Shown here: positions 1-64,000 of the stretch, in pieces
Position numbering within the stretch: position 1 is the first letter of the stretch
How the letters are laid out: every line of letters starts with the position of its first letter
Program-made: the position numbers and the translations under genes
Origin: Cycas panzhihuaensis
Lineage: Eukaryota; Plantae; Cycadophyta
Direction of reading: 5' to 3'
DNA length: 64,000 nucleotides
Assembly: GCA_023213395.1 (NCBI GenBank)
Contig: CM041465.1
Location: 216,573,741-216,637,740 of the forward strand
Notes under the pieces: model-generated
The model's input: the letters and a program-made list of their open reading frames with translations, nothing else
Told to the model about the DNA's origin: nothing
Databases searched by the model: none

Positions 1-204
1 CCACTCCACCTTTTACAAAAAAGATTTTGTTTTTTTCCTATGAACAAATTACACTAATATCTATGCAACCTAAAATCTGTTAAAACTCAAAGTTTAACAA
101 CACGCATAAGACTTTGCAATTAGTCTTGTTCACTACATTACTTTAAATATTGCATGGCTTTGTCCCTTTTGCAAAACCATATAAATTACCACATTTGGCT
201 GGAA

Positions 205-2555
205 TGTGGTGAGACTTCACCACATGAGAGTAGGTTAGTTAGTAAAAGGTAAAAATTAAGATAATAAGTTAAGAGAATTATATAATAGAAAAATAAGAGA
301 TTAGTTGACTTTAAAGTAGAGGAATATAATATTAAGAGAAGTTAGTGTTAATAAGAGATGTCTCAGCATATAAATTCCATTTCTATGTATTAGATGTTAT
401 GTTAATGAATATTTGTTCTTATGAAAATTTATATTCGTATCTTCTTTGTTTCTCTTTTAAGTGTTTTCTATATCCACCTTTTATTCCATCTGCCTCCATG
501 GGTTTTCTTACTCTTATTTTAAATATTATAAAGGCAACAGGATCAAGCCTATTATAGTTGGAGTGGTGACTAAGAATTTGCAGTAGTGCATAGAAGCATT
601 TATTCGATAAAAAGAATGATACAACTATCTCAAAAGTCATGCTCGAGTTATTCTCAACACTGGAGATAACACTTCATTTTTTCCTATGTCTGCAATAGAT
701 TTCATATATTTGAGATTGCAAACATCTTTTCCACATATTGGCAACTATATGTAGCGAATTTCAAAGGATTTGGTAGAGAAATGGCTAAGAAATAGTCGTC
801 CAAACCCTCATGACTAATCACCTAATTTTTAACAAGGTTTAGCTAATAAAATCATCTTACTCATTGTCATTTTCCTTGATTTGAAACTACAAAAGAGGTT
901 TTGCAAGCAATTTGGAAGTGGGTTTCAATCCATTTTGTGTCATATCACCAAATCAATGAGTTACACTTGATCCAACCTCCACGACCCTCATCACCGCTAA
1001 AAAATGTTGAATTTTTTTTAGTAAAACTTATTTATTGATATGTTGTAAGGTTTGAAATTGCATTAAATTATTTTTCATAGTTGGTAAAGTTTGTTGGGGG
1101 TCATATGAGTGATAAGGAGCAAAGTTCAAAGGGGTTTCATTACAATTTATACCCATTTTTTATTTTTTTGAAGACCTGTTGGTGGTAATTTGCTCATATC
1201 TTTTTACTAAAGCATCAGATTATAGTATCGTTAGTTGCATTGGGTAGCTAACCCGTAGGATTTCCAACAAAGTGGTCATATGAGTATCTTGGGTTCATAT
1301 TTGATGCACTCCTTGTAGGTCAAATTTAATGGAGAAAAAATTCAATAGCTTTTGATATATGGTATCTCCAACTTCCAAGCATTAACACTCAACAATTTGA
1401 GGTCCAATTTTAGTGAATTATTTTTTGAATCTATATATTTTTTCCTCATCTACACTTCTACTTTTATACATTTTTTGAAAAAATGAAAAAAAGTTGATGT
1501 AAAGAAAGGTCTTGTAGTTTCATACCGCTTTATATTATACATTTTGTTTTATTATTATGGTCTTTCAGACTTTAACTAGCATGCGATTGCTCTTGAGGCT
1601 ATAGAGCTCATTTTCCTTGTTAAAATATCTTTATTAAAAAGAAAAAAACATCACAACTACACTCCCCCATTTCAATCTTTACGGCTTAGTCACTTTTGGT
1701 GATTGCCTTACAGACTTCCTCTTATACTTCCGGCTATGTGTTGTAGGTTAAGCAAGGTGAACTCTTAGAGGAGCTAAATCATTTGATAAGAGAAGTCCAA
1801 GATCTCTCACCCATGCAGCATAAATATAAAACCACTAAACACTCAACCATACAACATCTAAGCAAAAGCATCCCCAAGCAGCATAAGCATACTTCAAAGG
1901 AGCCATCACCCAGCTTGCAGGAACATTTGGGTGCTAATTATTGTGGATCCATGATTTACTACACCATGGGTCCTCATTTCTTTAATAATAATATCCATTC
2001 AAAATATCCACACTTCTTTAGTACATGCTTCCACCCAAATGGAAGATGTGCACATGTCAACAAATGTAGCAATAGTTTATATATCATGGCACAAGGATGA
2101 TGCATCTGCATTTGACATTCTAGTAGCAACAGGTAGTGGATACACATTTCCATGTAAACATATATTTTAAGGGCAAAGCATCTAAGGGGAGAAGGAATGT
2201 GGTGAGCCTTCACCACATAAGAGTAGGTTAATTAGTACAAGGTCAAGGTTAGGATAATAAGCTAGTGGAATTATATAATAAGGAAATAAGGGATTCATTG
2301 GCTTAAAGATAGAGGAGAATAATATTAAGAGGAGTTAGTATTAAGAGGGAAGGTCTTTGTTTTATATACTCCACTCCTATGTATAGGATGTTTTGTTAAT
2401 GAATACTTGTTCTTTTGGAAACTCACTATGATGTCTTCTTTGGTTCTCTTTTGGGTGTTCTCCATCTCGACCTTCCATTCCATCTACCTCCATCTTCTTG
2501 GTTTTTTGCTCATATCTTACATGTAGAAGTGGTAATAGGGTGTTGGCTTGTTACA
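205..2555 (+). mobile_element. Short, internally deleted Ty3/gypsy-type LTR element (LTRs 205-556 and 2198-2555)
   Basis: Two diverged ~355-bp direct repeats both starting TGTGGTGAG; 5-bp TSD TGGAA at 200-204 and 2556-2560; PPT AAGGGGAGAAGGAA at 2184-2197; decayed gag-like and integrase C-terminal-like traces inside, no RT. Confidence 0.75.
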
Positions 2556-5051
2556 TGGAATGACCTTGGTTCAAAGTTGTTAGTGAGGATAGCTTGTGGT
2601 TAGTCAATTGACCAAGGTAGTGCATAGACAAGTTATATAAATTATGTGTTTCCTTTTTGCTTTTCCCTTTATTTGAGTGAATCATGTAATATATTACAAT
2701 AATTAGAAGAGTAGTAATATGTTACGGATCTCACAACTCATGATGGTAATCTCTATTATTCAACTCAGTCAATGCAGTAGTAATAATAATAATTTGAATA
2801 AATGACTAAATATTGTTGGGTATAAAAGGGTAATAAATATGAATCATCATGTAAACTTACCTATATATATGTTTTCCAAATAAGTAGAAAACATATCAAA
2901 GATTAATCTAAATACTATTCTTTGTTGAGAAAACTTGGGTTTCCTTGATTTTTGGATTATTGTTTTATTATATTCTTGTGACCTTCTAGCATTCATCTTC
3001 TCAAATAACAACTACAACTAGTAGTAGATCAAAAGAGGTTGTATTAGATTTGATCAATCTTTAGGTATTACGACAAGAGTCGATAAGAATCTAATTATTA
3101 TAGTCATTCTACCATCAATGGTCCATTTTCCATTGTTGCCTCTTCTAACATTACTCATAACCCCTTCCTTACCATTTCCACTTTGACCATCAACCTTAAT
3201 AAACCCACCTTCACTCTACCAGTCACTACATCTCTTAATTCTCAACTAGTGCTAGCTTACTTCTTCCATTTATCTCTCAATGTTTATATTTCGTTCCTCC
3301 TTCCCTTTAATTTCCCCAAACCCTCACATCTCTTCATTTATATTTTTGAGTTGTTCTCCTCTCAATGTTGTCTCCCAATCCCTACTTACCTATTTGCATC
3401 TCATTATCTATCATTTGAGTCATACTCCTCCTGACACCATATTCAAACCCCTACTCACCTCTCCTTCTTCTTCCTACTACATTATATGTCTCTATCCCAC
3501 ATATATCATCCTTGACTATTTTTTCACCACAACAACAATGTCGACTAACCCCATCTAGTGAACCAAGAAAAGAAAAAAAAAACTAGTTTTAAGGTTTGAT
3601 CAAAATGATAATATTCTTTTCAAATTGAAAAATCTCCCACAAAAATTAACACAAATAACCTCTTCGTTTAAATTCTGAATCACATGATATATAAGATCCC
3701 TCACCAACTACCTCAACTTCTACTTTAATTTACCAATTTTCTAATTTTTATGTATTAGAGAAAGAGCTCATTCATTTGCCTTATATCAAAGGAATACACT
3801 CTTGCTACAATCATAATCGCTTAGCCTCCACTCTATATATATTACTAAAGAAACACATGATAATAGAGGCTAGAGCCTTGATTTAAAATAAAAAAGATAG
3901 TAAAGTAGAATATAAGAAAAGACCAAGAATAACTACCAAGGAAGACATCAACAACAACCTCAACCTTCACCTAAACTTTCTTGAAAAATCCATCAAATGA
4001 ATTAATAATAAATTATCAACTCTTATAGATTCTAAAGCTAAAATGCCACATCTTCCATTGAACAAAAGAGACGCTAATTTAGTATAAAAAACATCTTATC
4101 ATTTCCAATTTTAGCATCAAGGGCCCAATGCACATGGATGAATGCATTATAAAGCTAATAGTAGTAATTTGGGACATCCTATCACCAATGAAAATGACAA
4201 AACCAATTTTTCTATCAATCATTTGGAGGGGTATATTTACATATGAGCATAAAAATGATATAAAGCTCATAGGTTTATACTATAGGTTGACTTTAACAAT
4301 AACCTTAGCAAACACATTGAAGGCCCTAACTTGGCCCCACATAAGCTACAACTCCCTCACTACTTCCAACAAGATTCCTTTATAGAGTTTACTGAACATT
4401 TTGTGAAATTTCATCTCAAAGTATATGTGCCCAATAAATAAGTTGCATAATTTAATTAGGCCAATCTCTATTTTAATATTAGCATTGAGGTTAAAATACT
4501 TCAATCAAGCTCGTTAGTTGATGTCATTACTTTAACAATATAAGAAGAAGCAAAACTCGAGATTTAGGTACCCCACTACATTTTTCCAGCTTGACGATTT
4601 GTCTTTAGCCCATCCACTCAAAATCAAGAAACCAAGAGACTTAAGAAAAGCTGTAATTGCTTTTAGTGTGAGGAGAATTGGTTTTTAGTGTTGGAATATA
4701 ATGTTTAATTTTAAAAGGGCCGTAGGTTTATTATTTAATGTAAGGGAGATTATATTAAAATGTTAGTCGTAGTTGGAGTTAGTTGTAATTTAATGTTGTA
4801 AGCTGAGGTATGTGGGGTCTATTGTGCACACACCACATTGTAATGTCATTATAACGTTGATCATACAAGGTGCCATATATCACCTTGCATGATCAACTCA
4901 TCATATTCTCAAAAACGATTTTACATTCATATATGTACACATTCGATATTCAATTTAATATCAATGAATAAATAGAGAATAGATTAGTACTTTGATTATT
5001 ATTCATTTTTTATTTTTAAGTATTGATGTGTACATTATTCATCCTTCATTT

Positions 5052-5063
5052 TGGTATCAGAGC
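5052..5063 (+). promoter_or_regulatory. Primer binding site (tRNA-iMet)
   Basis: Perfect TGGTATCAGAGC 3 nt after the LTR end (CA at 5047-5048). Confidence 0.9.
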
Positions 5064-6276
5064 AGGTTTTGAGAGGGAACCATCCTTGAGATGGCACCTC
5101 TCAAACCAAGGATGTGTGTATATTTTTCTAAGAATAGAAAGATATTGTGTATTCCATCATTTTAAAGGAGTATGGCAAACGACTGGATGGTTATGTTGAT
5201 CCCTCTACAAAGAGAGTTAGGGACATTAATAACAAGGTAATTGGTTCCCCTGCTATTATTACAAACATATAGTCAAATGTTCCTTACAAATAGGCAAATT
5301 GAGGCTATGAATTTTTATGCATGCTCTAGTTCTCGGTGGTTTTAAAACTCTGAAGCCTCCTCCTTGCCTCATGTGCTTTATTGCCATACCATAAATCTTA
5401 GATGGAATAGATAATAACAAGCAAGGTTGGATAGTATAGGCAAGGTAGCCTGCGACTCAGTACTGGACTATAATGGTGCCAAACCAGCTTTTCTTGAAGC
5501 TATGCTTGGAAAACTCCATGGCATACAAGGGGAGCTCTCGATGGTCCTTTATATCATAGAATCACTCTCAAATCCAAGGACTTTATCAAAAATCCCAAGA
5601 TTTAGCATCCAAAATATGAGCTTCACCTCCCAAAACAAATAGAAATCTTATATTGTAGCTTAAATTAGCCTAATATGGTGGCTCAAGAGGTTTTAGGGTT
5701 AGTTAGTTTGAGCAGTAAGAAGAAAAAGAGACTAGAAATGGATCCTATGAGTCTCTAGGTGCTGGTTTCCCATGGTCAGGCCTTACAAAGTCTTACATGC
5801 ATGATCCCTTATTATATTCTTCCCAAGTTGCCCCTGGTTCAACTCTTGCTTTCATGATATTTTGCTCAAGGGATCCTAGGTTCAAATCTTCCTTGACTGA
5901 ATACTATAGAGCCCTAGCTATTAAATCTTCATTTAGACCCCATCAGGGAATCTCTTCATCTCCCATCTTCCCTATAGCATGACCTCTCTCATGAATTAGA
6001 ACTTCGAGAGCTCGAGCTTTAAAGGTATACCGTGAGGAGTTGTAGAGGCAAAAAAGAAGGCATGCCAACTTTAAAGAGCAAAGGTTAAGAGGCCACTTGA
6101 GTTAGTTAGAGATTTTCTTTAGCTACATATTGATGAATAGATTGTAGACTCTGGCTATGGTTTAGGGTTTTTGTCGTGCTCCAGAGTTTGAAGTCTAGGG
6201 ATCGAGCATTATGGCAAATAACATACAGCCCCACGCGCAGTCTAATTTTGCTGACTAGATGTACTGAATGAACAAC

Positions 6277-6714
6277 ATAGTAAAAAAACTTCTAGACCTC
6301 AATAAACCCATAAATGTTCCTCCTCTAAATGCCACTATCATCACTTTCTATGGAATAAGATCTAAAGACAAGAGAGAAGCAACGGAGTAGATATTACGAG
6401 AATTAGAGAATAACCTAAATGCATGGCTACAAATGGTTAATATTCTATAGAATTCATAAAATCTAAATACCAAGTTCTTTGCACTTCAGGTTCTTGAAGG
6501 TACCATCAAATATTAGTGGAATGCTTTACTTACTGAACAATGAGATGCAATAAAAAACTACATATTAGACCTTATTGTTCATCTCTCAAGTAATAGAAGT
6601 TCCTTTTTTCATAAGAGACATCATGTCAATAAGCTCAATGTGATATTGATGTAGATGTTAAAGCATGAATGGCCAATCAAATAGCCCAGATTTATCCTTG
6701 ATCTTGTTTCAACT
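6277..6714 (+). pseudogene. XPO1: Processed 5' fragment of exportin-1 (CRM1)
   Basis: Translates (with stops and a frameshift) as KKLLDLNKPINV...NAWLQMVNIL*NS*NLNTKFFALQVLEGTIKY*WNAL.TEQ*DAIKNYI...VNKLNVIL..MLKHEWP..*PRFILDLVS, matching the plant XPO1 N-terminus; no introns. Confidence 0.9.
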
Positions 6715-7200
6715 AAATGATATTAATATAAATGCATTGAATAGGTTACATAAAATAGCTTTTGATATTGTGGAGGCATTTTTTGGGGTAAGTGCACATG
6801 CAGTTTATGGCCTCTTCAAGAGGTATTCATCTCATTGTAATTGTAATAACATCTACTTATATTTGTTTACTATGTTCTCATCCTTTCCCTAGTAATCTTA
6901 TTCCTTTGGATCAATTCAATTATTTTCTTGAAGAATTATTACTATTATTTCAATAGCCATATTTAACATATTTGTAGGGATAAAAATATGAGTATCCTCA
7001 TTAAAACCTTAATAGCAAATGTGTTTCTAATACTATAATTATTTCAGTTTATACCAAATATGATATAAAGATATTGAATTTGGAGGCACAAGTAATTTTC
7101 CCTTCTCATCACTATTTATAATGGTATTTTTTTCTTTATGTAAAAGTTGACATAATAGCACTTCCTTCACTATTGGATGTGTTAACATTTGTAGTAAAGT

Positions 7201-7358
7201 GGTGTTCTACTTAATGAGTTCACCTTTGCTTGCATTCTCCTTGCATGTTCTAATTTTGTATCTCTAGAACATGTAGTGATAGTACTACAGAGAATACTTA
7301 TAAAGTGTTTGACAAAGTATCCAAGCTAACTATAGTTTTAAGAACTATAATATTAGGA
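7201..7358 (+). pseudogene. PLS-class pentatricopeptide repeat gene fragments
   Basis: GVLLNEFTFACILLACSNFVSLEH then ENTYKVFDKVSKLTIV.RTIILG resemble PPR motifs G..PNEFTFASILSAC and DAYKVFDKM...IVSWT.MI.G. Confidence 0.7.
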
Positions 7359-7649
7359 TTGACTGCTAGTTCCTACACCTATTTTCACTTCAATTGGTAG
7401 TTGAGATTCATTCCAAGAATGTCAAGAACACTATGATGTTTTCCACCTTTATTGATGAATGGGTAACTGAGGAGAAGCAGGGTTGAATGATCTCCACATG
7501 GTTGCCTATACATCAATTTATCTCAATCTCAGTTATATGTTACAAGTACATGGTCTTATGAGGAGATTTTATAATAGTCATAATGTTGAGGATTAAACTA
7601 ATTTTAGTTCTTTCATATTTGGCCTGTGGGAAGAAGAATTTTGCAAAGA

Positions 7650-7797
7650 ATGGAAGATCAAGGGCTTAATAACTTTTTAGGGGCCAATGATATTTACCAC
7701 ATAGTGGTGTGAGAAGATCTATGTCATTTCATCATACATTGCTAAATTTTACAATATGATATCTAATATTCTATGCATCATTCTAGCTTTTATTGGT
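7650..7797 (+). pseudogene. 5' fragment of an alkaline ceramidase (ACER/aPHC family)
   Basis: MEDQGLNNF/(W)GPMIFTT*WCEKIYVISSYIAKFYNMISNILCIILAFIG matches the family start FWGP.TST..WCE.NY..SSYIAEFYNTISN; one 1-nt frameshift. Confidence 0.85.
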
Positions 7798-7968
7798 TGT
7801 ACCAAGTGTAACCAATGTCAAAATTAGGTTGTACCAGTTACAACCAGGTGTGACTAGAAGTTGAGTAAAGTATGACCAAGTACAACCGAGTGTGACCAAA
7901 GGTTATACCAAGCATGGTTAAGTATGACTAGAGGTTGTACCAAGCATGACCAAGTATGACCGAATGTA
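7798..7968. repeat. Degenerate short tandem repeat (~10-bp unit, GTGTGACCAA/GTACCAAG-like)
   Basis: Repeated TGTACCAAG / TATGACCAAG / TGTGACCAA motifs directly after the ceramidase fragment. Confidence 0.6.
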
Positions 7969-9030
7969 ATAAAAATAAATCTCAAGCAATATTTTGCATG
8001 AATGGCTTTTTTATACCTAATTATGATCACACAAAAAATGATATGAACCTATTGGCACTGGACTAAAGTAGCCAATTATAACGATTTAAACCCCCATATT
8101 TTATAGTTGTGAATGTAAACTTCTATAGTAAATAGTTAATTATTATTATATATAAGCTTTGTAGCTTAAAATCATTGATGTATTCTGGCCAAAGGAGTCA
8201 TTAATGATAGCATATTATGAATTATTTTAGCCATAGAGCCAATGATGATGATATTGACATAGGTTGCTAAACATTGTTAGCCAAGAAGTATAACTTATTC
8301 CCAAATATCTAACTTTACGATATCTGTCTAATTAGGTAGTTTGACATGCTCTCGAGATATGTGTTAAATAAATACCTACTTAGTGTTGATGAACCTAGAT
8401 AATCGATAGACACAATGGTCAGTTACCCACGTAATCCAGTGGGTGGTGATGTCTTTATAAACAAGAATGATAGTCAAAGAATAGAGGTCGTATTTGGTAT
8501 AGTTTTGTATTGTATAAAATTAAATATTATGGGGGGATGTTTGAATATAATGTTTAATTTTTAAAATGTCATAGATTTATTATTTAATATAAGGGATATT
8601 ACATTAAAATATTAATTATAATTGGGGTTAGTTGTAACTTAATGTTATAAGCTAAGATGTGTGGGTATACTATGCATACACAAATTATAACGTCATTATA
8701 ACATTGATCATATAAGGTGCCATATGTCATGTTGCATGAACAACTCATCATATTCTAAAAAATGGTTTTATATTCCTATATGTATGCATTTGATATTCAA
8801 TTTAATATCAATGAATGAATAGAGAATAGATTAGTACTTTGATTATTGTTCATTGTTGTTTTTTGAATATTGAGTGTGTGCATTGTTTATCTTTCATTTA
8901 GGTCATAAAAAAATGTATTTAAAATGGTAGCAACTCTATGCAATTGAGTAAGAAGTCAATTATGAAAATCAAACATCATTGATGACTAATAATGCATCGA
9001 ATAAATGTAATCATTATCCCTTAAGGATGG

Positions 9031-11583
9031 TGTTTCCCAGCTACTGGGAATGGACTCGAGATACATCGACGCAGGTTTGTTCAGGTATATTCTCTTACCC
9101 TTTTGCCCTGGTTTGATTGAGGTTATTTAGAGTAGGATTGCTTGGCATATACCCGCCTGTGCGCATTGCTTGTCTGCTTGCTCATAATGCATGTGCCTAA
9201 CGGCACGCCTTCAGCCTATGACGACTCACAGCGGGGGCATTCTTCAGCGAATGTTACACCCCGTATGGCGCACAGCCACCCATGATGTCTCCAAAGTTTC
9301 CCGGGATTGCTTCCGCCAGTTTACTTGCTCATGTTGCGACATGTCGTTTGCGTTGCCATCCTTTCTAAGTCTAACTCGATCCTTAGTTAGGACTTTTTGG
9401 GTTGTTTTGGGTACTTGCCCACTGCCTGGGCATTCCCCCAGCTGATTTAATTCATAATTAGTTTCTGTTTTTGCTTCAAAACCCCGATTCTCGCTTGTTT
9501 TTCTTTTTAAGTTTCAGTTAATCTGCAGAAACTAAGTGGTACTCACTGAGTTTGCAGCAGCATACGTAATTTTCCGTGGTACGAATCGCTTGAAATTTAA
9601 AGAGAACCACGCTACGCTTCCGCTTTTCGCAAACTGCCGCGTGGCTCGTTCGATTGAGGCGCTCGACATCCCCAACGCTCACCGCCGTGAACAGGGGATA
9701 AAGGGAATTTTCCTCCCCATTTCCAGGACTTTTTGCTCATTTTCCAAACTTTCAAGAGAATTTCCCAAGAGACTGCACACAGGAAAGCATACAGAAAACA
9801 CAACAAGTTCATGCACAGCAACTGAGGAGGGTGAACCAGGCTGCCACCAGTGGATTTTGCAGGGCTATTGCTGCCCCTTACTACTTTCCACAACCAGCTC
9901 TGTTCCTCTTGCAGCTGCTCAGAGATTCAAGGGACTTCTTTAACCAAGAAGCTGCCCCAAAGACTTACTCCACAGCTCCAACTTCACAAGGAGCCTCTTC
10001 CATCTACACTTCAGCAGGACATACTCATAATCAGCCTCCGTTTGACCTCCATTGTTGCTGTCCCTAGTGGCAGGAGGCATGCTTGATTTCTCCACACAAG
10101 GTACCCCTTAGTTTTGCTTGCAATTTCTTGTATTTTACTTGCTTTTTTCCTTCTTTTCACTTGTACTTCCTTCTCTTTTTTTTACTTGCAAACCTTTGGG
10201 CATACTTGCAATCTTTTTTCCATTTTTACTAGCAAGCATTCCACCTCTCCTTTCTCCATGCATTACCTCTTTTACCCCATAACAGAAAGTGACTATCATT
10301 AGCCATAGCTGCCCCGTAGTGCTATCTTGACCCAAATCCACTTTCCCGGTGTTTTCTTTGGAGTCCCTCATTTTCTCCAAGCCTTCTTTTACTCCTTCCT
10401 CAGCCAGCCAGAGTAAGGGAGCATACACGGGGATTTGAGGGAGGTAGGCGGGGTTCCGTCCCCCATTGCCGTCCTTCTCCCCAAGGGTTCCGTCCCTTGT
10501 CCTCTTCCCCTTACCATACACGCTGTCTCAAGGAACGGGTCGAAGGAGTTTAGGGGATTGTGTCAAGGTATCCAGGCCGGTTCGAAATAATCTGCATCCA
10601 CCTTGTTACCACCCGGTGTTTCTCTCCCGAGCCCTTTAGGTGTGTTCCGCTTTGTGTGTGTGTGTAGCAGTTGGTAGTGTAGGAGTATCTCGTGCACTCT
10701 TATTTCGTTTTTGCTACATTCTAACACATAGCTTAGTTCATTTAGTTGAGTTGAGTTCAGTTTGCAATACATATACATATATCTCCTTGTATATTTTGTA
10801 GCCTCTCTCCTGAGAGGAAGGTGCTTTTCGTGTTTTCTCGCAGGATCACGTTGGTAGAGGTGGTGCGTGGAGTGAACCCATTGCCGGTTAGCTCTCATAC
10901 GGTATTTTCTCTCCCTTAGTTTTGAGGTTCCTTTTTGTCCTTTCATTTCATTTGGTTTCGCATGCTCACGGGGAGGTAAGTGAACCCCCTTACCACCGTC
11001 CACTGGCGTCGCGTTCGTGGAGAAAGGAGAAAGAGGGAGTGGAGCTTCGCGATATCAACCGTGCTTCTACCTCAAATGCCGGATCCATGTATTCCTCTCA
11101 TTTCTTTCGTGTTTCCTTTTATATTATTCTTGTCTTTTTGCATCTGCCTGTGTAGATAAGGATAAAAGAACATAAAGGGAAAGGAAAAAATAATCGTTTC
11201 TTTGCATTTACTTTTCTGCACCAGTTTCTTGTTTTACGTAGCATAGTGTAGACACCCCCTTTTTGTGTCAAACTTGAGCTATCCCTTTTGCCGTTTGCTT
11301 GTGCGTTGGGTCAGTTGTCCCCCCTTGCCTTTGTTGCCTTCTCATTGCCTTGAGAAGCCGCAACGCGCAAGGCGCCTCCTCTCCTTCCCGGCCATCCGAA
11401 GGGTAGGAAGGCCTTGCTTTTGCACTGCTACCTGGAAGCAACCAGGCACCTTGCAGTCCCGAACCTGCGCTCCGGCACACGGATGTCCTGCGAGGTGAGA
11501 TCCTCACTGCCTAGCCTAGTTAGTGTAGTATTTTTATATCCCTTTGCTAGACGTAGGATCACCGCCCCGCAGAGAGCGTTTCA
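9031..11583 (+). repeat. 5' LTR of the Tat element (2553 bp)
   Basis: TGTTTCCCAGCTACT...GAGAGCGTTTCA; highly similar to 22999-25578. Confidence 0.96.
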
Positions 11584-11584
11584 C

Positions 11585-11602
11585 TGACGACCATACTGGG
11601 GA
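11585..11602 (+). promoter_or_regulatory. Primer binding site, tRNA-Arg type
   Basis: TGACGACCATACTGGGGA next to the LTR end resembles the TGGCGACTC..CTGGGGA PBS of Tat/Ogre elements. Confidence 0.75.
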
Positions 11603-11857
11603 CTGCCAGTTAGGGAGCTAACTTCGCTTCTCTCTTCCGTTGGTGTTCTTGCCTCTAGGTAGTTTCTTGTTCCGTGCTTTCGGTTGGACAACCCCCAACG
11701 CGCACACTTCGTTTTCCTTTTTCTCTTTTGTTGTTTCTTCTAACAACGCTCGCAAAGGCATTGCATGCGACGTTTCTCGCGTCGCTTGCGAGGTTTGCTA
11801 CCGTTGTTAGAAGGCCAATCGCCTCATTCCCTTCCGTCGTCGAATCCCGATTCGACA

Positions 11858-14824
11858 ATGGAAGGTTACCCATCCGATTGGGCTTATCACACCATGACTT
11901 CGGGAACTCAAGAGTTCCCTTCATCTGTCCCAGAATCCGCCCATGAGGGCGATGATTCCATCTACTATCCAGATGACCAATTCCATCCAACCGACTTTCG
12001 CCCTTCCGCCCATGCAGCGGAAGATTCAACTCCTCATGAGACTCACCATCCCACCGGTGAGCCTTACAAGGAGCGTCCTGAGGGATCCCCTACTTTTGAG
12101 GTCCCATCGACTTCGTATGGCTACGAGGATACCCCTCCCGCTGACGTAGTCGAGGTGCTTAGAGAGTATTTCCGAGCAGCTCGCCGTCAGCTGCATCCTA
12201 GATGGTTTGAAGAAGTGTTGCGCAACGTAGCATCTTCCTCATCCATCCCCGCGCCTTCTACAATGATTGACGCTCGTCACAAGACATCTGCCCCATGCCG
12301 TGTCTACTCCCGGCCCCAGTGACCAGCGTTGCCACTGTTTCTAGCCGAGGTCCTGCTTCTTCCGGACCCGTTCGTGGCATGTCCCTTCCCCAACTCGGGG
12401 TTAGCATGCCGTTTTCAAGCCAAACGCATGCGTCACCTTCAAACGTGGCACAAGCGTTCCCTAGTAGGCCTCGAGGTCCTACTAGCGCTGCCGCCGTCAA
12501 CTATGTAGGACCTACTCCTACATACGTTCCAAACTCTGCTGGTGGTCCTTCCCTTTACGTGCCCCCAGGTTACACGTCTCAACCGTGGGGGCAAGTTAAG
12601 GGGAACCATCTCCCTGTTTATGGGGTGGACCCGTTGCACCCATATGGGGTTGCGCCACCTATGGGTGGCCCCTATGGGTAAAACCCAGTTCCCCACCCTG
12701 CGTTTCCATCATCTAGTGCAACTCCCATTGTCACACATCGCAAGGGAGTATACCTCCTTTCCGAGCATTTACCCAACCCCTTTCCAACAAGGGGCGTTTC
12801 CCCAAGGAGGGATGGGTTTACCACCCCCATCCATTCCTTTGCCAGTCGTCGATCCATTAGCCCAAGCGAGGACACGTCCTTTCATGGACTACAGGTCGAC
12901 GCCATTATTTGTTAAGGCGCTAAGGACCAACTTGCCGCCTCACCCCCCTGAAGTTCCCAAATTCGACAGAACTTCGTCGCAAGACCCAACCGAGCATGTA
13001 CGCAGCTTTTCCATGGCGTGCATCGATTATTGGGCTTACGACCATATCTTGATGAAGCTCTTTCCGCGGTCCTTGCAGGGCGACGCCCTCAAGTGGTTTT
13101 ATCGCCTTCCCGCCCATTCGATCTCCTCATTCCAGCAATTGGTGGACGAGTTCGTCAACTATTTTGACGTAGCCCGTCCATTCGAAAGCGGAATGAAGGC
13201 GCTTCTGTCGCTTAAACAAGGTCACGACGAGATGAACCGTGACTTTGTGCGATGCTTTCATGATCTTCTTCACTCTACCAAGGCCACGTTGCCTGAAGAG
13301 TTGAAGCGAGATCTCTTCGTCAATGCACTTCGCCCCGAAGTGCATGTGGAAGTCCTTAAGATGGAGGCAACCACATGTGACTCCACGATTATGAGGTGCT
13401 TGGCGCTGGAGGCTATTGAGATCCAGGCTGGACTCAAGAAACCTCCTAGGCCCTCGCAACGTCACGAGGCGCCTCCCCCAGCGAATGAAACCAAACCTTC
13501 GCAGCTCGCTAGGTCCGCCTCCCATCCGACTGAGAGGACCCTGGACCCCCTTACTTCCGCTATTCACTCGTTCGAGCGAACGATGAAGGAGTTAAAACTC
13601 CAGCCTCCTTCGTCGCCGACCTCTCATAAACCTATCCAACAGGCTTCTCGTGCGATACCCCCCAAAGGGGGCAACACCTAACCTTCTCAAGCAAGGAGGA
13701 TCGATCCTCCCCTTGAGAAGAGGTGGTGTTCCATCCACGGGGAGTGTTTCCATGACGATGCGCATTGCCGGGCATAGCAGCCACGCGACGCCTCGCCACG
13801 CGATTCGTCCCCTAGGCGAGCATCGAGGCCTAACCTCGATCAGCCTATTCATAGAGACCCGTTCCCCAAGCATGGGGAACGTGGTCGCATTGTTTAGCAA
13901 AGGAACAATCAGAATCGGGATAGGTCTCCCGATCCTCGCCCTTCGCATGGTAGAGGGAAGGGTGTGTGAAGGTCACATTCCCCTTCGCGCTCCCCTGACC
14001 GCCGTGCTTCATCACCTTCGCGGTCCCATAACAAGGGAAAGAAGGTGATCCAAATGCTTGAGACCACTCCTCTTTACGCTTTAACCCGGTCTTAAGCCGC
14101 AAAGGAGGCAGCAGGTGCCTCTGTGTCCGTCTCGCAACCCGATCCCCCTCCGGAAGTTGTTCCTCCGGAGATCCCTGCACTTCCCAAGAGTATTCCTCGT
14201 CGCCTGTGTCGATTCGACTTTAGGAGGGCCCTTACCCAACCTACAGGGAGGGGTAAGCCTTTCTCCGTAGTCGAAGAGCTTCTTATTGTGGCTGCCGGGA
14301 TGTCCATCATGGACGTCTTGAGAAGTTACCCGGAGCAACGAGCGCTCCTCTTAGAAGCTCTTGGATCAAATGATGTGTCTGTTCATGCCTTGGGTACAAC
14401 CCCAAGTAGTGAGCCCGTTATCTCCTTCGATCCCAGAGATCTTCCCGCGTCTAGTGGAAGGGAACGCCAATGGAACTTCCCTTTCACTATTACGATAGAT
14501 ACTCTTGATTGCACGTTGCGAAGAACTGTCGTGGACAACGATTCTTCTGTCAATGCCATGCCTTTGCGCGTTATACAAGAGCTTGGCGTTTCCGCCTTGG
14601 AACCTGTTCCATGGCGTTGTCAGGGTTATGACGGTACCAAGAAGACTCCCTTAGGATCTGTCTCGATACCCCTTACCCTCGAGGACAAGACTGTCGTTAC
14701 CGACATCGTCGTCCTTGATATTGATGTCGATTACAACTTGCTCCTGGGTCGACCATGGCTTGACCAAATGGGAGCCGTGTGTTCTACCCGTTGGGGGCAA
14801 CTTAAATTTGTCCATAATGGATAA
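11858..14824 (+). pseudogene. gag: gag + aspartic protease (frameshifted)
   Basis: Pro-rich N-terminus; Retrotrans_gag-like LFPRSLQGDALKWFYRLP...SFQQLVDEF; CX2HX4HX4C knuckle WCSIHGECFHDDAHC at about 13725-13775; protease VVDNDSSVNAM...YNLLLGRPWL. Confidence 0.9.
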
Positions 14825-17800
14825 ATGAAGGTTGTCTCCCGCAAGCAGCCACTCGCCAAGCCAGCTAGGCCTTCCGCCCAGGCAAGCCATGGCCATGCGA
14901 AGGGAAACAAACGCCCTTCCGACCATGTCTCAGCTTGCTCCATTGGAATCCCCAATTCCTCTTACCGAGAAGAAGATCCCACACCTTCTTCTCCTGGTTT
15001 GACGCGCTTCACCCCCATTGGTGTCGGGAGCTATGGGTATCTCGCCGTGTTTGATGACGACGGGTCCCATAGCGAGGATGAGGATTGTCCTCACCCCGTT
15101 TCGTTTCTCCGCACTAGTGTGGGGCATCCTCCTAGTCCTAGGTTTCCTCCTATGACCCCTTTTATTGTAGAGCCTGGTCATTTTCATATGTCACATAACA
15201 TTGCGCATGTTGATCATCCTGTTCCTGGCTCTTCCGTCCCGTCACCTCACATAGGTGACGATGTCGAGAGTTCCCCTCTTGCTTTTTACGAGGGGCCTTT
15301 CCTCAACTCTCCTTCAGAGTCTCTTAGGGATGATGGGCAGTTTTCAGGCCATACCGGTCCTATCGCTCCCACGCTATCCCGCGCCTCGCCTATTCGAAGT
15401 CAGGTCATCCATGGGGTGGACTACTTCGAAGACGATGAGGCTTTACTGGAACACTTAGCTGGTTCCATGCCGAGTTTGCCTCCTGGTCACCACAAGCTTG
15501 GCCACCAGAAGGTCTTAGCGATTGGGTCCCCATTAGCCGACTCGATCCCCTCTTCCGCTTCCTCCCTTCCGATTGATCTCGCCCCCCTCCATTTCGAGGA
15601 GGGGAATGCCATGTGCATGGGGGCAACCCATGACATAGTCCTTGCCCCGGACAAGGTCATCAAAGTAGGAGCGAAATGCACTCCTGACGAAGTGAGGGAG
15701 TACGCCCTTCTGTTCCAAGAATTCCGTGATGTATTCGCATGGGATTACTTGGATATGAAAGGCATTGACCCCTCCATCGTCACGCATAACCTTACGACAT
15801 TTCCTAACGCTCACCCCGTGCATCAGAAGCAGCGTCCCCTTCACCCGAAGCTTTCAACTGCCGTTAAGATGGAAGTTGAGAAGCTTCTGGAAGCGGGACT
15901 TATTTCCTCCATCGATTACCCCAAGTGGGTATCGAATATCGTTCCCGTTGCTAAGAAGAACGGGACCATTCGCATTTGTGTCGATTTTCGCGACATAAAC
16001 AACGCTTGTCCTAAGGACAACTTTCCTCTTCCCTTCATTGATCAAATAATCGACCGTACGACTGGATTCGAGGTTATGTCCTTGATGGACGGCTTCTCTG
16101 GCTATAACCAGATTCAGATTTCTCCTGAAGACCGCCATAAGATGGCCTTCACTACACCATGGGGTACCTTTGCCTACAAGGCAATGCCCTTTGGTCTTAA
16201 AAATGCAGGGGCTACTTATCAAAGAGCCATGCATTTTATCTTTCACGACCCCATCAACAATACGATGGAGGTCTTCATGGACGACATGATGGGTCTTTCT
16301 CGTTCCAGAGCCCATCATCTTTTCGACTTGCGCGCCATCTTCGCAAGATGCCGCAAGTACCACGTTAGTTTGAACCCGCTGAAATGCGTGTTTGCCGTTA
16401 CTTCAGGCAAACTCCTCGGGTTCCTCGTGTCCTAGCAAGGAATCCAGATCGATCCGGAGAAAGTCAAGGCAATCCTTGACATGCCGCCACCTAGGACCCA
16501 ATGATAAATTAAGTCGTTTCTAGGCAGGCTTGGTTTCTTGAGGCATTTTTTGGCAGATTTTGCCATAAACGCCAAGCCTCTTACAAACCTATTGAAGAAA
16601 GGAGCCCCTTTTGTCTGGTCAGACAAGACCCAAAAGGCCTCAGAGGGGCTCAAGGAAGCTCTCGTTCGCCTGCTACCGGTGCCTCCTCGCCTGATAGGGC
16701 CCTTCATCCTATACACCTCGGTACCTAATCCCTGGGTGCAATGCTCTTACAGGAGGACGATTCGGGAACCGAGAGGGCTATTTATTTCATCAGCCACACT
16801 CTTGTTGCCGCTGAATTAAACTATCCTCCCGCCGAAAAGGAATGCCTCTCCTTGGTCCATGCGACCAAGAAATTTCGGCATTACTTGCTCGGTAATACAA
16901 CCAAGGTGATCGTCCAATCTGATCCCTTGCGTTACTTGCTTACACGTTTGGATTTAACAGGTAGGATGGCTCGTTGGGCCGTCCTGCTTCAAGAATTCGA
17001 CATGCAGGTTGTCAACAGGAAGTCGAAGAAGGGAATGATAGTAGCGGAACAGTTAGCCAATGCTACCATTCCCAACGCGAGCAGCGTTCCCGTTGATGAC
17101 TCTTTACCGGACGAGTCTATTATGACAGTCCAGGATGCTTCTCCTCACCCACTCGCCGACAGCGAGTGGTATGGCGACATTGTGCGATATCTGACTCAGC
17201 AAGAATATCGCCCTGAAGCCAGTAACAAAGTTAGGTTGTGTATCCGCGCCACCGCCAGGCAATACTTCCTCATAGATGAAGTGTTATACAAGAGATCTTT
17301 CGATGGGATCCTGCTTCGCTGCATCGCTCCTGACGAAGCGGACCAAATACTCTGCGAATGCCACCATGGCATTTGTGGGGGCCACTTTGGGGGCCAATCC
17401 ATGGCCCAAAGGATCCTCCGCATGGGCTATTACTGGCCATCCTTGTTCAAGGACGCCCACACTTGCGCACTTCGATGTCGGCGTTGTCAGGAGCACGCCA
17501 ACGTCTCTCACCTACCTTCCGAGGCGTTACACCCTATCGTGTCTCCGTGGCCCTTCTCCCAATGGGGTTTAGACCTCATTGGGGCTATATCACTGCCATC
17601 TTCCGCACAACATAAATATATCTTAACCGCTACTGAATACTTCACTAAATGGGCAGAGGCGATCTCCCTGTCCACTACCCCTGGCAAGACGATAGCCACC
17701 TTCGCTCACCAAAGATATTATCTATCGTTTCAGAATTCTAGACGTCCTAATTACGGATAATGGAACTTCCTTTTGTAATAAGGAAATGGACGAATTGTGC

Positions 17801-18412
17801 GAGAAATTCAAGATCTCGCATAAGACGTCATCCCCTTATTACCCCCAAGCAAACGGGCAAGTTGAATCTTTCAACAAAACGCTCGTTGGCATTTTGAAGA
17901 AAATCGTTGCCCAGTCTCAAAGAGACTGGCATATCCAGCTCCCTTCCGCTCTATGGGCTTATCGCACCTCCATCCGGACAGCTACCGGGATGACCCCATT
18001 CTCGTTAGTTTACAGAACCGAAGCAATACTCCCATTGGAAGTGGAGATCCCTTCTCTTCGGGTTTCCCTTCGAGGCCTCATTGACGAGGAGTCTATTCGC
18101 CAGGCTCGCCTCCTGGACCTTGAAGCCCTGGATGAGAAGCGCTTAGCGGCTTATCAAGCGAACCTCGCTTTGAAAGCCCGTTTGCAAAGGATACATGACA
18201 AACATCTTCATGTTCGTCCTTTGTGTCCCAGGGACCACGTCCTCAAATTGGAGTATCTTTACGATCACTTAGCCAAATTCGGGCCCAAGTGGGTAGGCCC
18301 CTTCGTCGTTCTCGAAAGCCTCGATAACGGTGCGTACAGGATCGCCACTTTGGACGGCTTGGAATTTGAGAAAGCGGTCAATGGAAAGTTCCTCAAGAAA
18401 TTTTACGCGTGA
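14825..18412 (+). pseudogene. pol: pol: reverse transcriptase, degenerate RNase H, integrase
   Basis: RICVDFRDINNACPKDNFPLP, MDGFSGYNQI, MPFGLKNAGATYQR, VFMDD; RH NY..AEKECL; INT H..ICGGH..C..CQ, WGLDLIG, ITDNG, PQANGQVESFNK, GPF; several stops and frameshifts. Confidence 0.95.
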
Positions 18413-19130
18413 CCTTTCCACTCTTTTCTTCCCCATGCTCCGAAATGAGCCTAAACTACCATTTTAAATTGTTTCCATTCTTCCCAATCACGGGTAGAAT
18501 GGCAATTTAAGATGGATTTTCGGTTGTTCTTCCGGTTCCTCCCACGGAACCTGCGTTCCCTAGTGCTCTCGGGAACCTTTGTCCTCATATTTTGGGCATT
18601 CCCCAAACTAGGACTACGCTGTGGAGTATCGTTACTCCCCTCTCGTGCTTGTTGTTTCCTTCGCATATTCTGCTATGTTCCCCTGTGGATGTGCATGTCG
18701 CCCTATTTTCTAACCTCACACCTCTCGATCACCTCTACTCACGGTGGATGTGTGTGCTCCTGTTAGACATATGGCCATACATGGAAGGAAACACGTGCAT
18801 GTGTATATTTATAAAATCTACATATTCAGATATTTATATACTTGCATATTTACATACAACATTTACAACATATTTACAACATTTGCAACATACAAAAAAC
18901 ATTCATTTACAAAAGTAAACCATGCATGCTATCTCTATCATATGTGATACATGCCATTTCATGCCAAAATGGGGTTACAACTACCCCATGTGTATATATA
19001 TATCAAAATGTCATAATACATCATGTGTATGAGAAGCCGGGATCCTTGCAAGGGGGGTACAATCATGTGAGCCTACATATGACCCCCTGGAGGCCCGTGC
19101 TTTCCCGTCAGACCTATACATGTGTGTCTC

Positions 19131-21067
19131 CTAGTCTACTGCTGCCGTCTGCACAGGAGTCCCATCTCCCAGTCTCGTGTGATCCTCTCCTGGGGACCAC
19201 ATCCCTGCGAGGCTCCTCCTGGGCCTCCGCGAGCTGCCTGCCTCGCTCTCCTCGTCCCGAGGCCGTCTTGGGGTCGTAGCCGCTATATGTATGTGTGTCT
19301 GGCTCCGGCTCGACCTCGAGACCATCTGCGCCACCAGCTGGTCGTAGCGGACCTAGATGCGATCCCTCTCACCTCAGAGTCCCTCCTCGATGGCTCTAAA
19401 CCTCTCCTCTGATGCCTTAAGGCGCTCTTCTAGGACTGTTAGGCGAGTGCTGCTCCCTGCATCTCCTCCTGGCCCGCTCTGTGTCTCCAAGGCCTGGATC
19501 CGTCCACGCAGCTCATCTCGCTCGCCCCTGGTCATGTCGAGCTCTCGCTGCACCGCCCTGTGATGCCATGTGCTCCAGGTCTCTGCAGCCGGATGTCTCG
19601 ACTCGCCAAGGGGCGAACGCCTGCATGTAGGCTCCTACTGATCTAGGCGCATCCTCCGCCTGGATGGGCGGTTGCCCCTTTGCGTAGACCTGAGGGAACA
19701 TCTCCCTCACCATGGCCTCGACCAGCCTCTGCACCTCTGCTACTCCTACCAAGGCAACATGCCATGTGTCAGTGTACATACTCACTGCATATCATCATAA
19801 AATGAAATCAAGATCTGTCTAGATGTCAAACGACTAAGGAAACGGTTAGGTCTCACCTGCCGTGGCCGCCGGATCCTCTGCTCGGGCGACATCCTCATCT
19901 CCTGGCCCTCCACTAACCACAGGTACCTCATCCTCAGGTACGTCTTCTGCCTCTGCCCTGTCTCTGGCAGGGACTGACTCGACCATCACCTCCCCGGATC
20001 TTCTCACGATCCGTAGCCTGCGCCCTCCGGGTCTCCGCCACCGCCTGCCTTAGGAGCTCGATGGGCCGTGATGGACCTGCCTCTCCTGCAGGTCGTGATG
20101 GGCCAGCCCCATCTCCCCCGTCATCGCTATCATTGCCCCCATCGTCATCGTCATCATCGTTGTCGTCGATGGGTGCTCCTGCTCCTCCTGCTCCGCTATC
20201 ACTCTCCCACCTCACTGCTCTGTAAGGCTCTGCTGTGTAATCTGTTAGAGTGAGGAGGTCGAGTGATGTTGCGTCGACTGACCGACGGACATGGGCCTAG
20301 TCCTCTGTCCCTCAGAGTCTGGTCTGCCACCTGTGGACCATTAGGGCCCACCTCGCTATGGGGAATGGCCCCTCACGGCCGCCACCGCCGCAAAGTGATA
20401 AAACCCAAGATCGCAAAGAACGGGCTGTATGAAAATCCTCCTCACCCCGATCTCCTGATAGTGTCTAGTTGGGCGACGAGGTTCGCCGCAACTAGGGTGG
20501 CCCAATCCATCCTCTCGCTGGCCTCGCACCGGTGCTCTGCGTCCACCCATCCTCCTGGAATCTCCCTGTAGTTTTGTTTCTGGGAAATCTGGAACTGAAT
20601 GCATAGTAGGATGAGTTTCCTCGCTCGAGGAATCTGCAACATGAGTACCGTTTGGAGGGGAGCTCCCCTTCGCTGCCACCTGTCTGCCCCCATGAGGAAC
20701 TGAGCCGCCTCCCTGTGTGCTGCCTCGGTGCTAAGTAGCGTCCTCAGTCTCACGGGTCTCCCTGTCGCTAACACCCCCAGGATCCGCCTGATATCCCCTG
20801 GGGTGATAGTAATGTCTTCTATCTAAGGCAAGTGAAATACATGCCTCCTCCTGTCCCAGTGCGATACTATGTCCACTAGGAGTCGCTGATCTGATGCGAA
20901 CTGGGGGGTCTTGTGGCCTTGTACAGCCGCATCTCTTCGTGGTCGCCTGCCTCCTCCTGGCCGCCATCTCTAGGTAACTCAGATGGGCATGCCGACGCTG
21001 CCATTATCCACCGCCAGAATCGCTCGCATTCATCAAAGTCAGTCAAAGTTAGTCTCCTAGCAGTCAT
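19131..21067 (-). pseudogene. Antisense Plant Mobile Domain (PMD, MAIN/MAIL-like) gene with acidic and coiled-coil C-terminal parts, one predicted intron
   Basis: Minus strand reads DQRLLVDIVSHWDRRRHVFHLP*IEDITITPGDIRRILGVLATGRPV (cf. PMD L..LVERW..ETHTFHLP.GEMTITL.DV..ILGLP..G.PV), then MDWATLVAANLVAQL, a poly-Asp stretch and ELRGRIQALE..LEERL; GT-AG intron 19856-19785 keeps the frame. Confidence 0.78.
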
Positions 21068-21690
21068 CTAGGCTCCTAACTGCTTGTCTGGTTGTCTTTT
21101 CTGGCTTTCAGGGGCTGTTTAGCCCCTTGTTTATTTTTTTCTTTTTTTCTAATTTTCTGTCTGCGTACCGCTCCAAATTTAGCGGTACCACTAAATTTGG
21201 AGTAGGTCCCGCGGGGATTGCTTCTCTCCAGCGATACCGCAGCCAAGATCGCGGTGTCGCGATCTTGGTCATGCAGATCACGCAAGAACCCCTGTAAAGG
21301 GGTTTTTTGCCCAGAAAATCAGAAATTTTTGTGGTGGACCCCCCGTGGGGCCCGCCGGGACCAAGGCTGCCTAATGCCCAGGTCCCCGCCTCTTTCTAGG
21401 TCCAATTCAGACTCCGAGAGGCCTCTAACTGCCCATGAGGGGCATAAAAAGCATTAAAAAATTAATTAAAAGCAATAAACTTTAAGCTTCGAAATGACAA
21501 GGGTTTCGTTAGATCCACTCACTCGGTTTGGCCTAACCGTCGCCATCTCGTCTCGGGGGTCGTGATGGCTATCTCCGCACTCGAATCGGCTGACTGCCTC
21601 TCGTGTGTCTCGAGTCGGGCTCCGTCAGAAGGAAGAGGCTCTGGTTTCGCACGAGAGCCGGTGAAAATGAATTCAATTTTCATTGTTTTT

Positions 21691-21700
21691 CCTTATATAG
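21691..21700 (-). promoter_or_regulatory. Candidate TATA box for the antisense gene
   Basis: CTATATAAGG on the minus strand, ~620 nt upstream of the ATG at 21067, next to a C-run. Confidence 0.4.
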
Positions 21701-22227
21701 GGGGGGGGCCCGATGGGCATTTCTTCCGTTTTTTGCTCCGTGATAGTCGTTGGGACCGTCTCGTTGCCCTGATAGCCTTTGCCTTCTGGCCCTGTCGTCC
21801 ATTGTGCTTCATGGACGCCCTCTCTGCCTCTCCTTGCGGGGGCATTTATGGCGCCTCATTTCTGCACTTTTGGCAGGGCCCCTTCGGCATCGTTTTACGC
21901 GCTACTCTCGTGCGTGCCCGAGTTTATACTCGTTTGGCTTGTTTCGTTGCCCGGGACTCATTTTTGCAGCCCTTTTTCACCCCTGGGGTGCCCAAAGGAA
22001 ATGCTCCCCCCGTCTGGGGGCATGTTTTGCTTTCCTAAGCAACCTTGGGCACCCCAGGGCATCCTTCCTCTGCCCACTCTCAGCCAGTGGCCGGATTACT
22101 TGCTTTCATTCTTGGGTAACCTCATTGCTAGGTCTTCCTACCCTTCTCGGCCCCTTCGCGCTTGCCATTCGAGTCTTTGTTTTGCTTTCATTACTATTTG
22201 TTTGCTGCCAGAGCTTAGTGTCCAACT

Positions 22228-22646
22228 ATGTCTCTCATTGTTTTCACCGATGGTGGAAGTCGCGGCAACCCCGGACCTTCCATGCAAGGTGATTCTTCGC
22301 AGCCCCTCCGGACACGATTTCTTGCATTCCGGGGTCTTTCTTCCCGAGGCTACCAATAATGAAGCCGAATACATGGCCGTTATTGAAGCCCTTACTGACG
22401 CTCTCCGTTTCCATCGCAGTTCCATTGTGTTATTTTACGATTCTCAGGTCGTGGTGTCCCATCTCATCCAGGTTTACCAGGTGTGATGCCCTCACCTGAG
22501 AACCCTCGCCGCACGCTGTGTCTCTTCTAGCTTGCTTCTCGTCAGTGGATATTCAGCATATCCCGAGGCACCTCAACGCTGAGGCTAACAGCCTCGTCCG
22601 CCTCATCCTTGAGCGTCGCCTCCCTCATCTTGATGACCGCCCCTGA
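22228..22646 (+). pseudogene. Stand-alone additional (archaeal-type) RNase H, aRH
   Basis: Own ATG: MSLIVFTDGGSRGNPGPS/..VILRSPSG...ATNNEAEYMAVIEAL...YDSQVVV...IQHIPRHLNAEANSL...RP*; RNase HI motifs DG.SRGNPG, TNN.AEY, DSQ, H.PR..N..A(D>N).L; two frameshifts and one stop. Confidence 0.9.
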
Positions 22647-22988
22647 GGCTTGCCCGCCACTGCGCCCAAGTCTCCGGTTGCTTTTGGTTAGATTACTTGC
22701 TATGTTTCGGATGCCCTCCTACTTGGCGTTGCGCTTCAAGAATGGGGCATCCCCTTTCTTCTTACTTCCTTCGGTTTCCGGTCGATGTTTAGACGACACG
22801 TAAGCAGCCCTTACGTTGTCCTCGTCTCCGTCTCTCTTGTCCATGCGTTCCGCCACGACACTCACCTACGCCCTTGGTCCACGTGCTGCTCTTTATTGCT
22901 TATATATATATATGCATGTGCTACTCATACTTTTGATTGTCAGCATTCGTCATCACATTATGCTTCCGAGCAGTGAGGCTCTGCTGCC

Positions 22989-22998
22989 AAGGGGGTAG
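22989..22998 (+). promoter_or_regulatory. Polypurine tract of the Tat element
   Basis: AAGGGGGTAG immediately before the 3' LTR TG. Confidence 0.85.
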
Positions 22999-25578
22999 TG
23001 TTTCCCAGCTACTAGGAATGGACTCGAGATACATCGACGCAGGTTTGTTCAGGTATATTCTCTTACCCTTTTGCCCTGGTTTGATTGAGGTTATTTACAG
23101 TAGGATTGCTTGGTATATACCCGCCTGTGCGCATTGCTTGTCTGCTTGCTCATAATGCATGTGCCTAACGGCACACCTTCAACCTATGACGACTCACAAT
23201 GGGCATTCTTCAAATAATGTTACACCGTATGGCGCCTGACCACCCATGATGTCTCCAAAATTTCCGGATTGCTTCCGCCATTTACTTGCTCATGTTGCGA
23301 CATGTCGCTTATGCGTTGCCATCCTTTCTAAGTCTAACTCGATCCTTAGTTAGGACTTTTGGGTTGTTTTGGGTACTTGCCCATTGCCCGCCATTCCCCA
23401 GTGATTTAATTCATAATTAGTTTCGCTTTTGCTTCAAAACCCGATTCTGCTTGTTTTTCTTTTTAGTTTCGAGGTTAATACCGCCAGAAACTAAGCAGAT
23501 CTGAAGTTTGCGCAGATCACAGAATTTGCCGCGGTACAACTGTTTGAAATTTAAAAAAAAGAGAACCACGCGACAGTTTCCGCTTTTTTCGCGAAACTGC
23601 CGTGTGACTTCGTTCGATTGGAGGCGCCCTGACATCCCCAACGTTCACCTGCTGTGAACAGGGGATAAAGGGAATTTTCGTCCCCATTTCCAGGACTTTT
23701 TGCTCATTTTCCAAACTTTCAAGAGAATTTCCCAAGAGACTGCACACAGGAAAACATACAGAAAACACAAGTTCATGCACAGCAACTGAGGAGGGTGAAC
23801 CAGGCTGCCACCAGTGGATTTTGCAGGGCCACATCGCCTTACTACTCTCCACAACCACTGCTCCTCTTGCACCGCCAGAGATTCAAGGGACTTCTTCAAC
23901 CAAGAAGCTGCCCCAAAGACTTACTCCACAGCTCCAACTTCACAATGAGCCTCTTCCATCTACACTTCAGCAGGACATACTCATAATCAGCCTCCGTTTG
24001 ACCTCCATTGCTGCTGTCCCTAGTGGCAGGAGGCATGCTTGACTTCTCCACACAAGGTACCCCTTAGTTTTGCTTGTAATTTCTTGTATTTTACTTACTT
24101 TTTTCTTTCTTTTCACTTGTACTTCCTTCTCTTTTTTTTACTTGCAAACCTTTGGGAATACTTGTAATCTTTTTTCCATTTTTACTAGCAAGCATTCCAC
24201 CTCTCCTTTCTCCCTGCATTACCTCTTTTACCCCATAACAGAAAGTGACTATCATTGGCCATACCGCCTGTAGTGCTATCTTGACCCAAATCCACTTTCC
24301 CGGTGTTTTCTTTGGAGTCCCTCATTTTCTCCAAGCCTTCTTTTACTCCTTCCTCAGTCAGCCAGAGTAAGGGAGCATACACGAGGATTTGAGGGAGGTA
24401 GGTGGGGTTCCGTCCCCCATTGCCGTCCTTCTCCCTAAGGGTTCCGTCCCTTGTCCTCTTCCCCTTACCATACACGTTGTCTCAAGGAACGGGTCGAAGG
24501 AGTTTAGGGGATTGTGTCAGGGTATCTAAGCCGGTTTGAGATAATCCGCATCCACCTTGTTACCACCCGGTGTTTCTCTCCAGAGCCCTTTGGAGACCTC
24601 CCATGGGTGAGTTAGCCATCCCGAGGCTATACTCAGTTCCGCTTTGTGTGTGTGTGTAGCAATTGGTAGTGTAGGAGTATCTCGTGCGCTCTTATTTCGT
24701 TTTTGCTACATTCTAACACATAGCTTAGTTCATTTAGTTGAGTTGATTTCAGTTTGCAATATATATACATATATCTCTTTGTATATTTTGTAGCCTCTCT
24801 CCCGAGAGGAAGGTGCTTTTCGTGTTTTCTCGCAGGATCACGTTGGTGGAGGTGGTGCGTGGAGCGAACCCATTGCTGGTTAGCTCTCATACAGTATTTT
24901 CTCTCCCTTAGTTTTGAGGTTCCTTTTTGTCCTTTCATTTCATTTGGTTTCGCATGCTCACGGGGAGGTAAGTGAACCCCCTTACCACCGTCAACTGGTG
25001 TCGCGTGCGTGGAGAAAGGAGAAAGAGGGAGCGGAGCTTCGCGAGATCAACCATGCTTCTACCTCAAACACTGGATCCAGGTATTCCTCTCGTTTCTTTC
25101 GTGTTTCCTTTTATATTATTCTTGTCTTTTTGCATCTGCCTGTGTAGATAAGGATAAAAGAACATAAAGGGAAAGGAAAAAATAATTGTTTCTTTGCATT
25201 TACTTTTCTGCACCAGTTTCTTGTTTTACGTAGCATAGTGTAGACACCCCCTTTTTGTGTCAAACCTGAGCTATCCCTTTTGCCGTTTGCTTGTGCGTTG
25301 GGTCAGTTGTCCCCCCTTGCCTTTGTTGCCTTCTCATTGCCTTGAGAAGCCGCAACGCGTGAGGCGCCTCCTCTCCTTCTCGGCCATCCGAAGGGTAGGA
25401 AGGCCTCGCTTTTGCACGACTACCTGGAAGCAACCAGGCACCTTGCAGTCCCGAACTCAAGGCCTCCCAAGACACGGATGTCCTACGAGGTGAGATCCTC
25501 ACTGCCTAGCCTAGTTAGTGTAGTGTTTTTATATCCCTTTGCTAGATGTAGGATCACCGCCCCGCAGAGAGCGTTTCA
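22999..25578 (+). repeat. 3' LTR of the Tat element (2580 bp)
   Basis: Direct repeat of 9031-11583 followed by TSD GATGG. Confidence 0.96.
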
Positions 25579-26505
25579 GATGGACATTTCACTATTTCAC
25601 TAGTAACCATATCAAGTTTCTAACAACCCAATACTATTGAATTATATAGATTTTTGTGGAAAGAAAAACTCATTGGTTTGATAGGCCTAAGTAGCACATA
25701 CAACTTTGTTGACATAAATTTCACCTTAAGAATAGATCTTTTCATTAACAAGACGAAGACCTTTCGTATAATAATGCATGAAGAATGACATATTATATAT
25801 AACGATGAAATTCCATACTAGAAACTCCAAATCAAAACCCTTATATATTTAACTACCTCTTATGCCTTCTCCATTGGCACTATGGATGTTGTATTAGGTG
25901 TTGAATGGTTAAAGTAGTTAGGCACCTATGGATGAAACCAGAAGGAAAATTTCATGTGCTTCTAATGGAACAAGAAGCTTTACTAATTCTTAGGAATTAC
26001 TATATTGAAATCTAAGATCATTCCAACCATGAAGATGGATAAGCTTCTTAGAAAAAGATATGCTAGTTTCATTACCCATCTATACTCTATAGAGGCCCAA
26101 ATTAGATGAGGAACAACTATAAGAGGACTAATAATAGGATCTTCAAAATCTCCTTCAACGGCATCGTAAAGTCTTCCAATTAATTCCTAGTGTGGCTCCA
26201 CCAAATTATGGAATGAAACTTGTTAACCAACTATATTTGTCTCCCTAAATAATTGTTAGTGACTGAGATCCAAAGCACATTGAAATCTGTTTGCACTATT
26301 TTATAGGAAATAAATAGTCTTAATGGGTATACCAAGTAGAAAATTATTATAATACTTCTTATTATGCCATAATAAAATGTCTCTATTCCTTACCCTATAT
26401 AAGTATCCTCTACTAGCTACTCATAAAATTTTCTAGTCTCTATCAAAGCCTTAAAGTAGAACAACTTTAGTAGTAGACCAATAATATCTTGTTATCCCTC
26501 AAAGA

Positions 26506-27132
26506 TGTTGGGTAATATGACAACAATAGTTGGAGGCTAAAATTTTAACATATTGGCAGCACGCTTTCCCCCCAAACCTTCCTCGAGGGGTTCCAAGGGG
26601 GGCGGGAGGCCCCCTTAGTTAGGGGGGTGCCCTACAAAGAGGGGGTTCAAGGGCAATAGCCCCCAACCCAAAAATTTAGCACTAAAAGTATATTAAATTG
26701 TAAAGAGAATCATGGTCGTTCACTAAAAATATCCTAGATTCTACGATCAAGATGTGTGCCTTAGATGACCCTCTCATGTAGCTCAATTTAGGCCATTTTT
26801 CATTTATGTTGAGTGTGTTCAATGTACTATGAGAAGTTGGGCGACTGTTGTTGTTGCTGTGAGCACTCTGCTATAGAATTATGTACATTTTCTCCATTCT
26901 ATAATGATAAAGATCGATACCTTTCCTGTGTGGATGTTTCCCTAGCACACTGCTGGGGTTTTACCATATTATATTAGGTGTATTTTTGATGCTTGACTTT
27001 CTTGTTTATTTTATTATTTTATCTCTAGTTTAAGAACTTGCATGTAATTTTTAGTTTCGATTTTTGTAACTAGTTGTAAGAATAGTTAGATCTTGGTGGC
27101 AGTTTTAGGGTTGGGACCTTGTCTTCTTAACA
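26506..27132 (+). mobile_element. Solo LTR (627 bp)
   Basis: TGTTGG...TTAACA flanked by TSD AAAGA (26501-26505, 27133-27137); interrupts the integrase relic of the host element; G/C-run-rich block at 26570-26670. Confidence 0.85.
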
Positions 27133-29581
27133 AAAGATAATATTTAATGTATGCATAATTGAATGAAGTAACAAGTAGATCAACATTAATCCAAATACTA
27201 ATTTACTAAAGGTGATTAGGTTTTTGTTCAATTACAACCTTACAAGTAATCTTCACTTAAGCATTTGAGTGAACAAAAACTTATCCCAAGGTTTTATAGT
27301 CTATTTAAGGTTCTAAAATGCATTGGTTCTCTTACTTATTCCCTTACTATGTTTGATACCAATATCCACAATGTCTTCTATGTCTCTAGCCTCAAGTTGA
27401 AGGTTGTGTCACATGTCACTCTAGAAATAAAACTTATAGTTTTTAACAATGAAGGCCAATTAGTCCTCAATCTCTAAGGCACCTTGGATACTTATAGTAA
27501 ATAATTTTATACAAAGACTAATAAGGCATACTTGATCAAATAGAAAGGTTTGTTAAAGGATGATGCAACAAGGTAACATGAAGTCATTCTATTGTAGTTT
27601 TTTAACCTTCTTATACTTTGAGGGAAAAAGATAAGGATCTATTGTGAGTCTCATAATCCATACTAATAAGTTAAACTAATAGGATAATAATAATAATAAT
27701 TTGAATAAATACCCAAATAACACTAGGTTCTAAAGGGTGTGAAACATCAACAACTATGCTACATAACCACCTCAACCATGGGACCTAACTACTAGCACTC
27801 TGATATATGAACATGCTACCTAATTAGCAATGCTAGCTCATTGTTAGTAGGATATTCACCACTTGCATTTGTATATGAGGGATCACTTATCCTCGTTATG
27901 TGACAATCATGCAAGGGGCTCTTTTTGTATTTATAGGGCCTCATATTGTATTCAGAGGTACTATGATGCCATCTTTTAATGCCCTAATTTGTACTCAATT
28001 AATTGGTAATTAATAATAAATTTATCTATTGATTGCCTCATTTGAATCACTTGTGATCAATTTTGTGGTAACATTTGTGATAATATTTAGGGAAAGCCTA
28101 TCACATGTTGTGTAAACTCATGTATATACATATTTTCAAAATCACTAGAAAACATATTAAAGATTAATTAAAGCATTTCTCTATTGAGAAGACTTAAGTT
28201 TCCTTGATTTTCCTATTATTATTTTCTTGTACTCCTATTACCTTCTAGCATTCCTTTTCCCAAATAAATTTTATAACTAGTAGCAAATCATAGATAGAGG
28301 ATACATTGACTATCCCAAGCCATAACATAGTAGAGTAGATCCATGAGCAAATACATAAAAAATATCCCTGAAGGATAAAATTGTAGCACTATTTGCTTGA
28401 AATATAATCTATATCTATAGGCTATATATATTTGGGCATTTTGTTGGCAGTTTGATTAGTAGTGTATTTGTCATCAATTATTCCTTATTACACAACCTTG
28501 GTTTGGCCATCTATTAGGACGTTGGGTGGGTTTAAGGCACCTCCTAAATGTGTATTCCTTAACCAAGGGTTTTTAAGCAATATTTAAAGGTTATTATTGA
28601 TTTACAAAGAGTAAATCTACTCTACTAGTCATTAAAAACCCTCAAATTTGATTTGAAATTATCATGTGAGTCAAAAACCATTTATGCGAGTTGTGTAGAC
28701 CATGATAATGATATGGTGACAAATAGTTAACAAAATATATTTGTTGCATTATTTTAGCTTTTATTTTTTATGTGTATCTGATGTTAATGGGTTTTAGTTG
28801 GTGAATTTATCATTACATTGAGTAATCCCTTGAGATTTACTACCTGATCAATTCATAGAAGTCGCATTGCTACTATTCATGAAGGTTGAATTATGATTCA
28901 GTGGTAAATTTTATTTTTTATAATATTTTTCTTAATTAAATTATATTATAATCTTGTTTAAAATTCACCTATAATGTTATCACTTAGTGGTCACGTGAAA
29001 GGTACAAAGCAACCAAGTTACTTTTACAAAGAGGATAAACCTTAATTAAAATGCTATCACAAGTTTATACCTACTTATATATTTTTTGCCATAGCTTTTT
29101 CACACAAGTTTAGAATTTAATTCCATCTATTCTAATAAATACTTCACTTTGTGGGTTTTATTTTGACCTATTATATAACCCATTTTTGAGATTTTTTACA
29201 CTAGATAATAAGATTTGAAGTTGGGTCTTATAGTTGAATGATATTATATATTATACTTTTGGCGTTAACTTGAGGTTATTCAAGCATTAGCTAAAAATCC
29301 ATTACTCATAAGGCCATAATATTTCTTTTCTTGTCAAAAGTATTCCACAAAAAAAAAAAAAATTAGAAAATTATGGGGAAATGACCTAAAGAGACCCCAT
29401 GAAGGCTTATTTGTAATAAGGGGGTTAACAAACTATAAACACCCTCTTCTCCCATCTCTTCATTCCTCTTTCTTAACCCCTTTCCCTTCACTTATTTCAA
29501 AAACTTATATAATAGAATGTCATACTTTTAGAAAATATGTTGTCAACCCTTGAAAATATACATAGCATTTTGACTATGATC

Positions 29582-32500
29582 TAAAGATAGTGAGGGAATA
29601 GAGAAGAATGTAGAAATCTGGAGTGTTATTTTATTAAATCTTTTAAGTATAAATACATAACTGAGAGGTTCGCATGATGGATACTTATCATCTATAAATT
29701 ACCTATTCTTTATGCATTAGAATAATAAATAAAGAATCAAAGAATGAAGAGATAAGAAAGAATGAAGAATGACTATTTATCAATTCCTCCTTGCTAAGAA
29801 GAAACTATCCCCAATTTCTACTGAAGATGGGGAAAATTATGGAGGAGAGTTTTTTTTAGATCCACTTGGCTTATGTGGGTCAGGCTCATTTTCTACCAAT
29901 GAGGTATGTTATGGTGAGATGATGTCACGTGCAACACTATCTAGTATCCAACAAAGTATCTTCCTACAGTGGTGGTTGAAAGTTAGGAATAGTATATAAT
30001 GGATGTGTAGGAGGGGGTTCAACTTCTAACTGCAAGGGCTCATATAATTTTAATTGGTTGATGTTTACCACATTGTGAAAATATGTAAGTAAGTTGAATT
30101 GATAAGCATTGGGGTTGACTTATTGAAGAATGGTATAAGGTCTAAACCTTATAGTTTTGAGCTTACGATGGTGTTTGAACCTTCTTCTATCTAAGTGGAG
30201 CCAAACACTATCACTGACACTGAAACTAGTTGAGACTCAACGTTGATCATATTGAGTCTTGTAATTTTTTTTAGTGTGGTGTAGTATCTGTTTGACTAAT
30301 GTGTGTAGGTATGAAAGATGCTCAATGAAGCTAATGACATTTTGTTGTTCCTTGTCTTTATACTTAGTGGCTAGAGATGGTGATGTTAAATGAAGTTCGT
30401 ATGGGGCTAGAGGTTGGTAGTCATAATAAACTTTGAATGGAGAGTGTCATGTTGATCAATGAACTATTGGATTATAGTTGTGTTGAATATGGTGGAGTTG
30501 TATATCCCATTGGTTATTATAAAGCTTAGAAAATAAGGGCTTAAACCAATGTCTTGTTAACCATTTTAGTTTGGCCATTTATTTATGGATGAAAGGATGT
30601 AGAGTAACTTGAGCTAATATTAGAACATCTTCCATAAGGATTACTAAAAGTGACTTAAGAAATGACTATTCCTATCTAAAATGATAAAGAGTGGTAATCT
30701 AAAATCGATCCAAATATGTTGGACAAAAAGTGTGGAGGCCTGCATGGCAGATATCCCCTTTTTGCATGGTATGAATATGGCTATTTTGGAGAATTGAAAT
30801 ACCACAACAAAGATGCAGTCATTTCCATATTGTGTGGTGGGTAGTTTGTTAAGGAAGTCTATTGATATTAATTTCCATGGTCAACTTGGGGCTGGTAATG
30901 GCTAACAAAGATTGAGCTTCCTATTGGCTAGCTTAGATTAATTGCGTAGGGATATTTATTGAATGTATGCTTTGATAATTTTCTACATGGGTGGCCAGTA
31001 AAAGTATTATTGCAAATGTTGAAGTATCTTTTGAATCCCAAAATGACTGTTATAATAGGATGAGTGGGCTTCTTTAAGAAGTTATTGTCATGGGGTATTA
31101 ATAGGTACACAAAGCTTATTATGTTTGTATAATAAGCCATCCTTAATATGGTAATCTAAGTAAGGTTCTTGATTGGTAGTTGTTAGATGTACCAATGCCT
31201 ATATAATAGGATAAAAATAAGAATCAATATGGTATAAATGTCGCTAATCAATATAAGAGATAACGTGATTGTTTAATGTTATGATGAGTACTACTATTAG
31301 AGGCTAGTTGAGGAAATTTTCTACTTTATTAGATGCTCCTTTCTTATACTTAATAATGAGGTTAAATTATTATATAGAAGATGCCCACTTGATATGCATA
31401 TGCTCCTAAATTTTTAACTAGGTGTTAAAGAACTGTAATGGTTGATGATCAGTATGAATTATGGTTCCTTTGCCTAGTAGGAAATGTCACCAATATTTAA
31501 GAGTTTGGACAAGGGCATAGAATTCCTTGTCATATGTGTTATAACTAAGCTTGTATTATGAGAATTCTTCTAAGTAAAAGGCAATAGGGTGTCCTTCCTA
31601 CTTAAGTATTGCACCCAGAGTAAATTGAGAGGCATCCATCTTGAGTTTAAAGGGTTACTCCTCATTGCATAGTTGAAGGACTAGGGTCATGCAAAGGGCA
31701 ACCTTTAATTTCTAGAATGTTGATTTGCCCTAAGGACTTCATATAAATTCCTTTGTGCTACTAGTAAGAGCATTCAATGGGTGTGTAATGCTTGAAAAAT
31801 GCCTGATGAATTTTTGGTAGAAGTTGACACTATCTAGGAAGCTTTTGAGCTAGGTAAGGTTGTTGGGAGTTGGCCAATCCTTTAAAACTTGGACCTCTGC
31901 TAGTTTGACTTGAATTCCATGGTAATTTATGATAAAGTTGAGATAAGAGATATTAGTTTAGCTAAAAGAGCACTTCTTAAACTTGGCCTTTAATTGGTGT
32001 TTTCATAACAGTGACAAAACTATGTCAAGATTTTTTTATGCTCCTATAAGGTCTTATTGTAGACCAATATGTCATTGAGATAAATAATAATAAATTTGCT
32101 AAGATATAGGTGAAAGATGTCAGTGATAAGTCTCATGAAAGTGGTGAGAGAATTGGTAAGTCTAAAGGGCATCACAAGCCATTCATATAATCCATGTTAT
32201 GTTTTGAATGCTATCTTCCAAGTATCCTTGGAGTCCATTCAGACTTGATGGTAGTAGGAGGCCAAATCAATTTTGGAGAAGTGTTTTGCTCCTTAAAGCT
32301 GATTGAGCAAGTTATCTATGCATGGTAGAGGGTACCTATTCTTCAATGTTAGTTTATTGAGAGCTCTATACTCGATACACTAAGTCATTAGTCATTACCT
32401 TTTTTAGGCACTAGAATTACTGGGGATCTACAAGAGGAGCAATTGGCCTAGATTTTTCCTTCATTTATTAATTATGCTAATTATCTTTTGAGCTCATCTT

Positions 32501-35105
32501 TAGTAATGGGCATGGCTTGATATGGGGATTAGTTAGGTAATGATACACTGGGCAAGAGATCAATGGTATCTTAAATTGCTCTTGGAGGAGGTAACCCCTT
32601 TGGTATATTAAATATATCAGTATATACGTCTAAGATAGTATTTATTGTTACTAGTGGAATTTTATTACAATTGCTTATTTCTACTTGGCAAATGATATAA
32701 AGGGCCATGGATTTGGACATGTTGACTAACTTGGACATTTGATTGCCTAAAAGTAATGTCATGATGGTTTTCAATGGTATTGTTGCAGTGAGTTTGTATG
32801 CCTTGCCATCTTTGTGGATTGTATAGGTATTAAGATACCCATCATAGAGTACCTGTAATCATGCTGATAAGGTCAACTAAGGAGTAAATCATTGCAATCC
32901 ATTGGAGTTATCTTGTGGTTGATAGTATTTATAAGTGGCAATATGGCAAAGGTAACTGTGTAGATGCAGTTGATGAATGTAAGTTGTCCACTGCCAATGA
33001 CCCATCTGAGGGCATATGCCTACGGATGTGGCTTGGTGGGAAGTTGTAGAGTGTCTACCATCACTTTAAAAATTAAAATTTTCATGTTGTCATTATTTAT
33101 GATGTATAGTATTATTTTGTCTTTAATATGCCAATTATAGGTGAATATCTTTTCATGTTCTTGTGTCAAGTATTTTTTATCCATGAATACTAAGTTTAGG
33201 CTGGGTTTTTCTAGATTGGTGAGAGGGATGATCTCTGATTATGTTTGTTTACTTTGTGGTTCGATCATAAGCATCATTTTTTGTTGGGCCCTATATTATG
33301 CATATGTATATTTAGTGATCTTATGGAAAGAGCAATATTTCCTACTTATTGGTTGTAGTATATGTGGTGTTGTTTATGTTCTAAAAGAAGAAGAGGTTGT
33401 GGTGGCAAGACTTATAAATGGCTTGGGTCATTTTTACATTTTGGCTTCTATTTTGAGAGTAAATTGAAAAGTTGCTTTTAACGTTAGTACTTGAAGTAAT
33501 TCCATCTCTTATTATAGGTATGAATATAATCCTATAATAAATTTAAGTTTTAGGAGATGATTGGGGTCATTAACCTCTAGTCTAATGTAGAGCTTCAAGA
33601 ATTCATCGATGTATTATTATATTGATTGCCCTAATAATTGTCTATTGTGTAACCATCATTTTGTGAGGTTATCTAAGTACCTGAGGGATAAAAATGCCCT
33701 TTAATGGTCGATTTAAATGCTTCCCAAGTAAGAATCAGTTATTGCTTATTATATCCTTGCCACCAATTCAAAGCTTACTTGGACATATATACCTTGACTA
33801 TCATAAGTCTTTGTTGATCCGTTACTTATTGAGTTTTGAAGTAAGCCTCTAAACTCTAAAGCCAATCATCTAATTTATCCATATTTAGTGTTCTATTAAA
33901 AAGTGGAATAGATAATTTAGCATCTAGTTTAAATCATGGTTGTGATAGAAGAATTACCATAGGAGCTTGGTGGTACAATTATTCTTAGAATATATTCATC
34001 ATGCTGTTAACTAGGTTGTGTTGAAACATTTATGAATCTTACATTTGTTCCCATAGCTATTGTGCAAGCAGCTCAGAGAGGTCTAAGTGAGATTGTTCTT
34101 CTTGTTCATGAGACATCATTGGTAGGGTACACCTATCTAAGAAGGGATTATGGCAATATACCCACTAAATGATATTTAAAAGAGAGAAGATATATTTCTG
34201 TTAACTATTTACCTAGGGATGGACTGTATTGGTGAGTGATGGGCACTTAGGAACCACAAGGCCTGATATGAAAACAAAATAAAATAAGTCTTAAACCCCC
34301 CCCCCCCCCCCACCACCACCACCTTTTTTTTCTTTTCAATTCAATTAAAGTAATAAAACATTAGAAAGCTGAAATATTTTTCAACAATCATATGTGCCCA
34401 TGTGATTTAATATGGCTTCATGAGTAGATTTTAAGTGAACCAAACATTAGATTCCTTATAAAATTTATAAGTTACTCCATTAGGCCATGGTGATCAAAAT
34501 GAACACCCATATGTTAGGGTTTCGTGTGTTTGGGAGTGAGTGGTTGTAGTTCACATCATTTGGAAGTCATGCATTGACTAAGTAGATTCTAGCTCAAGTT
34601 CAACTGACTATAGATTGTATGGCAAGGCATTACAACTTGGTAATGGCATAGCCATATTTGAATACTAGTAATAGGATATCATTGGTATTTTCCATGCTTG
34701 ATGATGAATAAGGGCCATGATGGATGCAATAGTTAATACAAATATGGATCTTCATCATTGGCTATCGAAAGCCTACTTAGGAAAGTGTTGAGATGGATCC
34801 ACCAAACCTACCCAGAGGCATTGGGAGTAATGATAGAACTGAAGAAAGCATATACACTACCCCAAAAAAAATCTATCATAGTCAAAGCCCATGGATAGTA
34901 GGGCCTACATACAAAGAGAGAAGTGCCTAAATATAAATCATTATTAGTGATAGGAGAAATGGAGAAGGTGAACCTATAAGCTCTAATGCTAATTTAGTAT
35001 GAAGACACTAAGGGAAGAGAGAACAATGTAGAAATATGGAGTGTTATTCTATTAAATCTTTTAAGTATAAATACATAAGTGAGAGGTTCACATGATGGAC
35101 ACTTA
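29582..35105 (-). mobile_element. Degenerate chromovirus-like Ty3/gypsy element
   Basis: ~100-bp direct repeats at about 29590-29690 and 35010-35105; PBS-like TAGCATTAGAG at 34981-34991 on minus; RT CIEYRALNKLTLKNRYPLPCIDNLL...FSKIDL at about 32250-32380; GPY-like motif at about 30130 and chromodomain-like YLIGRK...AKWI at about 29860-29910. Confidence 0.8.
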
Positions 35106-36629
35106 AAATAAATGAAAATCTTAATCAAGGTGGGGCCATGTTTAGAATAGAGATAAAAATGACAAAAAAAGTGACAACATATTAGCATTAAATTAAAAAC
35201 ATGACTAATAGTGTGTAGAAGTAATTCAAGGTTATAGGACCAAAAAATATCACAATGAATGCACTAAGAACATCAAAAGTTTAACCCAAATTAAGCTTTT
35301 TCATTATGTGTCAAGTATTAGTGTTAGGTCCCCCATCCTTGTCTTAAGGCTCTTCAATAATAGTTGGAACAAGAATAAAGGTTGGTAGAGGAAGATTTTT
35401 AGTAGTAATAGTGGTGGCTACTTGTATACCATCACATGTATGAGCCTAGTGTTAGTGAATTAAAAGAAAAGCTAAGCATGTCATACATGAACTAGAGCAT
35501 TGTTAAATAAGGGGTTCCATGACCATTAGTAGATCTCTAATCTCTACTTATGGATGAAGAAGTAATTGTGTATGGAATAAAAATAAAATCAATTATCTTA
35601 ATAAAGGAGGTAATGCTATTATATATATTGCACAACATATTCATAGCCAAAGTATTAACATCCAATGCAACCTTCATTAACATCATGAGAGAGGACATTA
35701 GCTCACAAAAAAGATTCCATGATGTTTAAGGGAAAAAATGAGTCTATTATAGCCAAGGAGGGTTGTTTTTCTAACTATCATCAATAATGGCAATGATTTC
35801 CACACATAAATGCTCAAAATATGGATTGGCCTAATAATTTAACCTACCTATTGTTGATTGATTTCCTAAAGGAATAGTATATCATTTATCATTAGATCCC
35901 TTAACTATTAAGTGACTATTGTGATAAAAAGTATTATGACCTTGCCCTCTTATAAATCCTCGACTTCAACCACTCCATGCACTAATAGAAGGGGAAAATA
36001 AGTATTATGTCAAATTATGCTCTTCATTAATAATGTTTACAACCAATAAAGAGTTATGAATTAACCGCTTCAACATGTTATCTTCTAATGCATAAGATTT
36101 TAGAGAAACTCTCGTTTGTAAAGTAAGATAATAGATAGGGTTAGTTATATAATCTTGAAGTTGAGGAGTAGATAAAGCTTCAAAATATGTTATTTTTTAT
36201 AATTTCTAAATGTATTGCAAAATTGTTATTTTAATCATATACAATCTTAATCAAGTATTTATATAGACCTAAATTATTAGCTAACCATATTGTTGGTTAT
36301 CAAGTGTATGGTGAGTTACAATTATAATGAGTTAGGTGAACAACTAGACCTTAAAGTGATGAGTTAATCATCTTTACTAAACTATTATAAAGTAGTTTTC
36401 ATAACTACAAGTGATGGTGACTATTATTTGAAATATAAATAGTAGTAATAGAATATGTATAAGGATTCCAAGAGTTATCTTATGTGGCCATAACTATAAT
36501 AGTGATTCCTTCATCTTTATACTACTTTTTGTAAGTAATGATTATTTATAATACAACTGATACAAGTATTTGCATTAGAAATTAGTATACATGCCTAATA
36601 AAAAAGGATTTCTAGTGGAAATATTATAT

Positions 36630-39600
36630 CTATTACAACATAATAAGCTAGTGGAAGAATGAATAATCTTCAATATTATATTGATAAATTATATATACTT
36701 ATACAAACATTCATGTTTATAAGTCCAATCATCTAAGAGAATCGCTAACACATCTGATAAAAATTACATGAATAATTGTGAGCATTTACATACTTCTTGA
36801 TGGTTCTTATATTTTAATAATAATAAATATGAGAGAGTTGGGGAATTTAATTAAACATTAAACTATATAATTAAATATCATACTAACATTCTCTTTTGTA
36901 ATATTTAATTATATAAAATATAATAAATGTCACATACAAAATATATTAAATCTTCCTTTATTATACCAACATTCTCTTCTAGAAATTTTCAAGAGGTTTA
37001 TCTTCATGAGCAAACACCACTATTTTAAGTCATTAATTTAAACAACTTCATTTTTAATGGTTCTTCAATCATCAACTATTTACTAACATTTATATAAAGG
37101 ATCCACCATCTACTAGTCTACATGAGTAATTAACCTCTATAGTTGGTAGTTTACTAAGAGTTTTGTTTTTTTATATCATTCATTAATAATGATAATATTT
37201 AATACACTAAAGGAATAAGCTAAATTACCTCAGTAGATGAATATACTAAAAACACAAGAGTAACTTAAATATCCTACCTCTTAGGTATGGCATTCAACAC
37301 ATCAAGTGTTTTTTGGTGAAAAAATGTAGCTTTAACCATTGGCATTTTGTTGAAAATATAAGTCAATATGGAAAAGTAGCTTCAAACTCCTACCTTTTAT
37401 AAATGATCTTTAGGAAATATAAAAGAATAACTTGAATTGTGACTTTTTTTTTTTCTCTCTCCAAAAAATCTTTTGACTTCTCTATTTAAAAAATCTCAAT
37501 TCCCATGACATCAATCAACCTTTTAAAAAAAAACCCTAAGTACTATCTCTCTTTTGAGTATATTTTCCATAAAAGGTACATTTGAAATCATTGAGAAATG
37601 ATCATAGAGCTAATATTTTATTATGTTAATAAAAATATGCTCAATTTTTAAAAAAAAATTAAACCCATAAAAGAATTACCCACACTTATCTTAGTTTTGA
37701 CCTTAATATCTACTTTAAAAGTAAATCAAGTAGGTATATGTTACAAATCTTATCAAAGGTATTAAAATGAGTTATCTAATACATCTTTCCAATCTAAAAT
37801 CTGATAGCATATAAGGAAGTTATAAAGAAAATGATGAGTATAGGTGCTAAAAAATAAGTATTCAGCTAAAATTTTGGACTTAGCCTCTTTTATATTTGGT
37901 ATTTGGTTATCTAAAAAAAAATATATGACTATATGCAAGTATTATGGGATAGACTTGAAATTGGTTTTTAATTGGATTAATTTTTTGTAAACTTTACAAA
38001 ATATATAAATATATTTCATTATTTTTAATGTTTATAGATTATGACTTGTGACCTGTGTTTAAATTTGAGATCAACTTTTGATCTCTTTAAAATATGTCTA
38101 TAATAATTTTAGAAATATGATTCATAATGAACATCTACATCTATAGTTTACATATTACCATTCTTAAGCTCATGGATATGATGCTCACAGTCCATATTCT
38201 CAAAGCACTGCATAGCTCTTTGGGTGTCTGTACAACCACATTTTAAACATTCATTGCACCGATCTTCAACATATATACTTCCTTGGAATCTATACATAAT
38301 AATATATGAAGTTACTTTGTGATTATGTCTACTATCCACTCAACTTAGCATCAAGTATTTCATCTTCTCTTTTAAGTTCAGTCTGCATAATATTTGAACT
38401 AAAATGATCTTCTCCCTCATGGTTTCTCAACGTCTATATTTGATGCTCACTCAACCACTTTATCTCAAGGCCCTATCACATGCTTAAGCTTATTAAGATT
38501 TAGCATTTGATGACTTTGATCTAAATGGACTTTGTGCTAGGGATTTATCCCTAATTTCTATGTTCTTACATTCTAGAAAACTCACATTTAATATTCAAGA
38601 TTAAAGAAGGAGGTTTTGGCATCTCACTTTTAACAACTCTTCTTCTTAGGTTTTATGATCTTTAATAGATTTAGCACTTATTACCTCAAATATATTATAG
38701 CTTCTTTTTCTTATGTGGGTTTTTGTAGTTGCTATGTTTTCAAATATTTCAAAATTTTCCAAAAGATATAGGCATTACAAGTTAGTCACGTTTTTCATTT
38801 GGTGTAGGGTTTAGCCATTCCAAGATTCTTCAACTTCAATGATCATATCTCAATATGAAAAACCTTATGGGTTTTCTTGCTTGTTTTTTTATAGTTCTTA
38901 TGGCCCCTTTACATGCTATATGTTTTCATATTGTCTTGACTACAATTCTTAATTTATGGGTTTCTTACACTAAATATATTTGACATTATGAGTTTAACTT
39001 TAAAATACTTGTATGTTATATATGGGCATACCACATACATATATATTAGTATACTAAATTAATATTCAAGAACGATCTCATTGTTAATTTAAGATCTCAA
39101 CATTAAGGCTCTTTGTAGACTTCACAACACAATGCATGTAGCCATTATTTGTTAAATCTAATATCGATTAAAAATAAAAAAAACATGAAATCTTGAATTT
39201 ATGACCCTCACTTTAAAACCTATATGTAAAATTTTTTTGGGCCAACATGCATAATAATATGTCATAAAAATAATTTCTCAAATTATTTTAAAATAGCTAA
39301 GTTTAATATAGAATATAAATAGCTAGCTTCATCATAAATAACTTGCTCTAATTCATTTATTAGCTATATCAGACATCAACACAATAGCTTTTACCAAATG
39401 GTTCCATTGGCTCTTATATTTTAGGAATAAACCCTCAACTCTAATATCTCAAAAATAAACTTTAAATTATGATCTTTCAGGAATAAACACCCAACTCTAA
39501 TATTTTAGGAATAAATCCTTAGCTCTGATATGTCAGAAACAAACCCTTAGCTCTAATACCAATTATCAGGAATATAAGATGAGTAATAATACTCTAATAT

Positions 39601-39964
39601 TACTTGTTGGTTATAAAATCATCATTGACAAGACATTAGAATATGACTAAATATTTATGATGAAATATAAAGAAATATAATAAAAATTAAGAGAAATAAA
39701 GTATGCATAAAATCACAACATAATAAGTTTGTGGAAGAATGATCAATCTTCAATATTATATTGAGAAATTATACATACTTATAAGAACATTTATCATTTA
39801 TGAGTTTAATCATCTAAGAGAACCATTAACACATGTAATAGAAATTACATGAATGGTTTTGAGCATCACTTCTTCACGCTACTTACATTTTAATAATGAC
39901 ATATATAAGAGAGTTGAGGGATTTAATTAAACATTTACCTATATAATTAAATATTAGACTAATA
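36630..39964 (-). mobile_element. Highly decayed LTR element (aligned LTR cores about 36630-36888 and 39710-39964)
   Basis: ~260-bp diverged direct repeats (GTGGAAGAATGA...CTATATAATTAAATAT); GCTCTAATACCA (iMet PBS on minus) at 39550-39561; internal coding not recognisable. Confidence 0.6.
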
Positions 39965-41617
39965 GATTCTAAAAGAAATATAAGTTATAGTTCAATAATG
40001 AAATCTAAAGAGTTATAATGAAATAAGTGATATTATTATAGACCTAAAAGGTGAGATGGACATGATGTTTTTAATGCAAAATCTTTCACATGTGATAGAA
40101 TAATTGATTTATACTCTACAAAACCTTAATGTACTAATTAAAGAATATCTATTGAGGGAAAATATTTGGTGCTTATATTGTCAAGCTTGTGGCTATTATA
40201 AGGAGGAATGTCTTTTATAAGACTTATAAAAAAGATTGGAATCAAACATAAATAAAAAATAGATGCATCATTATCAATAAATAAAAATGACTAACATTAG
40301 CCCTTGCACTAGGAAATCAATCAAGAGGTTAGTGGCAAAAGTTGAATTTACCAAGAAGATAATTTTATTACCATAATCCTAAGGTATATGGATATTTTAC
40401 TAAGGAATATTCTTAAAATATAGCTTAAGGAAGTTGCCTTAAATTATCAAGTTAGGATTGTCACATCTACAACTGGACCATACATAAAACTTATGATTAT
40501 AATTTTAATCTAGAAGCTAAATATGGAATCTATTAAGGAAAAAATAAGAAGAGGTTGAACATTGGCCCATAATTAAGGAAGGAAATGCAATCCTATAAGT
40601 AAAGAAATTAGCAACACATGTAAATAAATTACCCATTTAATAAATTGAGAGTTATTAGTTGCACCTTATGTAGAATTGGCAATCATAAAACAACTAATTA
40701 TTTAGTAATATTATAAAAGATAAATAGGAAAGATAAAGTTACATGTCACATGATAGTAGTATAAGCTTCCTAATCACCTTCATAGTTTAGACATAGTTGT
40801 AGATCACTATAACAAGTAGAAGCAAATTGGTTTATATGACAAGGTACAAGGGGAGTATGTAATAATGATAAATCTAAAGAAAACTATAGGATTATATGGT
40901 GACAACCTAAAGAAAAACTAAAGAAGTTTTAGGACCCAATGATTCAAAAATCGCAATCTAAAGATGCCTAGAAAGAAATAAGAATGTAGTACACATGCTT
41001 CTCTAGATAGGAAATGTTGCTACTTATAATTTTAAAAGTATTATGTGATTAAGTAAGAGATGTCCAAAATACCCATAAATTATTAGCATTGGCTAATTTG
41101 ATCATTCTATTGATTATATAATTGTTTAAAAAAACCTAGTTGATTTGTAATGACAAGAAACTAATATTCAAGAGGTGAAATAGATGACTTGAAGAATACT
41201 ATGAGAATCTAAAGGTTTATAACCATTAGTAGATATATGAATTTAAGATTTTCTATTGTAATATATAATAGCTTATTTTGGATCTCAAGTAAATGTGATG
41301 ATAAAGAAAACTTAAATCTAGTTAGTTTGACCAAAATTGGAGAAATATCCAATAGTAATTAAAATTCCCAATCAAAATTTGATTCTACTTCTTAGACAAT
41401 TAAAAACAATCTTATAACTTATTGTGACATATTAGTTGAGACTAATTTTAAAGTGGTTTCACTACCATTAGAAAGAGATGTCTACTAGTTATTAATAAGT
41501 AAGCCATAGAGGAGAAAGATAAGAGAAGCCCTATGTTTAAATTAATAACCAATGATATTCTAATAAGGAAATTAAGCTATGATTGTTATTGTGAATAGGA
41601 GATTTGAAAATAAAATA

Positions 41618-41754
<137 letters not shown>

Positions 41755-42119
41755 AGTAGGAGTTTAGGTTAATCACTTATGGTTAATGTTAAGTGGTGAT
41801 TAATTAATATTAAGCTAAAAGAAATAAATACCTAGAGTTATGACCATTAGTTACTACACCATTTAGGGTGTTATATAAACCCTTAGGTGCTGCTTATAAT
41901 AGGGGTTAACCATATCAATAAGGATGTATCAATCAAGATTAGAAGAAATGTAGTTGGCCATTTTTCCTATGTAAGTTTTTTTCTAAAAGGGTTTTCTTAT
42001 GTGAAATTATATATTATGTACTATTCTCTTTCAGATATACTTATATATGTATGATTAAGATCCTAATTTTTTAGAAATGCATGGTTTTTATTTCATGTTT
42101 CTTCATATAGTATTAGAGC
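41755..42119 (+). mobile_element. LTR-like segment ending in a degenerate iMet PBS
   Basis: TAGTATTAGAGC at 42108-42119 after ...TTCATA; motif TTTTTTCTAAAAGGGTTTTC resembles that in the copia LTRs of this window; no partner LTR seen. Confidence 0.5.
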
Positions 42120-45100
42120 TTAAAGGGTGTACATAGCTAAAACTACGATTGGGTGGCAGTTGCATCCATAGGAACCTAAACACTTGAGGATATTAATACT
42201 AGGAATAAACTAAATACAATCCTATAATTCCCTTTGGACATAACTTAGACTCGCTTTTGAATTGGTTTGGTTAGATTGGTCCTAAAGAAACTTTTTATGC
42301 CTAGGTTAGCATCTTACAATAATTAGGACTGGACAAACTTAAGTACACCTTAACTCTACTTAGTCAAATAACTTGTCCTTGCTTTAATTAAAACCTTCAA
42401 CATCCATGCCATGACCCTTGACTATATAGAAATATCCTTTCTTACTAGTCACTCACTATGTGATACTAGTAGGCACCATCATACATGATACTATATAAGA
42501 GATGTATGGTCTAATTTTTAGGGTCATGACCATGTCCTAAGATCTAGTATGTTAAGTCCTACTAGATGGAATATATAGATTTAACCACCCTACCTTATAC
42601 TTATCATATGGTTAGGGGCCCTAACCTAGCCCCTTCAAAGGGTACAATACTAGTTAATAGTGGAACCAATCTATTACCTACCTATATGGAACCACTACTC
42701 AACCATTTCCAATTTATTCTTTAACCAACATGCTTATGTAGACTTCTTAAGTGGGGCTTACCTCAATTGTCCATATACCTACCATTCTCTTTTAGAGTCA
42801 ACAAGAACCCTTGGGAGGCATATCCCCATCTTGGTATCCTGTAGTCCATATTTCTAACCCTGTTCCTTAGCTTATATATGGTGTAAATTTATGATTAGAG
42901 GCATATTATGGCTAAACCCCCATGTTCCACAAGGTTATAAACACTTACCCTTCCTTGGGAGCTAGTCCCTTTACCCATAAGTCCATGGCTTAGCCAATAA
43001 ACCCAAACCTATAGATTCTTAATCTAGGACTACAACCTACCTAGCTAAATATGGGCTTCCCACAATAAAGGTGATCCTAAATCATAACTAATTTCTTAAC
43101 ATATACCTCCTTCCCTCATGATGAGGAAATCATATCAAGATTACAAAAGAAACATGTTCTTATAAGAAGTCCTCGTGTACAATCTATGATGCTTCCTACT
43201 TGATCTCCTAAAGTTCAAACAGGAACCAAGACAAAATCCCATAAGCTATACTTAGGATTTCACTTTAGATTGTGTAGTTTTTCTCCCCTATGACCATGTC
43301 ATGATGAAGATCTTTCCAGAGACTTTACTAAGTGATCTATTAAAGTGGTTCTACATGTTGTCCTAGTCTTTTCCTTTTAGTAGTTGGTTGATATGTTCAT
43401 CAACTACTTTAACATAACTCATCCTTTTGAGATAGGGGTGAAAGCCCTTTTCTCCATTAAGCAAGGAGGCGATAAATTTATCCATGACTTTATTTATTAT
43501 TTCAAATACTTGGTTTATGTATGTCATACTACTCTTACTAATGATCTCTTATTTGATATTTTCACTAATGCCTTAAGACCTCGAGTCCACCTTGAAGTGC
43601 TCAAGATGGAACCCATGTCCTACAAGGGTAACATTAAGAAGTACTTTGCCTTGGAATCTTTTAAAATATAGTATAGATTTAAAAGTCAACTAAACCTCAT
43701 ATTACTAAGGATAAATATAAGCCCTCCTAGGAAATTAAACCTACTCATGGAAATAGGACATAGAGCCACCTCACCCTAGTAATAACAACTTTAGAGAGAT
43801 CCATCATATATAAACTAACCATCAATCTCTCTAGTAATGCTAAACCTAAAAAGGATGCCAACGTCATCCATTATGTTGAATAGATAATAGTTTAAATAAC
43901 TCAGTCTCATGAGAATAAAAGAGGATTATGGTGCTCCTATCATGGAGATAGTACCCATAACCAGTTGGATTTCTATAAATTTAAATAGTTGGATAAACAA
44001 TATTTTTCTATTAATCACAAAACCTCCCAACCAAATATAATCCTATTTATCCATGTGGACCCTTTCCCAAATCATCACAAGAAACAAAAGAGAAAAGGTT
44101 AAGTTGAGATAGAGAGTGAGTTAAGTAGCTCTGGGTTTGAGAGTGACAAAGTGTATACTTTGAATAAAGGTGGCATAAACTAGAAAAACCTATAAAACTA
44201 AAAGCCTTCTCTTAAGAAAGGTAGGCAGTAAAAGACCATTAATATGGTTAAAGCAATTGACATAGTAGTGACCACCAAGAGCTAAGCTAAGAACTTTAAA
44301 AAGGGCTTAACTTCAAAATTAGTATATCTATTGCTACATCTCCCCATCTAACCAATATAGGTGGATTTTAGAAGGCCCATTCCCATATCCCACAATGAGA
44401 AAATCATTTTCTATCATAGAGGGGCTTAATACAATGTTTGTCAAAATTTCCATCCTTGGTTTTAAAAAGAGTTTGCCTTAAGTAGAGTGAGATCTTATTA
44501 GAGACACTTGGTATGAAGCAACTTGGCTCTAACAAGCTCTATATTTCCTTTGATCCTTCTTAACTTAAAGGAGAAGGCAAAAAGGACCACAATAACATGG
44601 TTCCCTTCTATACTAATATCTAATTAAGGAATACAATGTAAAGAGGTGTATTATACATTTAGTGTCCTTAATAAATATAATACCTATTTAGACCCTATAA
44701 GCTTTGGAGATTTCTATGTTTGAGCCTCTTGATTAAGTGTGTCTGAGGTATGATAAGACCTATAAGGTTCCTATTAGGGAAGTAACCATGGCCTTTACCC
44801 TAAAAGCGAAGATAATCCCAACTAAGATGACTATCAAGGACCTAGACCTAGAATATTATATGTTATTAGGTAGACCCTAGTTAAGCTATATGTCAAAGTA
44901 TGTCCCTTATTATTTGGTGGGTTATAGCTCATTCATGATAATGAACTTATAGTGGTAAAGTAGAGATGTAAGTCCCATAATAAATCTATTCCCCTAATAG
45001 AGACCATCCTTTATGAAAGTGAGATAGATTCTCTTATCACCATGTTAGGATTAAGGAAGTATTTTTTCACTAAATCAATAAGGCTAAATGAGGAGGAAAG

Positions 45101-48100
45101 CCTTAGGGAGGTCCACATGGTCACCAAGGTTGTTTACAACTTGGACCATTTTGAGAATGATGAGGCCATCCTTAGGTACTTGTGAGGTTCATCCCCTATC
45201 CTTTCTCCTAATTACCATAAGCTTGGTTTCTCCAAATTTATCTAGCTTAACTCATATCTTATAATTAGAAACCAATATAGCTCTAAAATTTTCCCCTCCC
45301 ATTGATCATACACCTCTTTATTTTAAGGAAGGCAAAACCATGCTCTTTAGTAAAACTAATGATATTGACTTGGAGATTGATGACTAGCCTATGATCATTA
45401 AAGTTGAGGCTAAATGTTCCCTAGATGAGATCCATAAGCTTAAAAATTTATTGAGGAAGCTCTTTTCAATTTTTGTTTAGGACTATAATGATAGGAAAGA
45501 GATGAACCTTGATGTGGTAGTCCATAACATCATAACTACCATTAAAGCTAAGCCCAAATACCAGAAATAAAGGTCTCTTGACCTAGACTTTTAGCTACTA
45601 TAAATCTAGAACTTATTGATTCCATTAACTATCTCAAGTGGGTTTCTAATATTGTTCTAGTAGTAAAAGAAATAAGGCATCCAAATTTGTATCAATTTTT
45701 GCAACATTAGTGAAATGTGCTTAAAGAATAACTTCATGTTACCCTTTATCTATTAGATCCTTAACTAAATAGTTGGCTTCAAAATCATGTCCCTTATGAA
45801 TAGGTTCTTATGTTATAATTAGATTACTATTTTTCTTAAAGATCATCATAAGACTATGTTCACTACACCTTAGGATAATATTACTTATAAGGTTAATTCC
45901 TTCATGCTAAAGAATATAAGGGCTACATACCAATGTAGGATGCAATATATCTTCCATGATTTAATTGACAAGATAGTAGTCATTTACATAGATGATATGC
46001 TAGGTCTTCCCAAGAGTAGGTGAGATCATATTCATGACCTCAAGGTCATTTTTAAAAGATGCCAAAAATATTAGGTTCACCTTAATCTCTATAAGTGTGT
46101 ATTTACCATCATTATATGCAAGCTATTATGGAATATAGTATAGAAGGAGGGCATTAAGATAGATCTTAAGAAACTAAAAACCATCATTAAATTGCCCTCT
46201 CTTAAGACCTAAAAAATAATTTAAGTCCTTCTTAGGAAAATTAGGCTTTCTATGTAAGTTCGATACAAACTTTGCTTTAAATGACAATTCCTTAACTAAT
46301 ATTTTTAAGAAGGGTGTGCCTCTCACCTAGACTCCTATAATCTAAAGTCATTTGAATGGTTGAAAGAAGGCATGATCTCTACACCAACTTTATACCTACT
46401 AAGATTTGACTAGCTTTTCATCTTATACATCTCATCCATAGAAGTATCACATCGAGGCATACTCACTTAAGAGGATGACTTCAACCATGAAAGAGTCATT
46501 TACTTCATTAATAAAACTTTAGTGGCTTCTAAACTAAACTATGCCATAGTTAAAAAATATAACCTTGATTTAATTTTTGCTACTAAAAAGCTAAGGCATT
46601 GTTTGTTAGGCAACATTATATGAGTCATCATCTAAATGGATCCTATCAAACTCCTACTCATGAAAATTAACCTAATAGGTAATGTTAGAAAATGGAACCT
46701 ATTATTATAAAAGTTTGAGCTAAAGGTAGTAAGTTAGAAATTCAAAAAGATAATGGTTATAGCTAAGTATCTTATGACCATGCTTTTACCTAATACTTTG
46801 GAAAGGACCCCATTGATCCTCTTTCTGATGAACATGTCTTTCATGTCAAAACTACTAAATACAAGTTAGGAAGGTACAAAGATATCATTTGTTATCTTAA
46901 GACTTAAACCTACTCTAAGGAGACCTCTACTAAGAATATGAATATTATTAAATCTTTAGTGTTCTATTACATTATCATTGGTGACATCCTATATAAATTC
47001 TTCTTTGATGGAGTAATGCTTAGGTGTCCCTTCTTCTCTAAGACTCAAACTGTCCTAAAAGAGTACCATGATAGAATATGAAAAGGGTATTTATAGGGCA
47101 ATCCATCATTTAAAGAAGTTTATAAATGGGCTACTATTATCCAACCTTGTTTAAAGATGTCCATGCATATGTTCTTAAGTGTGAGAAATGTTAGGACCGT
47201 GCTAACTTGATCTACTAGCTTACCACTTGCACGAGAGAAATTATATCTCCTTGGCCCTTTTCTTAATGGGGCCTAAACTTGATTAGGATGATCTGGCCTA
47301 CATTTATATGGGGACACAAATTCATCCTAACTACCATGAAGTACTTTACCAACTAGAGCAAGGACAACCCAGTGATCACCATTACTAGCAAGGTTCATGT
47401 TATGCTTATCTATCAACAAATAATTTATAGATTTAGAGTCCTTAATATAATTATCATAAATAAACATCCCCTTTTTTACAATAAGGATATTGATGAACTA
47501 TATAAAAATCCTCAATTACATATAAGATGTCTTATCCATACTACCGATAAGCGAATAGACACGTTAAAGCCTTTAGTAAGATCCTAGTAAAGATTCTATC
47601 AAAGATTATGTATGTGTCACATAGAGATTGATATGTTTAACTATATAGAATCTCAATTTACATAGTCACTGGAATGATACCTTTCTCTTTGGTATATATT
47701 ACTGAAATAATGCTTCCCTTAGAAATTAAGATCCTAACTCTTAAGATTTTGCTTAAAGAATTTATAAATAAGGGTTGAATCAGAGAAGCATAATTATTGG
47801 AGTTAGAGAATATGGATGAAATACTAGTTAATTCCTACCAATATAACCTTTCTTCCTAAAAGAAGACACAAGCTATATATGATAAAATTTTATAACCTAA
47901 GAAGTTTTGGATAGGTGAGAAGGTTCTCAAGTTAGAATAAATATGTTATAGACATCACTAATTCATGCCTAAATAGGTGCGAATATTTCTCATATTCAAG
48001 GATTTGAATAATAGGGCCTATAATGTATAAAGTATGGATAATTTAAGGCTTAAAAAATTGGTTAACTACTGATACCTCTAGAAGTATTACACTTAATTTG

Positions 48101-48109
48101 AAAGGAAGG

Positions 48110-48338
48110 CTCATCTCTATAATGAGCCTATACTTTACCTATACTCTAAAATGAACTTAAACTACACTAAAGTCTATAATGAGTATAAACTAATTATACT
48201 CTAGCACAAGTATAAGCTATTGCAACCACTTTGCAATAAGTATAGACTTACCAAACACCTCCAGAAGTTTAAACTAGGTAATACCCTTTACAATGAGGTT
48301 AAACTACAACTCCCCTCAAATGAATAACTTGGGGGCAC
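48110..48338. repeat. Degenerate ~28-bp tandem repeats downstream of integrase
   Basis: Recurrent CTCTATAATGAG.ATAAACTA-like units ending at TTGGGGGCAC. Confidence 0.5.
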
Positions 48339-48520
48339 TTAACTCTATAATAAATATAAACTAGATAGTTCTCTAAACCATGGTGAGCTTAGTCTATAAT
48401 TATTCCTTTTTATTGTAATAAACTGAAAAAAATTAATATTTATGATATTATATATAATAAGGAGATAAAGGGATAAGGTGAGAGATATTTTTATACAACT
48501 TAAACTGATATGAGAGAATG

Positions 48521-48591
48521 AATATATATATATACATATATACATACACACACATACACACACACACACACACACATACACACACACACAT
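48521..48591. repeat. (AT)n/(AC)n microsatellite
   Basis: Directly visible. Confidence 0.95.
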
Positions 48592-49229
48592 AATAAAATT
48601 TTGAGTATAGCATGAATACATTAATGTATGGTCCCAAAATTTCCATGGGCATCAACAATGCTTTAGTAAGTCACTTTCCATACTCATGGAGTGGACACAT
48701 ACTTTGCTAAGATTATCCGCTTCCCCCTACTCCATTATTCGTTACTCCTATAAGTATTCTATTCTAGGGGTTTATCCTCTCTTATACCATTATTTCCCTA
48801 AGCCTTAGGAGATCTCTAGACTCCTTTGTTTAACTTTCAGCTTAAGCTTTGGGAGTTGTTGCTTTGTCTCACTAACCCTCTAACTAGTGACTTGAGAAAA
48901 TCCCTCTCAATCTCCAAATCTCATATCCACACCTATAACTCCCTCTATTTGGCTCAAATAACAAGCATAATATACTTTATTTATCTTCCCAAAAAGTAGG
49001 TTAACCCTCAATTTACATAAGAGGCATCCACAAACCATAGATAAATGGGAAGATCACATTGAGTGCCTACCATATGAATGTTCCCCACAATAATTCATCA
49101 CCTATAAAGGGCAATAATAAGTGGTAATTAGTTTATATCCATATAATATTCTCAAATCATAAGTAAATAACTAGAAAGAAAAACTAATAGAAAGTAATAC
49201 AAATAAAAAATAATAAGAAATAGCTCACC

Positions 49230-50173
49230 CTTGTTATCAGAGTCACTCCACATGATGTTATGATGATTAAAGGAGGAAAGGGAGGCCTCTAAAGTAATGA
49301 CCTTATGCCAAACCTTGTGTTAGTCCCCTCCCTTATTCTATCTATTTAGGTCATCATTACATCTACTAGCCATTATAACTACCCCCTATCCTCATTAGAG
49401 TCCCATCCAATCCCTATATATGGCTCATGGATATAGTTGGATAGTTTGAAGCATTCCAGGTCAATGGCATCTATTAATTAGGGCCTCACCTCATCATGTT
49501 GGTATACTAATAATCCTATATGCCACGTATTCATTATCTTATCAATGTGCCTAACTTTCCTATTTCCTCCTCTAAATGAATAAGAGGGAAGTGGTCAAAC
49601 ATCGAGTTTATTAGGATGGAGTAGTATGAGAAACCCTTGTTGCCTCTACTCCAAATGTTGGATAACTAGCCTATCATATTAGAGATAATGAGCAAGTTCT
49701 TATCATATCTCCTCTCTCACTTATACTACCTAATGAATGATACCAATCCCCTTGGGATACCTAAATAGTTCTAGGTCTTAGATATCTTAAAAATAATGAC
49801 TAGTACAATGACCTTCCACATTAGAGGGACCAATACTACATCTCTAATTATAGCCAATTAAAATTTTATAGGAGGTCCAATCTAATATGTGCTCACCTTA
49901 GCCTTAGTACTATTTGGGGGTATTGATAAATTTGCACACTCTATCCATAGTAAGACACTCCTAGGGTCTTCTTGATATCTCATGATATAATATGTAAGTC
50001 CCCAAGGGCCTTAAACTTGAATACTCTCACACTAGGCACTTAATGCCTCACTAGGTCCATAGTAGATGTATATCCATGGTGAGTTGGATGAAGTGGTATG
50101 CCTACAATAAACCATAATGGCATAAAACTTTGTAGTCTCCATTTATCAATATATCTAAGAGGAGAGTCAACAT
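49230..50173 (-). pseudogene. Decayed antisense PMD-like gene of the old Tat element
   Basis: Minus strand DIHLL/MDLVRH*VPSVRVFKF.../DLHIIS*DIKKTLGV and WKVIVLVIIFKISKT*NYLGIPRG...ISNMIG*LSNIWSRGNKGFSY align with the young element's DQRLLVDIVSHW..VFHL..DITITPGDIRRILGV and RKLILLCIQFQISQKQNYREIPGG...AANLVAQLDTIRRSG*GGFSY. Confidence 0.75.
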
Positions 50174-50402
50174 GCACTTTGCATTATTAAGGCTTTCAAT
50201 CTATGTCAATATTTACAAAGTAATAAGAGTATTAAAGTTTATATATTTATTATTACAAATAGTAATAATAATAATAATAATTAACTCACTATGGTGCCAT
50301 ACTATGATATTTGTTGGAGTTAATCGTCATCACTCTACTCCTACCTTCCAACTAAGATTGTATACCTCATCAACCTTATTTTACACATGTGGGTGCTCAA
50401 CA

Positions 50403-50796
50403 TGTGTAGGTAAATTAAGCTAAGTTAATGTTAATTTGAGTTAGTTTCATTTGAGTTAAGTTAGTATTATTTTATTGTTAATTTAAATTACAGAGGTTGA
50501 GGAGTTTCTCTCCTCCCCCAAAATTTTAAATATTGAGGGGTGTGCAACCCTTGTGTCTTTAGACACTGCCCTCATTTGAGAAATTTGTAATGCTCACTTC
50601 TCACAATGGCTTGAATACAATGCTTTCATGGTTTATACTACATTGCAACATCGATGTATTGAAGATTTGTATTATTGTATTGATCTATTGAAGTTTATTC
50701 TATGTTCTGCCCTATTCTCCTACTCTATTATTTTTTCAACATTTGGTATCAGAGCTACTTGGGGCTCCATTCTATTTCCAACATCTGGTATCAGAG
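50403..50796 (+). mobile_element. 5' LTR (about 50403-50741) with duplicated iMet PBS
   Basis: TG...TCAACA followed by TGGTATCAGAGC (50744-50755) and a second CCAACA-TC-TGGTATCAGAG (50786-50796); no partner LTR in the window. Confidence 0.65.
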
Positions 50797-51042
50797 TGGA
50801 TGATTACTGGTCTATTGAATTTTTTTCAAAGAAGCAAGAAGATTTTGAGGCAGATTTACTCAATGAAGCAAAATATTAGTTATACTTATTTTCTACACAA
50901 TTTTTTTAGCAAGTTTCTTATATTGTTTTATTAAGATTTACTTATTATTAAGTTATATTTAATAAATAACAGGGATATTTTAGATTTTTTCATATATTTA
51001 TGCAGATTTGTGAAGGATTTCAGTAGCAAGCCATATTTATCC

Positions 51043-51737
51043 AAGTTTTTTCTCAGATTTGAGCTATATTTCTTTAGATCTATATTTTTTATCATATATT
51101 TCACCATTTTTTTGTAGATTCTTGTCTATATTTCTAGATCTACGAAGGAGATCAATAGATTTCAGCTACAAGCTACATTTTTTTAAAGATTTGTGAAGGA
51201 TTTTTAGCTACCTGCAAGATTTATACAAGTTTTCTTCATATTTGTGATATATTTTCTCATATCTATATTTTGTTGTCAAATATTTGGCAATTTTCAAGTA
51301 GATTTCTGTCTATTTATCCTATATTTTTTTAGATCTGTGTAGGATTATAGCTACATGCAATATTTACTTAAGTTTTTCTTAGATTTGAACAATATTTCTT
51401 TAGATCTACATTTTTTTATCATATATTTCACCATGTTTTGGTAGATTCTTATTTATATTTCCAGATCTACAAAGGAGATTAGTATATTTTAGCTATAAGC
51501 TATATTATTTCAAAGATTTGTGAAGGATTTTCAGTTGCATGCAAGATTTATACAAGTTTTCTTCATATTTGTGATATATTTTCTCATATCTATATTTTTT
51601 TATAAAATATTTTACATTTTTCAAATAGATTTATGTCTATTTATCCTATATTTTTATAGATCTATACAGGATTGTAGTTGCATGCAATATTTACTTAAGT
51701 TTTTTCTCATATTTGAGCTATATTTCTTCAAGATCTG
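51043..51737. repeat. ~328-bp tandem duplication (about 2.1 copies) built of AGATCT/AGATTT sub-repeats
   Basis: AAGTTTTT(T)CT.A.ATTTGA...ATATTTCTT.AGATCT recurs at about 51043, 51370 and 51698 with colinear sequence between. Confidence 0.8.
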
Positions 51738-52697
51738 CCTTATACTTTTCAGATATGTTATACTTACATCAGATCTATAATATTTAGCTTAAATCTGTAA
51801 TATTTTTTAAAGTTTTCTTTAGATCTATTATGTTCTCTTTCATATCTAAATTTTTTCATTATATATTTGATGATATTTTTTAAAGTTTGATACAGATCTA
51901 TATTTTTTAGGCATATTCAGCCTTCTAAAAAAGCTATACAATAGATCTCATCTCTGCAAGTCTACAAATCAAGCTACATTACCAGGTTTTTTCAATTTCA
52001 TTCTCAGATTTAAGCATATAAATACATTTTATTTTTTTATGATATATATGCTGCAACATATTTGAAAAAGCTTTAGATACAAATATATATACATATATTT
52101 TTCTTTAATATATCTAAAATTTTCTAGTTCATTTGTGCTCCATTGAATTAACAAAAAAAACTCAATATTATTTTTATATTCTCTTTGTATAAATATATGA
52201 TTTTTTTAAATATTTATGAGAATAGAGGTATAAGTATAGCATTAATAGGGTCAATGTAAGCAAGAAATAACTAGAAAATAATACTGCACAAGTACACGTC
52301 AATTAACAAGTGGAAAACCCCTTCTGGGGAAGAAAAACCACCTCCTAAATCTAATTCATTAATAAAGAATTAAAACCATGATACAAAACCACCAACACAA
52401 AACCAACCTTTAAACAGGTATTTGGATAGCCCTTCTAGATTCCTGTAACCATCTCCATGAATCTAGGAGATAAATAAATACTACGAAGGTTCGTTAGAAT
52501 ATAGTTCTGTATTTCAACGACCATCCATAAATTAATAAAATAAACATAAATTTAAACATTAGAATCACTTAAATTATATATAAGACATGTGACTAAATAA
52601 TAACATTAAGAAACATAAAGCTTATATTATATCATCTAACATCCTAACATCCCCCTTTAATGCAAACTTTTGTACTAGAGAGAAAAGAAGAGCTTCA

Positions 52698-55600
52698 TCA
52701 CGGTGATCCCCCTTTGATGGAGACTTCTTTTATCTGTAATAGATCTTTGAGGTTCAAGAATTTAACTTTAGTTAGAGACTTCATAAGAATGTTAGCAATA
52801 TGTAGATCTGTTGCACAATAAGACAAAGAAACAAGATTATCAATAACTAAATTACAAATAAAATGTTGATATAATTCAATATGCTTAGTCTTAGAATATG
52901 AAACTAGATTTGTAGCTATAGCAATTGCACCTTGATTATCAACTTTAATTTCAATTGAAGAGTTTAGAGACAGACCAATTTCATTTAGTAAAGATTTTAG
53001 CCAAAGTGCTTCTTTACCAACCTCAACTAATGCTTGATATTCAGCTTTAGTCGTTGATAACGCTAAGGTCGATTTTTTCTGCACCAAGTAATAGGTGAGG
53101 AATCTATAAAAAATACATAACTTAAAGTAGATTTACGATCAAATATATCACCTGCCCAATCAAAATCAGTATATCCAGTTAACATTAGTGGTTTATTACA
53201 AAAATTATAAGTTAAACCATAAAATACAGTATGCTTTAGATAACATAAAATACATCTAGCAGCTTTCTAATGAGATTCGTGTGGTTATTGCATATAATAA
53301 GAACATAAAGCAACAGCATAAGAAATTTCAGGGTGGGTGTGAGTAAGATAGATTAGACTACCAATGAGTTATATGTATAGAGTTGGATCACATAACAGAG
53401 TTGGACAATCAGTAGATAGTTTAACTCCTGATTATAATGGATTTATTACGGGTTTAGCATTTTCCATGTTAAACTACTGAATTAAGTCTAGAATATACTT
53501 AAGTTAAGATATTATTATATTTGAATGATTTTGATAAACTTGTAAACCAAGAAAGTAATGTAATAGACCTAAATCAGTCATTTCAAATTTGTTCATTAAA
53601 GTAGATTTTATATGATGAATATTATGAGTTGATGATCCAGTAATGATAATGTCATCAACATTGAGGATTAGAATAGTAAGATTTTTATTTTCACATTTAA
53701 AATAAAGATTTGGATCACTAATACATCTAGTGTACCCAATATAAATTAAATAATCATCAACTTTAGTATACCAAGCTCGAGGAGCTTGTTTTAAACCATA
53801 AATGGATTTTTTAAGTTTACAAACTAAATTAGGATTTTTAATAAATCTAGGTGGCTATGACATATAGATCTCTTCTTTAAGATTACCATTCAAGAAAGCA
53901 CTCTTAACATCTATTTGGTGTATTTCCCAACCAAACTTAGCTGCAAGAGTAATAATTGTCTTGATTGTGTTCATCTTTGCAACGTAGGCAAAGGTTTCAT
54001 TATAATTAATGCCATCTATTTGAGAAAATCCTTTGGCAATAAGGCGAGCTTTATATTTTTCAACTGCACCTGTTGAGTTATATTTAGTCCTATAGACCCA
54101 TTTACAGTCAACGACATTTTTCCCGAGTGGGAGAGGAACAAGATCCCAAGTTAAATTTTTAATTAAGGCATCAAATTTAGTTTGCATAGCATTCTACCAT
54201 ATATAATTGTTTCTAGCTTGTTTGAATGTTTTGGGATTATTGTTGTCCATTATTTTTACCATTAAGGTAAAATTAGCATATAGTTTTTATGCACGTGTGC
54301 GTTTGGTATCAGTAGGATTACCCACATCAGATCCAGCATCAGCAAGCATTTTGGTTGCCCAAACAGGTTACTTGTGAGTAACTGTATCTGAAGATGTAGG
54401 TTGATTTGATGAACTAGCCTGAAGGGAAGGATTTGTTTCAGTGGGTTCAGATAGAGTCTAATTTTGGACTTAAGTTGATAAAGATTCTATAACTTCTGAA
54501 TCAACTTATTTATCAGAAGGGTCAACCAAACAAGTGTTGGTTATTTTTAACAAGAAGTTCTACATAAGTAGATGTTGAAGAAGATCCTTCTTCATCAAAG
54601 ATTACATCACGCAAAATAGAAATATGATGCGTGACTATATCTAAGAGTCTATAAGCTTTACTCTCTTCGCTATACCCAACGAAGATGTATTTTTGACTTT
54701 TTTTTATCTAATTTTTTACGTTTTTCGTGAGGGATATGTCCCCACGTAATACTGCCAAAGATTCATAAATGATTGACAAATGGTTTTCTTCTAGACTATT
54801 TTTTTTCTAGAGTAACGTTCTGTAGACATTTACTAGGTAAACGATTTAATAAATAATTAGAGTAGTTAATTGCTTCTACTCATAATTTTAAATCTAGATT
54901 TTTTGCATGTAATATGCAACGAGTCATCTCAACCAGAGTATGGTTTTTGCGTTCAGCAATATTATTTTGTTGAGGTGTGTAAGCAACAGAATGTTGGAAC
55001 CAAATTCTGTGTGATTTACAGAAAGAAGTAAATTTTCCACTTAAATATTCCTTAGCATTATCATATCGAAATATTTTGATTCTTGAATTTGATTAATTTT
55101 CAACTAATATTTTATATTCAACGAAAATGTCAAACACTTAACTACGTGTTTTGAGCATATAAACCCAACATTTTCTTGAATAATCATCTATAAATGTAAT
55201 AAAATAACGAGAACCTGAGTATGATGTTACATGAAAGGGTCCACATATGTCAGAGTAGACAAGTTCGAGTGGAGCAGTTGCTCCGTATTGAGTTTTATGT
55301 GGAAATGGTTCTATGTGTTGTTTGCTTATCACACAGACTTCACAAACACAATAAACAGTGTTTAAGGGTGGTAAACCATGAACCATTTCATGCTTCTTTA
55401 AATATTATAGTTTGCCATAACTTGTATGGCCAAATCTTACATGCCAAAGTTTGCTGATTGAGTCAGATTTAGTAATAAAGGCACTAAAAGAGTTTGATTT
55501 GTTATTTTGAAGACTGGTTAGACTATAAAGACCTATGTTATGATCAACAGATCCTGAGGCAATATGTCTGAATTTGTTTGATGGTTCCTTTATGATAAAT

Positions 55601-56913
55601 TTATTTTTCTAGAATTCGATGACAAGGTCTTTCTAGTAGATCTGATAGACTGAGAGTAGGTTTGGTAACAAACTAGGTACGTAAAAGACGTCCTTGATTG
55701 AACCATCTTTTAGAATAACATCACCAGAGCCTTTGACTTTAAGTTGATTACCACTTCCTAAAGAAATCTCTTCTTCAGAGTTCGTATCGGATTGATAAGT
55801 GGTTAAATTTTTCTAGTGTCTAGTCATGTAATAGGATGCACTAGAGTCAAGGATCCACTGTGGTGGTTGATTTGAAGGAGCAACAAATGCAGAAGTTGTT
55901 GCTACTAAAGAACGATTATGGGATTTACGATTTTGGGGTCTTGATTGAGAATGGGATTGAGGTTTATTTTGCAATCACTTGGAAGCTTTCCATACTTCTG
56001 AAGCTATTCTACTTCTACAGACATCAATAGTATGGCCTCTTTTATGATAATAGGCACAACTAGTGTTCTAAGAAGAAGTTGCATTGTTCCTATTAGAAAA
56101 TAATTAATTAGAAGTATTCTGGTGTTTAGTTGGACCAGAATATTTAACATTGTTTTGTGAATTAGATGGTGAACCTCTATGAGGTTTCTGAAATTTTGGA
56201 TTATTATGAAAATTGTTGTTCTATTGTTTGTTTTTAAATTGTGTCTTAGTTTTAGAAAACAAAGCCTGTGAAGGATCTTTTAATGCACCTGTTTAAATTA
56301 ACATTGTCTGATGTTCAATCAGCTGGTTTGTCATCTGATTGAATGTTATAGATGGGTTGCCAGCTTGTTATCTGGCAATTTTGAAGAGATTAAAGTGTAT
56401 TGGTAGTTTGTTTACTGTAAGACGTATGAGCGTATCGTCATCTCTAACATGCGTAGTTATTTTTTCAACATCACCTTCTTTGGTTTTAGATTTGATGTAG
56501 TTATCTAGATCTTTATTAATTGATTAAATTTTAGTTAAAAAATCCTCAACATTTGAAAATTCATCAAGAGTCAGGTTATACAATTGTTATTCTAGGACAG
56601 CCACTTGATGTGTATCAACCTTGTCATATTTTTCTTGCAAGGTTTTCCAGACAGTGGCTAAGTCATTTTTTTTAGAAAACTGCTGACTGATTTTTGGTGA
56701 GAGTGAGTTTAATATGGTGCCTAAGGCAGCATCTGAGTTTATCAGATATACCATAAGACTCTCAGTAGCATCTGCTTTTGGTTTTTGAAATTCACTTGTC
56801 ACATATCGCCATATCTTTTGCTGTTTAAGCTGATGGGATATGTGATTACTCCAATCGGCATAGTTTAAGCCTGTTAATACTGGAATTGGAATGCAGGTGA
56901 CTATCCCTGGCAT
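52698..56913 (-). pseudogene. copia gag-pol polyprotein (gag, PR, INT, RT, RNase H), many stops
   Basis: LTGLNYADW (gag), WILDSSASY (PR), LELVYSDICGP..FITFIDDYSRKCWVY (INT), KYKARLIAKGFSQ..HQIDVKSAFLNG (RT), ALSTTKAEY..DNQGAI..TKHI (RH). Confidence 0.93.
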
Positions 56914-57119
56914 TAATGCTATATTGGGAGTATTGAGGTTTGATTGTAGATTGAAGATTTATGAAGGTGATTGGAAAAATAATCACTTAGTAAAAAATAC
57001 TAATCATGTTAATAGATATAATTCAAGAAGGTATTCTAGTATGCATTAATTGTATTTACGAAAAAAATCATGTGTTTGTAAACAGAATGAATAAATAAAC
57101 AACTTCTTAAAACGTTGCT

Positions 57120-57945
57120 TTAAGCAATCCCTTTTTGATAAATAATTCTCTTAGAGAAATAGCCCCCCTTTGATAAATAGTCCCCCTTTGATAAATAAAT
57201 TAGTTGTCCTTACTCTAATGAAAAGTCCTTGGTTGATTAAAACAGTTCTTAAAAAAATTCTATATTCTTAAGCAAATAGTCCCCCTTTACTTGAAAAATA
57301 ATTAGTCCCCCTTAAAAAGTTAGTCCCCTTTAATCTTACAAATAAATAGTCCCTTTCAAAATAAAGAATCCCCCTTAATTTGAAAAATAAACAATTCCCC
57401 TTAAAAATAAGTATTCACTTAAAAAGGTTTAAGTTCCAAGAATATTAATAAAGTGTGAAATTAAAGTAATTAATTATCTTTTGAAATTGATTTTGTTAAG
57501 TGCTTTAAGATGATAATAATGTTGAAGATGTAAAACTAGTATATAAAGATGCATTTGGCCAAAAAAAAGTCTATATATACATTATCTAAAAAACATTATA
57601 GTAAGGAGGAGTTAAAGGGGAGGAGATTTTGTTTATATATTAATTATAATAGATAAATTAATCTTTAACAATAAAGTGTGAAGGGGGGTTTTGATTAAAT
57701 TTTATAAATCAAAAGGTAATAAGTAAGCGGGGGTATTTGATTATATCAAAATATAATAAGGGAAGGGGTGGGGGGGGGGGGTGTAGATTAAATTAAAATC
57801 AAAACATGATAGAAATGGGAGGGTGTATTTGATTTAATCTAAATCAAAGTGTAATAAAGAGAGGGGGTGTTTGATTTAATTTAAATCAAAGTGTAATAAA
57901 GAGGGGGGTGTTTGATTTAATTTAAATCAAAGTATTATAAAATGT
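57120..57945. repeat. Repeat arrays in the copia leader: AAATAGTCCCCCTT units and 40-bp G-tract/palindrome units
   Basis: About 9 TCCCCCTT-containing units at 57120-57410; GAGGGGGTGTTTGATTTAATTTAAATCAAAGTGTAATAAA-type units at 57820-57945. Confidence 0.75.
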
Positions 57946-60269
57946 TTAATTTTAACATTAGAATGTAGTGATAAGAGGGTTAAGTTTAATCATTAAAATG
58001 TAATAGGGTGGCAGAGGGTTTATTTTAATTACCCTAAGGTTGATTAGTCTTATAAATATATATATATATATATATAGAAGGGGGAAGGCTTTTGTTTTAT
58101 TTAAATAAAAAATGTGATAAGAGGGGGGGGGGGGGGCGGGGGTTAATGTTTTATTAAATCAAAAACTTAAAAAGAAAAATTAAAAATCTAAACCTAAATG
58201 GGAGGACCCAATGGAATTATAAATTAATAAAAACAAAATCAAAAATAAAAAATGTTTAGGATCCGGGGGGGGTTAGGTTTTTTTAAACCCTACCTCTTTT
58301 TCGCAATGGCCGACGATGCTCCTTTCTCCTTTCATTATAGGTCTGCAATGGTGTCGATGAGAAGGCTTCATCACCAAGTAGTTCAAGGATGTCTGTAGGT
58401 CGATGATGTTTGCAGGTCGCCTAAATCTTTTAATCATCACAAATGACTCTAGAGCTGCAACTGTAACGAGAAAGAATCCTACGACAACAGCATGCCCAAT
58501 GTTCCAGTTCCTTCGTGGTACTAGCACAACCCTAAATCTTCATCCTCCTTCAAAATTTGGTTGTTGGTTCTATTCATCCATGCTTAACGCAGGCTTGTTT
58601 CCACTCTGGTCACCGTCTTCTTCTTGTTCCAGTTAGTGGAGACTCACGCACCTCCTCAGCCTTTATTTATGTCTACAAATCTCCATCCCCGCTGACTTCT
58701 CTCTTTACAAAAAAAGCTCAAACCAATGGTGGTTTTGGTTGCTGTTTGGTTCTCATAGCAATATCTCACTCAATCTTCCTTCGCGGGATCAAAGATCAGT
58801 GCCCAAAAATTTCCCTATTCGTATATTGAGACCGAGGAGAGACCAAGACGAAGGAATCATTTCGTAGTTCTAGTGAGGGCTTTAACTCTATTTTATCTTG
58901 TAATTTTTTATAGTGGTAGAGATTCTTACATAATGTTCTAACAGAATCTTGGTGCTTTGTGTTATAGATTAAGATCTTTGTGATGCAGTATTAGAGAATA
59001 GTTCTGGCATCCTTTATCAATGGAGTCCTTTGTCATGTGTCCCTACAAGCAACTTCAAGGCATGCTTGTCTGCATTTGTGTATGTATAATGGAGAGCAGC
59101 AATGGCTTTCTCACTTTATATTTCAGACAGGGCTACGTGCAGACATTTTCACACAAAAATTTTCTTTTCCTTATATGTAGAGAGATGCATACGCGCTTAC
59201 AGGCATGTCCTAGATTTTGACATCAAGGTCGAGGTTGGGCAGAAGAGTTGTTGAGTAGCTTAGAGGAAAGACTTTTAAACCTTGCTCAAATGCACTAGTC
59301 TTCAGTGTCTTCTGAAGTCCTGTAGAGTTCTACCACTTTAGTTCCATAAAAGGATCACTCCTCTAATGCAACAACATCAGAAAATCCCAAGCAGATCATT
59401 CCTCAAGTCCTGCTCTGATTCTATGTGAGAGAATAGAGGCACAAGTACAACATTAACAGGATCAATGTAAGCAAGAAATAACCAAAAAATAACACTATAT
59501 AAGTACACATCAATTGACAGGTGGAAAACCCCTTCTAGCGAATAAAAACCACCTCCTAAATCTAATTCATTAATAAAGAATTAAAACCATGATACAAAAC
59601 CACCAATACAAAAACGGCCTTTAAACAGGCATTTGGACAGCCCTCCTAGATTCCTGGAACCATCTCTATGAATCTAGGAGATGAATAAATACTATGGAGG
59701 TTTGTTGGAATGCAGTTCTGCATTTCAATGACCATCCATAAATTAATAAAATAAACATAAGTTTGAACATTAGAATCACTTAAATTACATATAAGACATG
59801 TGACTAAATAATAACATTAAGAAACATAAAGTTTACATTATATCATCTAACATCCCAATAATATTACATCATTTACAAAAAAGGGGGAATATAATAACTT
59901 ATTGCATGTAGATATAGATTGTACAAGGCTCTGTATCCTAAAGCATAGCATACAGAATTTTGAATCTTTCTTTTAAAGAACCTAATTGGCAAAGAGGTTC
60001 TCCTTCTTATTGTTCTTAAACAAATCTGCTTCATTCAAACAGCTACTCACCCAGTAACTTTTATGGGGGATTAGGATTGTTCCTTCGATATACTAAAGTC
60101 ATATTTAAACCAATCAAAATATTTGCTATAATAAACAAAAAAAACTTTTGACAACTTAATTTTTTTAAACAAACCCCATCATTTGGTGTCCAACATTCAA
60201 GTCTCATCCTCAATAGAGAGGATAACAAAACCTCCTCTATCACATCATACATACGTATTGCACTAACTA

Positions 60270-60530
60270 GGTGGAGAAAGGAAAATATTTCTCTCCTAGA
60301 AGTCTTTAACAGTCTTCTTTTATCCCTGCAGAATCATTTCAAACCTTTTCTTAAGTGTCCATTAAGTGTCAACCTCTCTCCATATTCCTTTAGAGTATAC
60401 AGAGGCAAATGAGACTCACTTAACCAATACTTGTTCCTACAATCTAGAGCCTCTCCAAGTCTATCTCCATGCTTGGTAATGTGTGTTAGAAATTTTCAAC
60501 TATTTTTTATTCTTTAGAACAAATCTAAAC
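60270..60530 (-). pseudogene. Fragment resembling DDT/PHD-domain PTM-like chromatin protein
   Basis: RNKYWLSESHLPLYTLKEYGER resembles the KYWL.E.Y(V/I)PLYL.KE(F/Y)EE motif recalled from PTM-family proteins. Confidence 0.5.
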
Positions 60531-60600
60531 CCAAAAACCAAGTGGGTATGGTGTTATCCACCGGGACCAAGTGAGTGGAATAAACCGAGAGCAAATATCA

Positions 60601-61328
60601 ATCCAAATCTTTCCTATAAACAATTGAAATAGGGACATTTATTCCATCATAAGCTACTGCCCATTTTCAAATGGTTTCATATTTCTCCTCATCAAATCCT
60701 CCCAATACTGGTTAAACCTTCTTTAGAATTGATCTGCCACTATCCATATCATAGTCATAAATAAATGAGGGTGTGTGTAATGAGCTATACTCATATCATA
60801 ACACATGAGAATTAAATTATGATTTAATGCATGATATGGAATATACAGGATCAATAAATTAAATAATCTGGCCACTTGAAAGTTTTTTAATTACTTCTCC
60901 TATAGGTGGAAGATGATAAACGATTATTTTTGCTAATCCATTTTCACGCTCATATACAACTAGATGATCCTTGAATGCATGCACCTCAATTTCACACTTG
61001 GCCTGTGATGAAGCAACACAGTTATAGTAGTTACATCATCTATAAAGAAAACAAGTAACTCAAAGTTGAAAACCTTAACACTTCTCCTTTTAATGAAAAA
61101 GTAGTCCCCCTGATGACTTCCTTCTATGTCAAATCCCTCAACACACGAGGTTAAGTACATCAGTTCCTTGTGTGCATCTGAAACTTTTACAAAGAGAACG
61201 AAGCTTGTAGTTTTATTCCCAGAAAGAACAAATAGGTATTACTGGATTTCTGATGCACAATGCCCTAAGCTAAATTTATCATCATTTTCATGATACAGGC
61301 AAGTATCATGAGACTGTTCTGAACCCAA
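60601..61328 (-). pseudogene. Intronless internal fragment of oligopeptidase B / protease II (prolyl oligopeptidase family S9A)
   Basis: LGSEQSHDTCLYHENDDKFSL..YLFV...SHQGDYFFIKRRS...TVLLHHRPSVK..FKDHLVVYERENGL..FIDPVYS...IYDYDMDSG...VLGGFDEEKYET.*KWAVAYDGINVPISIVYRKDL. Confidence 0.88.
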
Positions 61329-61329
61329 A

Positions 61330-61635
61330 TAGTGTTGCCAACAAGCTCTTTCAGCCTAATAACACCTTTGGTTATATCTAATAGTACATGGTTAAATGTA
61401 CGATAAATATCTAACACAACACGCTTAACAAGGTTACCTCTTTACCCCATCGTTCTCTCGCAAAACCAGCCAGAGACATCACAAGCATCCTTCAGAACCT
61501 GCTTCCACTCCCCTACTACCTCTGTGCCGTGTCTGTCGTCAGTTGAATGTTTTTTTGAAAAGCATTCGCATATAACCCTGAATCGTGGTTTCAGACATTG
61601 GGTAGGTGCATGCCATAAAATAAAAAAATAATTGA
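61330..61635 (-). pseudogene. TIR-domain fragment of a TIR-NBS-LRR-like gene
   Basis: LFY...YANAF.KH...EVVGEWKQVLKDACDVSGWFCERTMG*.GNLVKRVVLDI...LDITK matches the TIR C-terminus and TIR-NBS linker. Confidence 0.75.
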
Positions 61636-61644
61636 TCCTATGGA

Positions 61645-61850
61645 TTTCCACATCTGAGAGATCTCTCTGATTCTCATTCCTTGATGCTAGAAGATCACCC
61701 AAATCCGCACGGAGATCCTCTTCACACGATTCAAGACCATTCTATAGACAGTTCCCTTCATCTGCCTTGAGGAGTGTCACTACTCTAGGCATCCGTGTCT
61801 CTGTGCAGCTCCCACAGTGTGATAGGCTACCTGCAAGCCGTGACAACGTC
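61645..61850 (-). pseudogene. Possible receptor-like kinase C-terminal fragment
   Basis: LQVAY.../RMPRVVTLLKADEG resembles the RP.M..VV..L end of plant RLK kinase domains. Confidence 0.4.
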
Positions 61851-62682
61851 TACACATTCATGGCACTCAAGGCACCTTGCTATTTTTAAATTTCTTTTTT
61901 TAATTTTTACATAAAGTTTTAAAAATTTTAATTAAATTTGATATTTTTTTAAAATCTGGGTTTAAAAATTTTTAACCCCTTTTAACCATTAACCCTTGGT
62001 CACAAGACCCTATTATGTGACCATTAACTATTATAAAAGACGTCAACTCATTTTTCATAAAACTTTTTCTTTTATTTTTTTAATTTTTTATTTTTACATA
62101 GGGTTATTGACAAATTTTTTCCATAACTCCTCACTGAGTTATCAATTTCTGACGAAGCCAAATTTATTGAGTTAAAATTTTTCGTAGATCAATTTTAACT
62201 GGTCATATGACCAATTTGATGCTGATTTGACCCCGTTTCAGTCGATTTAAAGTCAATGAGTCCTTTTTTCAGTCTTTTTTAAACTTTTTATAAAATCACT
62301 TTTTGAATTGATTATATTTTATTACTGGGAAATTATTTTCTACCTTGATTTGTTCGAAAGTGATCTACGTTCAACAAACTTCATTACCCACCTTTTATTT
62401 TATTTTTTAGACTTCATTTTGATCATTATTTTGATTGCCGAAAGTGGCACTTTAATGTTTTTTAGCCTTTTTCTTAACATTTTACCATAAAGGTACCTAT
62501 TGCCATTTCTGTTATAACTTCTCTATTTGGCATCCAAATTTAGTTCCGTTAGTTTCGTTGGGAAGCTAACTCATTCCCCTTCGAACTAGCATAGGTTTTT
62601 ATATGTTTTAAGGTGTTTTTACTCATTTTCAAATCCATTAAAAGGGAGGTACTTAATAGCCTCAAATCTACTATTTTTACAC

Positions 62683-62684
<2 letters not shown>

Positions 62685-62767
<83 letters not shown>
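62685..62767. repeat. (TA)n microsatellite
   Basis: Directly visible. Confidence 0.98.
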
Positions 62768-62770
<3 letters not shown>

Positions 62771-63824
62771 AAAAAAATTTAGCTAAAAGTATATTGAGCA
62801 GTCCTCTAAATAATATTTAATCATATTTCAGAATTCTATAAAGTTTTATTCACATTTTTATAAGTTTTTGAGCTCTCTGCCCCTGTTAGGCCTCAAAACA
62901 AGGTATGTTCCTTTGATTTATTAAAACTTGACTTGTGTGAACTTGTTTTTAAAACGGTCAATTTCGTTGGATTCATGTTTTATTAATCTTTATGCTGGTG
63001 AAGTTTCACCTTATTTTGATATCGTTTAGTATAGCTTTGAAGATGCTAAACTTAAGAACTTGACATAACCTTACATTTGAAAAATCAAAAGGTTAAAAAT
63101 TTTTATTATTTTTTATCATTAAATTCTTATTTTTAGATTCGCATATTTAAAAGGATTTGTTACATTCAAATTTTCTCATATATTTATTATATTTCAAAAT
63201 TTTATTTGAAATTATACCTTATAAGGTTATACACTTATTCAAAGGGCATACACATTGAAACATTTATTTCCTTATTGCACCTATAAAGATTGTATTTACT
63301 TCATTTATTTTTAAAAGGTATTATATCTCATTCAAAAAATTTATTTGAAATCATATATGTTCATTGATTTATTGACTTTTTGACTTAGTAAAAGGATACA
63401 TTTTATGTACTAAAGTTCTTTGATAAAATGACATAATTTCCTATATTCAATGGGCATAAATTTTCACAATGATATAGGACTATGCAAGACTATTTTATTG
63501 AACATGATCTTTTGAAGTATTCACAACATGTGATCTAATTATTAAAGAAAATTTTAGAAAGGACAATGAAACGTTAGGTATATTATTTTGTACTATGACT
63601 GGTGATATTTTTTCAAAGGTTTCTGAATTAACAACTTCTAAATCAGTTTAGGATGTATTGATTTTTATTTATGGGGGAAATACCCTCCATGTATTTGATG
63701 ATATTTTTGATGAGCATGTGAGACAAGTGACAGAACATGTGAATCATAATGACAACACCTATGAAGATTCAGATCAAATGCATGACCAACTTGCTATATA
63801 AGTGCATGATCCTCCATTTGAGGG

Positions 63825-63896
63825 GGAGAATGAATCTTATGACATGATGGAGAATGAATCTTATGACATGATGGAGAATGAATATTATGATATGAC
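63825..63896. repeat. 24-bp tandem repeat x3 (GGAGAATGAATCTTATGACATGAT)
   Basis: Copies start at 63825, 63849 and 63873. Confidence 0.9.
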
Positions 63897-64000
63897 AGAA
63901 AAGAGACTTAATGATATAACAGTCAAAGTTAAATTTCTATAAGATAAAGTCAAAGTTGTAGCTATTCTTTTTTGTACAAATCAAGCATCATTTACTTACA

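What the first reader, a model, noticed from the sequence alone, without database searches (positions are those of the whole stretch)
19131..21067. Antisense, spliced PMD (MAIN/MAIL-like) accessory gene inside the Tat element
Seen: a clear PMD-like motif hidden by stops/frameshifts and missed by the ORF track, followed by acidic and coiled-coil regions; about 600 aa when repaired. Known: PMD occurs as an extra ORF in some Ty3/gypsy elements, and Arabidopsis MAIN/MAIL1 PMD proteins affect TE silencing and gene expression. Inference: an element-encoded chromatin or anti-silencing factor with its own transcription unit.
Basis: partly seen in the sequence, partly recalled or inferred. Interest (0 to 1): 0.75.

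Follow-up and report, generated by a model that had tools for sequence, protein, structure and literature searches.

The report
Spliced antisense PMD gene in retrotransposon
A plant jumping gene carries, on its opposite strand, a broken copy of a known kind of extra gene (plant mobile domain plus a predicted coiled coil) that relatives likely splice, and whose protein is predicted to help the element resist host silencing.

Summary
The stretch lies antisense inside a 16,548-bp Ty3/gypsy element (9031-25578, 5-bp target duplication) with the order gag-PR-RT-RH-INT, antisense gene, solo aRH: the gymnosperm TatIII / 'post-integrase' layout. The PMD match is real but weak alone (Pfam E 2e-4, 20.9 bits, cut-off 34.9). 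It is secured through a homologue that passes the cut-off (85.7 bits; hhalign 98.9%). Family homologues (58-82% identity) are open where this copy has stops. The 111-nt GT-AG intron (19856-19746, minus strand) is skipped in four contigs of one probable RNA run; the row shown for three DNA runs reads 0. An acidic linker and a predicted coiled coil follow; about 600 codons in all. This copy is broken. An antisense PMD ORF in this lineage was published in 2015, and an anti-silencing role for transposon PMDs has been proposed before. Not found in my searches: the intron, a coiled coil on a second exon in this lineage, and the head-to-head placement with the solo aRH ORF. Function is inferred only: likely a VANC/MAIL-like anti-silencing factor acting in trans.

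The parts
9031..25578 (+). Full-length Tat (TatIII / post-integrase type) Ty3/gypsy LTR retrotransposon, 16,548 bp, flanked by target-site duplication GATGG (9026-9030, 25579-25583)
9031..11583 (+). 5' LTR (TG...CA), about 2.55 kb; followed by a PBS-like stretch whose primer tRNA was not identified
   Evidence: K2P to 3' LTR 0.065 overall, 0.046 in the cleaner 1,569 columns
12509..18412 (+). gag-PR-RT-RH-INT, broken into several ORF pieces; integrase ends in a stop at 18412; native RH lacks its first catalytic Asp (motif position recalled)
19131..19745 (-). PMD gene exon 2: short helical part, frame break near 19575, predicted coiled coil (about 19560-19320, two internal stops), Arg/Ser-rich tail, stop at 19133-19131
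   Evidence: no Pfam family at E<0.05 for 19131-19571
19746..19856 (-). 111-nt GT-AG intron, phase 1, T-rich, 5 in-frame stops
   Evidence: skipped in 4 contigs of run X20
19857..21067 (-). PMD gene exon 1 coding part: start uncertain (21067, 21033 or 21029); PMD domain about 20990-20200; acidic Gly/Pro-rich linker 20200-19857; four in-frame stops and frame breaks near 20930-20905, 20420-20375 and 19995
21068..22227 (.). About 1.16-kb spacer between the head-to-head PMD and aRH ORFs: TATA-like TATATA at 21694-21699 readable on both strands, 32-nt palindrome 21171-21202, candidate T-rich leader introns (minus 21522-21429; plus 22116-22211), all unverified
22228..22646 (+). Solo additional RNase H (aRH) ORF with its own ATG, in three frame pieces in this copy, 3.8 kb downstream of the integrase stop
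   Evidence: Pfam RVT_3 E=2.6e-5, 24.6 bits, cut-off 21.6; N-terminal piece RNase_H E=0.075
22999..25578 (+). 3' LTR, preceded by a short purine-rich tract

Best explanation
This is a broken copy of an antisense accessory gene (plant mobile domain, acidic linker, predicted coiled coil) inside a TatIII-type LTR retrotransposon; relatives likely splice it, and intact copies are predicted to make a nuclear anti-silencing protein. Shown: the domain, the host element, the intron's sequence and its removal in contigs of relatives from a probable RNA run. Inferred: a promoter in the spacer between PMD and aRH drives a minus-strand mRNA; the intron survives retrotransposition because the packaged genomic RNA is the opposite strand, where its splice sites are not read; the PMD would bind a short DNA motif or chromatin in the element's promoters, the coiled coil would oligomerise the protein, and the acidic linker would recruit host factors, keeping family copies free of Polycomb or DNA-methylation silencing in trans, as MAIL1/MAIN do for host genes and VANC does for VANDAL transposons. 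I put the identity and anatomy at about 0.9 and the anti-silencing function at about 0.5.
For: Element anatomy matches TatIII: 5-bp TSD, 16.5 kb within 12.7-17.3 kb, aRH after INT. PMD secured via P0008. Homologues P0001, P0013 and P0002 at 82, 65 and 72% identity are open across this copy's core stops. All 30 bins of 18400-23100 are covered in three DNA runs by 70-78 thousand contigs each, so the region is part of a repeat family. Splice joints. ESM Atlas neighbours of the core piece include a cluster with DUF1985 on 13% of members (score 0.91) and a PMD cluster (54% of members, 0.89), leads only; DUF1985 is the VANC domain reported as structurally similar to MAIL1 PMD. MAIL1/MAIN/MAIL2 sit at DNA motifs and oppose H3K27me3. 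The antisense gene of maize Grande is nuclear and has its own upstream promoter.
Against: No functional test, no DNA-binding or localisation data. Both structure models were poor (pLDDT 53 and 35), so the fold was not confirmed. The direct Pfam score is below cut-off. X20 is only guessed to be RNA, is one run of one study, and no silent-stretch control was laid; it also holds unspliced contigs across the intron (depth about 92-98 against about 11 per spliced row); 41 joint rows were hidden, so an intron-less DNA subfamily is not fully excluded. No protein homologue was found for the linker, exon 2 start or a full-length family member, so the C-terminal half rests on composition, heptads and splice phase. 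No clustered short motif of the VANC-target kind stood out in the repeat scans of the non-coding parts. Only 18% of 39 TatIII elements had an antisense 3' ORF of 250 codons or more. dN/dS could not be computed.
Confidence: 0.55

Rival explanations
1. The protein is a self-limiting regulator: it represses or tunes the element's own LTR (like the antisense gene of HTLV-1, recalled), or helps host silencing, rather than opposing it.
For: main/mail1 mutants lose transposon silencing (PMC5418596); antisense retroviral genes are cited as the model for such ORFs.
Against: The mutant effect on transposons is reported as indirect, through loss of MORC1 expression; the direct action of PMD-C proteins is to keep targets active. 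VANC, with a similar domain, is anti-silencing.
Confidence: 0.2
2. The protein serves the replication cycle (particle chaperone, nuclear import or integration-site tethering to chromatin), not transcription.
For: Roles in import and an Env-like role are discussed for these ORFs; the coiled coil could scaffold a complex; this lineage has no chromodomain hit after INT (one search shows only a weak SH3-like hit).
Against: All characterised PMD and VANC-like proteins in the papers read act on chromatin or transcription. Transmembrane segments and particle binding were not tested here.
Confidence: 0.15
3. The antisense RNA, not the protein, matters (double-stranded RNA and small-RNA control), and the PMD frame is a relic in this whole family.
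For: All close homologues found are short fragments of 44-163 residues from single contigs; no full-length close member was found; spliced non-coding antisense transcripts occur in Copia elements.
Against: Homologues at 58-82% identity keep the same frame; intron removal keeps the frame between exons; a 456-aa PMD protein with a C-terminal helix exists among distant relatives.
Confidence: 0.07
4. The PMD stretch is a separate insertion (MULE piece or captured host gene) private to this copy.
For: PMD also occurs in MULEs and host genes; no single contig listed bridges pol, PMD and aRH.
Against: Continuous repeat-level coverage in three DNA runs; no terminal inverted repeats around it; GC and CpG like the rest of the element, unlike the flank (CpG o/e 0.67-0.68 against 0.20); the arrangement is published for the lineage.
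Confidence: 0.03

Closest known systems
Tat lineage III / TatIII / structure #3 'post-integrase' Ty3/gypsy elements of gymnosperms (PMC4408406, PMC6317226, PMC10508981, PMC13468544)
   Same: aRH downstream of INT, in a separate ORF per the 2023 and 2026 papers; antisense 3' extra ORF with PMD; 5-bp TSD; size in range; native RH degenerate.
   Different: The 2015 text gives lineage III a PMD-only extra ORF and puts aRH at the end of Pol. Here a predicted coiled coil follows on a second exon, an intron is present, and the PMD gene lies between INT and the solo aRH, head to head with it. The papers' figures were not visible to me, so the order may be drawn there.
PMD-coiled-coil extra ORFs of Ogre (Tat IV and V); PMD-A clades (PMC4408406, PMC5418596)
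   Same: PMD followed by a coiled coil; antisense 3' position as in lineage V.
   Different: Ogre has aRH between RH and INT and is angiosperm; splicing of the extra ORF was not found in the passages read.
Arabidopsis MAIN, MAIL1, MAIL2 (PMD-C) and VANDAL VANC (DUF1985)
   Same: Same Pfam domain as MAIN/MAIL; VANC has a similar domain plus a predicted dimerising coiled coil and is an element-borne anti-silencing factor.
   Different: Those are host genes or DNA-transposon genes of eudicots; the domain here is far diverged (below Pfam cut-off) and its clade, partners and target motif are untested.
Antisense accessory genes of Retand/Grande (GENE23, TRP28)
   Same: Antisense gene between pol and the 3' LTR with its own promoter.
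   Different: Those carry Transposase_28, not PMD.

Membership tests
TatIII / structure #3 Ty3/gypsy | Ty3/gypsy domain order gag-PR-RT-RH-INT between LTRs | tested here: met
TatIII / structure #3 Ty3/gypsy | aRH downstream of INT | tested here: met
   RVT_3 above cut-off at about 22290-22500, N-terminal motif from 22228
TatIII / structure #3 Ty3/gypsy | 5-bp TSD and size 12.7-17.3 kb | tested here: met
   GATGG, 16,548 bp against the supplement row
TatIII / structure #3 Ty3/gypsy | Antisense 3' extra ORF with PMD | tested here: met
   described
TatIII / structure #3 Ty3/gypsy | RT-RH-INT phylogeny within TatIII (Tat H/I) | not testable with these tools
   Reference domain file of PMC6317226 too large to read; no plant element collection on hand
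TatIII / structure #3 Ty3/gypsy | PBS for tRNA-Arg or tRNA-His | not tested
   PBS-like stretch seen after the 5' LTR; no host tRNA set to pair it with
TatIII / structure #3 Ty3/gypsy | Gymnosperm host | tested here: inconclusive
   The only species-named homologue is a Ginkgo gene model at 31% identity; the host itself is not given
PMD family (PF10536) | Score above the Pfam gathering cut-off (34.9 bits) | tested here: inconclusive
   Single-frame piece 20.9 bits and close fragments 20.5-23.8 bits; only part of the domain lies in one frame; linked to P0008 at 85.7 bits by phmmer and hhalign
PMD family (PF10536) | PMD fold | tested here: inconclusive
   Models of low confidence; no library of predicted cellular structures on hand
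MAIN/MAIL (PMD-C clade) | Placement in PMD-C rather than retrotransposon PMD-A | not testable with these tools
   No reference PMD-A, B or C sequences were returned by the searches; the literature puts Gypsy PMDs in PMD-A
MAIN/MAIL (PMD-C clade) | Host gene outside a transposon | tested here: not met
   Lies inside an LTR element with TSD
VANC-type anti-silencing factors | DUF1985/VANC domain | tested here: inconclusive
   No Pfam DUF1985 hit; an Atlas cluster with DUF1985 on 13% of members scores 0.91
VANC-type anti-silencing factors | Binds element motifs and lifts silencing in trans | not testable with these tools
   Needs bench work

The most novel reading that the evidence does not exclude
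The spacer between the head-to-head PMD and solo aRH ORFs is a two-way internal promoter. It makes a spliced minus-strand mRNA for a VANC-like anti-silencing protein and a plus-strand mRNA for the catalytic RNase H, so this lineage supplies both accessory proteins in trans from one module outside gag-pol. That would answer the stated open question of how aRH works from a separate ORF, give the first LTR-retrotransposon anti-silencing protein of the PMD kind, and date the PMD-coiled-coil architecture to before the angiosperm Ogre elements, hidden in gymnosperms by an intron.
Probability: 0.25. Interest if true: 0.7.

Novelty: new variant of a known kind. Interest (0 to 1): 0.4.

Why it matters
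The function of retrotransposon PMD genes, and how a stand-alone aRH is expressed, are both called open in the papers read. This locus gives a concrete gene model (two exons, splice sites seen in relatives, a short shared spacer) in a high-copy family, which makes both questions testable with stranded long reads and a reporter assay. It also suggests why ORF-based surveys undercount these genes and report PMD without the coiled coil: an intron with stops splits them. The gene class itself is known and this copy is broken, which caps the interest.

Tried and rejected
No whole genome is held for this window, so no family copies and no dN/dS. Word-index protein searches: no long relative of the PMD piece, 3 fragments at near length, none for the linker/exon 2 start. 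No PMD-related loci in viral or metagenome contigs; an RT scan gave 8 distant loci, the closest four under 2.2 kb and too short to show the layout, and none in viral contigs. Structure: pLDDT 53 and 35; Foldseek no match at E<=0.001; VIA best Z 4.9 on a 40-residue helical piece; no PDB sequence relative of P0008 below E 0.5: uninformative, not evidence against. No RNA holder was listed on record; X20 is a guess. Summed contig depth in X20 is higher over PMD and aRH (mostly 300-1900) than over the integrase end (10-118), but the tool says depth cannot rank genes, so I do not count it. Joints 22153-22228 (depth 694) and 21386-21637 were considered as introns and set aside: neither fits GT-AG within 3 nt, and DNA copies also diverge near 22152-22228. 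Splicing of aRH onto the integrase end: no such joint among the rows listed (28 rows hidden), and family contigs also show a stop after the integrase. A second Atlas look-up did not complete. Earlier findings of the scan: none. One exon-2 frame printed was off by one base; one search gives the right frame.

Full report
Setting. The finding sits in a GC-rich block bounded by two repeats of about 2.55 kb. These are LTRs at 9031-11583 and 22999-25578, TG...CA, with the target duplication GATGG on both sides. Pfam finds gag, protease, RT, RNase H and integrase in Ty3/gypsy order on the plus strand, 12509-18412, in several broken pieces. A second, cellular-type RNase H (RVT_3, 24.6 bits, cut-off 21.6) lies 3.8 kb after the integrase stop with its own ATG at 22228. 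The integrase ends in a stop at 18412. LTR distance is K2P 0.065 overall and 0.046 in the last 1,569 columns; the first 1,000 columns hold 22 of 26 gap runs and many transversions, which looks like local sequence error, so some frame breaks in this copy may be assembly errors. With a recalled conifer rate of about 2.2e-9 per site per year the insertion would be roughly 10-15 million years old; the host and its rate are not known.

The domain. Of the three minus frames over 18919-21800, read with X at stops, one hits PMD (E=7.7e-4; 2.3e-4 and 20.9 bits for the trimmed piece; cut-off 34.9). A full HMMER scan of 1.84 billion proteins gave 9 hits at E<=0.001: seven close fragments from Logan contigs (58-81% identity), P0008 (456 aa, 28%) and a Ginkgo gene model (31%). 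P0008 and its cluster mate P0010 pass the PMD cut-off (85.7 and 87.2 bits), and the profile of close fragments aligns to P0008 with probability 98.9 over 204 columns. P0001 (82%), P0013 (65%) and P0002 (72%) run open through the core stops of this copy. The end of the domain continues in the next frame to about 20200 (shuffle p=0.004). Then come two acidic, Gly/Pro-rich stretches (27 and 30% D+E) and, after the intron, a heptad-patterned region (0 of 300 shuffles reach its score on my own simple measure). Total 597-609 codons, six internal stops, at least four zones of frame change. No homologue was found for the C-terminal half.

Splicing. The intron 19856-19746 has GT-AG ends on the minus strand, 35% T against 13-17% in the exons, and 5 in-frame stops; removing it keeps the frame. 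Run X20 (RNA by the tool's guess; 49 million letters of contigs; same species label as the best DNA holders) shows a joint skipping 111 nt in 2 contigs, with 0 in three DNA runs for that row (about 46-47% of each DNA run read; 41 rows hidden). At lower stringency three rows (2+1+1 contigs) appear. Of 15 listed joints I dropped two 'goes back' rows; of the other 13, only these three fit a canonical intron, and all three give 19746-19856; a random 111-nt skip fits in 168 of 4400 places. The orientation of the sites fixes the transcript as antisense to gag-pol. Against: one run only, no silent control, unspliced contigs also present, and the contigs come from relatives, mostly 80-95% alike, not from this copy.

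Family. All 30 bins of 18400-23100 are covered in three DNA runs by 70-78 thousand short contigs each, so PMD and aRH regions are repeat-family sequence; family contigs differ from this copy by small indels at several of its frame breaks. No listed contig bridges the whole module.

Mechanism. Shown: domain, element, intron. Inferred: an internal promoter in the 1.16-kb spacer (TATA-like TATATA at 21694-21699, readable on both strands; palindrome 21171-21202) makes the minus-strand mRNA; the intron persists because the replicating RNA is the other strand. For the protein I commit to an anti-silencing role in trans: PMD-C proteins occupy DNA motifs and oppose Polycomb, their domain resembles the VANC DUF1985 domain, and VANC21 is predicted to dimerise by a coiled coil. 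The Atlas puts a cluster with DUF1985 on 13% of members and a PMD cluster near the core piece (a lead only). Structure prediction failed to test the fold.

What is known. PMC4408406 (sections 5 and 6, passages, supplement search; figures not seen) describes gymnosperm lineage III with aRH after INT and an antisense 3' PMD ORF, and says the coiled coil is added in lineages IV and V. PMC6317226 (passages, one supplement row; Additional files 1 and 3 unreadable and may bear on ORF order) gives TatIII 39 elements, 5-bp TSD, 12.7-17.3 kb, antisense ORF in 18%. PMC10508981 (whole text) places this aRH in a separate ORF in conifers, cycad and Ginkgo and asks how it can function from there; PMC13468544 (passages) calls it 'post-integrase' and notes the conflicting reports. 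PMC5418596 (passages) defines PMD-A to C and speculates on anti-silencing by MULE PMDs. bioRxiv 10.1101/2024.09.27.615353 (abstract, Discussion) and 10.1101/2024.04.02.587720 (passages) give the VANC link. PMC7264820 (main text) reviews antisense ORFs and asks for a look at spliced antisense transcripts. PMC9289625 and PMC11963269: passages. Six searches showed no report of an intron in a TatIII PMD gene or of the head-to-head PMD/aRH layout; Steinbauerova 2011 was not read, and bioRxiv supplements were closed.

Verdict. Real, correctly described, and mostly a known arrangement. The added details are the intron with read support, the coiled-coil exon in this lineage and the shared spacer with aRH. 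New variant of a known kind; interest 0.4.

Noticed in passing
window 22228-22646: The solo aRH ORF is preceded by a T-rich stretch with plus-strand donor and acceptor candidates (22116-22211); X20 has a strong but non-canonical joint in this zone. A leader intron of an aRH mRNA is possible.
   Followed up: partly
P0010 (with P0011, P0012): P0010 joins a PMD-plus-helix protein to an N-terminal 100 residues that P0011 and P0012 share without the PMD part; that part looks like the start of a host ALKBH8-type gene (recalled), suggesting an element exon spliced into a host transcript.
   Followed up: no
window 18436-18518: Family contigs loop back by 83 nt just after the integrase stop, so other copies carry a tandem array here; this copy has a single unit.
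   Followed up: no
window 52211-59721: An older Ty1/copia element on the minus strand: direct repeat at 87% identity, RVT_2 and copia gag hits.
   Followed up: partly
window 4689-8873: A pair of direct repeats (84-88%) about 3.85 kb apart just left of the Tat element, perhaps the LTRs of an older decayed element.
   Followed up: no
window 9031-10030 and 22999-24000: The first kilobase of the LTR pair holds 22 of 26 gap runs, a sign of local assembly error or faster decay.
   Followed up: partly
window 11744-12322: A 192-codon open frame upstream of the gag capsid piece with no Pfam hit; may be the broken N-terminus of gag.
   Followed up: no

Follow-up and report, generated by a model that had tools for sequence, protein, structure and literature searches.

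Can a retrotransposon draw its RNase H from a gene that stands apart from pol, and how would such a gene be expressed and its product brought to the reverse transcriptase (RT)? The question is raised by a 64,000-nucleotide stretch of Cycas panzhihuaensis DNA (the window), which holds a Tat (Ty3/gypsy) element of 16,548 bp (9031-25578) with the 5-bp TSD GATGG on both sides. Our analysis suggests that the intact relatives of this element would supply an RNase H of about 140 residues as a separate enzyme, likely made from a spliced mRNA and predicted to act in trans with RT. The layout has been in print since 2019-2023 and would not surprise a specialist. Two of the papers concerned leave open whether the archaeal-type additional RNase H (aRH) belongs to Pol and how it might work when its ORF stands apart; the latter is asked directly in PMC10508981, and both points stand open in the accessible parts of these two sources (PMC10508981; PMC13468544).

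The aRH gene and its setting

The aRH gene lies on the sense strand, running from its ATG (22228) to a stop codon whose last base is 22646, in an element whose order is pol, antisense ORF with a plant mobile domain (PMD), aRH and polypurine tract (PPT) (Table 1). Its distance from the integrase stop is 3,815 nt and from the 3' LTR 352 nt, in agreement with the 3.8 kb and roughly 350 bp of the preliminary description. Pfam RVT_3 matches the middle piece of the gene (67 aa, E=1.9e-6), and a profile of aRH and its relatives matches archaeal-type RNases H in the PDB (3u3g, E=2.9e-30; 4e19, E=1.1e-29; also 3hst). A profile search across the 64 kb found no second aRH. Of the free-standing ORF proposed earlier, the ATG and stop of its own, the RNase H match and the sense orientation stand, but the frame is not open: three frames have to be combined to read the gene, which shifts near 22282-22290 and again near 22510-22519, and the middle piece contains an in-frame TGA at 22484-22486. 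The N-terminal piece carries the first Asp, the middle piece the Glu and the second Asp, and the C-terminal piece the His and Arg; the fourth acidic position is Asn in this copy. The nearest in-frame stop upstream ends at 22218, 9 nt before the ATG. This stop, a Met at the same place in three Logan relatives and an intact ORF in the related locus L001 bear out the suggestion that aRH is made as a separate polypeptide.

Table 1. Features of the Tat element, in window coordinates
Feature	Position	Strand	Remark
TSD left, GATGG, 5-bp	9026..9030	.	
5' LTR, 2,553 bp, TG...CA	9031..11583	+	
5' splice donor in 5' LTR, consensus-like AG/GTAAGT	10976..10981	+	candidate, putative use
Primer binding site	11585..11603	+	4 mismatches to site in locus L034
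gag frame	12509..13681	+	Retrotrans_gag E=4.5e-9; gag split over several frames here
Protease frame	14096..14824	+	Peptidase_A2B E=0.004
RT frame	14825..16435	+	RVT_1 E=1.1e-24; premature stop at end
Native Ty3/gypsy RNase H	16703..17070	+	first catalytic Asp absent (FILYTS); frameshift near 16725
Integrase (H2C2, rve, SH3)	17161..18412	+	frameshift near 17700; stop ends 18412
Antisense extra ORF, decayed	19117..21067	-	limits approximate
TATATA, box-like, between antisense ORF and aRH	21694..21699	.	putative promoter role
T-rich tract ending CAG	22160..22211	+	candidate 3' splice acceptor, 16 nt before aRH ATG
aRH, archaeal-type additional RNase H	22228..22646	+	free-standing gene, broken here
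Polypurine tract	22989..22998	+	
3' LTR	22999..25578	+	
TSD right, GATGG, 5-bp	25579..25583	.	

The two LTRs differ by a K2P distance of 0.067 over 2,526 columns, and the donor-like AG/GTAAGT of the 5' LTR is also present in the 3' LTR, at 24968. The primer binding site is, we presume, of the tRNA-Arg type. GC content is 45-58% within 9031-25578 and about 24-38% in the flanks, a difference that points to an element much younger than its surroundings. In the antisense ORF, Pfam PMD was matched at 20448-20909 by a frame read through stops (E=1.7e-4; 21.3 bits, under the curated cut-off of 34.9), and no PMD was found by Pfam on the unbroken pieces of the ORF; Atlas gave the same lead (0.89).

The rest of the window contains remnants of other elements. 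On the minus strand, a second Ty3/gypsy element, chromovirus-like by eye, has left decayed fragments of RT and integrase at 30350-32400 that share 26-29% identity with the corresponding Tat pieces. They are enclosed by direct repeats (29584 and 35002) that may be its LTRs. At 52218-59858 (minus strand), two direct repeats of 430 bp that are 90% identical lie on either side of a decayed Ty1/copia polyprotein, recognised by eye. The AT-rich tandem array at 50986-51756 has a period of about 327 bp, itself built from shorter subunits. Three old direct repeat pairs (201-2522, 4689-8903 and 36632-39962; 77-85% identical) are probably LTRs or duplications of eroded elements.

Native RNase H and pol

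The preliminary description had pol running directly from RNase H into integrase and the native RNase H (RH) lacking its catalytic start, and both observations hold. The RH-INT junction reads LPDESIMTV...EWYGDIVRYL in a single frame with no aRH between the two domains, and at 16703-16720 the native RH reads FILYTS, without the first catalytic Asp (FILYIS in an older copy in the window). The loss is not special to the window element: none of the 29 related loci displayed, out of 80 (those whose match reached RH and fitted the motif pattern), keeps this Asp, and L001 lacks it as well. Judged by motif, the catalytic core of the native RH is degraded. The pol of the window element is itself broken, with stops after RT and two frameshifts (Table 1).

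The older copy, heavily decayed, is also a Tat element (43100-48100, plus strand) and retains gag, PR, RT, RH and INT; its RT is 40% identical to that of the young element, to which it is sister in a quick RT tree (96, on a long branch). Its RH joins INT without aRH. Behind it no aRH, LTR or 3' region is recognisable, the copy being too decayed or truncated.

Sibling copies and selection on aRH

Is the broken aRH a property of this copy or of its family? Sibling contigs were compared from six distinct sequencing runs with six organism codes; 16,402-36,683 contigs per run align to the stretch, which indicates a very large family, and the stretch was found in 20 of 21 listed runs (13 organism codes), none of which is recorded as RNA. 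The stop codon within the window's aRH differs in 64-78% of contig depth in four runs, indels occur at both frameshifts in the contigs that span them, and the codon for Asn at the fourth acidic position differs in 93-98% of sibling depth. The differences at the stop and frameshifts imply that the breaks belong to the window copy and not to the family. Among the sites listed, taken away from the breaks (13 rows at the two breaks were left out), 14 of 27 aRH sites are synonymous, against 34% expected (p=0.04); for intermediate-frequency sites alone the count among those listed is 9 of 19 (p=0.16). This synonymous excess lends weak support to selection on aRH.

Relatives and lineage

Among 80 related loci gathered with an RT alignment, aRH lies right after RH in 47, before RT in four and after INT in one, and none was shown in 28. 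The single post-integrase case is L001, which is also the best RT match (62-63%). Between 3463 and 10740 it has an unbroken 2,077-aa gag-pol with its stop at 9696, followed 91 nt later by the ATG (9788) of an intact 140-aa aRH ORF. An antisense frame comes after aRH in L001, and it has no similarity to the antisense ORF of the window element. L001 is apparently an intact post-integrase element and would be a good natural substrate for tests of mechanism.

An RT tree built from 40 of the 72 rows, after removal of long and redundant ones, places the window element as sister to the L001 clade (86/77). It rejects a grouping with RH-aRH-INT elements (p-AU 0.001) and does not reject a link to the copia-like group (p-AU 0.245). 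The RH+INT tree (24 rows) places it between L001 plus the copia-like group and the angiosperm-type group, not joined to L001, and rejects none of the three placements tried; Tat I is drawn in that same intermediate position in the accessible part of PMC13468544. With 45 rows, the aRH tree groups the window's aRH and three Logan relatives with the Ginkgo protein Gb_11691 (95/90), apart from both the conifer-type solo aRH and the pol-borne aRH. Gb_11691 (P0283) is a full 142-aa ORF, 55% identical to the window's aRH over 64 aa, whereas its nearest relatives in Logan (P0192, P0194 and P0195) are truncated.

In the best 120 of 3,118 short aRH proteins, all four acidic residues are present in 86 and the Arg in 115, and a Met stands 10 or 12 residues before the first Asp in 101; the search covered proteins of 36-254 residues and cannot itself show an absence of fused forms. 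One solo-aRH cluster has 530 members. A homologue search with a 69-residue region of aRH gave no match, and neither did two scans of viral contigs. Gb_11691 has been annotated as a gene of Ginkgo although it is a solo aRH of retrotransposon type, and in metagenome sets the name "ribonuclease HI" is given to hundreds of solo aRH of the conifer type (the cluster of P0200); such proteins may pass as host or bacterial genes.

How does this compare with published lineages? TatIII is defined by an aRH after INT, with lengths of 12,682-17,270 bp, a 5-bp TSD in 92% and an eORF-3'R in 18% (Neumann et al. 2019, PMC6317226 and its supplement, as far as accessible); a primer binding site of the tRNA-Arg or tRNA-His type is expected in this group. 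In an earlier account, in the part accessible, the same group appears as lineage III, with the aRH placed at the C-terminus of Pol and a PMD ORF in antisense (Ustyantsev et al. 2015, PMC4408406). A separate aRH ORF was then described in Pinaceae/conifers, Ginkgo and Cycas, with a native RH degraded in all aRH-bearing Tat structures and not in the aRH-less Z1/Z2 (Biryukov & Ustyantsev 2023, PMC10508981). Its structure #3 is put "upstream of pol" in the main text and given as INT.aRH in Table S3, and its cluster I comprises Cpan_3 and Gbil_4 (Fig. S3, Table S3; excerpts of PMC10508981). The structure has since been named "post-integrase", with a "solo aRH" ORF, and whether this belongs to pol or is a 3'UTR ORF is called controversial (Prokopeva et al. 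2026, PMC13468544, accessible portion).

The window element follows the Ty3/gypsy order, its only aRH lying after INT and outside pol, and does not show the Ogre/Retand arrangement of aRH between RH and INT. With TatIII and lineage III it shares a sense aRH after INT in a separate ORF (broken here, intact in L001 and Gb_11691), a 5-bp TSD, a length within 12.7-17.3 kb and an antisense 3' PMD ORF, the last by the sub-threshold match given above. Its aRH is of the archaeal type, with D, E, D and Arg in the pieces and Asn at the fourth position. We therefore regard it as likely a broken copy of the described post-integrase gymnosperm lineage, TatIII or structure #3. Cluster Tat I is the likely placement within it, since the aRH groups with that of Ginkgo, apart from conifer Tat H; this membership rests on one protein, Gb_11691, which we infer to derive from a Tat I element. 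A genus of many species with a Ginkgo-like Tat I would suggest a cycad as host. Tat I (Cpan_3, Gbil_4) has the same GAG-PR-RT-RH-INT-aRH order, separate solo aRH ORF and degraded native RH, but the LTRs detected for its two members measure 263 and 347 bp in the accessible tables, against 2.55 kb in the window. Novelty, which the preliminary description had made conditional on a comparison with TatIII, largely falls away: a separate post-integrase aRH with a degraded RH is already published (PMC10508981; PMC13468544, in the portions accessible).

The window differs from L001, which appears to represent conifer cluster Tat H, in that its aRH lies beyond the antisense ORF and adjoins the PPT, whereas in L001 aRH follows pol by 91 nt and the antisense frame comes after; the two aRH also belong to different subgroups of the aRH tree. 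Cpan_3 or Gbil_4 may have their aRH at this far-3' place too: the accessible texts and tables on Tat I give no INT-aRH distance, antisense-ORF order or transcript (PMC10508981; PMC13468544). Ogre/Retand (RH-aRH-INT) and TatI/TatII (aRH before RT) share with the window element an archaeal aRH with the active-site Arg and the loss of the first RH Asp, but there aRH is a domain of Pol, whereas here it is a separate gene.

Expression of aRH

How could a gene so far from the 5' end be expressed? Directly before the aRH ATG, L001 reads TTGCAG/ATG, which ranks first of 477 AG sites, and the window's CAG at 22211 ranks 13 of 562, outranked by twelve sites in the element, on a splice score that was untrained and set by hand after the sites had been seen. 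The tract leading to this CAG is 48% T, against 28% in the 3' region. In proteins, a Gln precedes the conserved Met in 17 of the 36 aRH called with an upstream extension (243 examined). It recurs in four of six conifer-type subfamilies (49-68% identical among each other) against a background of 1 in 134, in a test that reads protein only (CAA also encodes Gln) and across subfamilies that share ancestry. The exceptions are one 16-protein subfamily without it, one with the Gln at -3, and the window-type P0192, which has Ala. The pattern suggests a conserved splice acceptor and lends indirect support to the spliced transcript envisaged in the preliminary description. Five ATGs lie upstream of the gene between 21700 and 22227, which argues against a simple unspliced leader.

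We give an even chance to an aRH mRNA spliced from an upstream donor, the best candidate being that of the 5' LTR at 10976, to an acceptor before the ATG. Foamy viruses make Pol from its own spliced mRNA, and aRH would likewise be a 3' gene with a spliced mRNA of its own if the splice is real. In barley Bagy2, a precedent for a spliced 3' sense ORF, splicing joins a 5' donor to the env-like gene at the 3' end (PMC7264820, accessible part); the window element would be alike on the same condition, although the product of Bagy2 is envelope-like and that of aRH a replication enzyme. We found no literature on solo aRH expression: in the accessible text, PMC13468544 has no occurrence (0) of "splic", and PMC4408406 uses it of Ogre alone. 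The acceptor-like signals before the ATG and the far-3' place of aRH were not found in the texts consulted and would be modest additions to them.

Two other routes of expression have to be set against this one. An internal promoter near the TATATA at 21694 could drive a short sense transcript from which a small leader intron (22116-22211) would be removed and which would terminate in the 3' LTR. Besides the box itself, the sequence GTAACC at 22116, which resembles a donor and precedes the CAG by 96 nt, the head-to-head arrangement of aRH and the antisense PMD ORF, and the promoter of its own that maize Grande gene23 has in the 3' region (PMC7264820, in the part accessible) fit such a route. 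However, none of the five ATGs between the box and 22227 falls within 22116-22211, so all would stay in the leader, and L001 offers little room, with only 91 nt from pol stop to aRH ATG; we consider this route, the main rival, unlikely. A junction of aRH to the end of Pol, by splicing or read-through, would package it within Gag-Pol. It would solve the problem of packaging, and it accords with the 2015 description, which puts the lineage III aRH at the Pol C-terminus (excerpt of PMC4408406), a point since called controversial (PMC13468544, likewise in part). Yet the in-frame stop ending at 22218 sits between the CAG at 22211 and the ATG, so that no fusion could pass through this nearest acceptor, and the pol end of the window lacks a strong donor. 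L001 has a pol stop and a separate aRH ATG, and the place of the Met is fixed in 101 of the best 120 of 3,118 proteins. An in-frame Pol-aRH splice sought by eye in L001 was rejected as likely due to chance: the strong donor at 9557 is out of phase with the ATG acceptor, and another pairing would remove the integrase end. The locus itself argues clearly that the gene is separate, since pol and aRH stand 3.8 kb apart with an antisense gene in between; a Pol fusion is very improbable.

A proposed separate RNase H acting in trans

Under the reading that we prefer, the donor in the 5' LTR (10976) would splice to the acceptor before the aRH ATG to give an env-like mRNA, from which a separate RNase H of about 140 aa would be translated. 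This protein would enter the particle by binding RT with its dead RH as a "tether", Gag or the RNA, and, as a free enzyme, would degrade the template RNA in trans during reverse transcription. That aRH enters the particle in one of these ways and degrades template RNA seems to us slightly favoured. A service to reverse transcription is indicated by the published correlation of aRH presence with native RH decay (PMC10508981).

The same correlation bears on a different role, in which solo aRH would be an accessory outside the particle, for example one that clears RNA:DNA hybrids at the element's own loci, with RT using host or residual native RH. An obvious targeting extension is lacking in the aRH proteins, whose Met stands 10-12 residues ahead of the first Asp among the best 120 of 3,118, and in the window the gene sits beside another accessory ORF, PMD. 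Against this, native RH decay tracks aRH and is absent from Z1/Z2 (PMC10508981), which ties aRH to the RT step, and the same domain lies inside Pol in 51 of the 52 aRH-bearing loci; an accessory role is improbable. Least credible of all is a dead passenger decaying neutrally in the family. The broken window copy, the marginal synonymous excess and the truncated P0192, P0194 and P0195 would fit it, but the breaks are not family-wide, the Ginkgo relative Gb_11691 is a full 142-aa ORF, and hundreds of intact conifer-type solo aRH proteins exist.

We return, then, to a separate RNase H acting in trans. As a broader and more tentative proposal, to which we give somewhat less than an even chance, post-integrase Tat elements may have split their replication enzyme in the manner of env: a donor in the 5' LTR, an acceptor kept from conifers to Ginkgo and cycads, a gene free to move and a free aRH that docks on RT. 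Such a splice would free aRH to move, so that it could lie directly behind pol, as in one lineage, or next to the PPT, as in the window. From the acceptor-like signal, precise junctions can be predicted, and existing gymnosperm RNA data could bear them out or rule against them. Should they be borne out, these elements would be an example of a retroelement whose RNase H comes from its own spliced message and is delivered in trans.

What the first reader, a model, noticed from the sequence alone, without database searches (positions are those of the whole stretch)
60270..61850. Second chimeric string of host gene fragments (kinase-like, TIR, oligopeptidase B, PTM-like), all on one strand
Seen: four coding pieces abut within 1.6 kb on the minus strand, with a sharp TIR-linker to oligopeptidase junction at about 61329; the oligopeptidase piece covers ~240 codons with no intron. 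Inference: another multi-gene capture; the carrier may be the element whose LTR/PBS lies at 50403-50796 (split by the copia) or an unrecognised DNA transposon. A TIR fused to a foreign domain illustrates a route to integrated-domain NLRs.
Basis: partly seen in the sequence, partly recalled or inferred. Interest (0 to 1): 0.72.

Follow-up and report, generated by a model that had tools for sequence, protein, structure and literature searches.

The report
Dead string of captured plant genes
This gymnosperm DNA is a broken chain of pieces from several unrelated host genes (half of an immune-receptor TIR domain, a peptidase, a PTM-type regulator, and probably a calcium sensor), found in many diverged copies and likely stitched together from RNA by a jumping gene; this is a known, common process and the chain makes no working fused protein.

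Summary
The string is real. Three pieces are confirmed on the minus strand: the second half of a TNL TIR domain plus linker (61671-61346), oligopeptidase B (61340-60601, about 248 codons, 69-72% to gymnosperm proteins) and a PTM chromo-like piece. The 'kinase' piece got no database support. All pieces carry stops or frameshifts. Contigs from four public runs show many diverged versions and bridge three junctions, so this is a multi-copy family, not one gene or an assembly error. The TIR piece reads straight through the likely TIR/NB intron site, where two other contigs break off; this favours an RNA template. The oligopeptidase's lack of introns is not shown to be informative. No carrier end was found, and the LTR/PBS at 50403-50796 points the opposite way. 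The TIR is half a domain, has no NB-ARC and is out of frame with the peptidase, so it does not illustrate an integrated-domain NLR. Best reading: a decayed Bs1-like multi-gene retro-capture. The scan noted an analogous single-gene capture in a fish genome, but no look-alike of this stretch.

The parts
61675..61880 (-). Piece 1: GC-rich (50%) unidentified fragment; resembles a kinase C-terminal motif by eye only (recalled motif)
   Evidence: No hit; not the TIR first half. X1 record 8 follows it to 61664 and then diverges; X1 record 6 and X7 record 32 bridge it to the TIR piece.
61341..61671 (-). Second half of a TNL TIR domain plus the TIR-NB linker; frameshift in the A-run near 61552, 2 stops
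61442..61446 (-). Likely joined TIR/NB exon boundary (phase 2 in a Gly codon); the window reads through with no gap against the TNL proteins
   Evidence: X1 record 4 (95 loose letters) and X7 record 31 (25 loose letters) break off at 61442 and 61443; conserved phase-2 TIR/NBS intron in PMC3352924; exact codon of that intron recalled
61335..61340 (-). TIR/OpdB junction with a 6-nt overlap; out of frame
   Evidence: X1 record 2 follows the TIR side to 61335, then 206 unlike letters; OpdB homology starts at 61340; frames 1 and 2; bridged by X7 record 28
60601..61340 (-). Oligopeptidase B (S9A) beta-propeller fragment, about 248 codons, frameshift near 60986, 6 stops
60245..60600 (-). PTM-like fragment (chromo-like domain at 60486-60370); left end inferred from other copies that hold 35 letters where the window has 4
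   Evidence: Pfam PF24294; table 5c; OpdB/PTM junction bridged by X3 record 20
60030..60244 (-). Unassigned sequence shared with many other copies
   Evidence: X7 records 25 and 26, X11 records 9 and 10; no PDB hit for 60090-60268 in one frame
59979..60023 (-). Probable calcineurin B-like (CBL) fragment of 15 codons; below formal significance
   Evidence: Only PDB hits are Arabidopsis-type CBL2 chains, E 0.24-0.28, 11 of 15 identical; other copies read a sense codon at the stop at 59984
52215..59860 (-). Later copia insertion, LTR pair K2P 0.115, 5-bp target duplication
50403..50797 (+). Candidate LTR with two iMet PBS motifs (50744, 50786); opposite in orientation to the string; link unproven
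61881..62684 (.). AT-rich flank upstream of the string, ending at a (TA)41 tract; no PBS, TIR or Helitron end found

Best explanation
The stretch is a decayed copy of a multi-copy chain of unrelated host gene fragments, likely built by a non-autonomous LTR retroelement whose reverse transcriptase is inferred to have jumped between co-packaged host mRNAs at short matching sequences. The chain was then likely re-amplified as non-coding cargo, and copies diverged by deletions and stops. SHOWN: identity of three pieces, one strand, broken frames, many versions in related species, three bridged junctions, the later copia insertion. INFERRED: intron loss at the TIR/NB boundary, microhomology switching, and the LTR nature and minus orientation of the carrier, whose ends are not in the window or are unrecognisable.
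For: Family: 335, 551, 74 and 35 contigs laid from four runs, of which 269, 405, 63 and 33 are under 95% alike; one run alone shows 11 contigs at OpdB place 61246, two different 4-letter insertions at 60986 and three deletion joints near 61051-61145. Junctions bridged with at least 31 letters each side among the 32 rows shown of 1007: piece1/TIR 2, TIR/OpdB 1, OpdB/PTM 1. RNA template: two contigs from two species labels break at 61442 and 61443, where an intron start would fit, and the window aligns ungapped to TNL proteins there; X1 record 4 has a net length that would keep the TIR frame, as a donor-type gene would. Microhomology: 6-nt overlap at TIR/OpdB, the median length in PMC5131818. 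Cargo: five of the TIR-spanning rows share the window's length across the A-run frameshift. Local precedent: a complete LTR pair at 4689-8903 with PBS carries sense-strand exportin-1 (147 contiguous codons) and ceramidase pieces.
Against: No LTR, PBS or PPT in the minus orientation flanks the string. The loose letters of the two breaking contigs were not displayed, so the intron is inferred from position only; one of them (X7 record 31) is itself out of frame. No donor gene was obtained: the metagenome scan gave 80 loci, none a plant gene with introns. OpdB gene-model breaks cluster outside residues 216-545, hinting at one long exon, though the hits were ranked on that region. The CBL-like match stops at a GT that could be an intron start (by eye; CBL exon structure recalled), which would point to DNA-level capture. 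No listed contig spans the whole string.
Confidence: 0.6

Rival explanations
1. A DNA transposon (Helitron, Pack-MULE or Pack-CACTA) collected the pieces from genomic DNA; the spliced TIR junction came from an older retrocopy or is a misreading.
For: Same-strand chains are typical of Helitrons (recalled); all major TE superfamilies capture exons in gymnosperms (PMC13477047 section 12); OpdB may lie in one exon; possible intron start after the CBL-like piece; AT-rich flank beside a TA tract.
Against: No Helitron-type hairpin plus CTRR end on either strand in 48000-64000, no CACTA/TAGTG pair around the string, no 12-mer inverted repeat between the flanks; two contigs break at the TIR/NB intron site.
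Confidence: 0.22
2. The plus-strand LTR element starting at 50403 is the carrier and holds the chain antisense, its 3' LTR lying beyond 64000. This is a variant of the best explanation.
For: Removing the copia joins the string to that element's AT-rich interior; contigs in X1 and X7 run left past 59888 into letters that loosely resemble the rejoined flank (13 of 16 AT-rich letters by eye).
Against: Opposite orientation to all identified pieces, unlike the sense cargo of the 4689-8903 element; no partner LTR in the window.
Confidence: 0.13
3. The pieces are one genuine, now pseudogenised fusion gene (for example kinase-TIR or TIR-peptidase), or an assembly chimera.
For: Copies with 8 extra letters near the piece1/TIR junction would put one reading of piece 1 in frame with the TIR (one chance in three); the second OpdB frame and the PTM frame coincide.
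Against: Every piece is an internal fragment; none of the 21 TIR-search hits has a kinase or peptidase domain; none of the 120 OpdB hits lists a TIR or PTM family (near lengths only); TIR/OpdB is out of frame; junctions recur in independent runs.
Confidence: 0.05

Closest known systems
Maize Bs1 and LTR-mediated chimeric retrocopies, including the mouse 'Super' retrocopy of four genes (PMC5131818; passages read)
   Same: Partial pieces of several unlinked genes in a chain, short overlap at a switch point, copies sharing switch points, likely secondary amplification.
   Different: No flanking LTRs found here; old and broken in every frame; no expression shown.
TE gene-fragment capture in gymnosperm giga-genomes (PMC13477047; abstract passage, passages and section 12 read)
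   Same: About 400,000 captured coding fragments per genome; 13.68% of host TEs on average hold two or more. This string fits that class.
   Different: Four or five donors in 2 kb is at the rich end; that survey's BLASTN cut-off of 1e-40 would likely miss short old pieces like some of these (inference).
NLR retroduplication inside non-autonomous LTR elements in pepper (PMC5664825; passages read)
   Same: NLR-derived, likely spliced sequence as mobile cargo.
   Different: There whole NLRs under purifying selection; here 110 codons of a broken TIR.
Integrated-domain NLRs (PMC5819176; passages read)
   Same: An NLR piece lies next to a foreign domain.
   Different: No NB-ARC or LRR, half a TIR, out of frame; that study judged retrotransposition of integrated domains unlikely.

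Membership tests
LTR-mediated chimeric retrocopy (Bs1 type) | Partial fragments of two or more unlinked host genes | tested here: met
   TIR, OpdB, PTM; linkage of donors not checked
LTR-mediated chimeric retrocopy (Bs1 type) | Loss of donor introns | tested here: inconclusive
   One boundary supported by contig break points; no donor gene seen; OpdB uninformative
LTR-mediated chimeric retrocopy (Bs1 type) | Microsimilarity at switch points | tested here: inconclusive
   6-nt overlap at TIR/OpdB, but three X11 contigs suggest the window junction is a later 24-nt deletion; about 8-12 nt of overlap between records at piece1/TIR; donors not in hand
LTR-mediated chimeric retrocopy (Bs1 type) | Flanking LTR pair with PBS, PPT and target duplication | tested here: inconclusive
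   None found inside the window, which ends 2.1 kb upstream of the string; no genome held
LTR-mediated chimeric retrocopy (Bs1 type) | Further copies sharing the switch points | tested here: met
   Bridging contigs 89-95% alike in runs X1, X3, X7
Helitron | 3' hairpin plus CTRR end | tested here: not met
   None in 48000-64000 by a perfect-stem scan; a decayed or out-of-window end is not excluded
Pack-MULE / Pack-CACTA | Terminal inverted repeats around the cargo | tested here: not met
   None within the window; an end beyond 64000 is not excluded
Integrated-domain NLR | NB-ARC (plus LRR) in the same gene | tested here: not met
   TIR homology ends at the linker
Integrated-domain NLR | In-frame fusion to the foreign domain | tested here: not met
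   TIR and OpdB frames differ; 24 extra letters in other copies would not change this
Protein kinase fragment (piece 1) | Significant match to a kinase family | tested here: inconclusive
   No hit; about 35 degenerate codons may be below detection

The most novel reading that the evidence does not exclude
This lineage hosts old non-autonomous LTR families that serially collected five or more spliced mRNA pieces, including TNL immune-gene pieces, and spread them to many copies kept across several species; with two such chains in 64 kb they would be a genome-wide source of small RNAs that silence the donor genes, TNLs included, and an occasional source of new in-frame fusions.
Probability: 0.15. 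Interest if true: 0.6.

Novelty: new member of a known kind. Interest (0 to 1): 0.3.

Why it matters
It is a clear example of how giant gymnosperm genomes fill with shuffled host-gene fragments, and a warning for annotation: such chains can inflate counts of TIR-only and 'integrated-domain' immune genes. A family with copies in different states across species could date the order of captures. The process itself is established, so the gain is incremental.

Tried and rejected
No whole genome was held, so copies and junctions could not be counted directly. No RNA holder listed; this says nothing about expression. Parts without contig cover are not used as evidence. PDB searches of the TIR region and the first OpdB frame were blank. 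The PTM homologue search was blank, 0 of 34 candidates. The protein atlas gave no result, so piece 1 stays unidentified. The metagenome scan for a plant OpdB gene with introns gave 80 loci, 79 unsplit and one tandem-like, none useful. A search for a paper giving OpdB exon structure found none among 10 listed. Piece 1 as the first half of the TIR: rejected. A plus-strand G-alpha match at 59887-60055 (E 0.006, 16 bits against a cut-off of 48.8): rejected as the likely antisense shadow of the minus frame, since chance hits of that size appear in the same scan and the stop is a sense codon in other copies only on the minus strand. The purine run at 59877-59889 as a PPT for the 50403 element: no matching LTR follows. 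Rfam gave only two microsatellite-driven matches below gathering score, outside the string. Earlier-findings look-ups by sequence and by place were empty. Paper searches for cycad or Ginkgo TNL intron structure and cycad chimeric retrocopies listed nothing describing this family; only listings and abstract starts were seen, and no supplements were read, so tables of PMC13477047 may already include it.

Full report
Setting. The window is AT-rich, retroelement-filled plant DNA. The best protein matches are Ginkgo, Taxus and Cryptomeria, and runs under several species labels hold parts of the stretch, so a gymnosperm with several close species, such as a cycad, is likely (inference). No genome was held.

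What the pieces are. Read on the minus strand: an unidentified GC-rich piece (61880-61675); the second half of a TNL TIR domain plus linker (61671-61346; profile positions 78-189 of 193; 30-44% identity over the main stretch to the hits); oligopeptidase B (61340-60601; Ginkgo residues 282 to about 529, 69% in the first frame, and 70-73% in the second frame for three unnamed proteins); and a PTM-like piece (Pfam Chromo_PTM, E 2.9e-8). The kinase label found no support, though the piece may be too short to detect. Matched frames hold 2, 6 and 4 stops in TIR, OpdB and PTM and two frameshifts.

It is a family, not a gene or an artefact. Contigs of four runs were laid at 80% likeness on 59880-62040 (about 46% of X1 and X3 was read; 32 of 1007 piece rows were shown). 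Most are under 95% alike. One run shows 11 contigs at a single OpdB place, two different insertions at 60986 and three deletion joints, more than a diploid single locus would give (inference; depth was not used as copy number). Rows bridging with at least 31 letters each side: piece1/TIR (X1 record 6, X7 record 32), TIR/OpdB (X7 record 28), OpdB/PTM (X3 record 20). Three of the window's stops fall on listed places where other contigs read a sense codon, and five rows share the window's length across the TIR frameshift, so some decay predates amplification and some is private. No row spans the whole string.

RNA or DNA template. TNL genes have a conserved phase-2 intron between TIR and NBS in moss and angiosperms (PMC3352924, passages); its exact codon is recalled, not looked up for gymnosperms. 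The window aligns without a gap across that site, while X1 record 4 and X7 record 31 break off at 61442 and 61443 with 95 and 25 unlike letters; an intron beginning GTA would extend the match to just those places. A rough chance for two breaks within 2 nt of a fixed site is 2e-4, optimistic because the site was noticed afterwards. The loose letters were not shown. No plant OpdB gene with introns was recovered. Against a pure RNA route, the CBL-like match ends at a GT that may be an intron start.

The TIR/OpdB junction. TIR-side likeness runs to 61335 (X1 record 2) and OpdB starts at 61340, a 6-nt overlap. Three X11 contigs carry further OpdB-like codons upstream, matching the H-x-P-x-K-V of the homologues, preceded by letters resembling the TIR side; the window's junction is therefore probably a later 24-nt deletion between short repeats (by eye). 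Either way the fusion is out of frame.

The carrier. The copia at 52215-59860 has a 5-bp target duplication, LTRs 0.115 apart and gag-pol domains, so it inserted later. Removing it joins the string to the AT-rich interior following the plus-strand LTR/PBS at 50403-50797, but that element points against the pieces and has no partner in the window. No minus-strand PBS or PPT, Helitron end or inverted repeat flanks the string. The element at 4689-8903 is a complete LTR pair with PBS carrying sense-strand exportin-1 and ceramidase pieces, showing that LTR-borne multi-gene capture happens in this genome; it shares no sequence with this string beyond the PBS.

Comparison and verdict. It works like Bs1 and the four-gene 'Super' retrocopy (PMC5131818, passages); membership rests on LTRs not seen here. 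Capture of gene fragments is massive in gymnosperms, with 13.68% of host TEs holding two or more (PMC13477047, section 12). The integrated-domain reading fails on frame, completeness and the missing NB-ARC, and runs against PMC5819176 (passages). Verdict: real, a new member of a known kind, interest 0.3; RNA-mediated capture by an LTR element of either orientation about 0.73, DNA capture about 0.22.

Noticed in passing
window 4689-8903 (+): Complete non-coding LTR element (LTRs K2P 0.16, iMet PBS at 5052) with sense-strand exportin-1 N-terminus (147 contiguous codons, about 6271-6711, E 3e-24) and a ceramidase piece (about 7696-7797, E 5e-8); 5060-6250 may hold further pieces. A cleaner capture case than this finding.
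   Followed up: partly
window 50736-50797 (+): LTR end plus PBS is doubled at 42-nt spacing, followed by AT-rich 327-nt tandem repeats (51043-51736).
   Followed up: partly
window 9030-25578: Young GC-rich LTR element with 2.5-kb LTRs (K2P 0.044); not examined further.
   Followed up: no
window 63580-63900 (+): Acidic coding-like stretch with a 24-nt triple repeat; no credible Pfam hit.
   Followed up: partly
window 201-524 / 2194-2522, 29584-29687 / 35002-35105, 36632-36886 / 39712-39962: Further old direct-repeat pairs, likely LTRs of small decayed elements.
   Followed up: no
window 61904-61955: Short AT-rich motif laid by very many contigs with unrelated flanks; probably low complexity.
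   Followed up: no
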